The position numbers and the translations under genes were made by a program. From an uncultured bacterium (GTDB lineage: Bacteria; Margulisbacteria; WOR-1; XYC2-FULL-46-14; WPAF01): 52,246 bases of DNA. Where the stretch lies: NCBI GenBank assembly GCA_903930225.1, contig CAIYXV010000017.1, positions 1 through 52,246 on the forward strand, given 5' to 3'. How positions within the stretch are numbered: the first letter of the stretch is position 1; each line of letters begins with the position of its first letter. A model generated the notes under the pieces. It was not told where the DNA came from, did no database searches, and saw only the letters and a list, made by a program, of their open reading frames with translations. Positions 1-52,246 of this stretch are shown one piece after another.

Positions 1-1
1 T

Positions 2-634
2 CAAAATAAAGCCGTCCGCATTACGGAACAAGTATTAGCTTCGCTTAAGATAAAACCCGGGCAGACCGAAGCCGAAGTCGCACGCTCGATACTGAAAAAA
101 ATAAAATCGCTGGGTGGACAAAAGGAAGCTTTTAGGACGATTGTCGCTTCCGGGAAACGCTCTTCGCTGGTCCACGGGTTTTCAACCGGCAAAAGGATCA
201 GGCCGGGCGAAATCGTGATGATCGACTTCGGCGTGCTTTACCGGGAGTACCGTTCCGATATTACCCGGACATTTATTCTGGGTAAAATGTCGAGGATGCA
301 AAACAAGATATACCGCCTGGTGTTAAAGGCCCAGAAAGCGGCGCTCTCCGTGATCCGAGAAGGGGTTGAATGCCGCGAGGTTGATCTGGCGGCCCGCGAA
401 GTTATCCGGAAAGCCGGTTTCGGTAATTACTTCCGTCACACTACCGGACACGGTATCGGCATGAAAGTGCACCAGGCCCCCAAGCTTTCGCGCCGGAACC
501 GCAACCGTTTGAAGGCCGGCCAGGTAATAACGGTAGAACCGGGGATATATCTTAAACACTGGGGGATAAGGATCGAGGACATGGTAATGGTTACAAAGAA
601 GGGGTACCAATTATTAACGAAGGTGCCGAAATGA
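2..634 (+). CDS. Xaa-Pro aminopeptidase / M24B metallopeptidase, C-terminal part (5' end outside window)
   Basis: The frame of the listed 215..634 ORF stays open back to nt 2 (QNKAVRITEQVL...SLVHGFSTGKRIRPGEIVMIDFG). M24 pita-bread motifs are present: DITRT, HTTGHGIGMKVHQAP, VEPGIY, IRIED. The stop overlaps the next start (ATGA at 631-634). Confidence 0.85.
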   Translation, partial: QNKAVRITEQVLASLKIKPGQTEAEVARSILKKIKSLGGQKEAFRTIVASGKRSSLVHGFSTGKRIRPGEIVMIDFGVLYREYRSDITRTFILGKMSRMQNKIYRLVLKAQKAALSVIREGVECREVDLAAREVIRKAGFGNYFRHTTGHGIGMKVHQAPKLSRRNRNRLKAGQVITVEPGIYLKHWGIRIEDMVMVTKKGYQLLTKVPK

Positions 635-1293
635 AAGTATCGGTGATCATTGCCGCCGGCGGATCGGGGAAAAGGATGGGAAAACCGAAGCAATTTCTTC
701 CGCTTCTCGGGCGGCCGGTAGTAGCCTGGACGGTTGATGTTTTTAAAACCATCAAGCAGGTAAACCAGATCATTCTGGTCGCCGGGGGTGACGATTTGGC
801 CAGAGCAAAGGAATTTGGGGTCTATCTGGCTGAAAGCGGGAAAGAGAGGCAGGATTCGGTAAAGAACGGCCTCGATCTGGTCAAAAATGACTGTGATCTG
901 GTGCTGATCCACGACGGCGCGCGGCCGTTGGTAACCGCCGACATTATTGAGAAAGCGATAGAGGCGGCGGGGGAATGCGGTGCGGCGGTGGTCGGGGTGC
1001 CGGTAAAAGACACGATCAAAATGGTAGGTTATGATTTGATCATTAACGGGACCGCGGACCGCTCTATGCTCTGGCAGGCGCAGACCCCGCAGGCGTTCAA
1101 ATATGAAATCATCACCCGCGCGTATCAAAAGATCAAAGGGATCGTGACCGACGATTCGAAACTGGTTGAAGATCTGGGGATAAAGGTTAAAATGGTCATG
1201 GGTTCATACGAGAACATAAAGATCACCACCCCGGAGGACCTGGTCATGGCGGAAGCGATCTTGAGGAGCAGGAATGTTTCATCCAACGCTTGA
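631..1293 (+). CDS. ispD: 2-C-methyl-D-erythritol 4-phosphate cytidylyltransferase
   Basis: N-terminal VIIAAGGSGKRMG...PKQFL nucleotide-binding motif. The ~220 aa length and overall sequence pattern are typical of IspD. Confidence 0.9.
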   Translation: MKVSVIIAAGGSGKRMGKPKQFLPLLGRPVVAWTVDVFKTIKQVNQIILVAGGDDLARAKEFGVYLAESGKERQDSVKNGLDLVKNDCDLVLIHDGARPLVTADIIEKAIEAAGECGAAVVGVPVKDTIKMVGYDLIINGTADRSMLWQAQTPQAFKYEIITRAYQKIKGIVTDDSKLVEDLGIKVKMVMGSYENIKITTPEDLVMAEAILRSRNVSSNA

Positions 1294-2692
1294 GGAATTC
1301 ATCAAACTGTCAAAAGAGGGGAACCTGATCCCGATCTATAAAGAGATCGTGGCCGACATGGAAACGCCGGTCTCCGCGTACAAGAAAATAGAAGGGGATA
1401 ATTCCTTCCTTCTGGAATCGATCGAAGGGGGGGAGAACATCGCCCGCTACTCTTTTTTAGGCTCGAACCCGCTTAAGATCCTGAAGTTCAGCGAGGATCG
1501 GGACCCGTTCCCGGAGATCAAAAAATTCATGGCGCAGTTCAAGCCGGTGAAGCTTCCGGGCTTGCCGCGGTTCCATGGAGGCATTATCGGCTACTTCAGT
1601 TACGATTCTGTGCGTTTTATAGAGGACATCCCGCGGAAGAACCCGGACGAACTGAAGGTTCCCGATGTTCAGTTCATGTATACCGATACCCTGCTGGCGT
1701 TCGATCACGTAAAACACAAAATTCTGATCATCTCGAACGCGCACGTGAAAAATGATCCGAAAAAGGCGTACCTGGAAGCGGTAAGCAAGATAAAAGCGCT
1801 TGAGAAAAAGCTCAAGAAGCCGTTAAGGTCCACCGAGTTCGAGATCCCGCAGTCGACAAAAAAGGAATTAAAAATCGCTTCTAACTTTAAAAAAGAAGAG
1901 TTCATGGCGATGGTCGACCGCGCCAAAGAGCATATCCGGGCGGGAGATATCATCCAGGTCGTGTTGTCGCAAAGGTTCAGTTCAAAATTCGCGGGCAGCG
2001 CTTTTAACCTTTATCGGATATTAAGAACGATCAACCCTTCGCCGTACATGTATTATCTCAAGTTCGGCGAGTTGAAATTGGTGGGATCGTCGCCCGAGGT
2101 GATGGTGCGCTACGAAGGCGGGCGGGCGGTCATCCGTCCAATCGCGGGGACCCGGCCCCGCGGGAGCGATGAGATCGAGGACGCCAGAATGGCAGAAGAA
2201 CTGCTCGCCTCGGAAAAAGAGCGAGCGGAGCACATCATGCTGGTCGACCTGGCCCGCAACGACCTGGGCCGGGTCTGCGAGCCGAAAAGCGTCAGGGTCA
2301 CCGAAACCATGGCGATCGAAAGATATTCCCATGTCATGCACATTGTCAGCAACGTGACCGGTATATTACAGAAGAACAAGGACGCAATCGACCTGTTCAT
2401 GGCTTCTTTTCCGGCCGGCACCGTTTCCGGCGCGCCCAAGGTGAGGGCGATGGAGATCATCGACGAGCTGGAAAATCAAAAAAGGGGGCCTTACGCGGGC
2501 GCGATCGGCTACTTTTCGTTCTCCGGCGAGATGGATACCTGCATCACCATCCGCACGATCTTGCTTTCAAAAGGAAAGGCCTACATCCAGGCGGGGGCGG
2601 GGATCGTAGCCGACTCCAATCCCGAGTCCGAATATGAGGAGACCCGCAACAAGGCCCGGGGCATGCTTAAAGCAGTAGAACTGGCGCAATGA
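1274..2692 (+). CDS. trpE: anthranilate synthase component I
   Basis: 472 aa. Has the FLLESIEGG...ARYSFLG Trp-feedback-type motif and the chorismate-binding C-terminus (GTRPRG, HIMLVDLARNDLGRV, GAGIVADSNPESEYEET). An SD-like gaggagcagg precedes the ATG. Confidence 0.8.
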   Translation: MFHPTLEEFIKLSKEGNLIPIYKEIVADMETPVSAYKKIEGDNSFLLESIEGGENIARYSFLGSNPLKILKFSEDRDPFPEIKKFMAQFKPVKLPGLPRFHGGIIGYFSYDSVRFIEDIPRKNPDELKVPDVQFMYTDTLLAFDHVKHKILIISNAHVKNDPKKAYLEAVSKIKALEKKLKKPLRSTEFEIPQSTKKELKIASNFKKEEFMAMVDRAKEHIRAGDIIQVVLSQRFSSKFAGSAFNLYRILRTINPSPYMYYLKFGELKLVGSSPEVMVRYEGGRAVIRPIAGTRPRGSDEIEDARMAEELLASEKERAEHIMLVDLARNDLGRVCEPKSVRVTETMAIERYSHVMHIVSNVTGILQKNKDAIDLFMASFPAGTVSGAPKVRAMEIIDELENQKRGPYAGAIGYFSFSGEMDTCITIRTILLSKGKAYIQAGAGIVADSNPESEYEETRNKARGMLKAVELAQ

Positions 2693-3918
2693 TCAATTTA
2701 CGGATGCTCCGGGTATCCGATAAAAGCATGTTCGTGTCCATCTTCATTCTGGTCGCTATCGGCCTGGTCATGATCGCCAGCACCACCTATTTTTCGGAGC
2801 TCAAGGCCGGGCGGGACGCTTTGTTCTATATAAAAAGGCAGTTTGGCGCATTTATCTTCGGCTTTTTACTGATGGGGGCGGCGGCGTATTTTGATTACCG
2901 CCATCTGAAGAGATTTGCCCCGTTATTATATATTTCAATGATATTCCTGCTGCTGGCCGGGCACTTTTTCGGCGTTGCCTCCCAGGGAGCGCAGAGATGG
3001 ATCTATCTCGGCCCGTTCTCGTTCCAGCCGTCCGAAGTCGCAAAGCTGATCATGATCATCACCCTGGCGGCGTTCTTTGACATACGGAAAGAAAAATCCG
3101 ATATGATCAGCCCTCTGCTTTTGACTGCGGTCCCGTTCTTCCTGGTATTCAAACAGCCGGACCTCGGCACCGCGCTGGTCATCGGCGTGCTCGCGGTGGG
3201 GATGCTGCTCTGGAACAAGAATTCTCCGGTGCTTCTCACCATGGCCGTCAGCCCGTTCCTTTCGATCGTTTTAAGCCGCAATCTTTACGTCTGGATAATT
3301 TATCTCTTTGTCCTGTGGCTGCTGCTTTATTTCAGCCGCGTCAAAACCTTCGATATGCTCCTCATTCTGGGCTTGAACATTGGCGCGGGAGCGGCCTTTC
3401 CCGTGCTGTGGGGAATGCTGAAGGGATACCAGCAGATGCGGATCGTCACGTTTTTGAACCCCGGCCTCGATCCGCACGGCCTGGGGTACCACACGCTGCA
3501 GAGCACGATCGCTATCGGGGGCGGCGGGCTTTTTGGACAGGGACTGTTCCACGGCAGTCAGACCCAGCTGCAGTTCATTCCGATCCAGCACTCCGATTTT
3601 ATTTTTTCCGCGATTGGCGAAGAATTGGGCTTGGTTGGATCGCTAATGGTGCTGCTACTTTTCCTCAATATCATCTGGAGAGCGATCGTGCTGGCGGAGG
3701 AGTCCGAGGATTACTTCGGTTCGATCTTTGCCGCCGGCGCCGCGATCTTCATCGGCTTTCACGCGCTGGTCAACATGGGGATGACCATGGGGATCCTGCC
3801 GGTGGTCGGCATCCCTCTGCCTTTTGTCAGTTACGGCGGGACCTCGCTGGTGGTGAACATGACCGTGATCGGGATACTGCAGAGCATTGCGATGAGAAGG
3901 CAGAAGCTGATTTTTTAA
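2689..3918 (+). CDS. rodA: SEDS-family peptidoglycan glycosyltransferase (RodA-like; outside the dcw cluster)
   Basis: Polytopic membrane protein with FSFQPSEVAKL, KQPDLGTAL, SDFIFSAIGEELG and LPFVSYGGTS motifs. A second SEDS paralog sits in the dcw cluster, so this copy is called RodA-like. Confidence 0.7.
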   Translation: MINLRMLRVSDKSMFVSIFILVAIGLVMIASTTYFSELKAGRDALFYIKRQFGAFIFGFLLMGAAAYFDYRHLKRFAPLLYISMIFLLLAGHFFGVASQGAQRWIYLGPFSFQPSEVAKLIMIITLAAFFDIRKEKSDMISPLLLTAVPFFLVFKQPDLGTALVIGVLAVGMLLWNKNSPVLLTMAVSPFLSIVLSRNLYVWIIYLFVLWLLLYFSRVKTFDMLLILGLNIGAGAAFPVLWGMLKGYQQMRIVTFLNPGLDPHGLGYHTLQSTIAIGGGGLFGQGLFHGSQTQLQFIPIQHSDFIFSAIGEELGLVGSLMVLLLFLNIIWRAIVLAEESEDYFGSIFAAGAAIFIGFHALVNMGMTMGILPVVGIPLPFVSYGGTSLVVNMTVIGILQSIAMRRQKLIF

Positions 3919-3985
3919 CTCACCCCCTCCTCATTTTATTCGGTTTCCCCCTCTCTTAATAAGAGAGGGGGATCAAGGGGGTGAG
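3919..3985 (+). terminator. nested inverted repeat / strong hairpin between rodA and the DUF3006 gene
   Basis: The inner stem is a perfect 11 bp (ccccctctctt 3947-3957 pairing with aagagaggggg 3961-3971, 3-nt loop). An outer 10-bp stem encloses it (ctcaccccct 3919-3928 pairing with agggggtgag 3976-3985). No U-tract follows, so terminator function is uncertain. Confidence 0.3.
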
Positions 3986-4001
3986 TTCAGAGGAGGATAT
4001 A

Positions 4002-4232
4002 ATGAAAGGCGAAAAAAAAATAAAGGCCATGATCGACCGGTTCGAGGGGAGCAGGGCGGTCGTTTTTCTGGGGGAGGAAGAAAGGGAAGCGGTCGGTCTA
4101 AGCCGGGAATTTTTGCCGGATGGAGCTAAAGAAGGGGATATGCTCACTTTTAAGATCATACTTGAATCGCGCCGGACCAAAGAGGCCAAGGAAAAGGTGA
4201 ACGAGCTGATAGAGAAACTAAAGAATAAATGA
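4002..4232 (+). CDS. DUF3006-like small protein
   Basis: MIDRFEGSRAVVFLGEEE...LPDGAKEGDMLTF resembles the DUF3006 pattern. I prefer the ATG at 4002, with SD aggagg at 3991-3996, over the listed GTG at 3981, which lies inside the hairpin. Confidence 0.55.
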   Translation: MKGEKKIKAMIDRFEGSRAVVFLGEEEREAVGLSREFLPDGAKEGDMLTFKIILESRRTKEAKEKVNELIEKLKNK

Positions 4233-4290
4233 CCTCAAGACTGCAAGACTTAATTTGGTCATGTGGTCGAGTGGTCATGAGGTCTTGAAG

Positions 4291-5508
4291 TCATTTCCGT
4301 ATCCGAAATTCCGCTTCGACCGAGCCGACCGCGTCAAAGGTTTCATTCCTGACCGAAACTATTATCTTCTGGCACTTTATCCATTGATCCTTTTTGTTAA
4401 GGAAGATATTGCCGATAAGTGTGAGGGTCTCGTTTTTATCGGAATAACCAGCCGATTCCGCTTTTGCCTCTCTGCCTTTCTGGTAAACATGGACGTTGCC
4501 GGCGGCTTTGGCATCGCCTATCCTGGTCGATAATTCAAGACTGTCGGATGTGATCATGGTCTTTTCCGCCAGGAGTTTTTTCGCCTCATCGCTTTTAAGC
4601 TTGGCCGCGGTGTTCTCTTTGAGGATCGCCCGGGCCTTTTCAATGACCGTCCGGACCTTTCCGTTCAGAATTATCTTTTTTATTGCGTTACTGTATATCA
4701 AACTATCGGCAAGAGCCGTCTTTTTGCCCTGGAACACTTCCAGACTGCCGGAAGCGTTCAGGTCCTTGTTCTGATCCACGTAAAATTCCATGTATCCGCA
4801 ATTTACAAGCGTGGGGTTCGGCTTCCCGTCGATCCGGCATTTAACCTGGCCGCTGGAAACGAACCGCTCGTCCCGGGCAAAATAATTTAGACCGTCACAG
4901 GTAAGCTGGATCTCTTTTCTGGTAGTTCTGATATTATGATCGAGGGAAGCGATCTCCTTTTCGTGATCGATCGTCATGTTATCGGCGGAGAGGGTGGAAT
5001 CCCGGTCTTTTAAAATTATATTCCCCTGCATTATCGAATTTTTCGCGTTAGTATCGTAAGTGATCTGGTCCGCCGTAAGCTTCGCGAACTTGCGCTTCCC
5101 TTTGGGAGTAAAGGCGACGACCACCTTAAGGCGGCTTATGCCGGCCGGTTCGTTCTCCAACCTTCCGAACGCCCTGACCAGCTTGCTTGTTTTAAAGACC
5201 TGCACCCGCGGGGCTTCAAGGTCTTTTACGATGAGCTCTCCGTTCTTAAAGAACCTGCCTTTGGACACCCCTTCAAAATAGGTAATCTCCCGGTCCTTGC
5301 CCGACCAGCCTTTTTGAGCGCGGAATTCCCAGACCTTGCGGCCGTTCTCGTGGCCGGAAAAGAAGGCGGCACTAAATTCCATGATCCGGTCCACGCCGGT
5401 CACATCATATGAAACCGATTTGGGAAGGGCGATCAAATATACAATCACCAGCAGTATCAGCGAAGCGCCGGCCGCGATAAAGATCAGACGCCAGGGAGCG
5501 TTTTCCAT
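4291..5508 (-). CDS. membrane-anchored LptC/LptA (OstA)-like beta-jellyroll protein, apparent fusion
   Basis: Has an N-terminal TM anchor (WRLIFIAAGASLILLVIVYLIAL). This is followed by several OstA-type repeats (ADQITYDTNAKNSIMQGNIILKD..TLSADNMTID; ALADSLIYSNAIKKIILNGKV; AAGNVHVYQKGREAKAESAGYSDKNETLTLIGN). At 405 aa it is about the combined size of LptC plus LptA. Confidence 0.55.
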   Translation of the reverse strand: MENAPWRLIFIAAGASLILLVIVYLIALPKSVSYDVTGVDRIMEFSAAFFSGHENGRKVWEFRAQKGWSGKDREITYFEGVSKGRFFKNGELIVKDLEAPRVQVFKTSKLVRAFGRLENEPAGISRLKVVVAFTPKGKRKFAKLTADQITYDTNAKNSIMQGNIILKDRDSTLSADNMTIDHEKEIASLDHNIRTTRKEIQLTCDGLNYFARDERFVSSGQVKCRIDGKPNPTLVNCGYMEFYVDQNKDLNASGSLEVFQGKKTALADSLIYSNAIKKIILNGKVRTVIEKARAILKENTAAKLKSDEAKKLLAEKTMITSDSLELSTRIGDAKAAGNVHVYQKGREAKAESAGYSDKNETLTLIGNIFLNKKDQWIKCQKIIVSVRNETFDAVGSVEAEFRIRK

Positions 5509-5532
5509 TCCTGCATTCTAACATAAAACGGC

Positions 5533-5561
5533 TTGAATTCACTTTTTCAATGAACTAGAAT
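5533..5561 (+). promoter_or_regulatory. sigma70-like promoter for the collagen-like gene
   Basis: TTGAAT (5533-5538), 17-nt spacer, TAGAAT (5556-5561). SD aaggggag lies just upstream of the ATG at 5593. Confidence 0.45.
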
Positions 5562-5592
5562 ACAACCAAGTCAAATAATAAGGGGAGAGCAG

Positions 5593-8500
5593 ATGAAAAA
5601 TAAAAAGATCGCCATTCTTATTCCCATTTTTCTATTACTTATTACCGCGGTTTCTTTCGCCATACCCAGCCAGATCAATTATTCGGGCCGCCTGACCGAC
5701 ACTTCCGGCACCGCCCTTAACGGCCTCTATAATATGAGGTTCGCGATCGCTTCCGACAGCGCCGGCAATACCATTATTTGGGGGCCGGAGGAGCATCTCG
5801 CGGTCAATGTTGCGAACGGAGTTTTCGCAGTCAACTTGGGGACGACCACCCCGATCTCAAGTTCGGTCTTTAACGGGGACGCGAGATATGTGAGGGTTGA
5901 AGTTGCCAGCCCGGCGCTATCGTCAAATTATGAAATCATGTCTCCTTTGATGCGGCTGGTAAGCGTTGGGTACGCTTTCCATGCCGGGACCGCCGATCAG
6001 GCTTTGAGCGTGGCGGACGCATCCATTACGTCATCAAAAGCGGCCAGCGGCAATTTTGTAAAAAGAATAATCGCCGGATCGAACATCAATATATCGGGAG
6101 ATGAGGGGAGCGGGACCGGACAGGTGACGATCAGTGCGGTCGGGAGCGGGTTTGGGGGAACAGTGGAGGTTGACAATCTAACCATAGACCGTAACGCGAA
6201 TTCATCGCTTGAGGTTATGAATGGCGGGATCAGAGGCAGCAAACTTGCTTCAAATATAAACATTACAACATCGGGGACGATCTCAGCAAGTTCTTTAATT
6301 GGGACGTTCTACGGTGACGGTTCTCACTTAACCGGCATTACGGGAGAAGCTGGACCGCAGGGACCGATCGGTTTAACTGGACCTACGGGAGAAGTTGGCC
6401 CGCAAGGACCTATCGGATTGACCGGACCCACAGGAGAAGCTGGGCCTCAAGGATCGATCGGATTGACCGGACCTACGGGAGAAGTTGGCCCACAAGGACC
6501 GATTGGATTAACCGGACCTACGGGAGAAGTTGGTCCGCAAGGACCGATCGGCTTAACCGGGCCTACAGGAGAAGTGGGGCCGCAAGGTATTCAAGGTGTG
6601 CAAGGATTAGCTGGTGCGACTGGAGAAGTTGGCCCGCAAGGACCGATTGGATTGACTGGACCTACGGGGGAAGCCGGAACAAGTTCCTGGGTAGACGGCG
6701 TTGGGAAGGTTACGACAACTGTTGAAGTGGACGCTCAGTCAGGATTAAAAGTGACAGGCACCATTACGGCTGATTCTTTCAGCGGGAGCGGAAGCGGATT
6801 AACAGGTATCAATGCCCTAACTGCCATCCACGCGTATGATCTTTCGATCACGAGTGAGGTGCAAGGCGACGTCATTTACTTTGATGGAACCCATTGGGTG
6901 AGGCTGCCCGCAGGAATATCGGGTCAATTTCTCCAAACTAATGGTGCCAGCTCTAATCCGGCTTGGGCGACGGCCCATGATGCGTCTTTAAACAGTGCGC
7001 TTGGAACATTTGAGACCACGGCAGCACACGATTTATCATTGGGTACATTTGAAACGACATCACACGCTGCTAGTACGTATGCGCCAAGCACAGCTTTAGG
7101 GACGTTTGAGACTGCATCACATTCAGCAAGCACATATACGACAAATTTATCATTGAATAATGTGTTGGCCACATATGAAACTGCAGCAGCACATGATCTA
7201 TCATTGGGGACTTTTGAGACTACGGCAGCACACGATTCATCATTAGGGACTTATGAGACGGTATCCGCTCATGATACATCATTAAACAGCGCATTGGGAA
7301 CATTTGAAACGGCATCTCATGCAGCTGGAACATATGCTTTAACTACGGCTTTAGATACATTCGAGACTACAACAGCTCATAATGCATCATTAAACAGCGT
7401 TTTGGGAACCTTTGAGACTTCATCGCATGCAGCCAACACGTATGCATTTGGATCGGCATTAGGAACATTCGAAACGGCGTCTCATGCTGCCAGCACATAT
7501 ACGACCAATTCAGCTTTGAATACAGCATTAGGGACCTACGAAACGATAACAGGGTATAACACATCATTAAACAATACATTGGGAACCTTTGAAACGGCAG
7601 CAGCACACAATACATCTTTGGGAACCTTTGAAACGGTAACTGCGATGAATACTGCTCTGGGAACTTATGAAACTTCATCCCATGCGGCGAGCACTTACGC
7701 CACAAGCTCTGCTCTTACAACTCACACCTCAGCATCAGCCGGAGTCCATGGTGTAACCGGAGCAGTGGTTGGGACTTCTGATGCGCAGACCTTGATAAAT
7801 AAAACTCTTACCACGCCGGTTATCAACGGGACGATAACGGGAACGACCGTGATCCCTGTTGCCAATGGCGGAACCGGACAATCTGCGGCGCTGGTGGCAG
7901 GTGGTGTTCTATATGGCTCCTCTGCAACTGCGGTCGGAGTTACGGCTGCAGGTACCGCCGGACAGTTTTTGCAAAGTGCCGGCGCTGGAACGCCCGTTTG
8001 GGCGCAACCGGGTCCGGCAAGTGTACAAGTTTTCACTGTAGCAGGGGCGGGCATGTATACTACGCCGGCCGGCGTGAAAGCAATAATGGTTGAATTGGCA
8101 GGCGGCGGGGGTGGCAGTGGTGGTATTGTGGCTAGTGGTGCTGCTGCTCAACAAGGATGTGCTGGTGGTGGCGGCGGCGGCGGTGCTTATGCGCGCAAAC
8201 TTATTGTAAACCCGGCTGCCAGTTATGGATACACGGTTGGAGCGGCAGGTGCGGCTGGAGCAAATACTGGTACGGCTGGGGGGACTGGAGGAACTACACA
8301 ATTTAATGGCGCTGTCATTACTGCACCTGGCGGTTCTGGAGGCGCTGGTTGTGCTACTGCTCGTATTGGAACAGTTGCTCTGGGTGGGGCGGGTGGCATT
8401 GCCGGTATAGGCGGAGATTTCATGGCTACCGGTGGTGCGGGAGGAGGAGGTTCTTCTTGCAGATATATTGGAATTGGCGGCCAGGGGGGGAATTCAATAT

Positions 8501-8688
8501 TTGGAGGCGGTCCGCCTAGTCCTATGACCTCCGCTGCCGCCGGTCAAGGAGAATCCGCTGGTACTAATGGTACTCGTTATGGTGCCGGAGCTTCGGGGCC
8601 GGAATCTATTAGTACTGGTGCCAGTCAAGGTGCATTAGCAGGCGCTTCCGGTGCAGCGGGAGTCATAATTGTTTATGAGTATAAATAA
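5593..8688 (+). CDS. secreted collagen-like / tail-fibre-like repeat protein (1031 aa)
   Basis: Signal peptide [23 protein letters not shown]. The N-terminal [16 protein letters not shown] module is followed by 39 uninterrupted Gly-X-Y triplets, 14 L-G-T-F/Y-E-T repeats and a Gly-rich C-terminal domain. It is preceded by a clear promoter and SD. Confidence 0.85.
6334..6684 (+). repeat. coding tandem repeat: collagen-like 45-nt (15-aa) units GE[AV]GPQG[PS]IGLTGPT
   Basis: Read directly from the sequence: six canonical 15-aa units plus one 18-aa variant ([18 protein letters not shown]). GIT...GTS gives 39 consecutive G-X-Y triplets. The copies differ by synonymous substitutions. Confidence 0.9.
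6973..7720 (+). repeat. coding degenerate tandem repeat: L-[GAD]-T-[FY]-E-T followed by x2-3-His
   Basis: Fourteen copies counted in the translation ([25 protein letters not shown], ...). Twelve of the 14 are followed by His within 3-4 residues. Unit length varies from about 11 to 17 aa. Confidence 0.85.
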
Positions 8689-8782
8689 ATTCATAAGACA
8701 GCGGGGTTGTTGGAAATGGCGGCGGGATGGTTAATGTGCCGGGTAACGGCATAATAATTGAAAGCGATGCCAATTAATTAAT

Positions 8783-9616
8783 ATGAAACAAACGCCGATC
8801 ATTTTAATATTTATAATTATGACTTTAATGATGTCGATGGTTTCTTACGGGGCATCGTCGAGCGCCAGCTATTCGATCCCGGTGGAAGAGGTAAACTCGT
8901 CGATCAGCAGCATGGCCTCGCCCAGCTACGGCATCTTCGGGGAAGCCCGGGGATATGACATGCATTTAGTAAGCAGTGCGGGCTTTGGATTGGGAGAAGG
9001 CTTTTTGTTCACTGCGTTCCCTTCGCTCGCGGTCATTGTTACTACGGTCGCGCCGGATTCCGGATATAATTCCGGCGCCGTAAATATCACTGAGATCGCA
9101 GGCGCCGGATTCATGCCGAACGCCTCGGTCAAACTGGTGAAAGGGAACGAACAGATCGCCGCTTCAAATGTTAATGTGGAGAACGGCATGAAGATATCGT
9201 GTATGCTCGATCTTACCGGACATTCGACCGGCCTGTGGAACCTGGCAGTGATAAACCCGAACGGAACATCCGGATCTCTTCCTTCCGCTTTTACCATAAA
9301 AAGCTGGGCAAGCGCCGGGGCGGCGGTAAATTATCCGAATCCATTTAACCCACTATCGGGACCGACCGCGATCATATATCAGCTTGATTCGGACCGGGAT
9401 GTCTCACTGCTCCTGTTCAATATTTCTTACGAACTTATACTTAAGAAAGACCTCACTGCCACATTGAACGGCGGCAAAGCCGGAGACAACAGCGTGACCT
9501 GGGACGGGCGTAATCATTTCGGCGATCTGGTCGGCAACGGCGTGTATTTTATCCGGATCGTCGACCGACATACCGGCAATGTGCTGGTAAAAGGAAAAAT
9601 AGCGGTAAGCCGATGA
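8783..9616 (+). CDS. secreted protein with an Ig/IPT-like domain and a YPNPF-type C-terminal beta-sandwich domain (FlgD-Ig / T9SS-sorting-like)
   Basis: Has a signal peptide. The middle region is VIVTTVAPDSGYNSGAVNITEIAGAGF...LAVINPNGTSGSLPSAFTI. The C-terminus is VNYPNPFNPLSGPT...GGKAGDNSVTWDGRNHFGDLVGNGVYFIRI...KGKIAVSR. The stop overlaps the next start (ATGA 9613-9616). Confidence 0.75.
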   Translation: MKQTPIILIFIIMTLMMSMVSYGASSSASYSIPVEEVNSSISSMASPSYGIFGEARGYDMHLVSSAGFGLGEGFLFTAFPSLAVIVTTVAPDSGYNSGAVNITEIAGAGFMPNASVKLVKGNEQIAASNVNVENGMKISCMLDLTGHSTGLWNLAVINPNGTSGSLPSAFTIKSWASAGAAVNYPNPFNPLSGPTAIIYQLDSDRDVSLLLFNISYELILKKDLTATLNGGKAGDNSVTWDGRNHFGDLVGNGVYFIRIVDRHTGNVLVKGKIAVSR

Positions 9617-10560
9617 ACAAAAAATATGGTTTGGCGTTTTTGATCGTTGTTTTCTTGATCACTGCGGCCGGCGCGGTGACTACACCGTATACGGAAGATC
9701 TGATGAAGATCGGGGTGGGGGCGCGGCCGATGGGGATGGGAAAAGCCTTTGTGGCGGCGGCCGATGACGGCAATTCCCCGTTCCTCAATCCGGCCGGCCT
9801 GGCAAGCCTGACCGCCTGGCAGTTCACCAGCATGTATGTCAATTTGCTGGACGGCGATCTTCCCTATACCCTGATCTCCGGGTCGCTGCCGCTTAAAAAA
9901 GGCAATCTTGGCTTGGGGATAATCTCCTGCGGAACTTACGGCATTCAGTCTCCGGGCCCGCAAAGCATTTCCTCTTTTGATTATTATGACCGGCTGATCT
10001 TTCTGACTTACGGCGCGCAGGCGGGATCGATCATCAGCCTGGGGGCGAATCTAAAATATTTCTCCAAGGGATTTACCGGTTCCGGCGGCAATACCTCGTC
10101 CGGAGCGAACCTGGACCTGGGATTGAAACTGAAATATAACGAAGGCCTGACGCTGGGCGCCGATCTGCAGAATGTCTTGCCGACCCGCCTGGTCTGGACC
10201 AGCGGCGCGGAGGACGATATCCCGATGCTGATCAAGCTGGGAATGTCGTCAAAATTAATGAAGGACCGGGGGATCGCGGATTTGGACGTTGATATCCCGA
10301 CCGAGAGCGGGCAATCCGCCCTGATGCACGCCGGAGTGGAATGGGGGCTTTCACGTTTTTTCATTGTCCGGGGCGGATTCGATCAGATACTGAGCGCCGA
10401 CCAGACGATCTCGACCAATCTGACCGCCGGCCTGGGTTTAAACCTCAACGGCATGCGCTTTGATTACGCCTATCATTTTTACACTGACCTTTCCTCCGGT
10501 GTTTCCCATTTCTTTTCGTTCTCTTTTTCCCCCTCCGTAAAAACACCTGCCCGCAATTGA
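9613..10560 (+). CDS. PorV/FadL-like outer-membrane beta-barrel protein (paralog A, no SLH)
   Basis: Has a signal peptide. The N-terminal motif is IGVGARPMGMGKAFVAAADDGNSPFLNPAGLA. Alternating beta-strand patterns follow, with the terminal strands MRFDYAYHFY...SHFFSFSFS. It is paralogous to 32392-34284 and 47916-49889. Confidence 0.65.
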   Translation: MNKKYGLAFLIVVFLITAAGAVTTPYTEDLMKIGVGARPMGMGKAFVAAADDGNSPFLNPAGLASLTAWQFTSMYVNLLDGDLPYTLISGSLPLKKGNLGLGIISCGTYGIQSPGPQSISSFDYYDRLIFLTYGAQAGSIISLGANLKYFSKGFTGSGGNTSSGANLDLGLKLKYNEGLTLGADLQNVLPTRLVWTSGAEDDIPMLIKLGMSSKLMKDRGIADLDVDIPTESGQSALMHAGVEWGLSRFFIVRGGFDQILSADQTISTNLTAGLGLNLNGMRFDYAYHFYTDLSSGVSHFFSFSFSPSVKTPARN

Positions 10561-10608
10561 TGAATCTGTTACAATTATCAGATAACAAAAGATCAAAAGG
10601 AGAACAAC

Positions 10609-10899
10609 ATGGCAGAACAGGAGCTTCAGATCCAGATCGACGAAGAAACGGCGAAAGGACGCTACACCAATCTGGCGGTGGTCTCACATACTGAGAACGA
10701 ATTTATATTTGATTTTGTTTTCATCCACCCGCCGCAGGGCAAGGTGGTATCGAGGGTGATAACCTCTCCCGGCCACGCCAAACGGATCATCAAGGCGCTG
10801 GCTGAGAACCTCGCGCTGTACGAGAAGAACATCGGCCCGATCCCCGAGCCGAAATCTCCGCACCCGCCGGTGATCGGGATCCAGCTTTCGAACAATTAA
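10609..10899 (+). CDS. DUF3467-like small protein
   Basis: IDEETAKGRYTNLAVVSHTENEFIFDFVF...GKVVSRVITSPGHAKRII resembles the DUF3467 pattern. SD aaaggag lies upstream. Confidence 0.55.
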   Translation: MAEQELQIQIDEETAKGRYTNLAVVSHTENEFIFDFVFIHPPQGKVVSRVITSPGHAKRIIKALAENLALYEKNIGPIPEPKSPHPPVIGIQLSNN

Positions 10900-10904
10900 A
10901 GCGG

Positions 10905-10932
10905 TTGTATTTTGAGAATAATATTGTAGAAT
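10905..10932 (+). promoter_or_regulatory. sigma70-like promoter for the HlyD/ABC-2 operon, possibly leaderless
   Basis: TTGTAT (10905-10910), 16-nt spacer, TAGAAT (10927-10932). The ATG at 10942 follows after only 9 nt (aaaacagct), with no SD. Confidence 0.4.
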
Positions 10933-10941
10933 AAAACAGCT

Positions 10942-11748
10942 ATGGACAGAAGAAGGCTGGTTATTTTGATGGCCGCGGTATTCCTGGTCGTATTCGGTTT
11001 TACCTGGTATTTTATATCGCGTCAATCGAACGGGGGCCTGAGCGCTTCGGGCACGATCGAAGCGACCGAGGTTTTAGTCAGCAGCAAGGTGACGGGAAAA
11101 GTTGCCGAGCTCAAATTCGAAGAGGGCGATCAGGTAAAAGCCGGGGATGTCCTTGCTCTTATAGAATCGGATTCCTATACTGCGAATTATAACAGCGTGC
11201 TGGCGCGCAATGATCTCGCGCAGTCAAACCTTGCCCGCAGCCGCGAACTTTTTAACCAGAACATGATCAGCTCACAGCAGTATCAGGCGGCGCAATCTGA
11301 AGCCGAAGTGGCAAAGTCCGCACTGGAGCTGGTAAAGATCCAGCTTGGAGACACCAGCATCAAGTCCCCGATTACCGGAACGGTAATGGTCAAGGCGCTT
11401 GAACCGGGTGAATTGGCCGCGATCGGCACGCCGGTCTATACCCTGGCAAATCTTGATAAGGTAAATTTGGTCGTCTATCTTCCCGAGGATCAAGTGGGAT
11501 TGGTTAAATTGGGGCAGGAAGTCGCGGTAAATGTTGATTCTTATCCTAATGTGAATTTTTCCGGTAAGGTTACCCATATTTCAGATAATGCCGAATTCAC
11601 CCCCAAATCGATCCAGACCAAAGAAGAAAGGGTAACCCAGGTGTTCGGCGTAAAGATAGAAATACCTAACCTGGACGGTAAACTTAAACCGGGGATGCCC
11701 GCCGACGCCCGCTTCTTCACCAAAGGCGAAACCGCCTCCGGCAGATAA
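10942..11748 (+). CDS. HlyD-family periplasmic adaptor (YbhG-like)
   Basis: Has an N-terminal TM segment and a barrel-sandwich/lipoyl-like region (GTIEATEVLVSSKVTGKVAEL...EGDQVKAGDVLALI). A coiled-coil segment follows, then IKSPITGTV and a C-terminal LKPGMPADARF. Confidence 0.8.
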   Translation: MDRRRLVILMAAVFLVVFGFTWYFISRQSNGGLSASGTIEATEVLVSSKVTGKVAELKFEEGDQVKAGDVLALIESDSYTANYNSVLARNDLAQSNLARSRELFNQNMISSQQYQAAQSEAEVAKSALELVKIQLGDTSIKSPITGTVMVKALEPGELAAIGTPVYTLANLDKVNLVVYLPEDQVGLVKLGQEVAVNVDSYPNVNFSGKVTHISDNAEFTPKSIQTKEERVTQVFGVKIEIPNLDGKLKPGMPADARFFTKGETASGR

Positions 11749-12563
11749 TGGGACCAGCGGTAGAAGCCAGGGAACTGACCAAAAAATTCAAAGAGCTTAC
11801 CGCGGTCGACCGCCTTAACATTAGCGTCAATTGCGGTGAGATCTTCGGCCTGGTGGGGCCGGACGGCGCAGGGAAGACAACCACTCTGCGAATGCTTTCA
11901 ACCGCCATGGAGCAAACCTCGGGCGATGCATACGTACTCGGCCTCAACGTTAAAAAAGACGAAGAAAAGATCCGCGACAAGATCGGCTACCTGCCGCAAA
12001 AATTCAGTCTTTATCCGGACCTGACGGTAGAAGAAAATATCGATTTTTACGCCGATATCTATCAGGTGCGCAAAGAGGAAAGGGCGGCCCGGAAGGCCCA
12101 GCTTCTGGAATTCACCAACCTTACGCCGTTCACCGGAAGAAGGGGAGGACAGCTTTCCGGCGGCATGCAGAAAAAACTCGGGCTGGCCTGCAACCTTATC
12201 CATACTCCGGAGATACTCTTCCTGGACGAGCCGACCACCGGGGTCGATCCAATCTCCCGCCGCGAATTCTGGAGGATACTCTACCGGCTGACCGAAGTGA
12301 CGATCATTGTTTCCACCCCGTACATGGATGAGGCGGAACGGTGCAACCGGGTGGGGCTGATCCGGGAAGGGCGGCTTCTGATCTGCGACACCCCCGCGGA
12401 AATAAAGAAGATCGAAAAAGCAGCGAACCTGGAAGAAGCGTTCATTAATATAGTTGAAGGAGATTCCAAGGAACCTGCGAATAAACCTGCCCGCAATGCT
12501 GCGCAAAGCGTTGCAGGCGGGCTTCGCGGTTCCTTGAAAAAAGGAGAAAACCGCGACTTTTAG
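11748..12563 (+). CDS. ABC transporter ATP-binding protein (canonical motifs)
   Basis: Walker A GPDGAGKTT, signature LSGGMQKKL, Walker B ILFLDEPTTGVD. Confidence 0.9.
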   Translation: MGPAVEARELTKKFKELTAVDRLNISVNCGEIFGLVGPDGAGKTTTLRMLSTAMEQTSGDAYVLGLNVKKDEEKIRDKIGYLPQKFSLYPDLTVEENIDFYADIYQVRKEERAARKAQLLEFTNLTPFTGRRGGQLSGGMQKKLGLACNLIHTPEILFLDEPTTGVDPISRREFWRILYRLTEVTIIVSTPYMDEAERCNRVGLIREGRLLICDTPAEIKKIEKAANLEEAFINIVEGDSKEPANKPARNAAQSVAGGLRGSLKKGENRDF

Positions 12564-12575
12564 TCGCAGGTTTTC
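12546..12575 (+). other. imperfect hairpin spanning the stop codon between the two ABC ATPase genes
   Basis: gaaaaccgcgac (12546-12557) pairs with gtcgc-a-ggttttc (12563-12575), with a one-base bulge. Its role is unknown; it may be an attenuator or an mRNA-processing site. Confidence 0.25.
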
Positions 12576-12588
12576 GATAATTTTAAAT

Positions 12589-13518
12589 ATGGACAACACC
12601 ATAGAAGTCAAGCACCTAACCAAAAAATTTGGCAATTTCACGGCGGTGGACGGGATAAGTTTTTCGGTCGGCAAGGGGGAGATATTTGGCTTCCTCGGTC
12701 CGAACGGCGCAGGAAAGACCACCACTATCCGCATGCTCTGCGGACTGGTCACTCCGACCGCCGGCGGCGGGTTGGTCGGCGGGCTGGATATTATGAAGCA
12801 AGGGGAAAAGATCAAGGAACACATTGGCTACATGTCGCAGAAATTCTCTCTCTATGATGATCTGACCGTCGCGGAGAACATAGATTTTTATGCCGGGATC
12901 TATCAAACTAAAAAAGAGAACCGAAAACAAAAAAAAGAGCAGATCATAAAGACCGCAGAACTAACCGGAAAAGAGAATGTTTTAACAGGTAATCTGGCGA
13001 ATTCCGTAAAACAACATCTGGCGCTGGGCTGCGCGCTGATCCACGATCCCGGGATCATTTTTCTGGACGAGCCGACTGCCGGGGTCGATCCGCTGTCGAG
13101 GAAAAAGTTCTGGGAAGTTATAAAAACGCTTTCGGAAAATGGCGTGACCACACTGGTCACGACCCATTACATGGACGAGGCCGAACGCTGCGATAGGATC
13201 GCGCTTATCAACAATGGCCAGATCATCGCTTGCGATACCACCGCCGATCTTAAAACGAAAAAAATGAAGGGTATATTGTATGAGGTTGAATGCGACAACG
13301 TTATGGAAGGGCTGGAGGTGCTCCGCGAATCGCAGGTCGCGCACGACGTCACGCTTTACGGTCTATATCTTCACGTTATGGTCGAAGGCGAGGAAGGCTG
13401 CCCGGAAGAGATCCGGTCATTATTGTCGGCCAAAAACATCGCGGTTAAAAGGATCGAAAAGATCCCTCCCTCGCTTGAGGATGTTTTCGTGTTCCTGGTG
13501 GAACAGGGGGACCAATGA
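12589..13518 (+). CDS. ABC transporter ATP-binding protein with degenerate signature motif
   Basis: Walker A GPNGAGKTT and Walker B IIFLDEPTAGVD are intact. The position of the LSGG signature reads LANSVKQHLAL. Confidence 0.85.
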   Translation: MDNTIEVKHLTKKFGNFTAVDGISFSVGKGEIFGFLGPNGAGKTTTIRMLCGLVTPTAGGGLVGGLDIMKQGEKIKEHIGYMSQKFSLYDDLTVAENIDFYAGIYQTKKENRKQKKEQIIKTAELTGKENVLTGNLANSVKQHLALGCALIHDPGIIFLDEPTAGVDPLSRKKFWEVIKTLSENGVTTLVTTHYMDEAERCDRIALINNGQIIACDTTADLKTKKMKGILYEVECDNVMEGLEVLRESQVAHDVTLYGLYLHVMVEGEEGCPEEIRSLLSAKNIAVKRIEKIPPSLEDVFVFLVEQGDQ

Positions 13519-14648
13519 TAAAACGCCTGATACCGATAATGAGGAATGAGTTACTTCATTTGATCAGGGACCCGCGCTCGCTCACGATAACCTTTCTCAT
13601 GCCCATCGTCCTGCTGTTCATCTACAGCTACGCGGTCTCTTTTGACGTAAAGAACATTCCCACTGCCGTGCTGGATATGGACAAGACCGCAGTCAGCCGT
13701 GATTTTATCTCCCGCTTTATAAACAGCGGTTATTTCGATCTGGTGGACGACCTGAAGTCCGATTCGGAATTTTCGGACCGGCTGGACAGCGGGAGGGTGA
13801 AAGCGATCATCAATATCCCTTCCGGGTTTTCGGAAGACATCAAGGCCGGCAGAAAAACCTCGATCCAGATGCTGGTCGACGGGTCCGATCCCACGTGGGC
13901 GTCGTCGGTGATCGGCTACGTCAATGGGATCGCGCAGGAATACTATCAGGGATTGGTAAAGACGGCGCTGATCCGCAGAGGCATCAACGCCAGCGCCAGC
14001 CTGCCGATCAGACTGATCTCGCGTATGTGGTACAACGAGACCCTGCGCAGTATTAATTTTTATCTGCCCGGTCTGATCTGCATCATCCTCATGCAGATGT
14101 CGGCGATACTGACCTCGCTTACGATCGTTTCCGAAAAAGAGCAGGGGACCATGGAGGCGCTGGTGGTAAGCCCGATAAGAAAGAACGAACTGATGCTCGG
14201 CAAGGTGATCCCGTACGTGATCATCGCATTCTTAGACATCATGATGGTGACAGCGATCGGCGTGTTCTGGTTCGGCGTGCCTTTCAAGGGAAGCCTGCTG
14301 CTTCTCATTTTAAGTTCCTTCATCTTCCTGACCGGCGCCATGGCGATCGGGGTCATGATCTCGACTAACGCCAAGACCAGCCAGGAAGCGATGCAGACCG
14401 CAATTCTAGTGACCATGCTGCCGTCGCTTTTGCTTTCCGGTTTCATGTTCCCGATCGAGAACATGCCGATCGCGCTCCAGTTTCTGACATATTTGATACC
14501 GGCGCGTTATTTTTTGAACATTCTCCGGGACATCTTCCTCAAAGGAGTAGGTCTTTCTTCTTTCTGGCCTGACCTTTTAGGAATGACCGTGCTTTCGGCA
14601 TTCTTTATTTTTGTGAGCGTGAACCGTTTCAAGAAGAGGATAGAATAA
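13515..14648 (+). CDS. ABC-2 type transporter permease (YbhS/YbhR-like)
   Basis: 377 aa with an N-terminal TM segment and a large periplasmic loop. The C-terminal ABC-2 membrane domain contains SEKEQGTMEAL. Confidence 0.85.
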   Translation: MIKRLIPIMRNELLHLIRDPRSLTITFLMPIVLLFIYSYAVSFDVKNIPTAVLDMDKTAVSRDFISRFINSGYFDLVDDLKSDSEFSDRLDSGRVKAIINIPSGFSEDIKAGRKTSIQMLVDGSDPTWASSVIGYVNGIAQEYYQGLVKTALIRRGINASASLPIRLISRMWYNETLRSINFYLPGLICIILMQMSAILTSLTIVSEKEQGTMEALVVSPIRKNELMLGKVIPYVIIAFLDIMMVTAIGVFWFGVPFKGSLLLLILSSFIFLTGAMAIGVMISTNAKTSQEAMQTAILVTMLPSLLLSGFMFPIENMPIALQFLTYLIPARYFLNILRDIFLKGVGLSSFWPDLLGMTVLSAFFIFVSVNRFKKRIE

Positions 14649-15782
14649 ATGTTTGACAGCCGGCTATATCATTTTATAAAAAAAGAGTTCATTCAGCTCC
14701 TGCGCGATCCCAGGATGATCTTTATCGCGCTGATGGCCCCGATCATCCAGTTGACGGTATTCGGCTATATCGCCTCACTTGACATCAAGCATATTTCGAC
14801 TGCGGTCTTTGACCAAGATAAAAGCGCCTACAGCCGGTCCTATATTGATAGCTTTAAAAATTCCGGATATTTTGACCTTGAATACTACGTTAATGATCAG
14901 GAGCAAATGACCCGTTTGCTTGATAACGGAAAAATAAAACTGGGTATTCATATCCCGGTAGATTTCGTCCGCAAGATCGTGAGGAATGAGGTTTCTGATG
15001 TCCAGGCAGTGCTGGACGGCTCGAATTCATCCACCGCCTCGATCATCGAAAGCTACATCAGCCAGATAAATTTCATGAATGTAAACTCCCTTCTGGAAAA
15101 AAGGTTTGCCGCCTTTGGCATGAACATAAGCGACCTGGAACCGGTCGATCTTAATCTGCGAGTCTGGTACAACCCTGAACTTAAAAGCCGTAATTACATG
15201 GTGCCGGCGCTCATCGCGCTGGTATTGATGATGATCAGTATGATCCTCACCACCGCCGCGATCGTAAAAGAAAAAGAGCGCGGGACAATGGAAATGCTGG
15301 TGGTGACGCCGTTAAGATCTTATGAATTGATCCTGGGAAAACTGTTACCCTTCGCGCTGGTCGCGCTTTTTGACATAACTCTGGTCTTTCTGGTAGCAAC
15401 TTTGTGGTTCGGGATCGCGCTCAAGGGGAGCGTGTTGCTGCTTTTTCTTTTGGGAGCTATATTCATGACCACCGGACTGGGTCTGGGGATGTTCATCTCT
15501 ACCATTTCGCAGAATCAGAGACAGTCAATGATGACCATCTCCTTCATTATGGCGCCGCAGTTCATCCTTTCAGGATTTGTTTTCCCGATCGCCAACATGC
15601 CCCAGCCGATACAGATGCTCACGCTTATCATACCTCTGCGTTATTTCCTGGAGATCGTGAGAGGGATATTCCTGAAGGGAATAGGGATCAGATATTTATG
15701 GAACGATACCTGGCCGCTGATCGTTTTTGGCGTATTTATCCTCACCTTAAGCGTTTTAAGGTTTAGAAAGAAGATAGAATAA
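14649..15782 (+). CDS. ABC-2 type transporter permease (paralog)
   Basis: 377 aa, same architecture as the upstream gene (KEKERGTMEML). Confidence 0.85.
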   Translation: MFDSRLYHFIKKEFIQLLRDPRMIFIALMAPIIQLTVFGYIASLDIKHISTAVFDQDKSAYSRSYIDSFKNSGYFDLEYYVNDQEQMTRLLDNGKIKLGIHIPVDFVRKIVRNEVSDVQAVLDGSNSSTASIIESYISQINFMNVNSLLEKRFAAFGMNISDLEPVDLNLRVWYNPELKSRNYMVPALIALVLMMISMILTTAAIVKEKERGTMEMLVVTPLRSYELILGKLLPFALVALFDITLVFLVATLWFGIALKGSVLLLFLLGAIFMTTGLGLGMFISTISQNQRQSMMTISFIMAPQFILSGFVFPIANMPQPIQMLTLIIPLRYFLEIVRGIFLKGIGIRYLWNDTWPLIVFGVFILTLSVLRFRKKIE

Positions 15783-15805
15783 TTGGCGGTATCATATGCC
15801 CAAAT

Positions 15806-15835
15806 TTGACACAATTCCAAATTCAGTGATATAAT
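15806..15835 (+). promoter_or_regulatory. strong sigma70-like promoter for gap-pgk
   Basis: Consensus TTGACA (15806-15811), 18-nt spacer, TATAAT (15830-15835), with an extended -10 TGa at 15827-15829. A 43-nt leader with an aaagaaagggg SD precedes the ATG at 15879. Confidence 0.55.
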
Positions 15836-15842
15836 TGAATAA

Positions 15843-16943
<1,101 letters not shown>

Positions 16944-16956
16944 CTAGGATTAGGAA

Positions 16957-18153
16957 ATGGCAAAGCAGACGATCGAGGATATAAAGGAGATCAAGGGCAA
17001 AAAAATCCTGGTACGGGTCGACTTCAATGTTCCGCTTGACGACAAGCTTAACATAACCGACGACACCCGCATTCGGGCGGCGATCCCGACCATCAAATAT
17101 CTTTCCGACAAGGGCGGAAGGGTGATCCTCGTTTCCCATCTCGGCCGGCCCAAATCCGGGCCCGACGATAAACTGCGCCTGGCCCCGGTCGCCAAACAAC
17201 TTCAGGAACTGATAGGCAAACCGATCGCGTACGTAAAAGACTGCATCGGACCTGAAGTTGAAAAGTCGGTCGCAGCCTTGACCGACGGCGACATCATCCT
17301 GTTTGAGAACGTTCGTTTTTACAAGGAAGAAGAAGCCAACGACCCCGGATTCGCAAAAAAACTGGCTGCCCTGGCCGATCTTTACGTGAATGACGCGTTC
17401 GGCACCGCGCACCGCGCGCACGCTTCGACCGAAGGCGTTACCAAGTACTTAAAGGGCTATGCCGGTTTTCTCATGGAAAAAGAGATAAAGTTCCTCGGGC
17501 AGCTGCTCAATAATCCGCCCAAGCCGTTCGTCGCCATACTGGGCGGGGCCAAGATATCGGGCAAGATCGACGTGGTGGAGAATCTTTTGCCAAAAGTGGA
17601 CACCCTGATCATCGGCGGCGGAATGGCCTACACTTTCTTTAAAGCCCGGAACGTTTCGGTCGGCAATTCGCTGGTCGAATTGGACAAGATCCCGGTGGCA
17701 AAAGAAATACTGAAAAAAGCGATCGACCTGAGCAAGACCATCATGCTGCCGATCGATCACGTAGTGGCGGACAAATTCGACGCCAACGCCAATGTCCAGA
17801 CCGTTACCCGCGGAGGTATACCGGACGGCTGGCAGGGAATGGACATCGGTCCGGAAACGGTCAAGAAGTTCGGCCACGCGATCAAAAAGGCAAAGACCAT
17901 CTTCTGGAACGGCCCGATGGGCGTCTTTGAATTCGACAGATTTTCGAACGGGACCATAGGCATTGCCAAGCTGGTGGCCGCGGCCACCGAAAAAGGCGCC
18001 ATTTCCGTCGTCGGCGGGGGAGATTCGGTCGCCGCCATTGAAAAAGCCGGTCTGGCTGACAAGTTCACTCATATTTCTACAGGAGGTGGAGCATCGCTTG
18101 AATTCGTGGAAGGAAAAGTTCTTCCGGGCATTGCGGCCCTTCAAGATAAATAA
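16957..18153 (+). CDS. pgk: phosphoglycerate kinase
   Basis: [34 protein letters not shown]. Confidence 0.95.
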
Positions 18154-18154
18154 T

Positions 18155-19408
18155 ATGCCAAATACAAATAATAATCTGACTTTTTTTGGTCTGGGAATAG
18201 CCCCAAAGATACTCGAAATCCTGGACCGGATGAAATTTATCCATCCAACCCCGATCCAGTACAAAGCGATCCCGATCGCGATCGAAGGAAAAGATATGGT
18301 CGGTATCGCCCAGACCGGGACCGGAAAGACGCTGGCTTTCGCCATTCCTATGGTCCAGCGGCTGGCCCAGCAGAGGGGACGCGGGCTGGTGCTCGTTCCC
18401 ACCCGTGAACTGGCTCTGCAGGTCGAAGAGCATTTTTCAAAGATCGCCGGTTCCTTCGGAATAAGGACTGCCGTTTTGATCGGCGGGGCCTCGATGTACA
18501 ACCAGATCAGAGCGCTCCGGAATAATCCGGGGATCATAATCGCGACGCCCGGCAGACTGATCGACCACCTCGAACAGGGGACGGTTTTCCTGGGAACGGT
18601 CAATATCCTGGTGCTGGATGAGGCCGACCGGATGCTCGACATGGGATTTGCCCCCCAGATCGAAAGGATCCTTAAAACTGTGCCGAAAGAAAGACAGACC
18701 ATGCTTTTTTCCGCTACTATGCCGCAGGAAATATTAAAAGTAGCCTCCTCCCACATGAAGCTTCCAGTAAGCGTTGAGATCGCGCGGTCGGGCACGGCCG
18801 CCGAAAAGGTCACACAGGAAGTTTACATCGTAAAAAAAGAAGACAAGCTCATGCTTCTCCAGAAACTGCTCGACCAATACCGCGGGTCGATACTGCTTTT
18901 CTCCCGCACCAAGCACGGGGCAAGGAAGATCGCCCGCAGCATAATCGAGATGGGGCACCGCGCGTCCGACATTCATTCCGATCGCTCTCTGGCGCAAAGG
19001 CGCGAAGCGCTTGATGGGTTTAAAAGAGGCAAGTACCGCGTGCTGGTCGCGACCGATATCGCGGCGCGCGGAATAGACGTTACCGGCATCGAACTGGTTC
19101 TAAACTTCGATCTTCCCGACGATATCGAAAATTACGTGCATCGGATCGGGCGCACCGGCAGAGCCGGGCAGGAAGGTCACGCGATCTCGTTCGCTACTCC
19201 GGACCAGGGCAGCGACATTAAAAGCATCGAAAAACTCATCCGGACCGTGCTGCCGATCACCGAACATCCGGAAGTCCCGGCCGGAAAATTCTTTAATTCA
19301 TCCGCCAGACCGGCCGGCAGGTCTTTTGGCAAGTCGCGCCGTCATGGCAGACCTGGTGGATTTTCCGGCAATAAGAAAAAACCGGGCTGGCAATCCAACC
19401 GATATTAA
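18155..19408 (+). CDS. DEAD-box ATP-dependent RNA helicase
   Basis: I chose the ATG at 18155, right after the pgk stop, because the listed 17963 start lies inside pgk. Motifs found: Q-motif PTPIQ, AQTGTGKT, PTRELA, DEAD, SAT, HRIGRTGRAG. The C-terminal tail is basic. Confidence 0.9.
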   Translation: MPNTNNNLTFFGLGIAPKILEILDRMKFIHPTPIQYKAIPIAIEGKDMVGIAQTGTGKTLAFAIPMVQRLAQQRGRGLVLVPTRELALQVEEHFSKIAGSFGIRTAVLIGGASMYNQIRALRNNPGIIIATPGRLIDHLEQGTVFLGTVNILVLDEADRMLDMGFAPQIERILKTVPKERQTMLFSATMPQEILKVASSHMKLPVSVEIARSGTAAEKVTQEVYIVKKEDKLMLLQKLLDQYRGSILLFSRTKHGARKIARSIIEMGHRASDIHSDRSLAQRREALDGFKRGKYRVLVATDIAARGIDVTGIELVLNFDLPDDIENYVHRIGRTGRAGQEGHAISFATPDQGSDIKSIEKLIRTVLPITEHPEVPAGKFFNSSARPAGRSFGKSRRHGRPGGFSGNKKKPGWQSNRY

Positions 19409-19425
19409 CTTGTAACTGAATTTTA

Positions 19426-19498
19426 TGGAGGTGAGCGGGATCGAACCGCTGGCCTCGGCGTTGCGAACGCCGCGCTCTCCCAGCTGAGCTACACCCCC
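19426..19498 (-). tRNA. tRNA-Ala (anticodon CGC)
   Basis: The reverse complement reads GGGGGTGTAGCTCAGCTGGGAGAGCGCGGCGTTCGCAACGCCGAGGCCAGCGGTTCGATCCCGCTCACCTCCA. It folds as a cloverleaf with a G3:U70 pair, anticodon loop TTCGCAA and T-loop GGTTCGATCC. The 3' CCA is not encoded. Confidence 0.9.
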
Positions 19499-19603
19499 AT
19501 GTTATCGGCAGGTCTGCTTACGGTCATTTTGAAAAATATAGCGGCAAAATGAACAAGAGAATTATACCATACGCATCGAGATTAATATATTGCGGATTTT
19601 ACC

Positions 19604-19631
19604 TTGACAATGATTGACGTTATGTTAAGAT
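19604..19631 (+). promoter_or_regulatory. sigma70-like promoter for secG, possibly leaderless
   Basis: TTGACA (19604-19609), 16-nt spacer, TAAGAT (19626-19631). The ATG at 19641 follows after 9 nt (aataattga), with no SD. Confidence 0.4.
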
Positions 19632-19640
19632 AATAATTGA

Positions 19641-19859
19641 ATGAAAATATTGCTTATTTTGGTACAGATGATTTCGGCGGCGTTGCTGCTCGTCTTTGTT
19701 ATGCTTCACACCGCAAAAGGCGAGGGGATGGGGGGCATCGGCGGGGCGGCGCGGCTGTTCGGCACGCCCAAGGGAATGGAAGAAGGGCTCGATAAAATTA
19801 CCGCTGGCTGCGCGGTCGTTTTTATGGCGGTTTCGCTCATACTTGCTATCTTAAAATGA
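19641..19859 (+). CDS. secG: preprotein translocase subunit SecG
   Basis: 72 aa with two TM helices flanking a Gly-rich loop (HTAKGEGMGGIGGAARLFG). Confidence 0.8.
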   Translation: MKILLILVQMISAALLLVFVMLHTAKGEGMGGIGGAARLFGTPKGMEEGLDKITAGCAVVFMAVSLILAILK

Positions 19860-19868
19860 GGAGGGTTT

Positions 19869-20528
19869 ATGGATCTTGCTGAGTTTGGCGGTTCGATCAA
19901 CTTGATATTCCTGAAGATCTATCAACCCCTTTTATCCCTGCTCATCGCGCTTTTGATCCTGCTTATCGGCCTGCTTCTTGCCCGGCTGCTGCGTACCGCG
20001 GTCAGCGGGTTCTTCAAGACCGTGCAATTAGACGTACTGTCGGAAAAAATAAAATTCAATAAATTATTCGAAAAAGCCGAGATAAAAAAGAGCGTTTCCG
20101 AACTTCTGGGGGAATTCGTCTACTGGCTTATGATCTTTCTGGTTGTGCTGGGGCTGGCTTCCTGGGTTAAAATACCAGTCGATACGGCGCTCGAGCGGAT
20201 CATGTCGTTTACCGGGATCATCGTTCTGGCCGCGATCACTCTGTCCCTGGGAACTTTTCTGGCCATTCTCATCAGCCAGATCGTTTACTTTATCGGCTCC
20301 AACCTCGGCCTGGCCGGTTCAAAGACCATCTCCCGCCTGATCCATTACGCCACGGTTGTTTTTGCCTTCCTGCTGGCGCTCGAGCAGCTAGGTATCGGCC
20401 CCGCGCTTTTGGTCCCCAGCATCGGGGTCATTATCGGCGCGGTCGGACTGGCGGTGGCGATCGCGTTTGGCCTGGGCTGTAAGGACATTATGGCGGATTT
20501 CGTTTCGAACTTGATCAAGGGAAAATAA
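19869..20528 (+). CDS. membrane protein with conserved-TM-helix repeats (MscS-N-terminal-like)
   Basis: Multiple TM helices with a repeated pattern (LLIALLILLIGLLLARLL...; VIIGAVGLAVAIAFGLGCKD). The family assignment is from memory only. Confidence 0.45.
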   Translation: MDLAEFGGSINLIFLKIYQPLLSLLIALLILLIGLLLARLLRTAVSGFFKTVQLDVLSEKIKFNKLFEKAEIKKSVSELLGEFVYWLMIFLVVLGLASWVKIPVDTALERIMSFTGIIVLAAITLSLGTFLAILISQIVYFIGSNLGLAGSKTISRLIHYATVVFAFLLALEQLGIGPALLVPSIGVIIGAVGLAVAIAFGLGCKDIMADFVSNLIKGK

Positions 20529-20589
20529 GGGGGTGGGAAGATAACGTTTGTCAGGTTTTCTATCACTTTTATTTGGAAAGGAGATGAAT

Positions 20590-21084
20590 ATGAAAAAAAT
20601 TTTTGTGGCGCTTTTGGTAGTTTCGCTCATGGCTTCGGTTTCTTTTGCCGCTACCGCAAAATCGGCCATCAAAGGCGGCGGAATGAGGATCGGAGTCGGC
20701 GTTGACACCGGTATGGCCGGCATGAGGTTCAGCAGTGATTCTTTCAGTGGACTGGTCGGGCTTAATTTTTCCAACACCAGCTCTGGCGGCCAATCACAGA
20801 CCACGTTAGGATTCGGCGGAAAATTAACGTTCAATATTACCGGCGGAGAGGTTCCCACGCATATCGGGGCGGGATTGACTTATACCAGTTTCCCGGCCGG
20901 TAATCAGACCGGAACGACCTTTTCCATCAGCGGTATTTATGGAGCGGAAACTACCATAAGCCATGATTTTGTGGCCGGTTTTGATATTTATCCGTTAACT
21001 TTCGCGTCAACGTCTGTTGCCGGTCAATCTGAAACCACGATCCAGCTTCTGACCGGAACCGTTTACGGTATCTATTATTTCTAA
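20590..21084 (+). CDS. small outer-membrane beta-barrel candidate (paralog 1 of 3)
   Basis: Signal peptide MKKIFVALLVVSLMASVSFA. The sequence is Gly/Ser/Thr-rich with amphipathic strands and ends in C-terminal YYF. I chose the ATG at 20590 for its spacing from SD ggaaaggag. Confidence 0.55.
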   Translation: MKKIFVALLVVSLMASVSFAATAKSAIKGGGMRIGVGVDTGMAGMRFSSDSFSGLVGLNFSNTSSGGQSQTTLGFGGKLTFNITGGEVPTHIGAGLTYTSFPAGNQTGTTFSISGIYGAETTISHDFVAGFDIYPLTFASTSVAGQSETTIQLLTGTVYGIYYF

Positions 21085-21106
21085 CGGTAAATAAAGGAGA
21101 ATTAAA

Positions 21107-21709
21107 ATGAAAAAGGTTTTTGCATTGTCCCTGATCCTGGTCCTCTCGTTGTCAACGTTATCGCTCGCGGCAGTAAAGAAGACCGCACCGGCTCCTGCAG
21201 CGGTCGTGGCGCCGGCTGCGGAAGCTCAAAAGGGTGGATTCACATTTTCCCCAAAGTTTTCTTATGTTGGCTGGATGGGACTTGGTTTGGAAGTCGCTCC
21301 GCTTTTTAAGATAACCAATGATATCGACCTGATGGCTGAGGTTAACTATGATTTATGGGGATATAACGGCGGGTCAGGCTATGTATATGGTGAACTTAAC
21401 GGAGTTTATAATTTGCAGCCGATCGCACAGGGAGATAAAACCCTTAACCCGTATGTCGGCGGCGGCGTGATCTATGGTATGCCCCTGGGTACGGCCAATT
21501 ACGGCGGAAGCTTTAGCGGCGGGATCGGTTTTGGTGTTTTCGGCGGGGTTTCAACCAAACTTGATCCGTATACCGTTTTTGCTCAGCTTAAATATGCTTC
21601 CGCGCCAATTACCTGGTCATATTCCTATAATTATGGTTATGGCAGCGCATCTTACTCCGATTCGGTCAACGCCTTGGGCGCAGGCATGGAATTCGGACTG
21701 AGGTTCTAA
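21107..21709 (+). CDS. small outer-membrane beta-barrel candidate (paralog 2 of 3)
   Basis: Signal peptide MKKVFALSLILVLSLSTLSLA, aromatic/Gly-rich strands, C-terminal GLRF. Confidence 0.55.
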   Translation: MKKVFALSLILVLSLSTLSLAAVKKTAPAPAAVVAPAAEAQKGGFTFSPKFSYVGWMGLGLEVAPLFKITNDIDLMAEVNYDLWGYNGGSGYVYGELNGVYNLQPIAQGDKTLNPYVGGGVIYGMPLGTANYGGSFSGGIGFGVFGGVSTKLDPYTVFAQLKYASAPITWSYSYNYGYGSASYSDSVNALGAGMEFGLRF

Positions 21710-21742
21710 CTGTAATTTAATTATTTTTAGGGAGGCGGTCCA

Positions 21743-22171
21743 GTGAAGAAACTTATTGTTTTTATGATGATCGTTGCGTTATCGGTTCCATCCCTTGCCG
21801 CGGTATCTTTAAGAGGCGGCTTGGCGGGAGGAGCGTTCAGGATAAGCGCGGTCATGGATCGCCCCATTCGGGATAACATTTCGCTTGCCGGCGAACTCGG
21901 TTACGCTTTGGGCAACGGGTATACCCTTGCCACGGGCGGGATCGACCTGCAGACTACGATAAAGAACGATTTTTACCTGGGCGCCGAGGTTAGCTATTCC
22001 AGTTACTCCAGCGCGGTAAGGCTCGGGCTCCCCGCCGTCGATATTACCGACCGGAGCGGAGTGGGCGTCGGCGTTTTCGCCGGCATGACCAGGGATAAAA
22101 TGTTCGGCCAGGTTGGATACGATACCCGGCTTGGTGCAGTCGCCGAAGCAGGCTATATCATAAGAATGTAG
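21743..22171 (+). CDS. small outer-membrane beta-barrel candidate (paralog 3 of 3)
   Basis: GTG start with SD gggagg 7 nt upstream. Has a signal peptide followed by alternating strand patterns. Confidence 0.5.
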   Translation: MKKLIVFMMIVALSVPSLAAVSLRGGLAGGAFRISAVMDRPIRDNISLAGELGYALGNGYTLATGGIDLQTTIKNDFYLGAEVSYSSYSSAVRLGLPAVDITDRSGVGVGVFAGMTRDKMFGQVGYDTRLGAVAEAGYIIRM

Positions 22172-22176
22172 CCCGG

Positions 22177-23085
22177 ATGTATTATCTGTTTCTCATCGCG
22201 GCGGTCCTGTCAGCTCTTTTGACAGGACCGCTGCTTTTTTGGCTGCGGAAGATAAAGGCGAGACAGGTCGAAAGGGAGGAGGGCCCGCAGTCCCACAAAA
22301 AGAAAGCAGGCACTCCGACCATGGGAGGCCTGGGTTTTCTGGTTGTAATTGCAGTGCTTTCCGTCTTTTATGTGGATCTCAAGTATCTGGCGATCCTGCT
22401 TTTGGCTGGTTCGATCGCGCTGATCGGTTTTTTTGACGATCTTATAAAAATAATGAACAAGCAAAACCTCGGCCTGACTTTTTGGCAGAAAATAATCCTG
22501 CAAACGCTTATTGCCGCGGTCTTTTCATTTTATATGCTCCGCGCCGGCCTGGTCGAAGGACCCTTTCTTATACTGGCGACATATTTCATTTTCTGGTGCT
22601 TTGTTATCGTAGGTTCCGTTAACGCAACCAATCTCACCGACGGGCTCGACGGCCTGCTGGCCGGATGTTCGATCATCGCTTTTCTTTCATTCGCCCTGAT
22701 CCTGTACAAACAGGAGCTGATGGGCGGAGCCGCCCTGTGTTTTATCAGCGCGGGGGCCTTGCTCGGTTTTATTTTCTATAATGTCCACAAAGCGAAACTT
22801 TTCATGGGCGATGTCGGCTCGCTCTCGATCGGGGCCATTTTTGCGGGATTGGCCATAATTTCCGGCAATGAATGGCTGCTGGCGCTGGTAGGCGGCGTCT
22901 TTGTGTGCGAAGCGCTTTCTGTTATAATACAGGTCGGATCGTTCAAATTGTTCGGGAAACGGGTCTTTAAAATGAGTCCTTTGCACCATCATTTTGAGCT
23001 GATGGGGATACCTGAAGCCGTGGTCGTTCTTGGATTTTGGGCGGTCCAGCTGATCCTCGGAATAATAGGAGTGATTTTGGGATGA
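22177..23085 (+). CDS. mraY: phospho-N-acetylmuramoyl-pentapeptide transferase
   Basis: PTMGG, NATNLTDGLDGL, FMGDVGS, SPLHHHFE. Confidence 0.95.
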   Translation: MYYLFLIAAVLSALLTGPLLFWLRKIKARQVEREEGPQSHKKKAGTPTMGGLGFLVVIAVLSVFYVDLKYLAILLLAGSIALIGFFDDLIKIMNKQNLGLTFWQKIILQTLIAAVFSFYMLRAGLVEGPFLILATYFIFWCFVIVGSVNATNLTDGLDGLLAGCSIIAFLSFALILYKQELMGGAALCFISAGALLGFIFYNVHKAKLFMGDVGSLSIGAIFAGLAIISGNEWLLALVGGVFVCEALSVIIQVGSFKLFGKRVFKMSPLHHHFELMGIPEAVVVLGFWAVQLILGIIGVILG

Positions 23086-24383
23086 CAAAGTGGGAAGGGA
23101 AAAGGGTGACGATTTTTGGTTTAGGCCGGTCCGGGATCGCAGCTGCCGACCGCCTGATCCCGCTCAAGGCGGATGTGACCATAACGGAGTCGCTCGCCGA
23201 AAAAGACATCTCTCCCGAGATCATCACCCGGATGAAGGCGCTGGGAGTAAAACTTGAGCTGGGCGGCCATACCAATGCGGTAATCGAGAATGCCGATCTG
23301 ATCGTTATGAGCCCGGGAGTTCATCTTGACCTTCCGCCTGTATTGGAAGCAAAAAAGCGGGGGATCCCCGTCATCTCCGAGATCGAGCTTGCTTTCCGTT
23401 TTCTCTGCAAGCCGATCATCGCGGTCACCGGCACCAACGGCAAGACGACCACAGCCACGCTGATCGGGGAATTCCTTAAGGCCGCAGGGAAAAGATCGGT
23501 CGTGGCCGGGAACATCGGCGATCCGCTGGTCGCGGTCAACGATGCCGACCTCGATCTTATCGTCGCGGAAATATCCAGCTATCAGCTTGAGACAATCGTC
23601 ACCTTCCGCCCCTGGATCAGTCTGATCTTAAACCTGACCGAAGACCACATTGAGCGCCACAAGACCATGGAAGAGTACTCCCAGGCCAAGGCGAGGATCT
23701 TTATGAACCAGAAAAAGACCGACTATCTTATCTACAACGCGGAAGATAAAACCGTCGCTTCGATCGTTTCTGATGCCGAGGCGCGGCTGGTGCCGTTCTC
23801 GATCAAACAGCCGTTCTTAAAGCCGGATGAGATGCTGATCAAAGGCGACCATAACCTTGAGAATGCCATGGCCGCGGCGCAGGCCGCGCTGATCAGTGGG
23901 GTGGGGATCGACACTATTAAATCGGTTTTAAAGGATTTTAAAGGCGTGGAGCACCGCATTGAGTTTGTTATAGAGAAAAAGGGGATCAGGTTCTACAATG
24001 ACAGCAAAGGCACCAATCCCGATTCGACGGTTGTGGCGCTCAAGGCGCTTTCGAACGGCAGCCGGAACATTATCCTGATCGCGGGGGGCAGGGACAAGGG
24101 CGGGGACCTGACCGATCTGGTCCATCTGATCTCCGACAACGTTAAAAATGTCGTTCTGATAGGAGAAGCGGCGGAGCGGTTCGGGACCGCGTTAAGATCG
24201 AACCGATTCGACCAGCTCACCTTTTCCGGCGACTTCAAAGCCGCGGTCGATGATTCTTACGCGATGGCGCAACCGGGCGATATCGTGCTTCTTTCCCCGG
24301 CCTGCGCGAGCTTCGATATGTTCAAGAACTTCGAAGAACGCGGAAAAACCTTCAAAGAACTGGTATTGAACCTCAAGGAATGA
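23082..24383 (+). CDS. murD: UDP-N-acetylmuramoylalanine--D-glutamate ligase
   Basis: The start at 23082 forms an ATGA overlap with mraY. Motifs: GLGRSG, VTGTNGKTTT, and the Mur ligase C-terminal domain. Confidence 0.95.
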   Translation: MTKWEGKRVTIFGLGRSGIAAADRLIPLKADVTITESLAEKDISPEIITRMKALGVKLELGGHTNAVIENADLIVMSPGVHLDLPPVLEAKKRGIPVISEIELAFRFLCKPIIAVTGTNGKTTTATLIGEFLKAAGKRSVVAGNIGDPLVAVNDADLDLIVAEISSYQLETIVTFRPWISLILNLTEDHIERHKTMEEYSQAKARIFMNQKKTDYLIYNAEDKTVASIVSDAEARLVPFSIKQPFLKPDEMLIKGDHNLENAMAAAQAALISGVGIDTIKSVLKDFKGVEHRIEFVIEKKGIRFYNDSKGTNPDSTVVALKALSNGSRNIILIAGGRDKGGDLTDLVHLISDNVKNVVLIGEAAERFGTALRSNRFDQLTFSGDFKAAVDDSYAMAQPGDIVLLSPACASFDMFKNFEERGKTFKELVLNLKE

Positions 24384-25465
24384 AAAAACGGCCGGATTAT
24401 CTTTTTCTGCTGCTGGCGGCGTCACTGGTCATTATCGGGACGATCATGATCTTTTCCGCTTCGCCCGCGCTGGCGCTGAAGCACGGCGATAGTTTTTATT
24501 ATCTTAAAAGACATCTATTTTATATCATCCTCGGCCTGTTCGGGCTTAACTTCGCCCTGAAACTGAATCTTAATACCCTTAAAAAATGGTCCCTGCCGAT
24601 CCTGATATTTTCTCTTATGCTTCTGGTGATGGTCTTTATCCCCAAGATCGGAAAAAGCATGGGTGGCGCCAGCCGCTGGATCGACCTATACATCTTCTCC
24701 TTTCAACCTTCCGAGCTGGCAAAATTCGCGGTCATTCTTTTCCTGTCTTCCGCGCTCGCCAATAAAAAGGAAGGGATAAAGAATTTTTTGTCCGGTTTGC
24801 TACCGCTGCTTTTAATGGTAGGCCTGGTAGCGGGCGTGATCATCAAACAACCCGATCTGGGGACCGCGCTCTCGATCTCATTTTCCGCTTTTCTCATGTT
24901 CTTTATCGCCGGAGCGCAGTTTTTGCACCTGGGCGTGCTGCTGGCGGCGGGGGCGTTCGGTGTCTTGCTGATCAGCATCCTTTCTCCTTACCGCCTCAAA
25001 AGGATATTCGCTTACCTTAACCCGTGGAGCGATCCGCTAAATATCGGATTTCAGATCATCCAGTCTCTGCTGGCGGTCGGTTCGGGCGGACTGTTTGGTT
25101 TAGGGCTCGGGAACTCGAGGCAAAAATTCTATTACCTGCCGCAGCAGTACGCCGATTTTATTTTTGCGGTGCTGTGCGAGGAGCTCGGTTTTATCGGCGC
25201 AGTCGTTCTGCTGTTCCTGTTCGTTATTTTCTTCGCGCGGGGCATCGGGATCGCGCTTAAGGCGCCCGACAACTTTTCTTATTTCCTGGGAATGGGGATC
25301 GTCATCATGTTAGCGGTCCAGACCTTTATGAACCTGTCGGTCGTGCTCGGCCTGATCCCAACCACCGGCATACCGCTTCCCTTCGTGAGTTACGGCGGGA
25401 CCGCCACCGTGATCAACCTTTTTTCCGTCGGCTTGGTAGCCAATATCTCCAGGAACTCAAAATGA
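24380..25465 (+). CDS. ftsW: SEDS-family lipid II flippase / glycosyltransferase FtsW
   Basis: FSFQPSELAKF, KQPDLGTAL, ADFIFAVLCEELG, LPFVSYGGT. It sits between murD and murG. Confidence 0.9.
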   Translation: MKKRPDYLFLLLAASLVIIGTIMIFSASPALALKHGDSFYYLKRHLFYIILGLFGLNFALKLNLNTLKKWSLPILIFSLMLLVMVFIPKIGKSMGGASRWIDLYIFSFQPSELAKFAVILFLSSALANKKEGIKNFLSGLLPLLLMVGLVAGVIIKQPDLGTALSISFSAFLMFFIAGAQFLHLGVLLAAGAFGVLLISILSPYRLKRIFAYLNPWSDPLNIGFQIIQSLLAVGSGGLFGLGLGNSRQKFYYLPQQYADFIFAVLCEELGFIGAVVLLFLFVIFFARGIGIALKAPDNFSYFLGMGIVIMLAVQTFMNLSVVLGLIPTTGIPLPFVSYGGTATVINLFSVGLVANISRNSK

Positions 25466-26502
25466 AGATCGTGATCGTCGCCGGCGGAACGGGCGGGCAT
25501 ATTTATCCGGGCATCGCGGTTGCGCAGGAGCTTAAGGACCGGGATGCCGGCAACCAAATCCTTTTTATCGGAAGCCGGGAAGGGCTGGAGGGAGAGCTAG
25601 TCGGGCGCGAAGGGCTTGAGATAAAATATATTCACGCGCGGGCGCTTTTAAGAAAGATATCATATAAGGCGCTTTCCGCGCCGTTTGTGTCCCTTCTGGG
25701 ATTCTTCGAGTCGCTTAGGCTCCTTTTTTCCACAAGGCCCGATCATATTATCGTGACCGGCGGTTATGTAAGCTTCCCGGTTCTGGCTGCGGCCGTAATT
25801 TTAAGGATCCCTTTCCTGCTCCTGGAGCAGAACGCGCTTCCGGGATTCACCAACCGGTTCTGGCATAAATTCGCGGAACAGGTGGTGCTTGCTTTTGACG
25901 AATCGCGTAAATACCTGGATGGCGTCGTGCTCGGCAATCCTGTCCGAAAAAGCATTCTGGAATCAAAGACCGTAAGCCACGACCGCAAAGCGGTCACGGT
26001 GATCGGGGGGAGCCAGGGCGCGCGGAGCATAAACCGGGCGTTGGCCGACCAGATCGATAAATTAAAAGAGGTTGAGGTCTATCACATCATCGGCAAGCGG
26101 GATTTTAAGTCAATAAAAGACAAGATAAGCGCCGCCCGCTACCCGTTTTACCATCCCATCGAATATATGTATAATATGGAGGAACTCCTGTCGCGCTCCG
26201 ACCTGGTCGTGTCCAGGGCCGGGGCAACCGCAATTTCAGAGATACTGGCATTGGGCCTGCCGTCCGTTTTGATCCCTTTCCCGTATTCCGCGGAAGGGCA
26301 CCAGGATCTAAACGCGAAAGTAATAACGGAAGCGGGCGCGGCGCTCTTATTGAACGACCGTGAGCTGGTCAAGCTGTCGGGAATTATCGTTTCTACCCTG
26401 AAAGATGAAGAACAATTGAGTGAAATGGGAATGGCCGCGAATAAACTGGCAAAAAGGGACGCGGCCCAAAGAATCGTGGATATATTATATGCAAAACATT
26501 GA
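25462..26502 (+). CDS. murG: UDP-GlcNAc:lipid I N-acetylglucosaminyltransferase
   Basis: VIVAGGTGGHIYPGIAVAQEL, SRAGATAISE. Confidence 0.95.
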   Translation: MKIVIVAGGTGGHIYPGIAVAQELKDRDAGNQILFIGSREGLEGELVGREGLEIKYIHARALLRKISYKALSAPFVSLLGFFESLRLLFSTRPDHIIVTGGYVSFPVLAAAVILRIPFLLLEQNALPGFTNRFWHKFAEQVVLAFDESRKYLDGVVLGNPVRKSILESKTVSHDRKAVTVIGGSQGARSINRALADQIDKLKEVEVYHIIGKRDFKSIKDKISAARYPFYHPIEYMYNMEELLSRSDLVVSRAGATAISEILALGLPSVLIPFPYSAEGHQDLNAKVITEAGAALLLNDRELVKLSGIIVSTLKDEEQLSEMGMAANKLAKRDAAQRIVDILYAKH

Positions 26503-27916
26503 CATGGAAAGAATAAAAAGCATTCACCTGATCGGCATCGGGGGCTGCGGCGTATCCGCGATCGGGAAGATCCTGCACCAGATGGGCTATCGTGTTTCGG
26601 GATCGGACATCAAGGAGAACAGCAACACCATGCGGCTCAAGGACATGGGAATAAAAGTTTTTATCGGACATGAAGCGAGCCATATCCGGGGCGCGGACCT
26701 GGTGGCTTATTCTTCCGCGGTAGCCGCCGACAATCCGGAATTGGCCGAAGCGTTATCGATGAAGATCCCGGTCTTAAAGCGCGCGGAAATGCTCTCCTTT
26801 ATCATGAACCGGTTTAAAAAGAGGGTGGCGGTGGCCGGGACCCACGGCAAGACCACCACCACTTCAATGATCGCAAAGATCTTTTACGATACCGGCGCGG
26901 ACCCGACCTTTTTGATCGGGGCTGAGACTGATTACGTGGACGGCAACGCCCGCCTGGGGGCGGGGGATTATGTGATCGCGGAGGCCGATGAATCCGACGG
27001 CTCGTTTTTGGAACTTACGCCCAACATTTCCATCGTGACCAACATCGAACCGGATCACATGGAATTTTTCGGGACCGAAGAAAAACTGATGACCATTTTT
27101 AAGGAATTTATCGGCAAACTGGACCTTGACGGACTGCTGATATTGGGGATCGACAGCGCCCGCGGGCGGGAAATGCTGGCCCAAACGGAACGGAGAACGA
27201 TAACTTACGGCTTTTCAGAAGACGCCGGGGTCCGGGCGGTCAACCTTGCCTTCGACGGAATGGGCACCCGTTACAATATAATTTACAATGGCAAGAACCT
27301 GGGAGAAGCCCGGCTTTCGATCCCGGGCGAACAGAACGTTAATAATTCATTGGCCGCGATCGCGGTCGCGGTCGAGGCCGGCATTCCTTTCAATTCGATC
27401 GTGTCCAGCCTTCATTCGTTCACCGGAGCCAAGCGCCGGTTCCAGATCATCGGCGAGATCAACGGCATCATCATCATTGACGACTACGCGCATCATCCGA
27501 CGGAGATAAAAGCGACGCTCAAGGCCGCCCGGAACGCCTGGGGGAAGGAAAAGAGGATCATCGCGGTGTTCCAGCCGCACCGTTATACCCGGACCTTCCA
27601 TCTTGCTTCCCAGTTTTACGACGCTTTCGAGGACGCGGATACGGTCGTCCTGACCGATATTTACAGCGCGGGGGAACAGCCCATTCCAAATGTCGATGGC
27701 CGGATGATCGCCAAGGAGATCGAAAAGCGCAAGGATGTTACCTATATCCCCCGAAAAGAAAGGATCGCGGAGAAGATACTAAAATCATTGAAGCCCAATG
27801 ATGTCGTCCTGATCATGGGAGCAGGCGATATTTATACCGTCGCGAAAGACCTGCTCTTTAGGATCAAGATCTCGCAGGAAAAAGAAAAATCCAAAAACAA
27901 AACAGAAACAGAATGA
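26489..27916 (+). CDS. murC: UDP-N-acetylmuramate--L-alanine ligase
   Basis: HLIGIGGCGVSAIG, VAGTHGKTTTT, DDYAHHPTE. The start is either 26489 or the in-frame 26504; the listed 26420 lies deep inside murG. Confidence 0.9.
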   Translation: MQNIDMERIKSIHLIGIGGCGVSAIGKILHQMGYRVSGSDIKENSNTMRLKDMGIKVFIGHEASHIRGADLVAYSSAVAADNPELAEALSMKIPVLKRAEMLSFIMNRFKKRVAVAGTHGKTTTTSMIAKIFYDTGADPTFLIGAETDYVDGNARLGAGDYVIAEADESDGSFLELTPNISIVTNIEPDHMEFFGTEEKLMTIFKEFIGKLDLDGLLILGIDSARGREMLAQTERRTITYGFSEDAGVRAVNLAFDGMGTRYNIIYNGKNLGEARLSIPGEQNVNNSLAAIAVAVEAGIPFNSIVSSLHSFTGAKRRFQIIGEINGIIIIDDYAHHPTEIKATLKAARNAWGKEKRIIAVFQPHRYTRTFHLASQFYDAFEDADTVVLTDIYSAGEQPIPNVDGRMIAKEIEKRKDVTYIPRKERIAEKILKSLKPNDVVLIMGAGDIYTVAKDLLFRIKISQEKEKSKNKTETE

Positions 27917-28767
27917 AGATCATTGAGCAAGAGCCTTTAAGCAAACATACCACTTTCAGGATCGGCGGCCCGGCAAGGTATTTTTGCTCCCCCAGAAACA
28001 TCTCCGAACTGAAAAAGGCCCTGCAATTCGCAAAAGAAAGCAAGTTAAATGTATTCATCATCGGCGCCGGATCCAACCTTCTGGCGGCTGATCGGGGTTA
28101 TCGCGGACTGGTGATCCATCCAAAGCTGGCGAATATTGAGCTGAAAAAGACCGGGGTGACAGCGGAAGCGGGAGTTCCGATCCAACATTTGCTTGCAACT
28201 CTGGCGGAAAACGGGTTGACCGGATTGGAATTTATAACCGGTATCCCGGGCGCGGTCGGCGGATCAGTCGCGATGAACGCCGGAATGGGGAATGAGGAAA
28301 TAGGAGAGAAGGTAGTTAGGGTTTGGGCCTTAAATAAAGAGGGCAAAGAAAAAATAATACTGAAAAAACGTTGCGGATTCGGCTACCGCAAAAGTATTTT
28401 CCAGAAGCAAAAATTGATCATATCAAAGGTTGAGTTTAAACTTAAAAAAGGCAAAACACCGGAAATAAGATCGCGGATCAGGGAGCGTTGGGAAAGGCGT
28501 CTGGCTTCCCAGCCGTATGATCTTCCGTCTGCCGGATCGGTATTCCGCAACCCCGGGCGTGATTTCGCGGGTAGGCTGATCGAGGCGGCCGGGCTGAAAG
28601 GCAAAAAGATCGGCGGCGCGCAAATATCCAGAAAGCACGCGAATTTCATCGTTAATTTGGGGCGGGCCAAAGCCCGCGACGTTTTAAGCTTGATGAGAAC
28701 GGCAAAAAAAACGGTCCGAAAAAAGTTTGCGGTCGGCCTACGGCCCGAGATCGTGGAACTGCGCTAA
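27913..28767 (+). CDS. murB: UDP-N-acetylenolpyruvoylglucosamine reductase
   Basis: TTFRIGGPARYF, IIGAGSNLL, GSVFRNP. Confidence 0.9.
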   Translation: MKIIEQEPLSKHTTFRIGGPARYFCSPRNISELKKALQFAKESKLNVFIIGAGSNLLAADRGYRGLVIHPKLANIELKKTGVTAEAGVPIQHLLATLAENGLTGLEFITGIPGAVGGSVAMNAGMGNEEIGEKVVRVWALNKEGKEKIILKKRCGFGYRKSIFQKQKLIISKVEFKLKKGKTPEIRSRIRERWERRLASQPYDLPSAGSVFRNPGRDFAGRLIEAAGLKGKKIGGAQISRKHANFIVNLGRAKARDVLSLMRTAKKTVRKKFAVGLRPEIVELR

Positions 28768-28774
28768 AAAATCA

Positions 28775-28803
28775 TTGAGCGGACAGCCGATACATGATAA
28801 AAT
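28775..28803 (+). promoter_or_regulatory. sigma70-like promoter for split transketolase, possibly leaderless
   Basis: TTGAGC (28775-28780), 17-nt spacer, TAAAAT (28798-28803), with an extended -10 TGa at 28795-28797. The GTG start at 28810 lies only 6 nt downstream, with no SD. Confidence 0.4.
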
Positions 28804-28809
28804 CAGTCC

Positions 28810-29649
28810 GTGATCTCTCGCGAAAAAATCAAAGAACTGGAAGCGATAGCGCTTAAAATACGCAGGCATATCATTTTGATGACCTGCGCGGCCGCTTCCG
28901 GCCATCCCGGAGGGTCGCTTTCCGCCGCCGATATCGTTACCGCCCTGTATTTTTATAAACTTAAACACAAACCGCAGGACCCTACCTGGCCGGACCGCGA
29001 CCGCTTTGTGATGTCGAAGGGCCACGCCGCGCCGGTGCTGTACGCGGCACTGGCCGAGGCCGGATATTTCCCGGTTTCTTATCTTAAAACATTAAGACAG
29101 CTGGGCAGTTCCCTGCAGGGCCATATCGACATGCTCTCTTTGCCGGGAATAGAAATGTCTACCGGCTCGCTCGGCCAGGGATTGTCGGCCGCAAACGGCA
29201 TGGCGCTCGCCTGCCGGCTCGATAAAATGTCCTGCCGCGTGATCTGCCTGCTCGGGGACGGGGAATGCCAGGAAGGGCAGGTCTGGGAAGCGGCCATGAC
29301 CGCCGGCCATCACAAGCTCGACAACCTGACCGCGATCATAGACCGTAACAAATACCAGATCGACGGAAAAGTGGAGGATATCAAAGGGATCGAACCGCTG
29401 GCCGATAAATTCAAGGCGTTCAACTGGCAGGTGCTGTTCTGCGACGGCCACGATATGAGCTCGATCATTTCAGCTTTGGAAAACGCGGAAAAGGTCAAGG
29501 GCAAACCGGCGGTCATCATCGCGGATACGATAAAAGGCAAAGGCGTAAAATTCATGGAAGACAATCCTCTTGATTACCACGGCAAGGCGCCGACCAGGGA
29601 GGAAGAAACACTGGCGCTTGAATGCCTTCGGGAAAAGGAAAGCAAATGA
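28810..29649 (+). CDS. transketolase, N-terminal (TPP-binding) subunit
   Basis: SGHPGGSLS, GSLGQGL, GDGECQEGQVWEA. Split-gene form. Confidence 0.9.
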   Translation: MISREKIKELEAIALKIRRHIILMTCAAASGHPGGSLSAADIVTALYFYKLKHKPQDPTWPDRDRFVMSKGHAAPVLYAALAEAGYFPVSYLKTLRQLGSSLQGHIDMLSLPGIEMSTGSLGQGLSAANGMALACRLDKMSCRVICLLGDGECQEGQVWEAAMTAGHHKLDNLTAIIDRNKYQIDGKVEDIKGIEPLADKFKAFNWQVLFCDGHDMSSIISALENAEKVKGKPAVIIADTIKGKGVKFMEDNPLDYHGKAPTREEETLALECLREKESK

Positions 29650-30617
29650 ACGAAACCATGCCTGCCGGCAGGCAGGATAAAAAAGCGGCAACCCGGGACG
29701 CTTACGGCAAAACCCTGCTTGAGCTCGGCCGGGAGAACAAGGATATCGTCGTCCTGGACGCCGATCTCTCCGCTTCGACCAAGACTATCCTGTTCGCGAA
29801 AGAATTCCCGGACCGTTTTTTTGACATGGGCGTGGCCGAGCAGGACATGATCTCAACCGCCGCCGGCCTGGCCGCCTGCGGGAAGATCGCCTTCGCTTCC
29901 ACTTTCGCGGTATTCGGTTCCGGACGGGCCTGGGAACAGGTCCGGATCTCCGTGGCCTATACCCGTCTAAATGTAAAGATCGTTGTAACCCATGCCGGCA
30001 TCACCACCGGCGAGGATGGAGCTTCACACCAGGCGAACGAGGACCTGGCGATCATGAGAGTGATCCCGAACCTGACGGTGATCGTTCCTTCGGACGCGAT
30101 CGAGGCCGAAAAAGCGATCAGAGCGATCGCCGCCTTTCATGGTCCGGTTTATGTAAGGCTTTCACGGCTGGCGACCCCGATCATCAATGACAACAAAGAT
30201 TATAATTTCCAGATCGGGCGGGGGATCATCATGCGGGAGGGCAGTGACGCCACCATTGTCGCCTGCGGATTGATGGTGTCAATGGCGCTGGACGCGGCGG
30301 AAATGCTGCAAAAGGAAGGGGTATCGGTCAGGGTGGTCGATCTTCATACCCTGAAGCCGTTCGATAAAGAGTTGATCATCAGGTGCGCGCGGGAGACGGG
30401 CGCGATCGTGACCGCGGAAGAGCACAGCATCATTGGAGGACTAGGGGGCGCGGTCGCGGAAGTGCTCATGGAAAACCACCCGGTGCCGATGGCGCGGGTC
30501 GGGATAAAGGACATGTTCGGCGAGTCCGGCAAGCCGGAAGAACTTCTGGTCAAGTACGGTCTGACCCCGGAAGAGATCGCGCACGCGGCCCGGTCGGTCA
30601 TCGCAAGGAAAAAATGA
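29646..30617 (+). CDS. transketolase, C-terminal (pyrimidine-binding) subunit
   Basis: The start at 29646 forms an ATGA overlap with the upstream gene. Motifs: [18 protein letters not shown]. Confidence 0.9.
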
Positions 30618-31060
30618 GCGCCCAAAGACCTTCGTGGAACGAATATTTCATGCGCATCACCAATGATGTCGCGGAGCGGGCGATCTGCGTTAAGCGCAAG
30701 GTCGGCGCGGCGATCGTCAAGGACAACCACATTCTTTCCACCGGTTACAACGGAGCTCCTAAGGGATTTTCCCACTGCACCGAGGACACCTGCATCCGAA
30801 AACAGATGAGCGTTCCTTCCGGACAGAGGCATGAGCTGTGCCGCGGCCTGCACGCGGAGCAGAACGCGATCATCCAGGCCGCCGTGCAAGGGGTCAAGAT
30901 CGAAGGCGCGACTTTATATTGCACTTATCAACCCTGCGTGATCTGTGTTAAAATGATGATCAACGCGGGGATAAAAAAGCTGGTTTACGCGGGCGGCTAT
31001 CCGGATGACCTGGCCGCGGAAATGCTGAAAGAAAGCAATATAGAGGTGGTAAAGTTATGA
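30614..31060 (+). CDS. dCMP deaminase (ComEB-type)
   Basis: The start at 30614 forms an ATGA overlap with the upstream gene. SWNEYFM, HAEQNAI and PCVICVKMM are the zinc-binding motifs. Confidence 0.85.
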
Positions 31061-31920
31061 AAGTCGGTTATCTCGGTCCGGAAGGCACCTTTTCCGAAGA
31101 TGCGGGCAAGCTTTACCGCGGCATGATCAAGGCCAATTTCGAACTGGTCCCGTATCCCACGTTCCATGACGTTATTCTCGCGGTCGAGAAAAAAGCGATC
31201 GATGAAGCGCTGGTCCCGATAGAAAATTCGATCGAAGGCACGATCAGCACCGTGACCGACATGCTAGCCAGGGACGTTGACCTGAAAATAAACCGGGAGC
31301 TGGTAATGCCGGTCTATAATTACCTGCTGGCGCAAAAAGGGATCCACATCAGCGAGATAACGGATGTGATCTCCCATCCCCAGCCGATCGAACAGTGCAA
31401 GGATTTTCTGCGCCGCCGTCTAACTTAGGCCAAGCTCCATCTTGCTTATTCGACCTCGGACGCGGCCCGCCAGGTAGCAATGTCGCTGGGGGAAAAGATC
31501 ATCTCCCACGGCAAGGTGAAAGGCCCGGTCTTTGCCGCGATCGGACCGCTTTCCATGGCCCGGCTATACGGCTTGTCGGTGATCGCCAAGAAGATCAATG
31601 CCAAGGACAACCAGACCCGGTTCGTGGTCCTGTCCCGGACCGACCATAAGCGGACCGGCGACGACAAGACCTCGATCGTTTTCTCGATCGCCAAGGACCG
31701 CCCGGGAGGACTGTACGGCATCCTTTTTGAATTCGCCAACCGGGGCATCAACTTAAGCAAGATCGAATCCCGACCGAGCAAGAAGGCGCTCGGCGATTAT
31801 TACTTTTTTGTCGACTTAAAGGGCCACCGCGACGACCGGATCGTAAAAGATGCGCTGGCGAACGTTAAAAAGAGGGCCGCCTTTTTCAAATTCCTGGGTT
31901 CGTATCCAAGATTTAAATAA
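31057..31920 (+). pseudogene. pheA: prephenate dehydratase interrupted by a single in-frame TAG (31426-31428)
   Basis: The two listed ORFs (31057..31428 and 31480..31920) share one reading frame. Across the junction the sequence reads ...CKDFLRRRLT*AKLHLAYSTSDAARQVAMSLGE.... The PDT domain is followed by an ACT domain (TSIVFSIAKDRPGGL...ESRPSKK..YYFFVD). Confidence 0.75.
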
Positions 31921-31935
31921 AATAAGGAGAGATAT

Positions 31936-32205
31936 ATGACAGTAGACCTGAACCTGATCCTGCAGTTCTGCCTGATATTGCTGATCCTGGCGCTGACGGT
32001 CGGAGCCGTGATATTTATTTTGATACTGATCGATCTCAAACAGATCACCAAGCGGGTCAACCGCGAGATCAAGGCGGTCACGTTTATTGTCGACATGCTC
32101 GACCTTATCGTTTCCGGAATGCACATGGCAAAGAAGAAATTCAGCGATTCCAACATCGGCCGCACCATAAAAAAGTCGTTAAAAATCACAAAAGAGGAGG
32201 AATAA
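31936..32205 (+). CDS. DUF948-like single-pass membrane protein
   Basis: Has an N-terminal TM helix followed by a charged helical region, with SD aaggagag upstream. The family call is tentative. Confidence 0.45.
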   Translation: MTVDLNLILQFCLILLILALTVGAVIFILILIDLKQITKRVNREIKAVTFIVDMLDLIVSGMHMAKKKFSDSNIGRTIKKSLKITKEEE

Positions 32206-32378
32206 TGATGGGCAAACTGGCAAAGACCCTTACATTGGGCGCGATCTTCGGTTTTATCGCGGGGCTTCTGTTCGCTCCGAAAAAGGGCGAGGAATCTCGC
32301 AAGACGGTCGGAGAAGTGATCGAAAAAGGCAAAGAAAAAATAAACGAGATCAAAGGTTCTTTTAAAAAGGAAGAGTAA
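32205..32378 (+). CDS. YtxH-like small membrane protein (57 aa; not in the supplied ORF track)
   Basis: The translation is MMGKLAKTLTLGAIFGFIAGLLFAPKKGEESRKTVGEVIEKGKEKINEIKGSFKKEE. The GxxxGxxxGLLFAPKxGxExR pattern is typical of YtxH. SD aagaggagg lies at 32192-32200 (aagaggagg), and an alternative ATG is at 32208. Confidence 0.55.
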   Translation: MMGKLAKTLTLGAIFGFIAGLLFAPKKGEESRKTVGEVIEKGKEKINEIKGSFKKEE

Positions 32379-32391
32379 GCGCATTTCCGTA

Positions 32392-34284
32392 ATGAAACAC
32401 ACGCTTTTGTGCGCGCTTTCCGTTTCCCTGATCATTTTTTCCTGTGCTTACGCCGACGGGACCAAGGTCGCCAACGATCCCACCCGCATCAGCGTCGGCG
32501 CTAGGGTCCTGGGCATGGGAAAATCATTCATGGGCATGGCTGATGACATCGGCTCCATATTCACCAATCCGGCCGGCCTGGCAGAGCTGAATAATCCGCA
32601 GATGACCTCCATGTCGGGCAAATTCATCAATGAGGTAAATTATCTCAATGTCGGCGGGGCGTATCCGACCTTTCTGGGTACGCTCGGGATCGGATACATA
32701 AGCTCTGATATCGCTTTTACCAGCCCGTCCGCCACAACCGAAGTATTAGATGGGGTCAGGATCATACCTTCTTCGACCGAAGGCTCCAGCTATTCGTATA
32801 AGAACAGCGCCCTGTTATTATCATTCGGCTCACCGTTGAGCTCGCTGCCATTCGATATTTTTAAAAAAGCCGATTTCGGCGGTACGGTCAAACTATTCTT
32901 CCAAAACCTGGGAGGACCGGGCATCAACGGAGGGACCGCATCGGGGTACGATATAGACCTGGGCGTAAGGTATAAACTCAATCCCGCGATCGGCTTAGGC
33001 GCGGTGGTCCAGAATGTCATTCCGTTCTCGCTGGGAGGAAAGATCCATTGGGCCAGCGGGGCGGAGGAATCCCTGCCATCGGTCCTGAAGGTCGGCATGA
33101 GTGTAAAAGTGTTGGGCGAGAACGGACTGGCCAGGTTAAAGGACAGCCAGCTTACCTTTAACCTTGACGGAGATTTTACACCCTTGCGGTCGAATATTCC
33201 GTCGCTTTTGCATACCGGGGTTGAATGGCTGCCGATCGATCTGCTCGCTTTGCGGGCGGGCATCGACCAGGATGTCATCGGTACTGGCGGGGGAGGGCTT
33301 GATGTCGCCAACAACGTAACGCTTGGCGTGGGGGTGCTGTTCAACGATTTCCGGTTCGATTACGCTTATCACCAGTATTATTCGATACCCGAAAACGATA
33401 CCAATTATTTTTCTATTTCCTATGGCATGTCAAACAAAAAACCGGTCCCGCCATTGATCAAATATCTCGATCTCGGTTTTCCCCAGGACCGGACCGTTGT
33501 TCATGCAGACCGGATAAAGGTAAGCGGATCGGCGCTCAGGCCGGAAGTAAAGCAGATCAGCATCGGAGCTTATACCGTGAACGTGAACGGAAGTTCGTTT
33601 GAAGCCGAGCTCCCGCTCACACTCGGAAAGAACAGCATTCTCGTTACCGCGCTGGACTCAAACGGCGCGGCCCTCGAATCCCAGAAGATCAGAATCTTAT
33701 GTTTGACATCTTTCAGCGATGTGACCGATGCCTACTGGGCTCAGGGACCGGTGCTTACCCTGGCGACCCTGGGAATAATTTCAGGATACGCCGACCAGAG
33801 CTTCAAGCCGGACAAGACGATCAACCGCGCGGAGATGATAACCCTGCTGGTCAGGGTATCCGGCGTAACGACCGAAGGAGTGGCTCTCAAGCTTCCTTTC
33901 AAGGATGTTTCAAAAAAGTTCTGGGCGGCTAAATATATTGGGACAGGCATCAAGCTCGGCTTTATGACCGGCTATCCGGATAAAACCTTCAAACCGTTAA
34001 GATCGATCATACGCGCTGAAGGGGTTGTGACCCTGGCCAGGTTCTCGGGCCTGGATCTGACCCAGCCGGTGCCGGCGCCGGTGTTCGCGGACGTGCCCGG
34101 AAGACACTGGGCGGCAAAAGCGGTCAATGCCGCCAATTCCGCCGGGATGCTGAAATATTTGTCCGGACAGCGTTTTGAACCGAACCGACAGCTGACCCGG
34201 GGCGAAGTGGCGGAGATGCTGTCGAAATCGGATATTGTTTCCCAGAAAGTAGCCGAGCTTTTAGACTGGGAGAAAGGCTACTGA
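32392..34284 (+). CDS. PorV/FadL-like outer-membrane barrel fused to an Ig-like linker and three C-terminal SLH domains (paralog B)
   Basis: Has a signal peptide. The barrel opens with ISVGARVLGMGKSFMGMADDIGSIFTNPAGLA and ends FRFDYAYHQYY..NYFSISYG. Three SLH-like units occupy about nt 33709 to the end (FSDVTDAYWA..., FKDVSKKFWAAKYI..., FADVPGRHWAAKAV...). Confidence 0.7.
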   Translation: MKHTLLCALSVSLIIFSCAYADGTKVANDPTRISVGARVLGMGKSFMGMADDIGSIFTNPAGLAELNNPQMTSMSGKFINEVNYLNVGGAYPTFLGTLGIGYISSDIAFTSPSATTEVLDGVRIIPSSTEGSSYSYKNSALLLSFGSPLSSLPFDIFKKADFGGTVKLFFQNLGGPGINGGTASGYDIDLGVRYKLNPAIGLGAVVQNVIPFSLGGKIHWASGAEESLPSVLKVGMSVKVLGENGLARLKDSQLTFNLDGDFTPLRSNIPSLLHTGVEWLPIDLLALRAGIDQDVIGTGGGGLDVANNVTLGVGVLFNDFRFDYAYHQYYSIPENDTNYFSISYGMSNKKPVPPLIKYLDLGFPQDRTVVHADRIKVSGSALRPEVKQISIGAYTVNVNGSSFEAELPLTLGKNSILVTALDSNGAALESQKIRILCLTSFSDVTDAYWAQGPVLTLATLGIISGYADQSFKPDKTINRAEMITLLVRVSGVTTEGVALKLPFKDVSKKFWAAKYIGTGIKLGFMTGYPDKTFKPLRSIIRAEGVVTLARFSGLDLTQPVPAPVFADVPGRHWAAKAVNAANSAGMLKYLSGQRFEPNRQLTRGEVAEMLSKSDIVSQKVAELLDWEKGY

Positions 34285-34287
34285 TGA

Positions 34288-35880
34288 ATGAAAGAAGAAA
34301 TAAAAAAGCTTGTTGAATCGACCGTAGCGGACGTATATGGGCAAACCGTGCGCTCCGTTACCGGCGCTCCTAACCCTAAATACGGCGATTTTTCTAGCAA
34401 CGCCGCGCTCCTGCTCGATCCTGTAATAAACGAACCGTTGTTTGAGATCGCCTCGAAGCTCGCGGCCGCGATATTCGTCCGGGACGCCGGCCGCACGTTC
34501 AAAAAGGTTGAGGCGACCCGGACCGGGTTCATTAATTTCCGGCTTGATGAAAGTTATCTCCAGCGTCAGGTGGCGTTGATCAGGGAAGAAAAGGACCGCT
34601 ATGGAAGAAAGAAAGAAAAGAACGGCAAAAGGGTATTGATCGAATTCGTGTCCGCCAATCCCACCGGGCCGCTTCATATCGGCCACGGCCGCTGGGCGGT
34701 GATCGGCGACGATATCGCAAGCTTACTGGAAGCTTCCGGTTATGAGGTAGAACGAGAATTCTATATAAACGACGTCGGCAACCAGATCGAGAAACTTATA
34801 AATTCAGTTAAAGCCCGGGCGGAGGGCGGGGAGGTCCCGGAGGGGGGATACAGCGGAGCGTATATTCAGGACCTGGCGGATGAGCTCAAGGCCGATATTT
34901 CAAAACCTGAATTCAGAAACATCCTGATCGGCACCATCCTTGAATGGCAGAAAAGGGTGCTGCGCGAACTGAGCATCGAGTTCGACCGTTTCTTTTCCGA
35001 AAGGACCCTTCACGAAAAAGGCAAGGTAGCGGAAACCATCGAAAAGATGAAAAAGACCGGCCACACTTTCGTTGAGGACGGCGCCTTGTGGTTCAAGTCC
35101 CAGGATCACGGAGACGACAAGAACCGCGTCCTGGTCAGGGAGAACGGGGAGCCGACCTATTTTACCGCCGACATCGCTTACCACCTTGATAAATTCAGCC
35201 GCGGCTACGATCAGCTGATCGACGTCTGGGGAGCCGATCATCACGGTTATGTCCCGAGATTAAAAGCCGCGCTTAAAGTCCTGGGCCTGCCCGTCGACCA
35301 CTTCGAAGTAATAATCGGCCAACTGGTCTCGCTTTTCCGCGGATCGGAGCCGGTCAAGATGTCAAAAAGGACCGGCGACATGATCACGCTAGAGGAAGTG
35401 GTGCAGGAGATCGGAAAGGACGCCACCCGTTTTTTCCTGACCATGGTCTCTTCGCAAAACCGGCTTGAATTCGACCTTGAGCTGGCCAAGAAGCACGCGT
35501 CCGACAATCCGGTGTATTACGTGCAGTACGCCCACGCGCGGATCTGCAGTATTTTCAGGGAAGCGGAAGAGAGAGGGGTAGAATTTAACGGGAACTGCGA
35601 CCTTTCAAAGCTTATCCATCCGGCCGAAAGAGATTTAATGAGGAAGCTGATCGATCTGGGGGATGAGATCGTTTCCGCCGCCGAGAAAAGAACGCCGCAC
35701 CAGATGGTCGAGTACGCAAAAAGCCTGGCCGCGATCTATCATAATTATTATCATAAATGCCGGGTCATATCGGACGACATCGACCTGACCCGGGCGCGCC
35801 TGGCGCTGGCCGACGCCACTCGAACTATCCTAAAAAATGTGCTAATATTGCTTAAGGTTGAAGCGCCGGAGAGGATGTAG
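34288..35880 (+). CDS. argS: arginine--tRNA ligase
   Basis: Class I motifs NPTGPLHIGHGR (HIGH) and KMSKRTG, plus a DALR-type anticodon-binding C-terminus. Confidence 0.95.
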   Translation: MKEEIKKLVESTVADVYGQTVRSVTGAPNPKYGDFSSNAALLLDPVINEPLFEIASKLAAAIFVRDAGRTFKKVEATRTGFINFRLDESYLQRQVALIREEKDRYGRKKEKNGKRVLIEFVSANPTGPLHIGHGRWAVIGDDIASLLEASGYEVEREFYINDVGNQIEKLINSVKARAEGGEVPEGGYSGAYIQDLADELKADISKPEFRNILIGTILEWQKRVLRELSIEFDRFFSERTLHEKGKVAETIEKMKKTGHTFVEDGALWFKSQDHGDDKNRVLVRENGEPTYFTADIAYHLDKFSRGYDQLIDVWGADHHGYVPRLKAALKVLGLPVDHFEVIIGQLVSLFRGSEPVKMSKRTGDMITLEEVVQEIGKDATRFFLTMVSSQNRLEFDLELAKKHASDNPVYYVQYAHARICSIFREAEERGVEFNGNCDLSKLIHPAERDLMRKLIDLGDEIVSAAEKRTPHQMVEYAKSLAAIYHNYYHKCRVISDDIDLTRARLALADATRTILKNVLILLKVEAPERM

Positions 35881-35886
35881 AATTTT

Positions 35887-36801
35887 ATGAAATACGCTTA
35901 TTTTAAAGGAAAGATCGTCCCGTTCAAGGAAGCCAACATATCGATCATGAACCACGCCTTCAATTACGGCACCGGCGTTTTCGAAGGCATCCGCGGCTAC
36001 TGGAACCAGGATAAAAAGCAGATGTTCGTCGTCAAGCTTAAGGATCATTTTGACCGGCTGCAAAGGTCCGCTTCGCTCGCCCTCAAATCGTCGCTCAGGC
36101 AAACCAGCGATGAACTAGCCGACATCACCGTGGAACTTTTAAAAAAGAACGGCTACCGGGAGGATGTTTATATCCGTCCGATATTTTATAAATCGGAAGA
36201 GAAGATTGGGCTGGGATTGCTGGGCATCAAGGATGATTTCTGCATGTACGTGTCTCCGTTCGGCGAATACCTTAATATTTCAAAGGGCATAAAAGTCTGC
36301 GTGTCTTCCTGGTGGAGGATCTCGGCGCAGTCCGTGCCGCAGGGAGCCAAGATCACCGGCACTTACATCAATTCTTCGCTGGCCAAGGCCGAAGCGCTGG
36401 AAAGAGGCTTTGATGAAGCCATTCTTTTGTCCCATGAAAGGACCGTGGCCGAAGGATCGGGCGAGAACCTTTTTATAATCAAGGACGGTAAATTATTGAC
36501 CCCGCCGCTTTCGGAAACTATCCTGCCGGGCATAACCCGGGTATGCGTGATGGATCTGGCCGGCCAGGAACTGGGCATAAAAACCACTGAACGCCAGGTC
36601 GCGCAAAATGAGCTCTACTCCGCCGACGAATTATTCTTCTGCGGCACCGGAGCGCAGATCACGCCGATCGTCAACGTGGACAATACCGACATTAAAGACG
36701 GAAAGGTCGGCCCGATCACCAAAAAGCTCCAGGAAATATACTTTAGCGCCGTCCACGGGGAAACCGCCAGATACTCCGATTGGCTTACGCCCGTTTACTG
36801 A
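35887..36801 (+). CDS. ilvE: branched-chain amino acid aminotransferase (class IV)
   Basis: FEGIRGY, the KITGTYINS region, and GSGENLF. Confidence 0.9.
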   Translation: MKYAYFKGKIVPFKEANISIMNHAFNYGTGVFEGIRGYWNQDKKQMFVVKLKDHFDRLQRSASLALKSSLRQTSDELADITVELLKKNGYREDVYIRPIFYKSEEKIGLGLLGIKDDFCMYVSPFGEYLNISKGIKVCVSSWWRISAQSVPQGAKITGTYINSSLAKAEALERGFDEAILLSHERTVAEGSGENLFIIKDGKLLTPPLSETILPGITRVCVMDLAGQELGIKTTERQVAQNELYSADELFFCGTGAQITPIVNVDNTDIKDGKVGPITKKLQEIYFSAVHGETARYSDWLTPVY

Positions 36802-37151
36802 TGATCTCCGGGATCGGTGTGGATATCATTGAGATCGACCGGGTCAAGGCCGCGGTAAAAGCCCATGGAAAGAAATTTTTAAACCGCATTTTCACCGAGC
36901 GCGAGCTTGAATACTGCACCAACCGCAGGGTGTACCGCTTCCCCGAGCTGGCGGCGCGCTTTGCCGCCAAAGAAGCGTATTCCAAGGCGATCGGCACCGG
37001 CATCGTCGGCATCAAGTTCCGGGAGATCGAAGTAATAAATGACCGGAGCGGCCGGCCGCGGATCTATGTCCTCGGCAAAGTGCTGAAGAAAGTGCATCTT
37101 TCCCTTTCTCATTCCAAAAATTATGCGGTGGCATCGGTTGTGGCAGAGTGA
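36801..37151 (+). CDS. acpS: holo-[acyl-carrier-protein] synthase
   Basis: The start at 36801 gives MISGIGVDIIEIDRV. FAAKEAYSKA and SLSHS are also present. Confidence 0.9.
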   Translation: MISGIGVDIIEIDRVKAAVKAHGKKFLNRIFTERELEYCTNRRVYRFPELAARFAAKEAYSKAIGTGIVGIKFREIEVINDRSGRPRIYVLGKVLKKVHLSLSHSKNYAVASVVAE

Positions 37152-37164
37152 TATCATTACTGGC

Positions 37165-37992
37165 ATGAAGCCAAAAAAGCTTTTTCCAAAGAGAAAACCC
37201 GATACCCACAAGGGAGATTACGGAAAGGTCTTTATTCTGGCCGGATCAGTTGGCATGCTGGGCGCCGCGATCCTGGCGAGCCGGGCGGCGCTTAGGGGAG
37301 GGGCAGGGATCGTTTATCTCGGCGTTCCCAGGTCCTCAAGAGATATCGTGAATATAGCCACTCCGGAAATTATCGTTCTGGGGGGAGATTCGGCCTCTGA
37401 TTTTTTTGATCTCGCGCGGGGGGCCGACGCAATCGCCGCAGGCCCGGGGCTTGGAGCGAGAGGAAAGATAGCGAAGGAATTGCTGGCCCGCCTCGGCCGG
37501 GCAAAATACGACCGGCCGATAGTTCTTGACGCCGACGGCCTGACCGCTTTCGAAAATGACTTAACTTCGCTTGGCAGACTGCGCCTTAATCTTATATTGA
37601 CCCCTCATCCCGGAGAAATGGGAAAATTATTCGGAAAGACCGCCGAACAAGTGCAGGTGAGCCGTTCGGATTTTGCCGCGAACCTTTCCAAACAAACCGG
37701 CGGCGTTACGGTCCTTAAAGGGCATAACACGGTCATCTCCGACCGGTCCGGAAAGACTTTTACTAATAGATCCGGGAATCCCGGGATGGCGACCGCCGGA
37801 ACGGGGGATGTTCTTACCGGCCTGATCGCAAGCTTCGCCGCCCAAGGATTTGAGCCGATCGATGCCGCGCGGACGGGCGTTTTCGTGCACGGCCTGGCCG
37901 GCGATCTGGCTGGATCAGACCTTGGAGAAATTGGAATGATCGCTTCCGACATTATCAAACAGATACCGAAAGCGATAAAAAAGGTCCAATAA
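37165..37992 (+). CDS. nnrD: ADP-dependent NAD(P)H-hydrate dehydratase (YjeF C-terminal type)
   Basis: The start at 37165 is followed by HKGDYGKV. ILTPHPGE and GTGDVLTG are also present. Confidence 0.85.
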   Translation: MKPKKLFPKRKPDTHKGDYGKVFILAGSVGMLGAAILASRAALRGGAGIVYLGVPRSSRDIVNIATPEIIVLGGDSASDFFDLARGADAIAAGPGLGARGKIAKELLARLGRAKYDRPIVLDADGLTAFENDLTSLGRLRLNLILTPHPGEMGKLFGKTAEQVQVSRSDFAANLSKQTGGVTVLKGHNTVISDRSGKTFTNRSGNPGMATAGTGDVLTGLIASFAAQGFEPIDAARTGVFVHGLAGDLAGSDLGEIGMIASDIIKQIPKAIKKVQ

Positions 37993-37993
37993 A

Positions 37994-38788
37994 ATGCAAA
38001 AAAGAATAGATAAGACGATCGTCGCGTTCGAACAATTGGGACACGTTACCATCGAGTTCATCGAGGAGACCGGCCGCATCATGCAGCTGGCGCTGACCAC
38101 CGTCGCCTGGATATTTTCCGGGAAAGTGAACCTGCGGCTGGTGCTGGACCAGATGGTAAAAGTAGGCGTCGACTCGCTGCCGATCGCCCTGACCTCGGCC
38201 GCTTTTGTGGGCATGGTCTTTGCCGTGCAGATCGCTACCGAATTCGTTAAGTTCGGCGCCAGCAAATACGTGGGAGGCGTAATGGGGATCGCGGTGGCCA
38301 GAGAGCTGGCCCCGGCGCTGACCGGCATCGTTATTTCCAGCCGGGTTTCGGCCGCGATCGCCGCGGAGATCGGCACCATGAAAGTGACCGAGCAGATCGA
38401 CGCCCTGAACGCGATGGGGAGCAGTCCGATCAGTTACCTTGTCATTCCCCGATTCATCGCCTGCACGCTGATGCTGCCTCTGCTTACCATTCTTTCCGAT
38501 ATTTTTTGCTTTATAGGCGGCTATGTAGTATCGGTGTACTTGATAAAGATAAACGCGGTCGATTACATCAATTCCGCCCAGCAGATGGTTAAATTCAACG
38601 ATATTTACGGCGGGATATTCAAATCATTTATTTTCGGCATGATAATCTCGGTGATCGCCTGCAACAAGGGATTGCGGGCGCAGGGCGGGGCCAAAGGGGT
38701 GGGGGAGGCAACGACCAGTTCCGTGGTCGCTTCCCTGATCGCTCTTTTTATAACCAATTATTTCCTTTCGGTGCTGTTATTCAAATGA
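37994..38788 (+). CDS. mlaE: MlaE-family ABC permease
   Basis: 264-aa polytopic permease with the ARELAPALTGI...AAEIGTMKVTEQIDAL pattern. Confidence 0.85.
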   Translation: MQKRIDKTIVAFEQLGHVTIEFIEETGRIMQLALTTVAWIFSGKVNLRLVLDQMVKVGVDSLPIALTSAAFVGMVFAVQIATEFVKFGASKYVGGVMGIAVARELAPALTGIVISSRVSAAIAAEIGTMKVTEQIDALNAMGSSPISYLVIPRFIACTLMLPLLTILSDIFCFIGGYVVSVYLIKINAVDYINSAQQMVKFNDIYGGIFKSFIFGMIISVIACNKGLRAQGGAKGVGEATTSSVVASLIALFITNYFLSVLLFK

Positions 38789-39516
38789 TAAAAATAGTTG
38801 ATCTGTCAAAAGCGTTCAATCATCTGGTCGTTCTGGACCGGGTCACGCTCGACATCCCGGACGGCGAGACCCTGGCCGTGATCGGACCTTCCGGCTGCGG
38901 CAAATCCACGCTCCTGCGGCTTATTCTGGGACTGGAAACGATCGATTTCGGACAGATCCTGGTTGACGGTCAGGATGTCGGCAAACTGAACGAAGAGGGA
39001 CTGATCAAATTGAGGCAGAAGATCGGCATGGTCTTTCAGTCGAGCGCGCTGTTCGATTCGCTTAGCGTGTTCGAAAACGTGGCTTTTCCATTGCGGGAGC
39101 ATACCGATCTCGATGACGGGGAGATCAAAGATATCGTGGAAAACAAACTGGCCATGGTTGAACTTTACGGCAAGGGCGAGATCATGCCTTCGGAGCTTTC
39201 CGGCGGCATGCAAAAAAGGGTTTCGATCGCGCGGGCGCTCGCATTCGATCCTAAGATCATACTCTACGATGAGCCTACCACGGGCCTCGACCCGATAACT
39301 TCCAGCACCATCGAGGCTCTGATAAACAAGCTGGCCGGCGACCTTAAGGTCATATCGATCGTCGTGACCCATCAATTAAGCACCATATTCCGGACCGCGC
39401 ATAAGATCATAATGCTGGATAATGGCAAATTCATTGTCGGCGGGACGGTCGAGCAGGTAAAAAGATCCCAGGATCCGGTAATTTCCCGGTTCATTAACGC
39501 TGGAATTACGCTATAA
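38785..39516 (+). CDS. mlaF: MlaF-family ABC ATP-binding protein
   Basis: GPSGCGKST, LSGGMQKRVSIARAL, ILYDEPTTGLDP. Confidence 0.85.
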   Translation: MIKIVDLSKAFNHLVVLDRVTLDIPDGETLAVIGPSGCGKSTLLRLILGLETIDFGQILVDGQDVGKLNEEGLIKLRQKIGMVFQSSALFDSLSVFENVAFPLREHTDLDDGEIKDIVENKLAMVELYGKGEIMPSELSGGMQKRVSIARALAFDPKIILYDEPTTGLDPITSSTIEALINKLAGDLKVISIVVTHQLSTIFRTAHKIIMLDNGKFIVGGTVEQVKRSQDPVISRFINAGITL

Positions 39517-39536
39517 TATTATAGAAGGGGTAAAAG

Positions 39537-40643
39537 ATGAAATTATCCACTGCGGCCAAAGTTGGGATACTGACGCTTATCGGAGCGATCGCGCTGGCAG
39601 CCATGATCAGCTGGAAGAGCAACTTTTTCCTGCTCCGCGAAGGGATAGAGATCATCGGCTCCTTCCCCAATATCGAAGGCTTGACGGTTGGCTCCGAGGT
39701 CAGGTATCGGGGCTTCAGCGTTGGCAAAGTTATGCGCATCGATGCCGGACCGCAGGATATAAAAATTTACGCGACGGTCAGTAAAGACGTAAAGATACCG
39801 ATGGATTCTTCCCTGCGTGTCGGTTTTGACGGCATTGTCGGCCTCAAATACCTTGAGATCAGGCCGGGGACCTCGGAAGTGCAATATACCGCCGGCACGG
39901 AAATGCCCGGCATCAGCACTGCCGGACTGGTCGACTTCGTAGATATCGGGACCAAGAACCTGGCAGAGACCAAGGCGATTCTTGAAACGTTCCGTAAAAT
40001 GGTGGAAAACTCTAAATTACAAGATGCGATCTCGGGAACCGTGTATAAGACGGAAGAGATAGCCGATAATATAAATAAACTCACCAATGAGCTAAGGACC
40101 ACTAATAAGGGAATAAAGGACATAACCTCCGATCAAAAATTCCAGGAGAACGTCAAAGGAACGATCGCGCAAACAAACACTACTTTGACCTCGGCCAATA
40201 AGTTCTTTGAATCTTTCGGCAAGTTGAATGTTAGGACCAGCGGGGACATAAGCTATGGTTCGGCGGCCAATCAGGTAAGGGGTAATCTTGATATCGTGCA
40301 GAGTGAAAAAGACTTTTTAAGGCTCGGGCTGGGGGAGGGCCCCACGCGCGATCTGGCGCTGCAGGATATCTTGGTCTCGCGAAAAGCGACTGATACCCTC
40401 GGCATGAAGCTGGGAATGATCAATTCCAGACTGGGCGGAGGTCTGGATCTCTATATGTCTCCCGATTGGACTGTAAGCGGCGACCTGTATGATATCAATA
40501 ATCCAAAGCCGAATGTGCCTAAATTCAGGTTTACCAGCTATAATAGCGTAACCTATTATATGGACCTTATGCTGCAGGCCGATGATATGTTCAATTCCGC
40601 CAGAAATTATTCATTTGGGATAAGAGTTAAGGGCGGACGGTAA
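39537..40643 (+). CDS. mlaD: MlaD/MCE-domain protein with a long C-terminal extension
   Basis: Has an N-terminal TM anchor and an MCE domain (GLTVGSEVRYRGFSVGKV). About 230 further residues include helical and beta-rich parts. Confidence 0.75.
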   Translation: MKLSTAAKVGILTLIGAIALAAMISWKSNFFLLREGIEIIGSFPNIEGLTVGSEVRYRGFSVGKVMRIDAGPQDIKIYATVSKDVKIPMDSSLRVGFDGIVGLKYLEIRPGTSEVQYTAGTEMPGISTAGLVDFVDIGTKNLAETKAILETFRKMVENSKLQDAISGTVYKTEEIADNINKLTNELRTTNKGIKDITSDQKFQENVKGTIAQTNTTLTSANKFFESFGKLNVRTSGDISYGSAANQVRGNLDIVQSEKDFLRLGLGEGPTRDLALQDILVSRKATDTLGMKLGMINSRLGGGLDLYMSPDWTVSGDLYDINNPKPNVPKFRFTSYNSVTYYMDLMLQADDMFNSARNYSFGIRVKGGR

Positions 40644-40736
40644 TGAAAATCCCAAAATTTATAGCATAACCACATTCCCGCAATCGTTTGAATCGATGAA
40701 AAAGCCTTAAAATCAATCATATTTCACTAATTAACA

Positions 40737-40764
40737 ACGTCGTATAATATATCTTATGTCAAGT
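40737..40764. other. candidate dif site (XerC/XerD chromosome-dimer resolution site)
   Basis: The 28-mer is ACGTCGTATAA-TATATC-TTATGTCAAGT. It matches E. coli dif (GGTGCGCATAATGTATATTATGTTAAAT) at 19 of 28 positions. It matches B. subtilis dif (ACTTCCTAGAATATATATTATGTAAACT, as I recall it) at 22 of 28. The inner palindrome ATAA-N6-TTAT is conserved, and the site lies in the convergent spacer where gene orientation flips. Confidence 0.55.
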
Positions 40765-41011
40765 ACGCCCAAAGTGACGATAGGCAGTTATTTGGCTCTA
40801 GTGGGCCTAATATTGCATCACCTTCTACTTATCCACATCGGTATTCAACAGGTAATTTAAACGGATCGCGGCGCTTGGTTTAGATCAAAATTATCAGGTT
40901 TTAATGGCATATTCTGTTATTCTCTGGCTCCCCTACTGAAACTGCTATATTTCGATAGAATATGGTCCGTTTATTGATCTATATGATTAAAGTGATGATA
41001 TGTGATGATTA

Positions 41012-42595
41012 TTAGTTTAAATTTAAGAGATATGTCTTGAATAATAAACCGGATGATGTTGGATTATAATTCCAGTCGCTCAATAGCTTTGGATCATAAA
41101 TCGGGCTGAAATTCCAGACCGTCCAGCTGATCTTCTTAGCCTCAAGATAGTTAATGATATCGTTCCCATACTGGCTATCGGCCTTATAATGTATCCCTGG
41201 TGCGGCACCCGGGTCAAAACCGAATTCAGTGGCAAATATCGGATAATTCGACTTAAGATTGCCGAAAGCTGCGTCCCAGGACAAAGATTCGTTCGGATAC
41301 GGATGCGTGGCATATACGATATTCGGCCGGTTAACGGGATTTAATGCTGCAAATTCCAGATCATAAGCGTAATTAATGCCTCCAACGATGACCTTACAGT
41401 CGCTGTCGACCGCGCGTATCTCGTCAATAATGCTTTCGGATTTTATCTTCCAGTCCTGCCAGGACTTTGAATCGGTCGCGCCGGATTCCGCGGTCGGCTC
41501 ATTGAATATTTCATAAAATGCCACCCGGGAGTCAAACTGATAATGACCGGCAATATCAGACCAGAACGACATCAATTCCTGGTCGGTATAAGCGTAAATA
41601 GAGCCCGAAAACGGCATTCCGGCCGGCTCAAGGTCCATATAGGTCGTGCTGGGAGGAAAACCGATCGAATGAAAATCGATAATGGCATAGAGCTTATATT
41701 TGGCCGCCAGATCAAGGACCCGGTCAAGCAAAGCCAGGTACTTAGCGCTGCCGTAGTACTTATAATAAGCGGGATGGATCGGGATCCTGATTATTTTCGC
41801 TTTCCAGGCGGCAATATTTGAAAAATAATCATCATTGACCTTGTTATAGTTCAGGTCCATATCCGCCGGGTCCAGTATATTTACGCCGCGAAAAACGAAT
41901 TCAGAACCCTTATCATCCAATATTTTATTGCCGCTGATCGTGAACTTTCGCGGATAATCAGCGGTATTGAATGTGATCGCGGACGAAAATGGGCCAAGAA
42001 TCCGGTTCCCGGCATTTACGTTAAAAGCGCAAACCTTGATATAGTAAGTGGTATTGGAATTAAGCCCGGTGATCTGTAACGTTCCGCCGGCCGATTCGGT
42101 CGTTCCTATATTTTGCGCGCTGCTGTCAGTGCCGTAGCTGATCAGATAACCGTTTGCCGACAGCGTATTCCAGGATACCGATACGGAATATGGTTTGATG
42201 TCCGATGCGGAAAGGTTCTGCGGCGTCTGCGGCGCGATAATCGCAGTTCTTACGCTCACTTCGGCAGTCGCAAACACCGAACTGTATAATACGCGTATAA
42301 AACCCTCAGCTGATTGCGAGCTGGTCGAAGTAAAAATGCCTTGTTTCGTGATCGATCCAAGCGCCGAGTCCGAAACCGACCACTCCGGGCTAAAATCTCG
42401 CGTGGTCCCATCATTATAAACCGCCCGGCAAGTGAATGCCTGTACGGTCAAAGGCGCTAAAACCGCGCTTTGCGGCATGATCGTAAGCGTCTTGACTACA
42501 TATTTTGAATTTTCCGCGCTGCATCCATAAAATATGAGGGCCGCGAAAAATGCGATTATAGCGATTTTAATTCCGTTAGGCATAGTTTGGCGCAT
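41012..42595 (-). CDS. glycoside hydrolase family 5 lipoprotein with Big_2 and FN3 domains
   Basis: Lipobox-like signal ...LIFYGC. A Big_2-like segment and an FN3 segment (PQNLSASDIKPYSVSVSWN...TTYYIKVCAF) precede the GH5 domain. The GH5 catalytic motifs are FEIFNEPT (acid/base) and IFATEFG (nucleophile). Confidence 0.8.
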   Translation of the reverse strand: MRQTMPNGIKIAIIAFFAALIFYGCSAENSKYVVKTLTIMPQSAVLAPLTVQAFTCRAVYNDGTTRDFSPEWSVSDSALGSITKQGIFTSTSSQSAEGFIRVLYSSVFATAEVSVRTAIIAPQTPQNLSASDIKPYSVSVSWNTLSANGYLISYGTDSSAQNIGTTESAGGTLQITGLNSNTTYYIKVCAFNVNAGNRILGPFSSAITFNTADYPRKFTISGNKILDDKGSEFVFRGVNILDPADMDLNYNKVNDDYFSNIAAWKAKIIRIPIHPAYYKYYGSAKYLALLDRVLDLAAKYKLYAIIDFHSIGFPPSTTYMDLEPAGMPFSGSIYAYTDQELMSFWSDIAGHYQFDSRVAFYEIFNEPTAESGATDSKSWQDWKIKSESIIDEIRAVDSDCKVIVGGINYAYDLEFAALNPVNRPNIVYATHPYPNESLSWDAAFGNLKSNYPIFATEFGFDPGAAPGIHYKADSQYGNDIINYLEAKKISWTVWNFSPIYDPKLLSDWNYNPTSSGLLFKTYLLNLN

Positions 42596-42633
42596 AAACT
42601 CTGCTATATTATCTGACGATCGCAGCTAATATT

Positions 42634-43323
42634 TCATTTCCCGTTCTGGAGATAATTCCTTAGGGATTTTCTGGTGTTCAGGTCCATTTTTTGCGAAGCG
42701 CCTTCCTGCGTGGCGGTTGAATTTACTTCCGTTGCGGTATTGCTCGTGCCGCTCTCAGCTGCAACACGGCTGCTCTGGCGGAAATTCAGGAGCGATCTGC
42801 CGATGTTAAGATCGATCTCTCTTACCGTGCCTTTATCCTGGATCGCGTTGTTTGTGAATTTAAGCGTAAAAATAAAATCGAATGCGGGGTAATCGGCCGA
42901 GATCCCCCAATATTGTCCCTTGTAATTGGTCGCTTCCGCCAGAATATAATTTCCGCCGGTCGCGTCGATAAAATTTATCGCCTGCGACGGCATGAAGTTA
43001 AAGTTCCCCATATGATAATTCAATTTTATGGAATTATATAGAAGCAGCGACGCAATCAGCCCGAACCGGGTGGCATTTATGGTCGCGGAATAATTAATAT
43101 CGGACATGATCTGTTCGACCTCGAGGCCGGCCCCGAAATCGCCCAGCGGAACCAGCGCGTTGATGCCGATATTCAGTCCGTTGCCGATGCCGTTAACGAT
43201 GCCGATATGAAAATCAGAATTCAACGGGATAAAGCTTATCGAAGGCAGATTTTCAACTTTCATGGCGAACGCCGCGGTTGAAGCAGCTAATACAATAAAA
43301 ACAGCAAAGACAATCTTTTTCAT
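42634..43323 (-). CDS. secreted hypothetical protein, beta-rich with a polar low-complexity tail
   Basis: Signal peptide MKKIVFAVFIVLAASTAAFA. No family recognised. Its composition resembles that of the adjacent GH5 gene. Confidence 0.5.
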   Translation of the reverse strand: MKKIVFAVFIVLAASTAAFAMKVENLPSISFIPLNSDFHIGIVNGIGNGLNIGINALVPLGDFGAGLEVEQIMSDINYSATINATRFGLIASLLLYNSIKLNYHMGNFNFMPSQAINFIDATGGNYILAEATNYKGQYWGISADYPAFDFIFTLKFTNNAIQDKGTVREIDLNIGRSLLNFRQSSRVAAESGTSNTATEVNSTATQEGASQKMDLNTRKSLRNYLQNGK

Positions 43324-43346
43324 ATCATGCCGCCGAATGCGTGCTA

Positions 43347-44639
43347 TTACAGTCCAAGCTTTTCATATATCTTGCCGATATTCCTCAAGTAATGCCTGAT
43401 ATCAAATGATTCTTCGATCTCCCTGGGCGACAACTTCTTCATGATCCGCGTATCTTCGAGCACGATCGTTTTAAGGTTTTTCCCGAAGTTCCTGGCTTTC
43501 ATGGCCGCGGACTGGATCAGGGAATATGCGCTTTCCCGGGTCAATCCCTTGTCGACCAGCGCGAGCAGCAGCCGCTGGGAATAGATCATGCCGCCGGAGC
43601 GGTCGATATTATGTTTCATCGCTTCTTTGTTGACCGACAGATTTTCTATGATCCGGCTCATGGCCTGGAGCATATAATCCAGCAGTGTGGTCGAATCCGG
43701 GATCACGATCCGTTCAGCCGAAGAATGGCTGATATCCCGCTCGTGCCATAAAGCTATGTCTTCGAGCGCCACCATTGCGTTCCCGCGAAGCACCCGGGCC
43801 ATTCCGCAGACACGCTCGCAGGTAATAGGATTTTTCTTGTGAGGCATGGCAGATGACCCCTTCTGCCCTTTCTTGAACGGCTCCTCCACCTCCCCTATTT
43901 CCGTCTTCTGCAGTCCCCTTATCTCAAGCGCGATCTTTTCGAGCGTTCCGCCGATCACGGCGATAGTTGAAAGATATTCGGCATGCCGGTCGCGCTGAAT
44001 GATCTGGGAAGCGATCGGCGCCGGTTCAAGCCCCAGCCGTTTGCAAGTCATCTCTTCGACCCGCGGATCAATATTTGAATAGGTGCCTACCGCCCCGGAT
44101 AATTTACCTACTGAAATAGACATTTTCGCCTTTTCCATCCGCTCCAGATCGCGCTCCATCTCTTTTAAGTACAGTGCCATTTTCAGGCCAAAAGTCATCG
44201 GCTCAGCGTGCACGCCGTGGGTGCGGCCCATCATCACCGTATCTTTGTGAATGATCGCCATTTTCTTGAGCGCTTTAGCGAGGTCTTTGATCCCGACGAT
44301 CAGCACTTCGGCGGCTTCTTTCATTGACAGCGAAAGCGCGGTGTCGACCACGTCGGACGATGTAAGCCCCATATGGATAAACCTTGAATCCGGACCAACG
44401 TTTTCGGCCACTGCGGTCAGGAATGCGATCACATCGTGGTCGACCGTTTTCTCGATCTCATTTATTCTTTTTATATCGAACTTCGCCCGGCTCTTGATCT
44501 TATTAAGCGATGCTTGCGGGATCTTCTTTAATTTAGTCCAGGCCTCGCAGGCGGCCAGTTCTACTTCCATCCACTTGCTGAATTTGTTCTCCTCCGACCA
44601 GATCTCCTTCATTTTCGGCGTTGTATACCTGTCTATCAT
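43347..44639 (-). CDS. purB: adenylosuccinate lyase
   Basis: Fumarate-lyase signature GSSAMPHKKNP. Typical N-terminus MIDRYTTPEM-like. Confidence 0.95.
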   Translation of the reverse strand: MIDRYTTPKMKEIWSEENKFSKWMEVELAACEAWTKLKKIPQASLNKIKSRAKFDIKRINEIEKTVDHDVIAFLTAVAENVGPDSRFIHMGLTSSDVVDTALSLSMKEAAEVLIVGIKDLAKALKKMAIIHKDTVMMGRTHGVHAEPMTFGLKMALYLKEMERDLERMEKAKMSISVGKLSGAVGTYSNIDPRVEEMTCKRLGLEPAPIASQIIQRDRHAEYLSTIAVIGGTLEKIALEIRGLQKTEIGEVEEPFKKGQKGSSAMPHKKNPITCERVCGMARVLRGNAMVALEDIALWHERDISHSSAERIVIPDSTTLLDYMLQAMSRIIENLSVNKEAMKHNIDRSGGMIYSQRLLLALVDKGLTRESAYSLIQSAAMKARNFGKNLKTIVLEDTRIMKKLSPREIEESFDIRHYLRNIGKIYEKLGL

Positions 44640-44651
44640 ATTTAATCCTTT

Positions 44652-45743
44652 CTATCTTATAGCGATCGACTCGATCTCGTCGAGCAGGGCCTCGACCATC
44701 TCGGCTTCTGGTACCTGCCGGACGATCTTCCCTTCCCTGAATATTACCCCAATCCCATTGCCTCCCGCAAGCCCCACATCCGCGTCGGCCGCCTCCCCGA
44801 AACCATTGACCTCGCAACCCATGATCGCAACCTTGATCGGCTGCTTGATATGAGTGGTATTTTCAACTATCTCCGAGGCGATCTTCTCAACATCGATGTC
44901 GCACCGGCCGCAGGTTGGGCAGGAAATGACGGTGATGCCGTGCTCCGCCAGCTCCAGCGATTTTAATATTTCATAACCGACCCGGACCTCTTCGACCGGA
45001 TCTCCGGTCAATGAAACGCGGAGCGTATCCCCTATCCCTTCGGAAAGTAAAATACCGATCCCGACCGCGGACCGTACCATCCCGATCCGGGGGATGCCCG
45101 ATTCGGTGATGCCGATATGGAGCGGGTATTTTACTTTCTTTGAGATCATCCGGTAGGCGTTGATCGTCATCGGAACGGAGGTCGCCTTGATCGAGATCAC
45201 GATATCTTTAAAGTCCAGTTTTTCAAAAGTTCTAACGTTATTCAGGGCGCTTTCGACCAGCGCCTCGGCGGTCACATGTTTGTATTTCTGCCTGATCTCT
45301 TTCTCCAGGGAGCCGGAATTGACACCAATTCTGATCGGGATACCTCTCTCCTTCGCGACCGCTACTACCGCTTTTACCTTTTCGATGTCCCCGATGTTTC
45401 CGGGATTGATCCTTAATTTATCAACCCCCATTTTAGCCGCGATAATGGCCAAGCGATGGTTAAAGTGGATATCGGCTACCAGCGGAAGGTTGATCTGTTT
45501 CTTGATCTCGCCTAGGGCATAAGCCGCTTTTTCGTCCGGCACCGCGCAGCGGATGATCTGGCAGCCGGCCTTTTCAAGCAGGTTGATCTGCGCAACCGTG
45601 GCGGCGACATCCGAGGTGTCGGTCTTGGTCATAGATTGAACGGCGACGGGGTTACCGTCGCCGATTTCAATCTTGCCTATCCTTATTAGATTAGTATTAT
45701 TTCGCTTCTTCAGCGTAGGCACACGCGATCGCTCCCATTCCAA
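44652..45743 (-). CDS. ispG: 4-hydroxy-3-methylbut-2-enyl diphosphate synthase
   Basis: VAVQSMTKT, VADIHF, RINPGNIG, CPTCGRC, IMGCEVNG. The longest ORF starts with TTG at 45743 and overlaps the upstream gene by 47 nt. A GTG at 45722 is an alternative start. Confidence 0.9.
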   Translation of the reverse strand: MEWERSRVPTLKKRNNTNLIRIGKIEIGDGNPVAVQSMTKTDTSDVAATVAQINLLEKAGCQIIRCAVPDEKAAYALGEIKKQINLPLVADIHFNHRLAIIAAKMGVDKLRINPGNIGDIEKVKAVVAVAKERGIPIRIGVNSGSLEKEIRQKYKHVTAEALVESALNNVRTFEKLDFKDIVISIKATSVPMTINAYRMISKKVKYPLHIGITESGIPRIGMVRSAVGIGILLSEGIGDTLRVSLTGDPVEEVRVGYEILKSLELAEHGITVISCPTCGRCDIDVEKIASEIVENTTHIKQPIKVAIMGCEVNGFGEAADADVGLAGGNGIGVIFREGKIVRQVPEAEMVEALLDEIESIAIR

Positions 45744-46275
45744 GAGGCATGGTCAACAAGGCCCCGATCCCCCAGAGAATGTTGCCGATGCCGCCAACAA
45801 TCCCGGCCAGGATCAAAAGCAGAAGGTGCATCCAGAAATTATTTTTGGTCACCAGTTCTCTGCTCGCTTTAAGGCTGTCGTTGATCGAAAGACCCTTGTC
45901 ATATACCATCAACAGCGAGAACATCCAGCAAACACCCAGATAAAGATCTGCAATGATCGCCGCGAGAGACAGGATCATTCCGATCGTGTTCCAACCCAGG
46001 TAAAAGCAGATGATAGAGGGCAGCCAGCATAGCATAAGCAGGATCCCAAGCCAGATCGCCCCAAAAAAGAGGCTGACGAATTTGCTAAATGGCGCAAAAA
46101 CATCGCCAAAGCCGATGGTCCCGCCTTTTTTAGCGGTCGCGAACATCATCATAAACCCTATATAGGGCGCTACTAAGATACTCAAGATCGAAGCTACGAT
46201 CCCGGCCAGAAAAATTACAATAAAATTCTTGATATAAACATTCCAGGAATCTGTGAACGCTTTTCCAATATTCAT
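45697..46275 (-). CDS. polytopic integral membrane protein, family not recognised
   Basis: 192 aa with about 5 hydrophobic helices, lying in the operon between purC and ispG. Confidence 0.5.
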   Translation of the reverse strand: MNIGKAFTDSWNVYIKNFIVIFLAGIVASILSILVAPYIGFMMMFATAKKGGTIGFGDVFAPFSKFVSLFFGAIWLGILLMLCWLPSIICFYLGWNTIGMILSLAAIIADLYLGVCWMFSLLMVYDKGLSINDSLKASRELVTKNNFWMHLLLLILAGIVGGIGNILWGIGALLTMPLGMGAIACAYAEEAK

Positions 46276-46285
46276 TCTTTACCTC

Positions 46286-47179
46286 CTAAAGTACATCTTT
46301 ACCGGTAAGCCGTCTGAACGCTTCCATGTATTTGTCCCTTGTCTTTTTTACCACCTCCTCGGGCAGTTTTGGAGCCGGCGGCTCCTTATCCCATTTGATG
46401 GAAACCAGATAATCTCTCACGAACTGCTTATCAAAACTAAACTGCGCCCCGCCCGGTTTGTACGTGTCTTTTGGCCAGAAACGCGAAGAATCGGGCGTTA
46501 ATATCTCATCTATTAGGATGATATGGTTATCATAGAACCCAAATTCAAATTTGGTATCAGCGATAATAATGCCTTTTTTGTCGGCGTAGTCGGCGGCCGC
46601 CTTATAAATGGCGATCGTCTTTTCTTTGACGAACTTGGCGGTATCGGCCCCGACCAGATCAACAACTTCGCGCTCGGTTATCGGCAGGTCATGGCCTGAT
46701 TCCGCCTTGGTCGTCGGCGTAAAGATAGGCGCAGGAAGTTTGTCTGATTCTTTGAGGCCGGAAGGAAGCTTGACCCCGCAGATCGAACCGGTCTTCTGGT
46801 ATTCCGACCAGCCCGAACCGGAAAGGTATCCCCTGACCACGCATTCAACCGGTATCACTTTGGCCTTTTTGCCGATCATGGACCGTTTTTCCAGCAGGGC
46901 TCCCTGCTTTTTGAGGTTTTCAGGATAGCGGCTGACATCAGCGGTCAATAAATGGTTCTCAATTATGTTTTTGGTAAAATCGAACCAAAAAAGCGAGATC
47001 TGGGTCAAAATTTTGCCTTTGTCGGGAATGCCGTTGGGCATGATGGAGTCAAAAGCGGAGACGCGGTCGGTGGCGACGATCAGCAGGCGGTCGCCCAGGT
47101 CATAGATCTCCCTGACCTTTCCGCTTTTTGGCTTGGGGAATCCGGGAAGCGCGACGGTTAAAACAGCTTCTTCAACCAT
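46286..47179 (-). CDS. purC: phosphoribosylaminoimidazole-succinocarboxamide synthase (long form)
   Basis: [31 protein letters not shown]. Confidence 0.9.
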
Positions 47180-47919
47180 TCCGTGCGCATTATACCATGC
47201 TTAATGAGGGTAAGCCAAAGGAATTTAGGCAGGGCCGCCTGCCTTTTTATCCGCCAGGGTTCCATTATCAGGCGGTAAAGCCATTCGATATAGAGGGCCT
47301 GGATCCAGGCCGGCGCGCGCTGTTTTGTCCCGGAGATCACGTCCATACTGCCCCCCACCCCCACGCAGGCCGGTACGTTAAGCTCATTTAAGTTATTAGC
47401 CAGCCACTTTTCCTGCCTTATCATACCCAGCCCAGCAAAAAGAATATCGGGATAAACGCCGCGGATGCCGCTCACAACCGAGGTTTCCTCAACTTTACTG
47501 AAATATCCGTCACGCGCTCCCACGATCTGAAGCTCCGGGTACTGTAATCTCAGCTTTCTGGCCGCTTCATTGGCTACGCCTTTGGCTCCACCCAGCAGGT
47601 ATACCCGGTAGCCCTTGGCCGAGGCCAGCGCCATCGCTTTTTGCATAAAATCGACGCCGGAGACCCTTTCCCGCAATGGCCTCATTAAGATCCTTGATAC
47701 CACGACCATCGAGATGCCGTCCGGCAGTCTTAAGTGGGAATTGTTCAGGATATTGCGCAGTTCCTCATCAACTTGTGCCGAAACGATGATCTCCGGATTG
47801 GGGGTGACGATAAGATGAGGAGACCTTTCCATGATGAATCCGTTCAATCTGGCGATCGCCTCATCCATGGTGACATCGTCGATCTTTATTCCCGCCAGTT
47901 CAATGAACGTCATCTTCAC
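47158..47919 (-). CDS. tagA: WecB/TagA/CpsF-family glycosyltransferase (ManNAc-transferase type)
   Basis: [26 protein letters not shown] and GVGGSMD follow the TagA/WecG pattern. The start overlaps the stop of the SLH-barrel gene by 4 nt. Confidence 0.8.
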
Positions 47920-49889
47920 TTTCCGAACAGCTGGTCTATCCTATTACTAATAAAGCCGACATTGTTCAATATATCGACCACTTCGATCCTGGTTATCATC
48001 CGATTGGGTTCGAAATTTTGTCCTTTTAAATATTCAAGCATCATGGCTTTTTTGGCCGCAGCAATCGCCTTTAGCGCCCAATGCTTCAAGCCAACGTCAG
48101 GAAAAGGTTTCTCATATACAGATGAAGAGACATCAAGACCGGCGTAGCTGGCTATGATTTGCACCGCCTCCGCGCGCGTTACGCCTCTTCCCGGCACAAA
48201 CCCGCCGTTGGGATAGCCTTTGACCAATTTTTGTTCGACCGCCTGGGCGATATAATTCGCGGCCCAGTGGCTGGCCGGAACATCTTTGAAAATCGATCTG
48301 GTAGTGGGAGCTTTTTCCGAGGGTTTAATCTTCATTACCAGCGTGCACATTTCAGCGCGGGTAATATTACCTTCAGGCTTAAAAGTGCCGTCTTTGAAAC
48401 CGGTCACATAGCCAAGCGCCGCCATGGCGCCCACGCTGATGCGCAAAGGATGCTTTTCCGGAACGTCTGGAAAGCTTGGAAGCCGGACAGCGGTCAAATA
48501 CTTTTTCTCGACGATCCTTCCGGTAGGTCCGAACAGGATGATCTCGGTTTTATTTCTTCCCAGATCGGGAAGGTCCGCAACCGAAAGGAAAGTGTTGTCC
48601 GGATAAAGATTCGCGGGCTTGCCGTTCACCTTTAGATCTTTTGCATTTTTTACATCCAGCACTTGTCCCTCGATCATCACGTAGGGGGTAAAAAATATTT
48701 CGTTATCCCGCGGCGATTTGATCGTCAAGTATTCTTTGAGCGGCGCGACCGCGGGGAACGGTTCCTGTTTTACCGGACCGTAAGACAGCGAAAAGAAATG
48801 CGTGTTGTTTGCTGAAAGATCGCCGAAGGTGTGGAAAGCATAATCAAATCTGAATCCGGCGAAATTAAGGCCGATGCCGGCCGACAAATTGTTAACTATT
48901 CCTACGTTTCCCGCCCCGGTTGCAGCCGGGTCCTGGTCCAGCCCCAGCCTCAGCGCGAATCTGTCCCAGCCCAGCCATTCTATTCCAAGATGGCCGAGTC
49001 CGGGCCGGTTGTTCGTAAAAAATAATTCACTGTCATAGCTCAGCGTCAGTTCCTGGGGCGCGAACCTGATCTCGCTCAGTCCGTTCTTTCCCAGTATTTT
49101 CAATGCGGTCCCGACTTTGCAGGAAGCGGGGATCGATTCGGTGATGCCCGATCCCCAGGAAAGCGCCCCCCCCAGGCTGTATGGGAGCGCGTTAAAAACG
49201 GTGGCTCCGAATTTTAACCAGGGCTGGGCTTGATACTGCGCGCCAAAATCCATGTCATGGCCGGAAGCGCCGACATCGCCGGAGGGCGTGCCGGTCAGCG
49301 ATTGGTTGAAAATCTTCAAACTGGCGCCCAGGCTGACATCTTTTAGGAAAGGGAACTTAAAATATTTTATCGGTGATACCGCGTAAGAAAAAAACAGGAC
49401 GGAACTGTCATAGCCGATCGCTCCCCCGATTGGAACGACGCGCTGGGTGGCCGGATCTCTTCCTGATATCAAGCTCCCGCCTACGGATGCCTTGACGTAT
49501 CCTGCGCCGACCGCTTCATTGCTCAAGGGATAGACACCGGTCAATAAATTGTAATCCACCTCTTCGATCAGCTTGGAATACATGCTGGTAAACTGCCAGT
49601 CGCGCATCCCGCTCATGCCGGCGGGATTCTGGATAACGGAATTTGCGTCATCCGCCGCCGCGACATAAGCCCTCCCCATTCCCAGGGGTCTGGCCCCGGT
49701 CGCCAGTTCAGAAGGATCGATCGTGGCCTTGAAGGGAGCGGTGCATTCTGCGGGCAGGACAAAGAGGGCCAGTCCGCTACTGGTGATCCAAAATAGCAGG
49801 CTTAACCGTACCAAAAACTTTTTGACCGACCGTGATCTTTGCAATATAAATACCGTTTCCGAGAACTTCTCTAAAATCAGAAATACCAT
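47916..49889 (-). CDS. PorV/FadL-like outer-membrane barrel fused to an Ig-like linker and three C-terminal SLH domains (paralog C)
   Basis: The barrel opens with LATGARPLGMGRAYVAAADDANSVIQNPAGM and ends FRFDYAFHTF..THFFSLSYG. The SLH-like units are FPDVPEKHPL..., FKDVPASHWAANYI... and FPDVGLKHWALKAI... (about nt 47916-48480). The true start is probably an internal TTG at 49844 or 49814, either of which yields a normal signal peptide. Confidence 0.7.
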   Translation of the reverse strand: MVFLILEKFSETVFILQRSRSVKKFLVRLSLLFWITSSGLALFVLPAECTAPFKATIDPSELATGARPLGMGRAYVAAADDANSVIQNPAGMSGMRDWQFTSMYSKLIEEVDYNLLTGVYPLSNEAVGAGYVKASVGGSLISGRDPATQRVVPIGGAIGYDSSVLFFSYAVSPIKYFKFPFLKDVSLGASLKIFNQSLTGTPSGDVGASGHDMDFGAQYQAQPWLKFGATVFNALPYSLGGALSWGSGITESIPASCKVGTALKILGKNGLSEIRFAPQELTLSYDSELFFTNNRPGLGHLGIEWLGWDRFALRLGLDQDPAATGAGNVGIVNNLSAGIGLNFAGFRFDYAFHTFGDLSANNTHFFSLSYGPVKQEPFPAVAPLKEYLTIKSPRDNEIFFTPYVMIEGQVLDVKNAKDLKVNGKPANLYPDNTFLSVADLPDLGRNKTEIILFGPTGRIVEKKYLTAVRLPSFPDVPEKHPLRISVGAMAALGYVTGFKDGTFKPEGNITRAEMCTLVMKIKPSEKAPTTRSIFKDVPASHWAANYIAQAVEQKLVKGYPNGGFVPGRGVTRAEAVQIIASYAGLDVSSSVYEKPFPDVGLKHWALKAIAAAKKAMMLEYLKGQNFEPNRMITRIEVVDILNNVGFISNRIDQLFGK

Positions 49890-51036
49890 TCCAGATTATT
49901 TCATTATACCCCGCTTTGCCGCCCTCTTCAAACGCTAAATAACTTCTTTTCCAGACGGTGGCGCCTCTGATATCAAAAATATAAATCGTAATATTGCAGT
50001 CGGTAGTCAGCGTATAGGCAATGGACGTCTTTTGTCCGCTTAAAGGTGAAAATGGGTTTGGGAAATTGACCGGCGGGCCGATCATTCGCTGGTCATCTGC
50101 TGAAAAGACATACAAAGGTGCAATAACCTCGTTGACGAGGTTGCCCGACTTGTCCCCGGCGATTATTTTAAAAGTATAAGTGCCCGGATCCAGAGGAGGA
50201 GTCAAATCAAGCTCAAAATCTCCCGTGTCTATATTGTAGTAAGCGCCTTTCCAGTCGGCCGCAGTCCCCTGGTATTTGAGGGAATCGTTTATCCAGATCT
50301 CGATCTTATCGACGTTTCTGGGTATATCATCAATTATGTTCGCACTGACTTTAAGATGAGAGGATACGATGTCGTTCGGGAATCGCTTGCGATCGTTCAA
50401 CATAAGCTTTGAAATGGTGGGAGGGGTTACATCCGGGTTGATCAGCTTTGCCTGGACCAATGATGAATCGGAATCAGGCCCGCCGTAAAACACGCCGTTG
50501 GCGCCATAATATCCGCTGCCGTCGTTTACCTGGTCCAAAACCTTAAGCGTGGTGTATCCGGTCTCGGTCGTAACCGCAAACTGGGGAGCGGTCAGCGCCA
50601 GAAATAATTTGTAGGTTGCGTCTTCCGACAATGGGATACTGGACGGGACCGGGGTATTCTCTGTAGGATCATATATGCCGTTTGCGTTATCATCCTTGAT
50701 CAGAGTTGAGCTCCATTTATCTTTGGTCCCGGAAAGTTCAAAACTGTAAATATCGGAGCCATTTCCGACATTGGTCAGGGTGAAGGGAAAGTAGTAGGTT
50801 TGATTTGGTGAAACGGTTCCCATTACTTCCGGGGTGATAAGCGTCATCCCGTGGTCCTGTGAAACCGTAAATGAGAGAGGGTTTGAATAACCGATATTGG
50901 TATCGCTCCTGACCTCGGCGCTGGGCACGGTTATGCCGGTGCCCGCTACCGTTCCAACCGCAAAAGCCGCCAAAGAAGTGAATAGCAAATAAAATAAAGT
51001 AAGAACAAGCGAAGTGCAGAAGCTATGTTTGGACAT
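49777..51036 (-). CDS. secreted surface protein with CARDB/DUF11-like and Ig-like domains and a YPNPF-type C-terminal domain
   Basis: Has a signal peptide. The FTLTNVGNGSDIYSFELSG motif is present. The C-terminus VNFPNPFSPLSGQKT...GGKAGYNEIIWNG...GNGIYIAKI is alignable with that of 8783-9616. Confidence 0.7.
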   Translation of the reverse strand: MSKHSFCTSLVLTLFYLLFTSLAAFAVGTVAGTGITVPSAEVRSDTNIGYSNPLSFTVSQDHGMTLITPEVMGTVSPNQTYYFPFTLTNVGNGSDIYSFELSGTKDKWSSTLIKDDNANGIYDPTENTPVPSSIPLSEDATYKLFLALTAPQFAVTTETGYTTLKVLDQVNDGSGYYGANGVFYGGPDSDSSLVQAKLINPDVTPPTISKLMLNDRKRFPNDIVSSHLKVSANIIDDIPRNVDKIEIWINDSLKYQGTAADWKGAYYNIDTGDFELDLTPPLDPGTYTFKIIAGDKSGNLVNEVIAPLYVFSADDQRMIGPPVNFPNPFSPLSGQKTSIAYTLTTDCNITIYIFDIRGATVWKRSYLAFEEGGKAGYNEIIWNGISDFREVLGNGIYIAKITVGQKVFGTVKPAILDHQ

Positions 51037-51060
51037 TAAATTACTCTTAATTTACTAAGA

Positions 51061-52215
51061 TCAGCGTACCGTAGCGCCCCAGGTAATGGTCTTGGGGAAG
51101 CCGCCGGTGACCGGCACATTGGCTTTTTCCCATTTCACCCATTTTGCATTCCAGGGAGCATCCGGGGTCGGATAACCATTATAGGTTGAACTAGCCGATG
51201 GGAACCCGGTCGTAACCGCATCTATGGTCCCGACAAATGTCCAGCCGGAAGGAGCCTGATAAGATTTGTCCGGGCTGTCAAGCGTCGAGTAAAAAACCGT
51301 CCAGTTTATGTCAGTTTCCCGCGATGCCGTAATAATGACGTTGGTAGTTGAGCCGGTCGCATTAAAATGGGCGAGATTGGTCTTGTCCGGTACCTTGTCA
51401 ACTATAACGGCGCTGTTCGCGGCGTCGCCGGTAAGCGTATAAGATAAAGTATAAGTGATGATCGAGCCGGGAACAGTGTCGTGGGTGCCGCCGGTATAGC
51501 CGACCGGATTTGAAATTTTGGGAGCATCCACGACCGAGGAGCGGGTCAAAGTTAACAGCGGCTTGACGATCGTATAAGTCGAATTATTCGACCAGTTGGC
51601 GGGTCCTCCATAGGTTAAGCCGTTGGCGCCGGTATACTGACCAACCGGCGTACTGGCAGTAGTGGCAGTAGAAGTGATCACAATATAAGCTGTCGGGCTG
51701 CCATTGGCCGGGGCGGTCACTTGGTGATAGAAACCATAATCAGCGTCTTCTGCCACCGTCTTAACTTCGGAAGTCGTGTTATTTCCCGGGGTCAATGTTC
51801 CGACCAATGAGTTATCGGAAGATCTTCGGATATTAACCGTCCAGGCGCCGGCTCCGGCATTGGCAAAATTACAGCTGAAGCCAATGGTGTAGTTATCGGA
51901 AGCGTTGCCTTCATTCGTGACCGCGGCGGAGTTGGTGATGGTCTGTGCGACATACAGGTTCCTGCTGCCGAAGCCGCCGGCGGAAAAGCCGTATTCCGGA
52001 AGGACCGTCACCGCGATATTTGAGGGAGGAGTGACCTGCGGTTTTGGGTTGCTGTTTATATCCGTGTAATCTAAAGTTTCCTGGGTCGCAAACGCGGTGA
52101 TCACTTCGCCTGATGCGGTATCTCCGGGATTGCCGGTGGATATAAAAGTCACGGCCTTCGCCTCGGGCGCAAGTCCAAACATCAAAATCCCAATTACAAA
52201 ACAAACTCCAAACAA
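51061..52215 (-). CDS. secreted surface protein with CARDB/DUF11-like repeats (5' end may lie beyond the window)
   Basis: The hydrophobic N-terminus ends APEAKA. VTNEGNASDNYTIGFS and GANGLTYGGP are paralogous to motifs in the 49777-51036 product. The listed start is TTG, and the frame stays open to the window edge. Confidence 0.6.
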   Translation of the reverse strand: MFGVCFVIGILMFGLAPEAKAVTFISTGNPGDTASGEVITAFATQETLDYTDINSNPKPQVTPPSNIAVTVLPEYGFSAGGFGSRNLYVAQTITNSAAVTNEGNASDNYTIGFSCNFANAGAGAWTVNIRRSSDNSLVGTLTPGNNTTSEVKTVAEDADYGFYHQVTAPANGSPTAYIVITSTATTASTPVGQYTGANGLTYGGPANWSNNSTYTIVKPLLTLTRSSVVDAPKISNPVGYTGGTHDTVPGSIITYTLSYTLTGDAANSAVIVDKVPDKTNLAHFNATGSTTNVIITASRETDINWTVFYSTLDSPDKSYQAPSGWTFVGTIDAVTTGFPSASSTYNGYPTPDAPWNAKWVKWEKANVPVTGGFPKTITWGATVR

Positions 52216-52246
52216 TATATTTCGGATTCCTGCCTGCCGGCAGGCA

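Follow-up and report, generated by a model that had tools for sequence, protein, structure and literature searches.

A PorV/PorQ-type outer-membrane barrel fused to a C-terminal SLH triplet in Margulisbacteria, a putative wall-bound anchor for secreted surface proteins

We identified a gene for a 630-aa protein that combines a predicted PorV-like barrel, an Ig-like spacer and three SLH domains in a 52,246-nt stretch of DNA from an uncultured member of the Margulisbacteria (the window, i.e., the whole stretch that was analysed). The component types are already known; apparently new here is the fusion of a PorV-type barrel to a C-terminal SLH triplet. The best reading, to which we assign a probability of roughly 0.6, is a rivet that is bound to the wall on the inside and docks T9SS-type CTDs of other proteins on the outside; function is inferred, with no biochemical data for any member of the family. 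Within this model, support is strongest for the wall-binding tail. The gene is composed as follows:

32392-34284, + strand: whole gene, stop codon included (ORF list, Pfam and NCBIfam scans, AF2 model)
32392-32454, + strand: Sec signal peptide, residues 1-21, cleavage site between AYA and DG (read from the sequence; model helix over residues 2-16)
32455-32598, + strand: N-terminal plug-like segment, residues 22-69 (conserved columns, short helices, within the PorV_fam match)
32599-33429, + strand: predicted 14-stranded outer-membrane beta-barrel, residues 70-346 (AF2 strands, Foldseek, PorV_fam E 2e-20)
33457-33705, + strand: Ig-like beta-sandwich spacer, residues 356-438 (Pfam Glucodextran_B E 1e-5; seven strands, pLDDT above 90)
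33706-33882, + strand: SLH domain 1, residues 439-497, FSDV...W...NRAE (Pfam SLH; conserved residues)
33883-34071, + strand: SLH domain 2, residues 498-560, FKDV...W...IRAE (Pfam SLH; conserved residues)
34072-34266, + strand: SLH domain 3, residues 561-625, FADVPGRHW...TRGE (Pfam SLH; aligns to Sap SLH1 including TRAE)

An initial annotation, made from the sequence alone, had proposed this ORF with a signal peptide, barrel, linker and SLH units in that order; the ORF was found as described, and the order held on ORF, profile and model evidence. The signal peptide (MKHTLLCALSVSLIIFSCAYA, followed by DG) begins with charged residues, which are followed by a hydrophobic core and an AxA cleavage site; no dedicated predictor was used, and the helix over residues 2-16 of the AF2 model corresponds to this region. 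The sequence P0001 is identical to the window protein.

The barrel had been called PorV/FadL-like rather than porin-type, which was upheld by profile and fold comparison. NCBIfam NF033709 (PorV/PorQ family) matches residues 32-345 end to end (profile positions 8-325 of 326) with an E-value of 2e-20 and 73.7 bits, short of the curated whole-protein cut-off of 90 bits, and the scores are far under the PorV/PorQ equivalog cut-offs of NF033710 and NF033711 (10.5 vs 250 and 31 vs 220, respectively). Pfam Toluene_X (FadL/Toluene_X, PF03349) remained below threshold (E 0.16, 10.8 bits vs a gathering score of 29.7). Pfam by itself leaves the barrel without a name. The AF2 model of the protein (mean pLDDT 90.2) arranges residues 70-344 into 14 long strands that form a transmembrane barrel and not a soluble fold. 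Its top two Foldseek matches in the PDB are the Flavobacterium johnsoniae PorV chains 8gl6_F (E 1.2e-10) and 6h3i_F, with target TM scores of 0.65-0.68 (0.68 for 6h3i_F), followed by TodX, TbuX and FadL; these three and CymD have E-values of 1e-8 to 1e-6 and target TM scores of 0.42-0.50. The model thus predicts a 14-stranded barrel of the PorV/FadL type that is nearest in fold to solved PorV. A sequence search of the PDB with the full-length family profile returned SLH matches only, the likeness to PorV being detected there by fold alone. The plug segment, with short helices at residues 37-65 of the model, contains VGARxLGMGK...ADD...NPAGLA, which is more conserved than any other motif of the family, with near-invariant columns at G36, A37, R38, G41, G43, D52, N59 and P60 among 59 homologues. 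The last barrel strand, NYFSISYG, is read as an internal beta-signal.

The linker is an all-beta sandwich in the AF2 model, and its Glucodextran_B match falls slightly short of the gathering score. Pfam SLH (PF00395) detects three stretches well over its threshold (E 6.8e-34, 116 bits vs a cut-off of 20.8), which confirms the three units proposed earlier. The family profile covers the whole SLH triplet of Sap (E 6e-24; target residues 439-612), the structural TM score of the triplet to 3pyw is 0.85, and Foldseek matches it to the triplets of Sap and SpaA, whose solved structures include pyruvylated ManNAc ligands. The motifs NRAE, IRAE and TRGE retain R-x-E in all three units. Among the 59 homologues, D443 and R479 are invariant and A480 and E481 nearly so in domain 1, D505 is invariant and W511, R541 and E543 are nearly so in domain 2, and R603 and E605 are invariant in domain 3; the Arg and Glu of the TRAE-type motif are what we take to be ligand groove residues. 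The three C-terminal units are genuine SLH domains; ligand-binding data are lacking.

The barrel family comprises hundreds of sequence clusters, and all named members derive from Margulisiibacteriota/Saganbacteria, with two to five copies per genome. C-terminal SLH units are carried by 97 of the 150 best representative barrel relatives (1-8 units, nearly all 2-8), while a SPOR tail is present in P0145, P0178 and P0199 and a LysM tail in P0125, P0127, P0273 and P0289. SPOR and LysM domains are peptidoglycan binders. Because close relatives of the barrel bear SPOR or LysM instead of SLH, we regard the tail as an interchangeable periplasmic wall-binding module, with binding itself inferred; the periplasmic side of the tail is deduced from topology rules and these domain swaps and not from model coordinates. 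The swaps lend independent support to the periplasmic wall-binding role suggested by the initial annotation, which remains a functional inference. The architecture is common but confined to one uncultured phylum and annotated only generically, some relatives being named 'PorV/PorQ family protein' by NCBI and some bearing the database name 'putative S-layer protein'. We found no relevant description in the literature searched on PorV with SLH, T9SS with Margulisbacteria or Saganbacteria, and SLH with FadL, and the barrel-SLH fusion is apparently undescribed. The outcomes that would have refuted the initial annotation (C-terminal units failing SLH thresholds, a soluble N-terminal fold, or an architecture already common and characterised in annotated genomes) were not met.

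In the window, the gene order around the target is tkt, tadA, two small membrane proteins, the target, argS, a class IV aminotransferase gene, nnr and mlaEFD, and this block of housekeeping and envelope genes is conserved in at least six loci. Scanning the surroundings of the gene for promoters and terminators was uninformative and revealed no terminator between the target and argS. LptA/LptC-like and MlaEFD proteins are encoded in the window, and the cell therefore has an outer membrane; the window contains no csaB gene. Two further genes of the barrel family are located in the window, next to genes that bear on their function:

47916-49889, - strand: paralog with barrel, Ig and three SLH domains like the target (PorV_fam, Pfam SLH, identity comparison)
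49777-51036, - strand: secreted protein of 419 aa, encoded immediately upstream of the SLH paralog (TIGR04183, PorU C-terminus match, AF2 model of the CTD)
47158-47919, - strand: WecG/TagA-family glycosyltransferase (Pfam Glyco_tran_WecG E 1.3e-58)
9613-10560, + strand: SLH-less PorV/PorQ-family barrel paralog, 315 aa (PorV_fam 105.1 bits, passing the cut-off of 90)
8783-9616, + strand: 277-aa secreted protein with a CTD like that of 49777-51036 (CTD identity, profile matches)

Both paralogs, the SLH-bearing and the SLH-less one, had been recognised by the initial annotation and were confirmed. The SLH paralog has 36% identity to the target, 79.8 bits to PorV_fam (cut-off 90) and an SLH E-value of 4e-31; the SLH and PorV profile matches of the target and its paralogs are far beyond chance. 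Its true start likely lies downstream of the listed ATG, e.g., at the TTG at 49814. The 419-aa protein encoded upstream has a T9SS type-A-like CTD at its C-terminal end (roughly 49780-50079) and scores 26.1 bits against TIGR04183 (T9SS type A sorting domain, a C-terminal beta-sandwich of about 80 aa), over the cut-off of 23 bits. It also matches the PorU C-terminus (E 8e-13), and the model of its CTD (pLDDT 91) matches PorU and PorZ chains in fold. The gene for the 277-aa protein overlaps the SLH-less barrel gene, stop to start. The CTDs of the two secreted proteins have 41% identity, and a custom CTD HMM matches the 277-aa protein with an E-value of 1e-24; its matches to FlgD_ig, PorU, PorZ and TIGR04183 (14.9 bits vs 23, not passed) are weak. 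The SLH paralog and the WecG/TagA gene have an overlap of 4 nt, between the stop of the former and the start of the latter. A link to synthesis of the SLH ligand polymer is possible, but this is an inference that we do not lean on, and the linkage is only loosely conserved (two other loci only).

The pairing of family barrels with T9SS-type CTD proteins is conserved beyond the window and had been overlooked by the initial annotation; it suggests a function more specialised than stapling of the membrane. A gene ending in such a CTD lies directly upstream on the same strand of 29 of the 70 barrel genes with upstream sequence, and on either side of 34 of 62; conversely, 36 of 53 CTD ORFs adjoin a barrel gene. 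Signal peptides and repeats of the beta-helix or Ig type characterise the partners, which are often giant (2000-3300 aa). Eleven of the 26 family CTDs tested match TIGR04183 at E <= 0.01, and, in both sequence and fold, family CTDs match those that PorU and PorZ retain. In fold, the CTD is an Ig-like sandwich of a generic kind, which also matches C5a peptidase and FlgD, and a search of a large protein database with the CTD profile returned short fragments only and added little. Distances among barrels and among adjacent CTDs are correlated (Mantel r 0.63; 0 of 5000 permutations reach this r), as would be expected if barrel and CTD co-diversify, but the correlation is inflated by the common ancestry of neighbouring genes. 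A giant CTD gene adjoins most members of the wider clade of the target. Neither the target nor its nearest relatives (loci L001, L028, L004 and L003) have an adjacent CTD gene. In the T9SS, PorV is the barrel that holds cargo and CTDs are what PorV and PorQ bind; PorU and PorZ remain attached to PorV and PorQ via uncleaved CTDs (PMC10202324), and reviews confine this system to Bacteroidota or the FCB superphylum. By which route the CTD proteins of the present family cross the membrane is not established, and it remains possible that they stay periplasmic.

Among known systems, OmpM/Slp/SlpA of Negativicutes, Deinococcus-Thermus and Cyanobacteria resemble the target in that SLH links an outer-membrane barrel to the wall in Terrabacteria, and CsaB co-occurs with such proteins in the phylum. 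In the literature, OmpM combines an SLH domain in the periplasm with an outer-membrane beta-barrel. Its SLH is N-terminal (residues 39-98 of 435 in the solved Veillonella parvula OmpM), whereas that of the target is C-terminal; the barrels are unrelated (porin-type vs 14-strand PorV/FadL type); OmpM has one SLH per chain in a trimeric assembly vs three in one chain of the target, for which the oligomeric state is not established; and a coiled-coil stalk takes the place of the Ig-like spacer. The target does not meet the strict definition of OmpM (N-terminal SLH, coiled coil, C-terminal trimeric porin-type barrel), but meets the criterion of SLH and a predicted outer-membrane beta-barrel in one protein. 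The contrast in domain order with OmpM drawn by the initial annotation is thus correct, and its term 'inverted OmpM' holds as an analogy only, not as homology. A published survey of outer-membrane tethers lists CsaB for Saganbacteria genomes, places the family member OGC23703.1 (P0014) in its SLH column only and not in its OmpM column, and lists another protein, OGC24325.1, of architecture not known to us, as OmpM in a Saganbacteria genome. Because of this latter entry, the target family is probably not the sole tether of the lineage. About 1 Mb of loci, searched for a canonical OmpM of the lineage, contained no ORF with an N-terminal SLH and without a barrel, except for the probable fragment L061.

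OmpA has the same order of parts as the target, with the barrel first, the periplasmic wall binder last and the beta-signal strand internal, but consists of an 8-strand barrel and OmpA_C instead of a 14-strand barrel with a plug and a tail of Ig and three SLH domains (SPOR or LysM in relatives). T9SS PorV/PorQ share the family profile end to end and, for PorV, the top fold match, and the CTD proteins encoded beside family barrels match the CTDs retained by PorU and PorZ. Unlike the target, PorV and PorQ lack an extension into the periplasm; the target misses the equivalog cut-offs by far, and the host phylum is outside the FCB group, with a T9SS translocon not shown there. The closest analogue is the type-B substrate/PorP-SprF/PorE complex. 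In F. johnsoniae, type-B substrate genes have the gene for the cognate SprF-like barrel immediately behind them, often together with one for a PorE-like peptidoglycan binder, and a static wall-anchored complex of substrate, barrel and binder was proposed (PMC12618676). The order of substrate and barrel genes, the peptidoglycan binder within the unit and the proposed static anchoring of a surface protein to the wall are the shared features; wall binding resides on a separate protein there and is fused to the barrel here, and the CTDs are of type B there and type-A-like (TIGR04183) here. Firmicute S-layer SLH triplets (Bacillus anthracis Sap, Paenibacillus alvei SpaA) are likewise single-chain with R-x-E kept, but are N-terminal, with a lattice-forming domain outside a single-membrane wall, vs C-terminal and putatively periplasmic in the target. 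FadL/TodX share the 14-strand barrel and N-terminal plug at lower fold similarity than PorV.

We propose that the protein, once exported by Sec, inserts its N-terminal 14-stranded barrel of the PorV/PorQ type into the outer membrane, as would follow from the fold of the barrel. The even number of strands would return the chain to the periplasm, an inference that agrees with solved PorV and FadL. In the periplasm, the Ig-like domain would serve as spacer and the single-chain SLH triplet would bind a peptidoglycan-linked polymer. Because R-x-E is kept in all three SLH units and CsaB is reported in the phylum, the ligand is inferred to be a pyruvylated secondary cell-wall polymer. The whole protein would thereby be an OmpA-style tether of outer membrane and wall made from different parts. 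Judging by PorV/PorQ homology and the gene neighbourhoods of the family, the outer face of the barrel probably also holds the T9SS-type CTD of large secreted surface proteins, so that barrel and tail would form a through-membrane rivet coupling surface proteins, outer membrane and sacculus. For the target copy, which lacks an adjacent CTD gene, partners may be encoded elsewhere, or it may be mainly a tether.

It remains possible that the target copy is a plain structural tether, OmpA-like with an SLH tail and without a surface partner, and that CTD docking is limited to other paralogs. The absence of a CTD gene beside the target and its closest orthologues, the location within the conserved housekeeping and envelope block (at least six loci), and the stronger support for the wall-binding tail than for any other part of the model speak for this explanation. 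Against it, the wider clade is mostly paired with giant CTD proteins, F. johnsoniae has documented orphan shuttle barrels for substrates encoded elsewhere, and a plain tether would be redundant with the other protein listed as OmpM in the lineage.

A channel of the FadL/TodX type for hydrophobic compounds, incidentally wall-anchored and similar to PorV only as a member of the shared 14-strand superfamily, is an unlikely alternative. This is favoured by the Foldseek matches to TodX, TbuX, FadL and CymD, the weak Toluene_X matches of the target and the SLH paralog, and the invariant NPAG motif in the plug; the NPAG recalls the NPA motif of the FadL hatch. PorV chains are nonetheless the top fold matches, the PorV/PorQ profile matches end to end while Toluene_X stays under threshold, and the conserved neighbours encode CTD surface proteins, with catabolic genes not seen. 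A Gram-positive-type S-layer or cell-wall protein without a membrane-embedded part, as suggested by database names and by an SLH triplet typical of Firmicute S-layer proteins, is very improbable. The N-terminal 320 residues are confidently modelled as a closed barrel with 14 strands that belongs to an outer-membrane family, Lpt and Mla components are encoded in the genome, and the triplet is C-terminal to the barrel with no lattice-forming domain attached; on these grounds of fold, envelope genes and domain order, we rejected the annotation 'S-layer protein'.

Accounts of outer-membrane tethering rest on Lpp, Pal, OmpA and OmpM, of which OmpM is used as a marker of diderm Terrabacteria. To these, the lineages closest to Cyanobacteria add the family described here, a putative SLH tether of different construction that is present in several copies and one member of which was registered in the key survey as an SLH protein and not as a tether. 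The family also brings PorV-type barrels and T9SS-type CTDs, in closely linked pairs of genes, into a phylum without described type IX secretion, which bears on the origin of recognition between CTD and barrel; the static anchor proposed for Bacteroidota consists of substrate, shuttle barrel and wall binder as separate proteins, and barrel and wall binder are fused in this family. A bolder reading, which we consider less likely than not, is that Margulisbacteria/Saganbacteria have CTD-based sorting and anchoring without the classical Bacteroidota T9SS, in which dedicated PorV-like barrels, each encoded beside its giant adhesin or sheath protein, capture the CTD at the surface and are fixed to the sacculus through fused SLH, SPOR or LysM modules. 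If true, CTD-PorV recognition would be older, or more widely transferred, than the T9SS, and the family would represent a third envelope-coupling principle in diderm Terrabacteria, beside OmpM.

The ORF at 32392–34284 (+), the target of this analysis, encodes 630 residues. Pfam recognized SLH in three stretches (E = 6.8e-34; score 116 bits, threshold 20.8) and matched residues 364–429 to the Ig-like Glucodextran_B, with a mere trace of Toluene_X. Residues 32–345 aligned end to end with the NCBIfam PorV/PorQ family model NF033709 (profile positions 8–325 of 326, E = 2e-20); the score of 73.7 bits is below the curated 90-bit cut-off, and the target falls far short of both the PorV and the PorQ equivalog models. 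The paralog at 47916–49889 (-) shares this architecture, at 36% identity to the target, while the paralog at 9613–10560 (+) consists of the barrel without the other parts and passes the NF033709 cut-off. The ORF, SLH triplet, PorV-like barrel and both paralogs described in the initial annotation were thus upheld by the ORF list, Pfam and NCBIfam.

An alignment of 59 full-length homologues was built, and an AlphaFold2 model of the target reached a mean pLDDT of 90.2. The model begins with a signal-peptide helix and a plug-like segment with short helices, in which the most conserved family motif (GAR.LGMG...ADD...NPAG) is located, and continues with 14 long barrel strands across residues 70–344, a seven-strand sandwich as spacer (residues 359–437) and three helical SLH units. 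PorV of the Flavobacterium johnsoniae type IX translocon ranked first in a Foldseek search against the PDB (8gl6_F, E = 1.2e-10), a second PorV chain superposed with a target TM score of 0.68 (6h3i_F), and TodX, TbuX and FadL ranked after PorV. The tail superposed on the SLH triplet of Bacillus anthracis Sap (TM score 0.85), all three repeats of which are also covered by the family profile (E = 6e-24), and on Paenibacillus alvei SpaA-SLH, a structure solved with pyruvylated ManNAc. In the homologue alignment, each of the three SLH units keeps the arginine and glutamate of its TRAE-type motif with no or almost no variation.

A Sec-exported chain begins a 14-strand barrel on the periplasmic side and, as solved PorV and FadL do, should end it there; the tail is therefore inferred from topology, without inspection of coordinates, to exit into the periplasm. 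The barrel connections of the model alternate between long loops (18 and 23 residues at 113–130 and 208–230) and turns of 2–4 residues, a predicted pattern that fits this exit. Searching 1.84 billion proteins with a barrel-only profile built from the three window paralogs yielded 444 representative clusters at E ≤ 1e-30. C-terminal SLH units (1–8, nearly all 2–8) were present in 97 of the 150 best barrel relatives, mostly behind an Ig domain, and were replaced by SPOR in three homologous proteins (P0145, P0178, P0199) and by LysM in four (P0125, P0127, P0273, P0289). Some members carry a duplicated Ig-SLH3 unit (959 aa), with tail variants at the homologous loci L008 (8774–11653), L016 and L044. 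Since three unrelated peptidoglycan-binding modules occupy the same position, we interpret the family tail as a periplasmic wall binder, for which this domain swapping is independent support.

Every named homologue comes from Margulisiibacteriota, Saganbacteria or WOR-1. When species-representative genomes were scanned, 64 loci were recovered, with 2–5 family copies per genome and three or more in the complete WOR-1 genome MEUD01000001. Locus L001 (DATJPS010000048.1), the relative closest to the window, has the same synteny and identities of 71% (target), 81% (ArgS) and 88% (MlaE). Its NCBI label 'Candidatus Omnitrophota' is probably mistaken, because its position in the barrel tree and every other hit point to Margulisiibacteriota/Saganbacteria. 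The envelope genes of the window and the small genes next to the target are as follows.

4291–5508, minus strand: LptA/LptC-like protein
22177–28767, plus strand: dcw cluster (MraY, MurD, FtsW, MurG, MurC, MurB)
31936–32378, plus strand: two tiny membrane proteins immediately 5' of the target, an 89-aa ORF and a 56-aa YtxH-like ORF
37994–40643, plus strand: MlaE, MlaF and MlaD

The LptA/LptC-like protein, MlaEFD and the dcw cluster show the organism to be a diderm with an LPS-handling envelope. The target is part of a conserved block (transketolase, tadA, two tiny membrane proteins, target, argS, class IV aminotransferase, nnr, mlaEFD), and the 89-aa ORF keeps its place before the target homologue in L001, L028 and L003. 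No terminator-like site was found between target and argS in a scan around the target gene. Separately, a 229-aa secreted beta-rich protein without a family match adjoins a GH5 cellulase with an fn3 domain (41012–43323, -), a pair also kept in L028.

The follow-up further revealed a pairing of barrels with secreted proteins that was absent from the initial annotation. The other two paralogs are each directly preceded by a gene (8783–9616 and 49777–51036) whose product ends in a shared C-terminal domain (CTD) of about 80 residues, 41% identical between the two. With 26.1 bits, the CTD of 49777–51036 clears the 23-bit cut-off of TIGR04183, the T9SS type A sorting domain, and it also aligns with the final 200 residues of PorU (E = 8e-13); matches of the 8783–9616 CTD to both are weaker. 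According to a custom CTD HMM, about 50 ORFs of the 64 loci have this domain at their very end. For 29 of the 70 barrel genes with upstream sequence, the immediately preceding gene, on the same strand, encodes a CTD protein, and 34 of the 62 with both flanks have a CTD gene on one side or the other; conversely, 36 of the 53 CTD ORFs adjoin a barrel gene. Among the partners are many giant proteins (2000 to >3300 aa), rich in Thr, Ser and Gly, with signal peptides and right-handed beta-helix, DUF1565, NosD, Ig and TIG domains. Giant CTD genes directly precede family barrels at L006, L008, L010, L012, L030, L041 and L044, upstream of about position 10000 in these loci. In four of them (L006, L008, L010, L030) the CTD/barrel pair separates the aminotransferase gene from nnr-mlaE, genes that in the window border the target region.

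Among 26 family CTDs, 11 matched TIGR04183, 11 the PorU C-terminus and 10 the PorZ C-terminus. Their joint profile matches FlgD Ig domains and, specifically, the CTDs of PorU (6za2, 1058–1137) and PorZ (5m11, 674–751). PorU and PorZ were also within the top four PDB entries for an AlphaFold2 CTD model (pLDDT 91), beside generic Ig-like domains. Distances among barrels and among their adjacent CTDs were correlated (Mantel r = 0.63, 0 of 5000 permutations), a value that partly stems from co-inheritance of adjacent genes. No adjacent CTD gene was found for the target, L001, L028, L004 or L003, and the target clade in a neighbour-joining tree consists mostly of genes preceded by one for a giant CTD protein. 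The two paralogs of the window lie in the following clusters.

5593–10560, plus strand: collagen-repeat, trimeric-fibre-like 1031-aa protein, 277-aa CTD protein, SLH-less PorV/PorQ barrel
47158–52215, minus strand: apparent four-gene operon of a 384-aa secreted protein, 419-aa CTD protein, barrel-Ig-SLH3 paralog and WecG/TagA-family glycosyltransferase

The fibre-like protein lacks a CTD and resembles Bdellovibrio mosaic adhesive trimer proteins at its N-terminus; the 277-aa CTD protein, whose gene overlaps that of the SLH-less barrel by 4 nt, is a possible adaptor linking fibre to barrel. In the second cluster, the N-terminal part of the 419-aa CTD protein is 26% identical to the 384-aa protein, and the glycosyltransferase gene overlaps the SLH paralog by 4 nt. 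TagA-type enzymes form the ManNAc-GlcNAc unit, the pyruvylated form of which is the classical SLH ligand. Elsewhere, such genes are only loosely linked to SLH paralogs (in L014 and L042 alone). With its ATG start as listed, the SLH paralog overlaps the upstream CTD gene by 113 nt (49777–49889, -); its start is uncertain, and a TTG at 49814 may be an alternative, with a signal peptide of more typical form, MVRLSLLFWITSSGLALFVLPAEC.

The family is an analogue, not a homologue, of OmpM: domain order, barrel type, SLH stoichiometry and spacer all differ, and the family profile matched solved Veillonella parvula OmpM only locally, at its single N-terminal SLH. The earlier label 'inverted OmpM-type' thus holds as analogy and fails as homology. 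Witwinowski et al. took the combination of SLH and beta-barrel to define OmpM and reported it in Margulisbacteria and Saganbacteria. For WOR-1 RIFOXYB2_FULL_42_35, their table lists CsaB and, as OmpM, OGC24325.1; the family homologue OGC23703.1 (P0014) appears among SLH proteins only, so that a member was seen, yet not scored as a tether. In the T9SS, type A CTDs are bound by PorV, and PorU and PorZ are kept on the surface by uncleaved CTDs that stay bound to PorV and PorQ (PMC10202324). In F. johnsoniae, cognate SprF-like barrel genes lie directly 3' of type B substrate genes. A PorE-like protein that binds peptidoglycan is encoded as well in five of these operons, substrate, shuttle and PorE are proposed to form a static complex anchored to the wall, and some shuttles are orphans whose substrates are encoded elsewhere (PMC12618676). 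This design looks alike, but in the family described here the wall binder is fused to the barrel.

Every individual part of the target architecture was already known. The PorV-like barrel-SLH fusion, its phylum restriction, the interchangeable wall-binding tails and the conserved barrel/CTD-protein pairing outside the FCB group are new; the literature searched held no paper combining PorV with SLH, or T9SS with the Margulisbacteria/Saganbacteria phylum, and databases name the family only 'S-layer homology domain-containing', 'PorV/PorQ family' or 'putative S-layer protein'. No member has been studied experimentally. The target is likely an outer-membrane barrel that is tied to the wall by its periplasmic SLH triplet, the ligand of which is unknown. 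Docking of CTD-bearing surface proteins by the family on its outer face, in a phylum where a translocon for such proteins is not known, could as well prove wrong as right, and for the target copy itself, which has no adjacent partner, we lean slightly against it. In the combined reading, which we favour modestly (probability about 0.6), these outer-membrane barrels would be fixed to the cell wall from the periplasm and would dock CTD-bearing surface proteins on the outer face.

Follow-up and report, generated by a model that had tools for sequence, protein, structure and literature searches.

[quoted passage not shown] Extracellular loops of the T9SS barrel PorV bind substrate C-terminal domains (CTDs) (PMC10994853), and in Porphyromonas gingivalis the pairs PorU-PorV and PorZ-PorQ each hold an uncleaved C-terminal beta-sandwich CTD on a 14-strand surface barrel of the PorV/PorQ type. 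Genes for substrates with type B CTDs are linked to those of their cognate PorP/SprF shuttles, as for SprB-SprF of Flavobacterium johnsoniae, where a cargo gene is followed by its own small outer-membrane barrel and there are multiple pairs per genome, some orphan cargoes, and giant adhesins among the cargoes (PMC12618676). The T9SS has been described only in Bacteroidota or the FCB superphylum (PMC11205867, PMC10994853, PMC5445135). A barrel and wall-binding SLH domains in one polypeptide, with multiple paralogues per genome, make up the Terrabacteria outer-membrane tethers (OmpM/Mep45, SlpA of Thermus and Deinococcus, and cyanobacterial Slr1841-type proteins). Under the operational definition used by Witwinowski et al., such proteins also occur in Margulisbacteria and Saganbacteria (bioRxiv 10.1101/2021.05.31.446380).

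The window, i.e. the whole 52,246-nucleotide stretch of DNA analyzed, ends in the distal part of a Candidatus Margulisbacteria cell-surface operon that combines Sec-exported surface proteins with a dedicated outer-membrane partner and continues past the window end. Margulisbacteria are a sister group of Cyanobacteria, and the cell is diderm because LptC/LptA-like and MlaDEF proteins are encoded in the window. Three envelope genes on the minus strand had been described in an earlier note, and the open reading frames and all quoted motifs were found. The first visible gene (51061..52215) encodes a 384-aa secreted protein without a CTD, with an N-terminus that by eye resembles a signal peptide and with no match in Pfam or NCBIfam. 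There is no in-frame stop upstream before the window end, and since the orthologue in a related locus, L088, is 405 aa long, some 10–20 N-terminal residues may fall outside the window. The second (49777..51036) encodes a 419-aa secreted protein in which a signal peptide precedes the shared N-terminal domain, followed by an Ig-like domain near aa 205–310 and a CTD. The two proteins had been called paralogous, which holds for one common domain of about 130 aa (residues 99–238 of the former and 87–223 of the latter, 27% identity, E 6e-7), while the remainder does not align. The third gene (47916..49889) encodes the barrel-SLH protein (657 aa if the longest reading frame is taken) and overlaps the CTD gene by 38–113 nt, as previously stated, depending on whether it starts at ATG 49889 (113 nt), TTG 49844 (68 nt) or TTG 49814 (38 nt), the start chosen in public gene calls, which gives 632 aa. 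Its stop in turn overlaps by 4 nt a gene for a WecG/TagA-family glycosyltransferase (47158..47919, minus strand; PF03808 E 1e-58, TarA-like NF041710 E 4e-57).

The CTD of the 419-aa protein (aa 320–419, about 100 aa; 49780..50079, minus strand; motifs NFPNPFSP, GGKAGYNE and GNGIY) had been likened to T9SS sorting domains, and both profiles and fold agree. It scores 26.1–27.1 bits against the type A model TIGR04183, above the cut-off of 23, and residues 200–405 match the C-terminal Ig and CTD region of PorU (NF033707, E 8e-13). In the AlphaFold model, in which residues 201–419 have a pLDDT of about 90 and residues 1–200 are unreliable, the CTD is a beta-sandwich, and the top PDB fold match of the model is PorU (6za2, E 3e-11). 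Of 36 CTDs in the family, 18 matched TIGR04183, 17 FlgD_ig, 16 the PorU CTD region and 11 that of PorZ. These data support a T9SS type A or FlgD-Ig-like sandwich, in contrast to the type B systems, as CHU_C matches were weak and limited to 5/36.

The barrel, which had been described as PorV-like, does resemble PorV more than any other structure. On the minus strand, an N-terminal hatch with a conserved NPAG motif and a 14-strand FadL/PorV-type outer-membrane barrel (48777..49718; AlphaFold, Foldseek, NF033709) are followed by an Ig-like linker (48483..48728) and three SLH domains (47925..48443; PF00395 E 4e-31 in three stretches, with the motifs TRAE, TRAE and TRIE in the translation), and all of these parts appear in an AlphaFold model of mean pLDDT 88. 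The linker is a beta-sandwich in the model (residues 363–444 in 632-aa numbering) and is Glucodextranase-B-like (PF09136 E 1e-4, below cut-off, with matches in 22/80 relatives). The C-terminal half, comprising this Ig spacer and the SLH domains, is placed in the periplasm because the number of barrel strands is even. Foldseek ranked two PorV chains, 8gl6_F (E 4e-12) and 6h3i_F (E 2e-10), ahead of TbuX, TodX and FadL; the two chains come from the SprA translocon and from the complex with bound RemA CTD. Each of the 19 barrels of the family that were tested matched the PorV family model NF033709. The SLH part matched the folds of SCWP-binding SLH structures, namely Sap SLH (3pyw) and SpaA-SLH bound to pyruvylated ManNAc. 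Among 80 relatives of the barrel, 40 carry SLH, four LysM and four SPOR domains, and some lack any extension. The family is also the form that the SLH-type tether between outer membrane and wall takes in this phylum, a point that the earlier note overlooked. Unlike in OmpM, SlpA and Slr1841-type proteins, the domain order is reversed, with the barrel N-terminal and three SLH domains C-terminal, the barrel has the FadL/PorV fold, with 14 strands and a hatch plug, instead of a porin fold and occurs also with LysM, SPOR or no extension, and a subset is paired genetically with CTD proteins. It likewise differs from the PorP/SprF shuttles both in its PorV/FadL-like character (PF11751 matched with E 0.023, and in 3/80 relatives) and in its fusion to wall-binding domains.

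The order of a CTD gene followed by a barrel gene had been reported to recur at 8783–10560, and the two modules are indeed related. The first encodes, on the plus strand, a 277-aa secreted protein (8783..9616) and a 315-aa PorV-like barrel without a wall-binding extension (9613..10560), with a 4-nt overlap between the genes. Between the two copies, the CTDs share 41% identity over 83 aa (E 1e-18) and the barrels 34% (E 7e-47). The CTD of the 277-aa protein stays below cut-off with both FlgD_ig (21.6 bits) and TIGR04183 (14.9 bits), the latter of which the 419-aa protein passes. Against the NF033709 cut-off of 90, the 315-aa barrel reaches 105.1 bits and the barrel-SLH protein 79.8–83.2. Upstream on the same strand lies a gene for a 1031-aa collagen-like fibre protein (5593..8688; collagen repeats E 7e-14), the N-terminus of which resembles Bdello_MAT_N (39.6 bits against a cut-off of 60), and this protein may be a partner of the CTD adaptor. 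In the related locus L085, an orthologue of the 277-aa protein occupies the matching position, and the order of a 3293-aa giant, a 275-aa CTD protein and a barrel is as in the first module. A third barrel-SLH paralogue, missed previously, is solo (32392..34284, plus strand; 36% identity over the full length); there is no CTD gene upstream, its ArgS-IlvE context is kept in 12 loci, and it is likely a housekeeping outer-membrane tether.

Conservation of the adjacency in related genomes, named in the earlier note as a check, was observed. Of the barrels in GTDB representative genomes, 82 could be judged, and 31 of these had a CTD gene directly upstream; 25 of 45 CTD genes on metagenome contigs had a barrel directly downstream. 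Orthologous trios were found in L086/L088 and L085, the L086/L088 orthologue of the 384-aa protein being 47% identical with its position likewise conserved, and a paired orthologue was present in L003; all named homologues belong to Margulisiibacteriota, Saganbacteria or WOR-1. Pairing was clustered phylogenetically, requiring 18 Fitch changes where shuffled data averaged 37.5 and never fell below 30. The adjacency is far above chance and the pairing is frequent, although neither obligatory nor one-to-one. One explanation could be co-regulation only, with the barrel-SLH protein acting as a wall tether, a FadL-like channel for hydrophobic substrates or both, and the CTD a generic Ig/FlgD-like domain that does not bind it. 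This would account for the solo paralogue in its housekeeping context, the fusion of the barrel family to three kinds of wall-binding module, the weak Toluene_X/FadL matches (12/80 relatives and the protein in the window), the 17/36 CTDs that match FlgD_ig as well as the T9SS models, and the richness of the window in envelope genes. FadL, TodX and TbuX do share 14 strands, an N-terminal hatch and the NPA(G) motif, but they score below PorV in fold, and the barrels here have wall-binding extensions, CTD-protein neighbours and no gene link to fatty-acid or aromatic catabolism. Co-regulation alone is unlikely: immediate, same-strand and often overlapping adjacency persists in 38–56% across proteins 35–55% identical, it involves two unrelated cargo families inside one window, and the sole known precedent for this pair of domains is physical binding. 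A direct functional link is favored because the frequent adjacency and the two cargo families are hard to explain otherwise.

A second alternative is that these are ordinary T9SS cargoes with a PorV/PorQ-type shuttle, served by a complete and possibly divergent system (SprA/Sov, PorK/L/M/N, PorU, PorZ) elsewhere in the genome. The type A score of the CTD and the structural kinship of the barrel to PorV are consistent with this, as are the name "PorV/PorQ family protein" given by NCBI to SLH-less relatives and the orphan CTD genes (20/45), which a general machine would lead one to expect. The host, however, lies in a different superphylum from P. gingivalis, a literature search found no paper connecting the phylum with T9SS, and the earlier observation that no other component is visible extends from the 52-kb window to the annotated flanks of about 160 related loci, where SprA, PorK, PorL, PorM and PorN, among others, were not found. 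The barrels fall well short of the PorV and PorQ equivalog cut-offs, and type A cargoes of Bacteroidota are not arranged one-to-one with a carrier. In further contrast to PorU-PorV and PorZ-PorQ, the partner genes here are in tandem, the barrel bears periplasmic SLH domains, and the cargoes are adhesin- or fibre-like rather than a sortase or LPS carrier. We consider this alternative decidedly improbable.

FadL-type barrels such as FadL and TodX possess a lateral opening, and a self-contained unit, as the earlier note proposed, might be imagined in which the barrel, perhaps with BAM, exports its neighbor and then retains it in the manner of two-partner systems or autotransporters. The tight coupling with overlapping frames, the conserved order of cargo then barrel and the lack of further secretion genes nearby would fit. 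Against this, the barrel has just 14 strands with its lumen plugged by a conserved hatch domain, POTRA or TpsB-like features are absent, cargoes reach 2,000–3,300 aa and contain folded domains of the Ig, collagen and beta-helix kinds, and many barrels are solo. Such a barrel is unlikely to be a conduit for proteins of 400–3300 aa, and its nearest relative PorV acts as a carrier rather than as a channel (PMC10994853), leaving this the least probable of the explanations considered.

We favor, with somewhat better than even confidence, a reading in which the barrel serves as an outer-membrane anchor, tethered to the wall, that holds the CTD of the protein encoded next door. Starting from the observed folds, profile matches and gene order, the SLH domains would bind pyruvylated secondary wall polymer on the peptidoglycan and therefore staple the barrel to the wall, as in OmpM, SlpA and Slr1841. 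By analogy with PorV and its substrate CTDs, PorU-PorV, PorZ-PorQ and the type B CTD/PorP pairs, the extracellular loops would grip the retained CTD of the upstream-encoded protein, and this surface protein, perhaps along with its CTD-less paralogues or the collagen-like fibre of the first module, would thereby be mechanically coupled to the wall. Overlapping reading frames would favor co-expression of CTD protein and barrel in matched amounts. Counting against the anchor are the NF033709 score of the SLH-barrel (80–83 against 90), its much larger shortfall against the PorV and PorQ equivalog cut-offs, the absence of PorV from the PDB matches of the barrel sequence profile, the roughly 60% of barrels, in housekeeping contexts, and 40% of CTD genes that are unpaired, and the adjacency to TagA, which would have tied the anchor to its ligand and is lineage-specific, TagA accompanying PurC-IspG-PurB in L068 and L083. 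Conservation of the pairing in a phylum without known type IX secretion suggests that these bacteria use the barrel to dock surface proteins at a site stapled to the wall.

The main module consists of three open reading frames on the minus strand, encoding a 384-aa secreted protein (51061-52215), a 419-aa protein with a C-terminal domain (CTD) like those of type IX secretion (T9SS) cargo (49777-51036), and a 657-aa protein that joins an outer-membrane barrel to S-layer homology (SLH) domains (barrel-SLH; 47916-49889), all as the earlier note had given them. That note also had the barrel gene overlapping the CTD gene by 38-113 nt depending on the start, and the overlap is 113 nt from the ATG at 49889, 68 nt from the TTG at 49844 and 38 nt from the TTG at 49814, the last being the start in public gene calls (P0001, a 632-aa related protein with 100% identity). 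The two secreted proteins had been called paralogous, which holds for one domain of ~130 aa (27% identity, E 6e-7) and not beyond it. Recurrence of the module at 8783-10560 on the plus strand (copy 1) is borne out, with CTDs 41% identical (E 1e-18) and barrels 34% identical (E 7e-47). The gene that immediately precedes the copy 1 pair of CTD protein and barrel encodes a 1031-aa collagen-repeat fibre protein (5593-8688, plus strand), with an N-terminus weakly like the N-domain of the Bdellovibrio "mosaic adhesive trimer" (Bdello_MAT_N, 39.6 bits, cut-off 60).

The gene content of the main-module operon probably extends past the end of the window. The 384-aa frame is open to the window end with no in-frame stop, and its orthologue in L088, a related locus, is 405 aa. 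Public contigs with the main-module locus (L001, L086, L088) all stop at the 5' end of the 384-aa gene (window 52215-52246), and L088 at 2722-5087 has an extra tandem paralogue (383 aa, CTD-less) just upstream of the counterpart of that gene, so a tandem repeat probably breaks assemblies at this point. Ahead of the 383-aa paralogue, L088 has genes for a double-discoidin (F5/8 type C) protein and for one that is DUF11-like. A promoter and terminator scan of the region returned site counts near those of shuffled sequence. One sigma-70-like site, TTGAAG-17-TATAAT (10/12 matches; 49931-49903, minus strand), lies 14 nt before the barrel ATG, where the CTD gene is about to end; such sites are no commoner here than in shuffled sequence, and this one is not taken as evidence.

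The proposal that the barrel is PorV-like, PorV being the CTD-binding outer-membrane barrel of T9SS, is upheld by both fold and profile. The AlphaFold2 model of barrel-SLH (64-sequence alignment, mean pLDDT 88) runs from a signal peptide through a hatch with the invariant motifs DP...G.R..G.G...NPAG to 14 strands (residues 74-345), an Ig-like sandwich (363-444) and three SLH domains (458-630), and thus presents a FadL-type 14-strand barrel with an N-terminal plug. When this model was compared with the PDB by Foldseek, the top two matches were PorV chains (8gl6_F, E 4e-12, TMt 0.66; 6h3i_F, E 2e-10, TMt 0.70, normalised to PorV), with TbuX, TodX and FadL ranking after them. NF033709, a PorV/PorQ profile at subfamily level with a cut-off of 90 bits, gave 79.8 bits for barrel-SLH (residues 62-370), 83.2 bits for its barrel alone, both short of the cut-off, and 105.1 bits for the copy 1 barrel (9613-10560), above it; it matched 19/19 family barrels at E <= 1e-3 (best E 4.7e-30). 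Neither protein reached the equivalogs for PorV (NF033710, cut-off 250) or PorQ (NF033711, cut-off 220), scoring 14.5 and 21.3 bits for barrel-SLH and 26.7 and 46.6 bits for copy 1. The barrel profile matched neither PorV nor FadL among PDB sequences; the kinship is visible solely through NCBIfam profiles and fold. Pfam recovered only SLH from barrel-SLH (three stretches, E 4e-31; PF00395 at 107 bits, cut-off 20.8) plus weak Glucodextran_B and Toluene_X matches. The SLH part resembles the SLH folds of Sap and SpaA by Foldseek, including complexes with pyruvylated ManNAc, and its translation reads TRAE, TRAE and TRIE at the SLH motifs; a tether of the OmpM type would be expected to bind the wall through these domains, at pyruvylated SCWP or polyamine-modified peptidoglycan. 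Since the number of modelled strands is even, both ends of the barrel are predicted to be periplasmic, with the Ig and SLH domains facing the wall.

The T9SS-style CTD of the 419-aa protein likewise stands. Its last ~100 residues match TIGR04183, the type A sorting domain, at 26.1 bits over aa 325-407 (cut-off 23; 27.1 bits for the CTD alone), and residues 200-405 match that part of the PorU model which covers its C-terminal Ig domain and CTD (E 8e-13). The copy 1 protein fell short of the TIGR04183 cut-off of 23 at 14.9 bits. AlphaFold gave residues 201-419 confidently as two beta-sandwiches, the N-terminal half being unreliable, and the second sandwich (residues 320-416, pLDDT ~80-95) has in the model the compact Ig-like fold of a type A domain; the best PDB match to this C-terminal half is PorU (6za2, E 3e-11). 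The earlier note had proposed comparing the CTDs with FlgD_ig and TIGR04183, and a CTD profile was built from the window and related loci and 36 CTDs scored at E <= 0.01: 17 match FlgD_ig and 18 match TIGR04183, with 16 matching the PorU CTD region, 11 PorZ and 8 PF18962. A word-index homology search with the Ig+CTD half found five proteins, and no database record was found for the exact sequence of the 419-aa protein. One related protein, P0123, carries the JGI name FlgD, a reading we reject as these proteins have Sec signal peptides, reach 3,300 aa and carry the domain at the extreme C-terminus.

Adjacency of cargo and barrel recurs in related genomes and is labile. A pair was called from our own ORF calls and HMMs where a CTD gene on the same strand ended within ~150 nt upstream of the barrel domain. 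In locus searches that used small alignments, with sampling biased to the motifs FDYA[YF]H, GAR.LGM, GGKAGYN and NGIY, a CTD gene was directly upstream in 31 of 82 judgeable barrels (from the best 80 loci among 312 relatives in GTDB representative genomes), and among close CTD genes on metagenome contigs that continue for 1.5 kb or more past the gene a barrel was directly downstream in 25 of 45, the next gene being another CTD gene in four more. Several further barrels follow a gene akin to the cargo family whose product gave no CTD match. On the barrel tree the pairing is clustered but labile: parsimony needs 18 changes, where 500 shuffles averaged 37.5 and never fell below 30. Orthologous modules occur in related loci: L086 and L088 have the same trio as the main module, with first two proteins 47% and 53% identical; L085 mirrors copy 1 in encoding a 3293-aa giant fibre, a 275-aa CTD protein and a barrel in that order, the barrel here with SLH; and in L003 a 2,669-aa protein with the same CTD abuts a barrel-SLH that is 49% identical. 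Solo barrels occur in conserved housekeeping contexts, one group at ArgS-IlvE and another, of ~560 aa, divergent from a conserved four-gene block. An alternative explanation could be that adjacency reflects only co-regulation of envelope genes, but we consider this unlikely because the adjacency is recurrent, immediate and often overlapping among distant homologues. Neighbour families of the paired loci were considered as possible parts of a secretion system and set aside, being housekeeping or flagellar export genes (FliR, FlhB, FlhA, Pth, Mfd). In four loci (L020, L022, L028, L033) fliR-flhB-flhA lies directly upstream of a CTD gene and barrel-SLH pair, and the CTD also matches the FlgD Ig-like domain; the layout may be coincidental or may point to a tie with the flagellum.

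Close parallels lie within T9SS. In P. gingivalis, PorV and PorQ carry PorU and PorZ, whose CTDs are retained. Type B CTD/PorP-SprF pairs have the same order, cargo and then directly the barrel, and this order holds twice in the window. Type B pairs match TIGR04131 or PF13585 together with PF11751, whereas here CHU_C was matched weakly by 5/36 CTDs, TIGR04131 by none of the CTDs tested, and PorP_SprF (PF11751) by 3 of 80 relatives, with E 0.023 for the copy 1 barrel. PorV receives substrate CTDs on its extracellular loops (PMC10994853), and the genes of type B CTD substrates are linked to those of their cognate PorP/SprF shuttles (PMC12618676). By analogy to these PorV, type B and PorU/PorZ precedents, the barrel would be a wall-stapled outer-membrane anchor with loops that grip the CTD of the upstream gene's product; more speculatively, the CTD protein might in turn carry CTD-less paralogues or the copy 1 collagen-like fibre. 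If the genome encoded a full T9SS at another site, these proteins could be its ordinary cargo, and we regard this as improbable: the literature places T9SS in Bacteroidota or the FCB superphylum (PMC11205867, PMC10994853, PMC5445135), T9SS genes (SprA/Sov, PorU/PorZ and others) were found neither in the 52-kb window nor in the annotated flanks of related loci, and no locus examined had the PorU catalytic (C25) domain. That the barrel is its own translocator, exporting the neighbouring product directly, is about equally improbable, as a 14-strand barrel plugged by a hatch would have to pass very large cargoes. The earlier note's interpretation is therefore partly supported: its PorV-like barrel, T9SS-like CTD and conserved adjacency hold up, and its "self-contained" unit does not as yet.

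The other half of the anchor, attachment to the wall, can be followed through the barrel family. At E <= 1e-3 a profile of SLH-less barrels retrieved 49,221 cluster representatives, 7,836 of them at E <= 1e-30, in which the barrel is always N-terminal and protein length ranges from 303 to 1,061 aa. In the relatives P0129-P0160 and P0170-P0249 the barrel is joined to SLH, LysM or SPOR or stands alone; of the best 80 representatives, 40 carry SLH, four LysM and four SPOR, and the rest no extension. Going by domain composition, the wall-binding module is swapped repeatedly across barrel relatives, and that a single barrel has been joined time and again to three unrelated kinds of wall binder speaks for wall attachment as one of its functions. 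Under the definition of Witwinowski et al., an OmpM protein combines SLH with a beta-barrel, and they reported examples from both Margulisbacteria and Saganbacteria (bioRxiv 10.1101/2021.05.31.446380); barrel-SLH has both elements of the OmpM tether, SLH and an outer-membrane barrel. OmpM, SlpA and Slr1841 have N-terminal SLH and then a porin-type barrel, whereas barrel-SLH is reversed and its relatives are PorV and FadL; the text of Witwinowski et al. mentions neither domain order nor a PorV/FadL nature of the barrel, and in the literature searched no paper was found that joins "PorV" with "S-layer homology".

A third barrel-SLH paralogue, absent from the earlier note, is encoded at 32392-34284 on the plus strand (630 aa, three SLH domains; 36% identical over its full length to that of the main module). 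There is no CTD gene upstream, and ArgS and IlvE follow it in an arrangement kept in 12 related loci; it is probably a housekeeping outer-membrane-to-wall tether. Beside the main module, a TagA/WecG-family glycosyltransferase gene (47158-47919, minus strand) overlaps the barrel-SLH stop codon. The overlap is attractive, since wall polymers bound by SLH domains owe their ManNAc unit to TagA. We rejected it as a conserved partner of barrel-SLH, since L068 and L083 have it in a TagA-PurC-IspG-PurB block 4-8 kb from a barrel, which makes the adjacency seen here lineage-specific. Prephenate dehydratase is spread over two plus-strand frames (31057-31428 and 31480-31920; 123 and 146 aa) in place of the single ~285-aa gene of relatives, through a frameshift, decay to a pseudogene or faulty assembly. 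Three tandem small signal-peptide proteins (20548-22171, plus strand; 178, 200 and 142 aa) and one of 229 aa (42634-43323, minus strand) are glycine- and aromatic-rich with no Pfam match, and may be outer-membrane beta-barrels.

Among the other genes of the window are those for an LptC/LptA-like protein and MlaDEF and the mur/fts cluster, and the cell is therefore diderm. All named homologues of barrel-SLH are from Candidatus Margulisiibacteriota, Margulisbacteria, WOR-1 or Saganbacteria. L015, labelled Omnitrophota, is collinear with window 22454-39925 (17.5 kb) at 75% nucleotide identity. It and L071 (DATJPS01, "Candidatus Omnitrophota" MAG SMAG_U14919) both have barrel-SLH genes of the Margulisbacteria type, and from these sequences the phylum label of that MAG looks wrong, or its bin mixed.

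The system is one of CTD/PorV-family cognate pairs combined with SLH-barrel tethers, in a phylum with no prior description of the pairing or of T9SS, and it joins two themes so far kept apart, the outer-membrane-to-wall ties of diderm Terrabacteria and the holding of T9SS-style CTDs at the surface. Our tentative reading, which we put at somewhat less than an even chance, is that Margulisbacteria and Saganbacteria use the contact between CTD and PorV-type barrel as stand-alone surface anchoring, with no T9SS translocon, so that dozens of diversified barrels per lineage, each with SLH, LysM or SPOR, would double as wall staples and as cognate sites where adhesins, fibres and CTD-less partners dock. 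If so, the cargo-carrier half of T9SS would be an older, separable invention outside the FCB superphylum, and these surface proteins, very large ones among them, would have to leave the cell by some other export route. If the barrel does bind the CTD of its neighbour, CTD/PorV-type recognition would occur in a sister phylum of Cyanobacteria, wired straight to peptidoglycan and encoded as cognate pairs. The finding bears on the origin of the T9SS carrier module, on how thousands of "S-layer homology domain" proteins with barrels that Pfam misses are annotated, and on how uncultured Margulisbacteria, ectosymbionts included, build adhesive surfaces.
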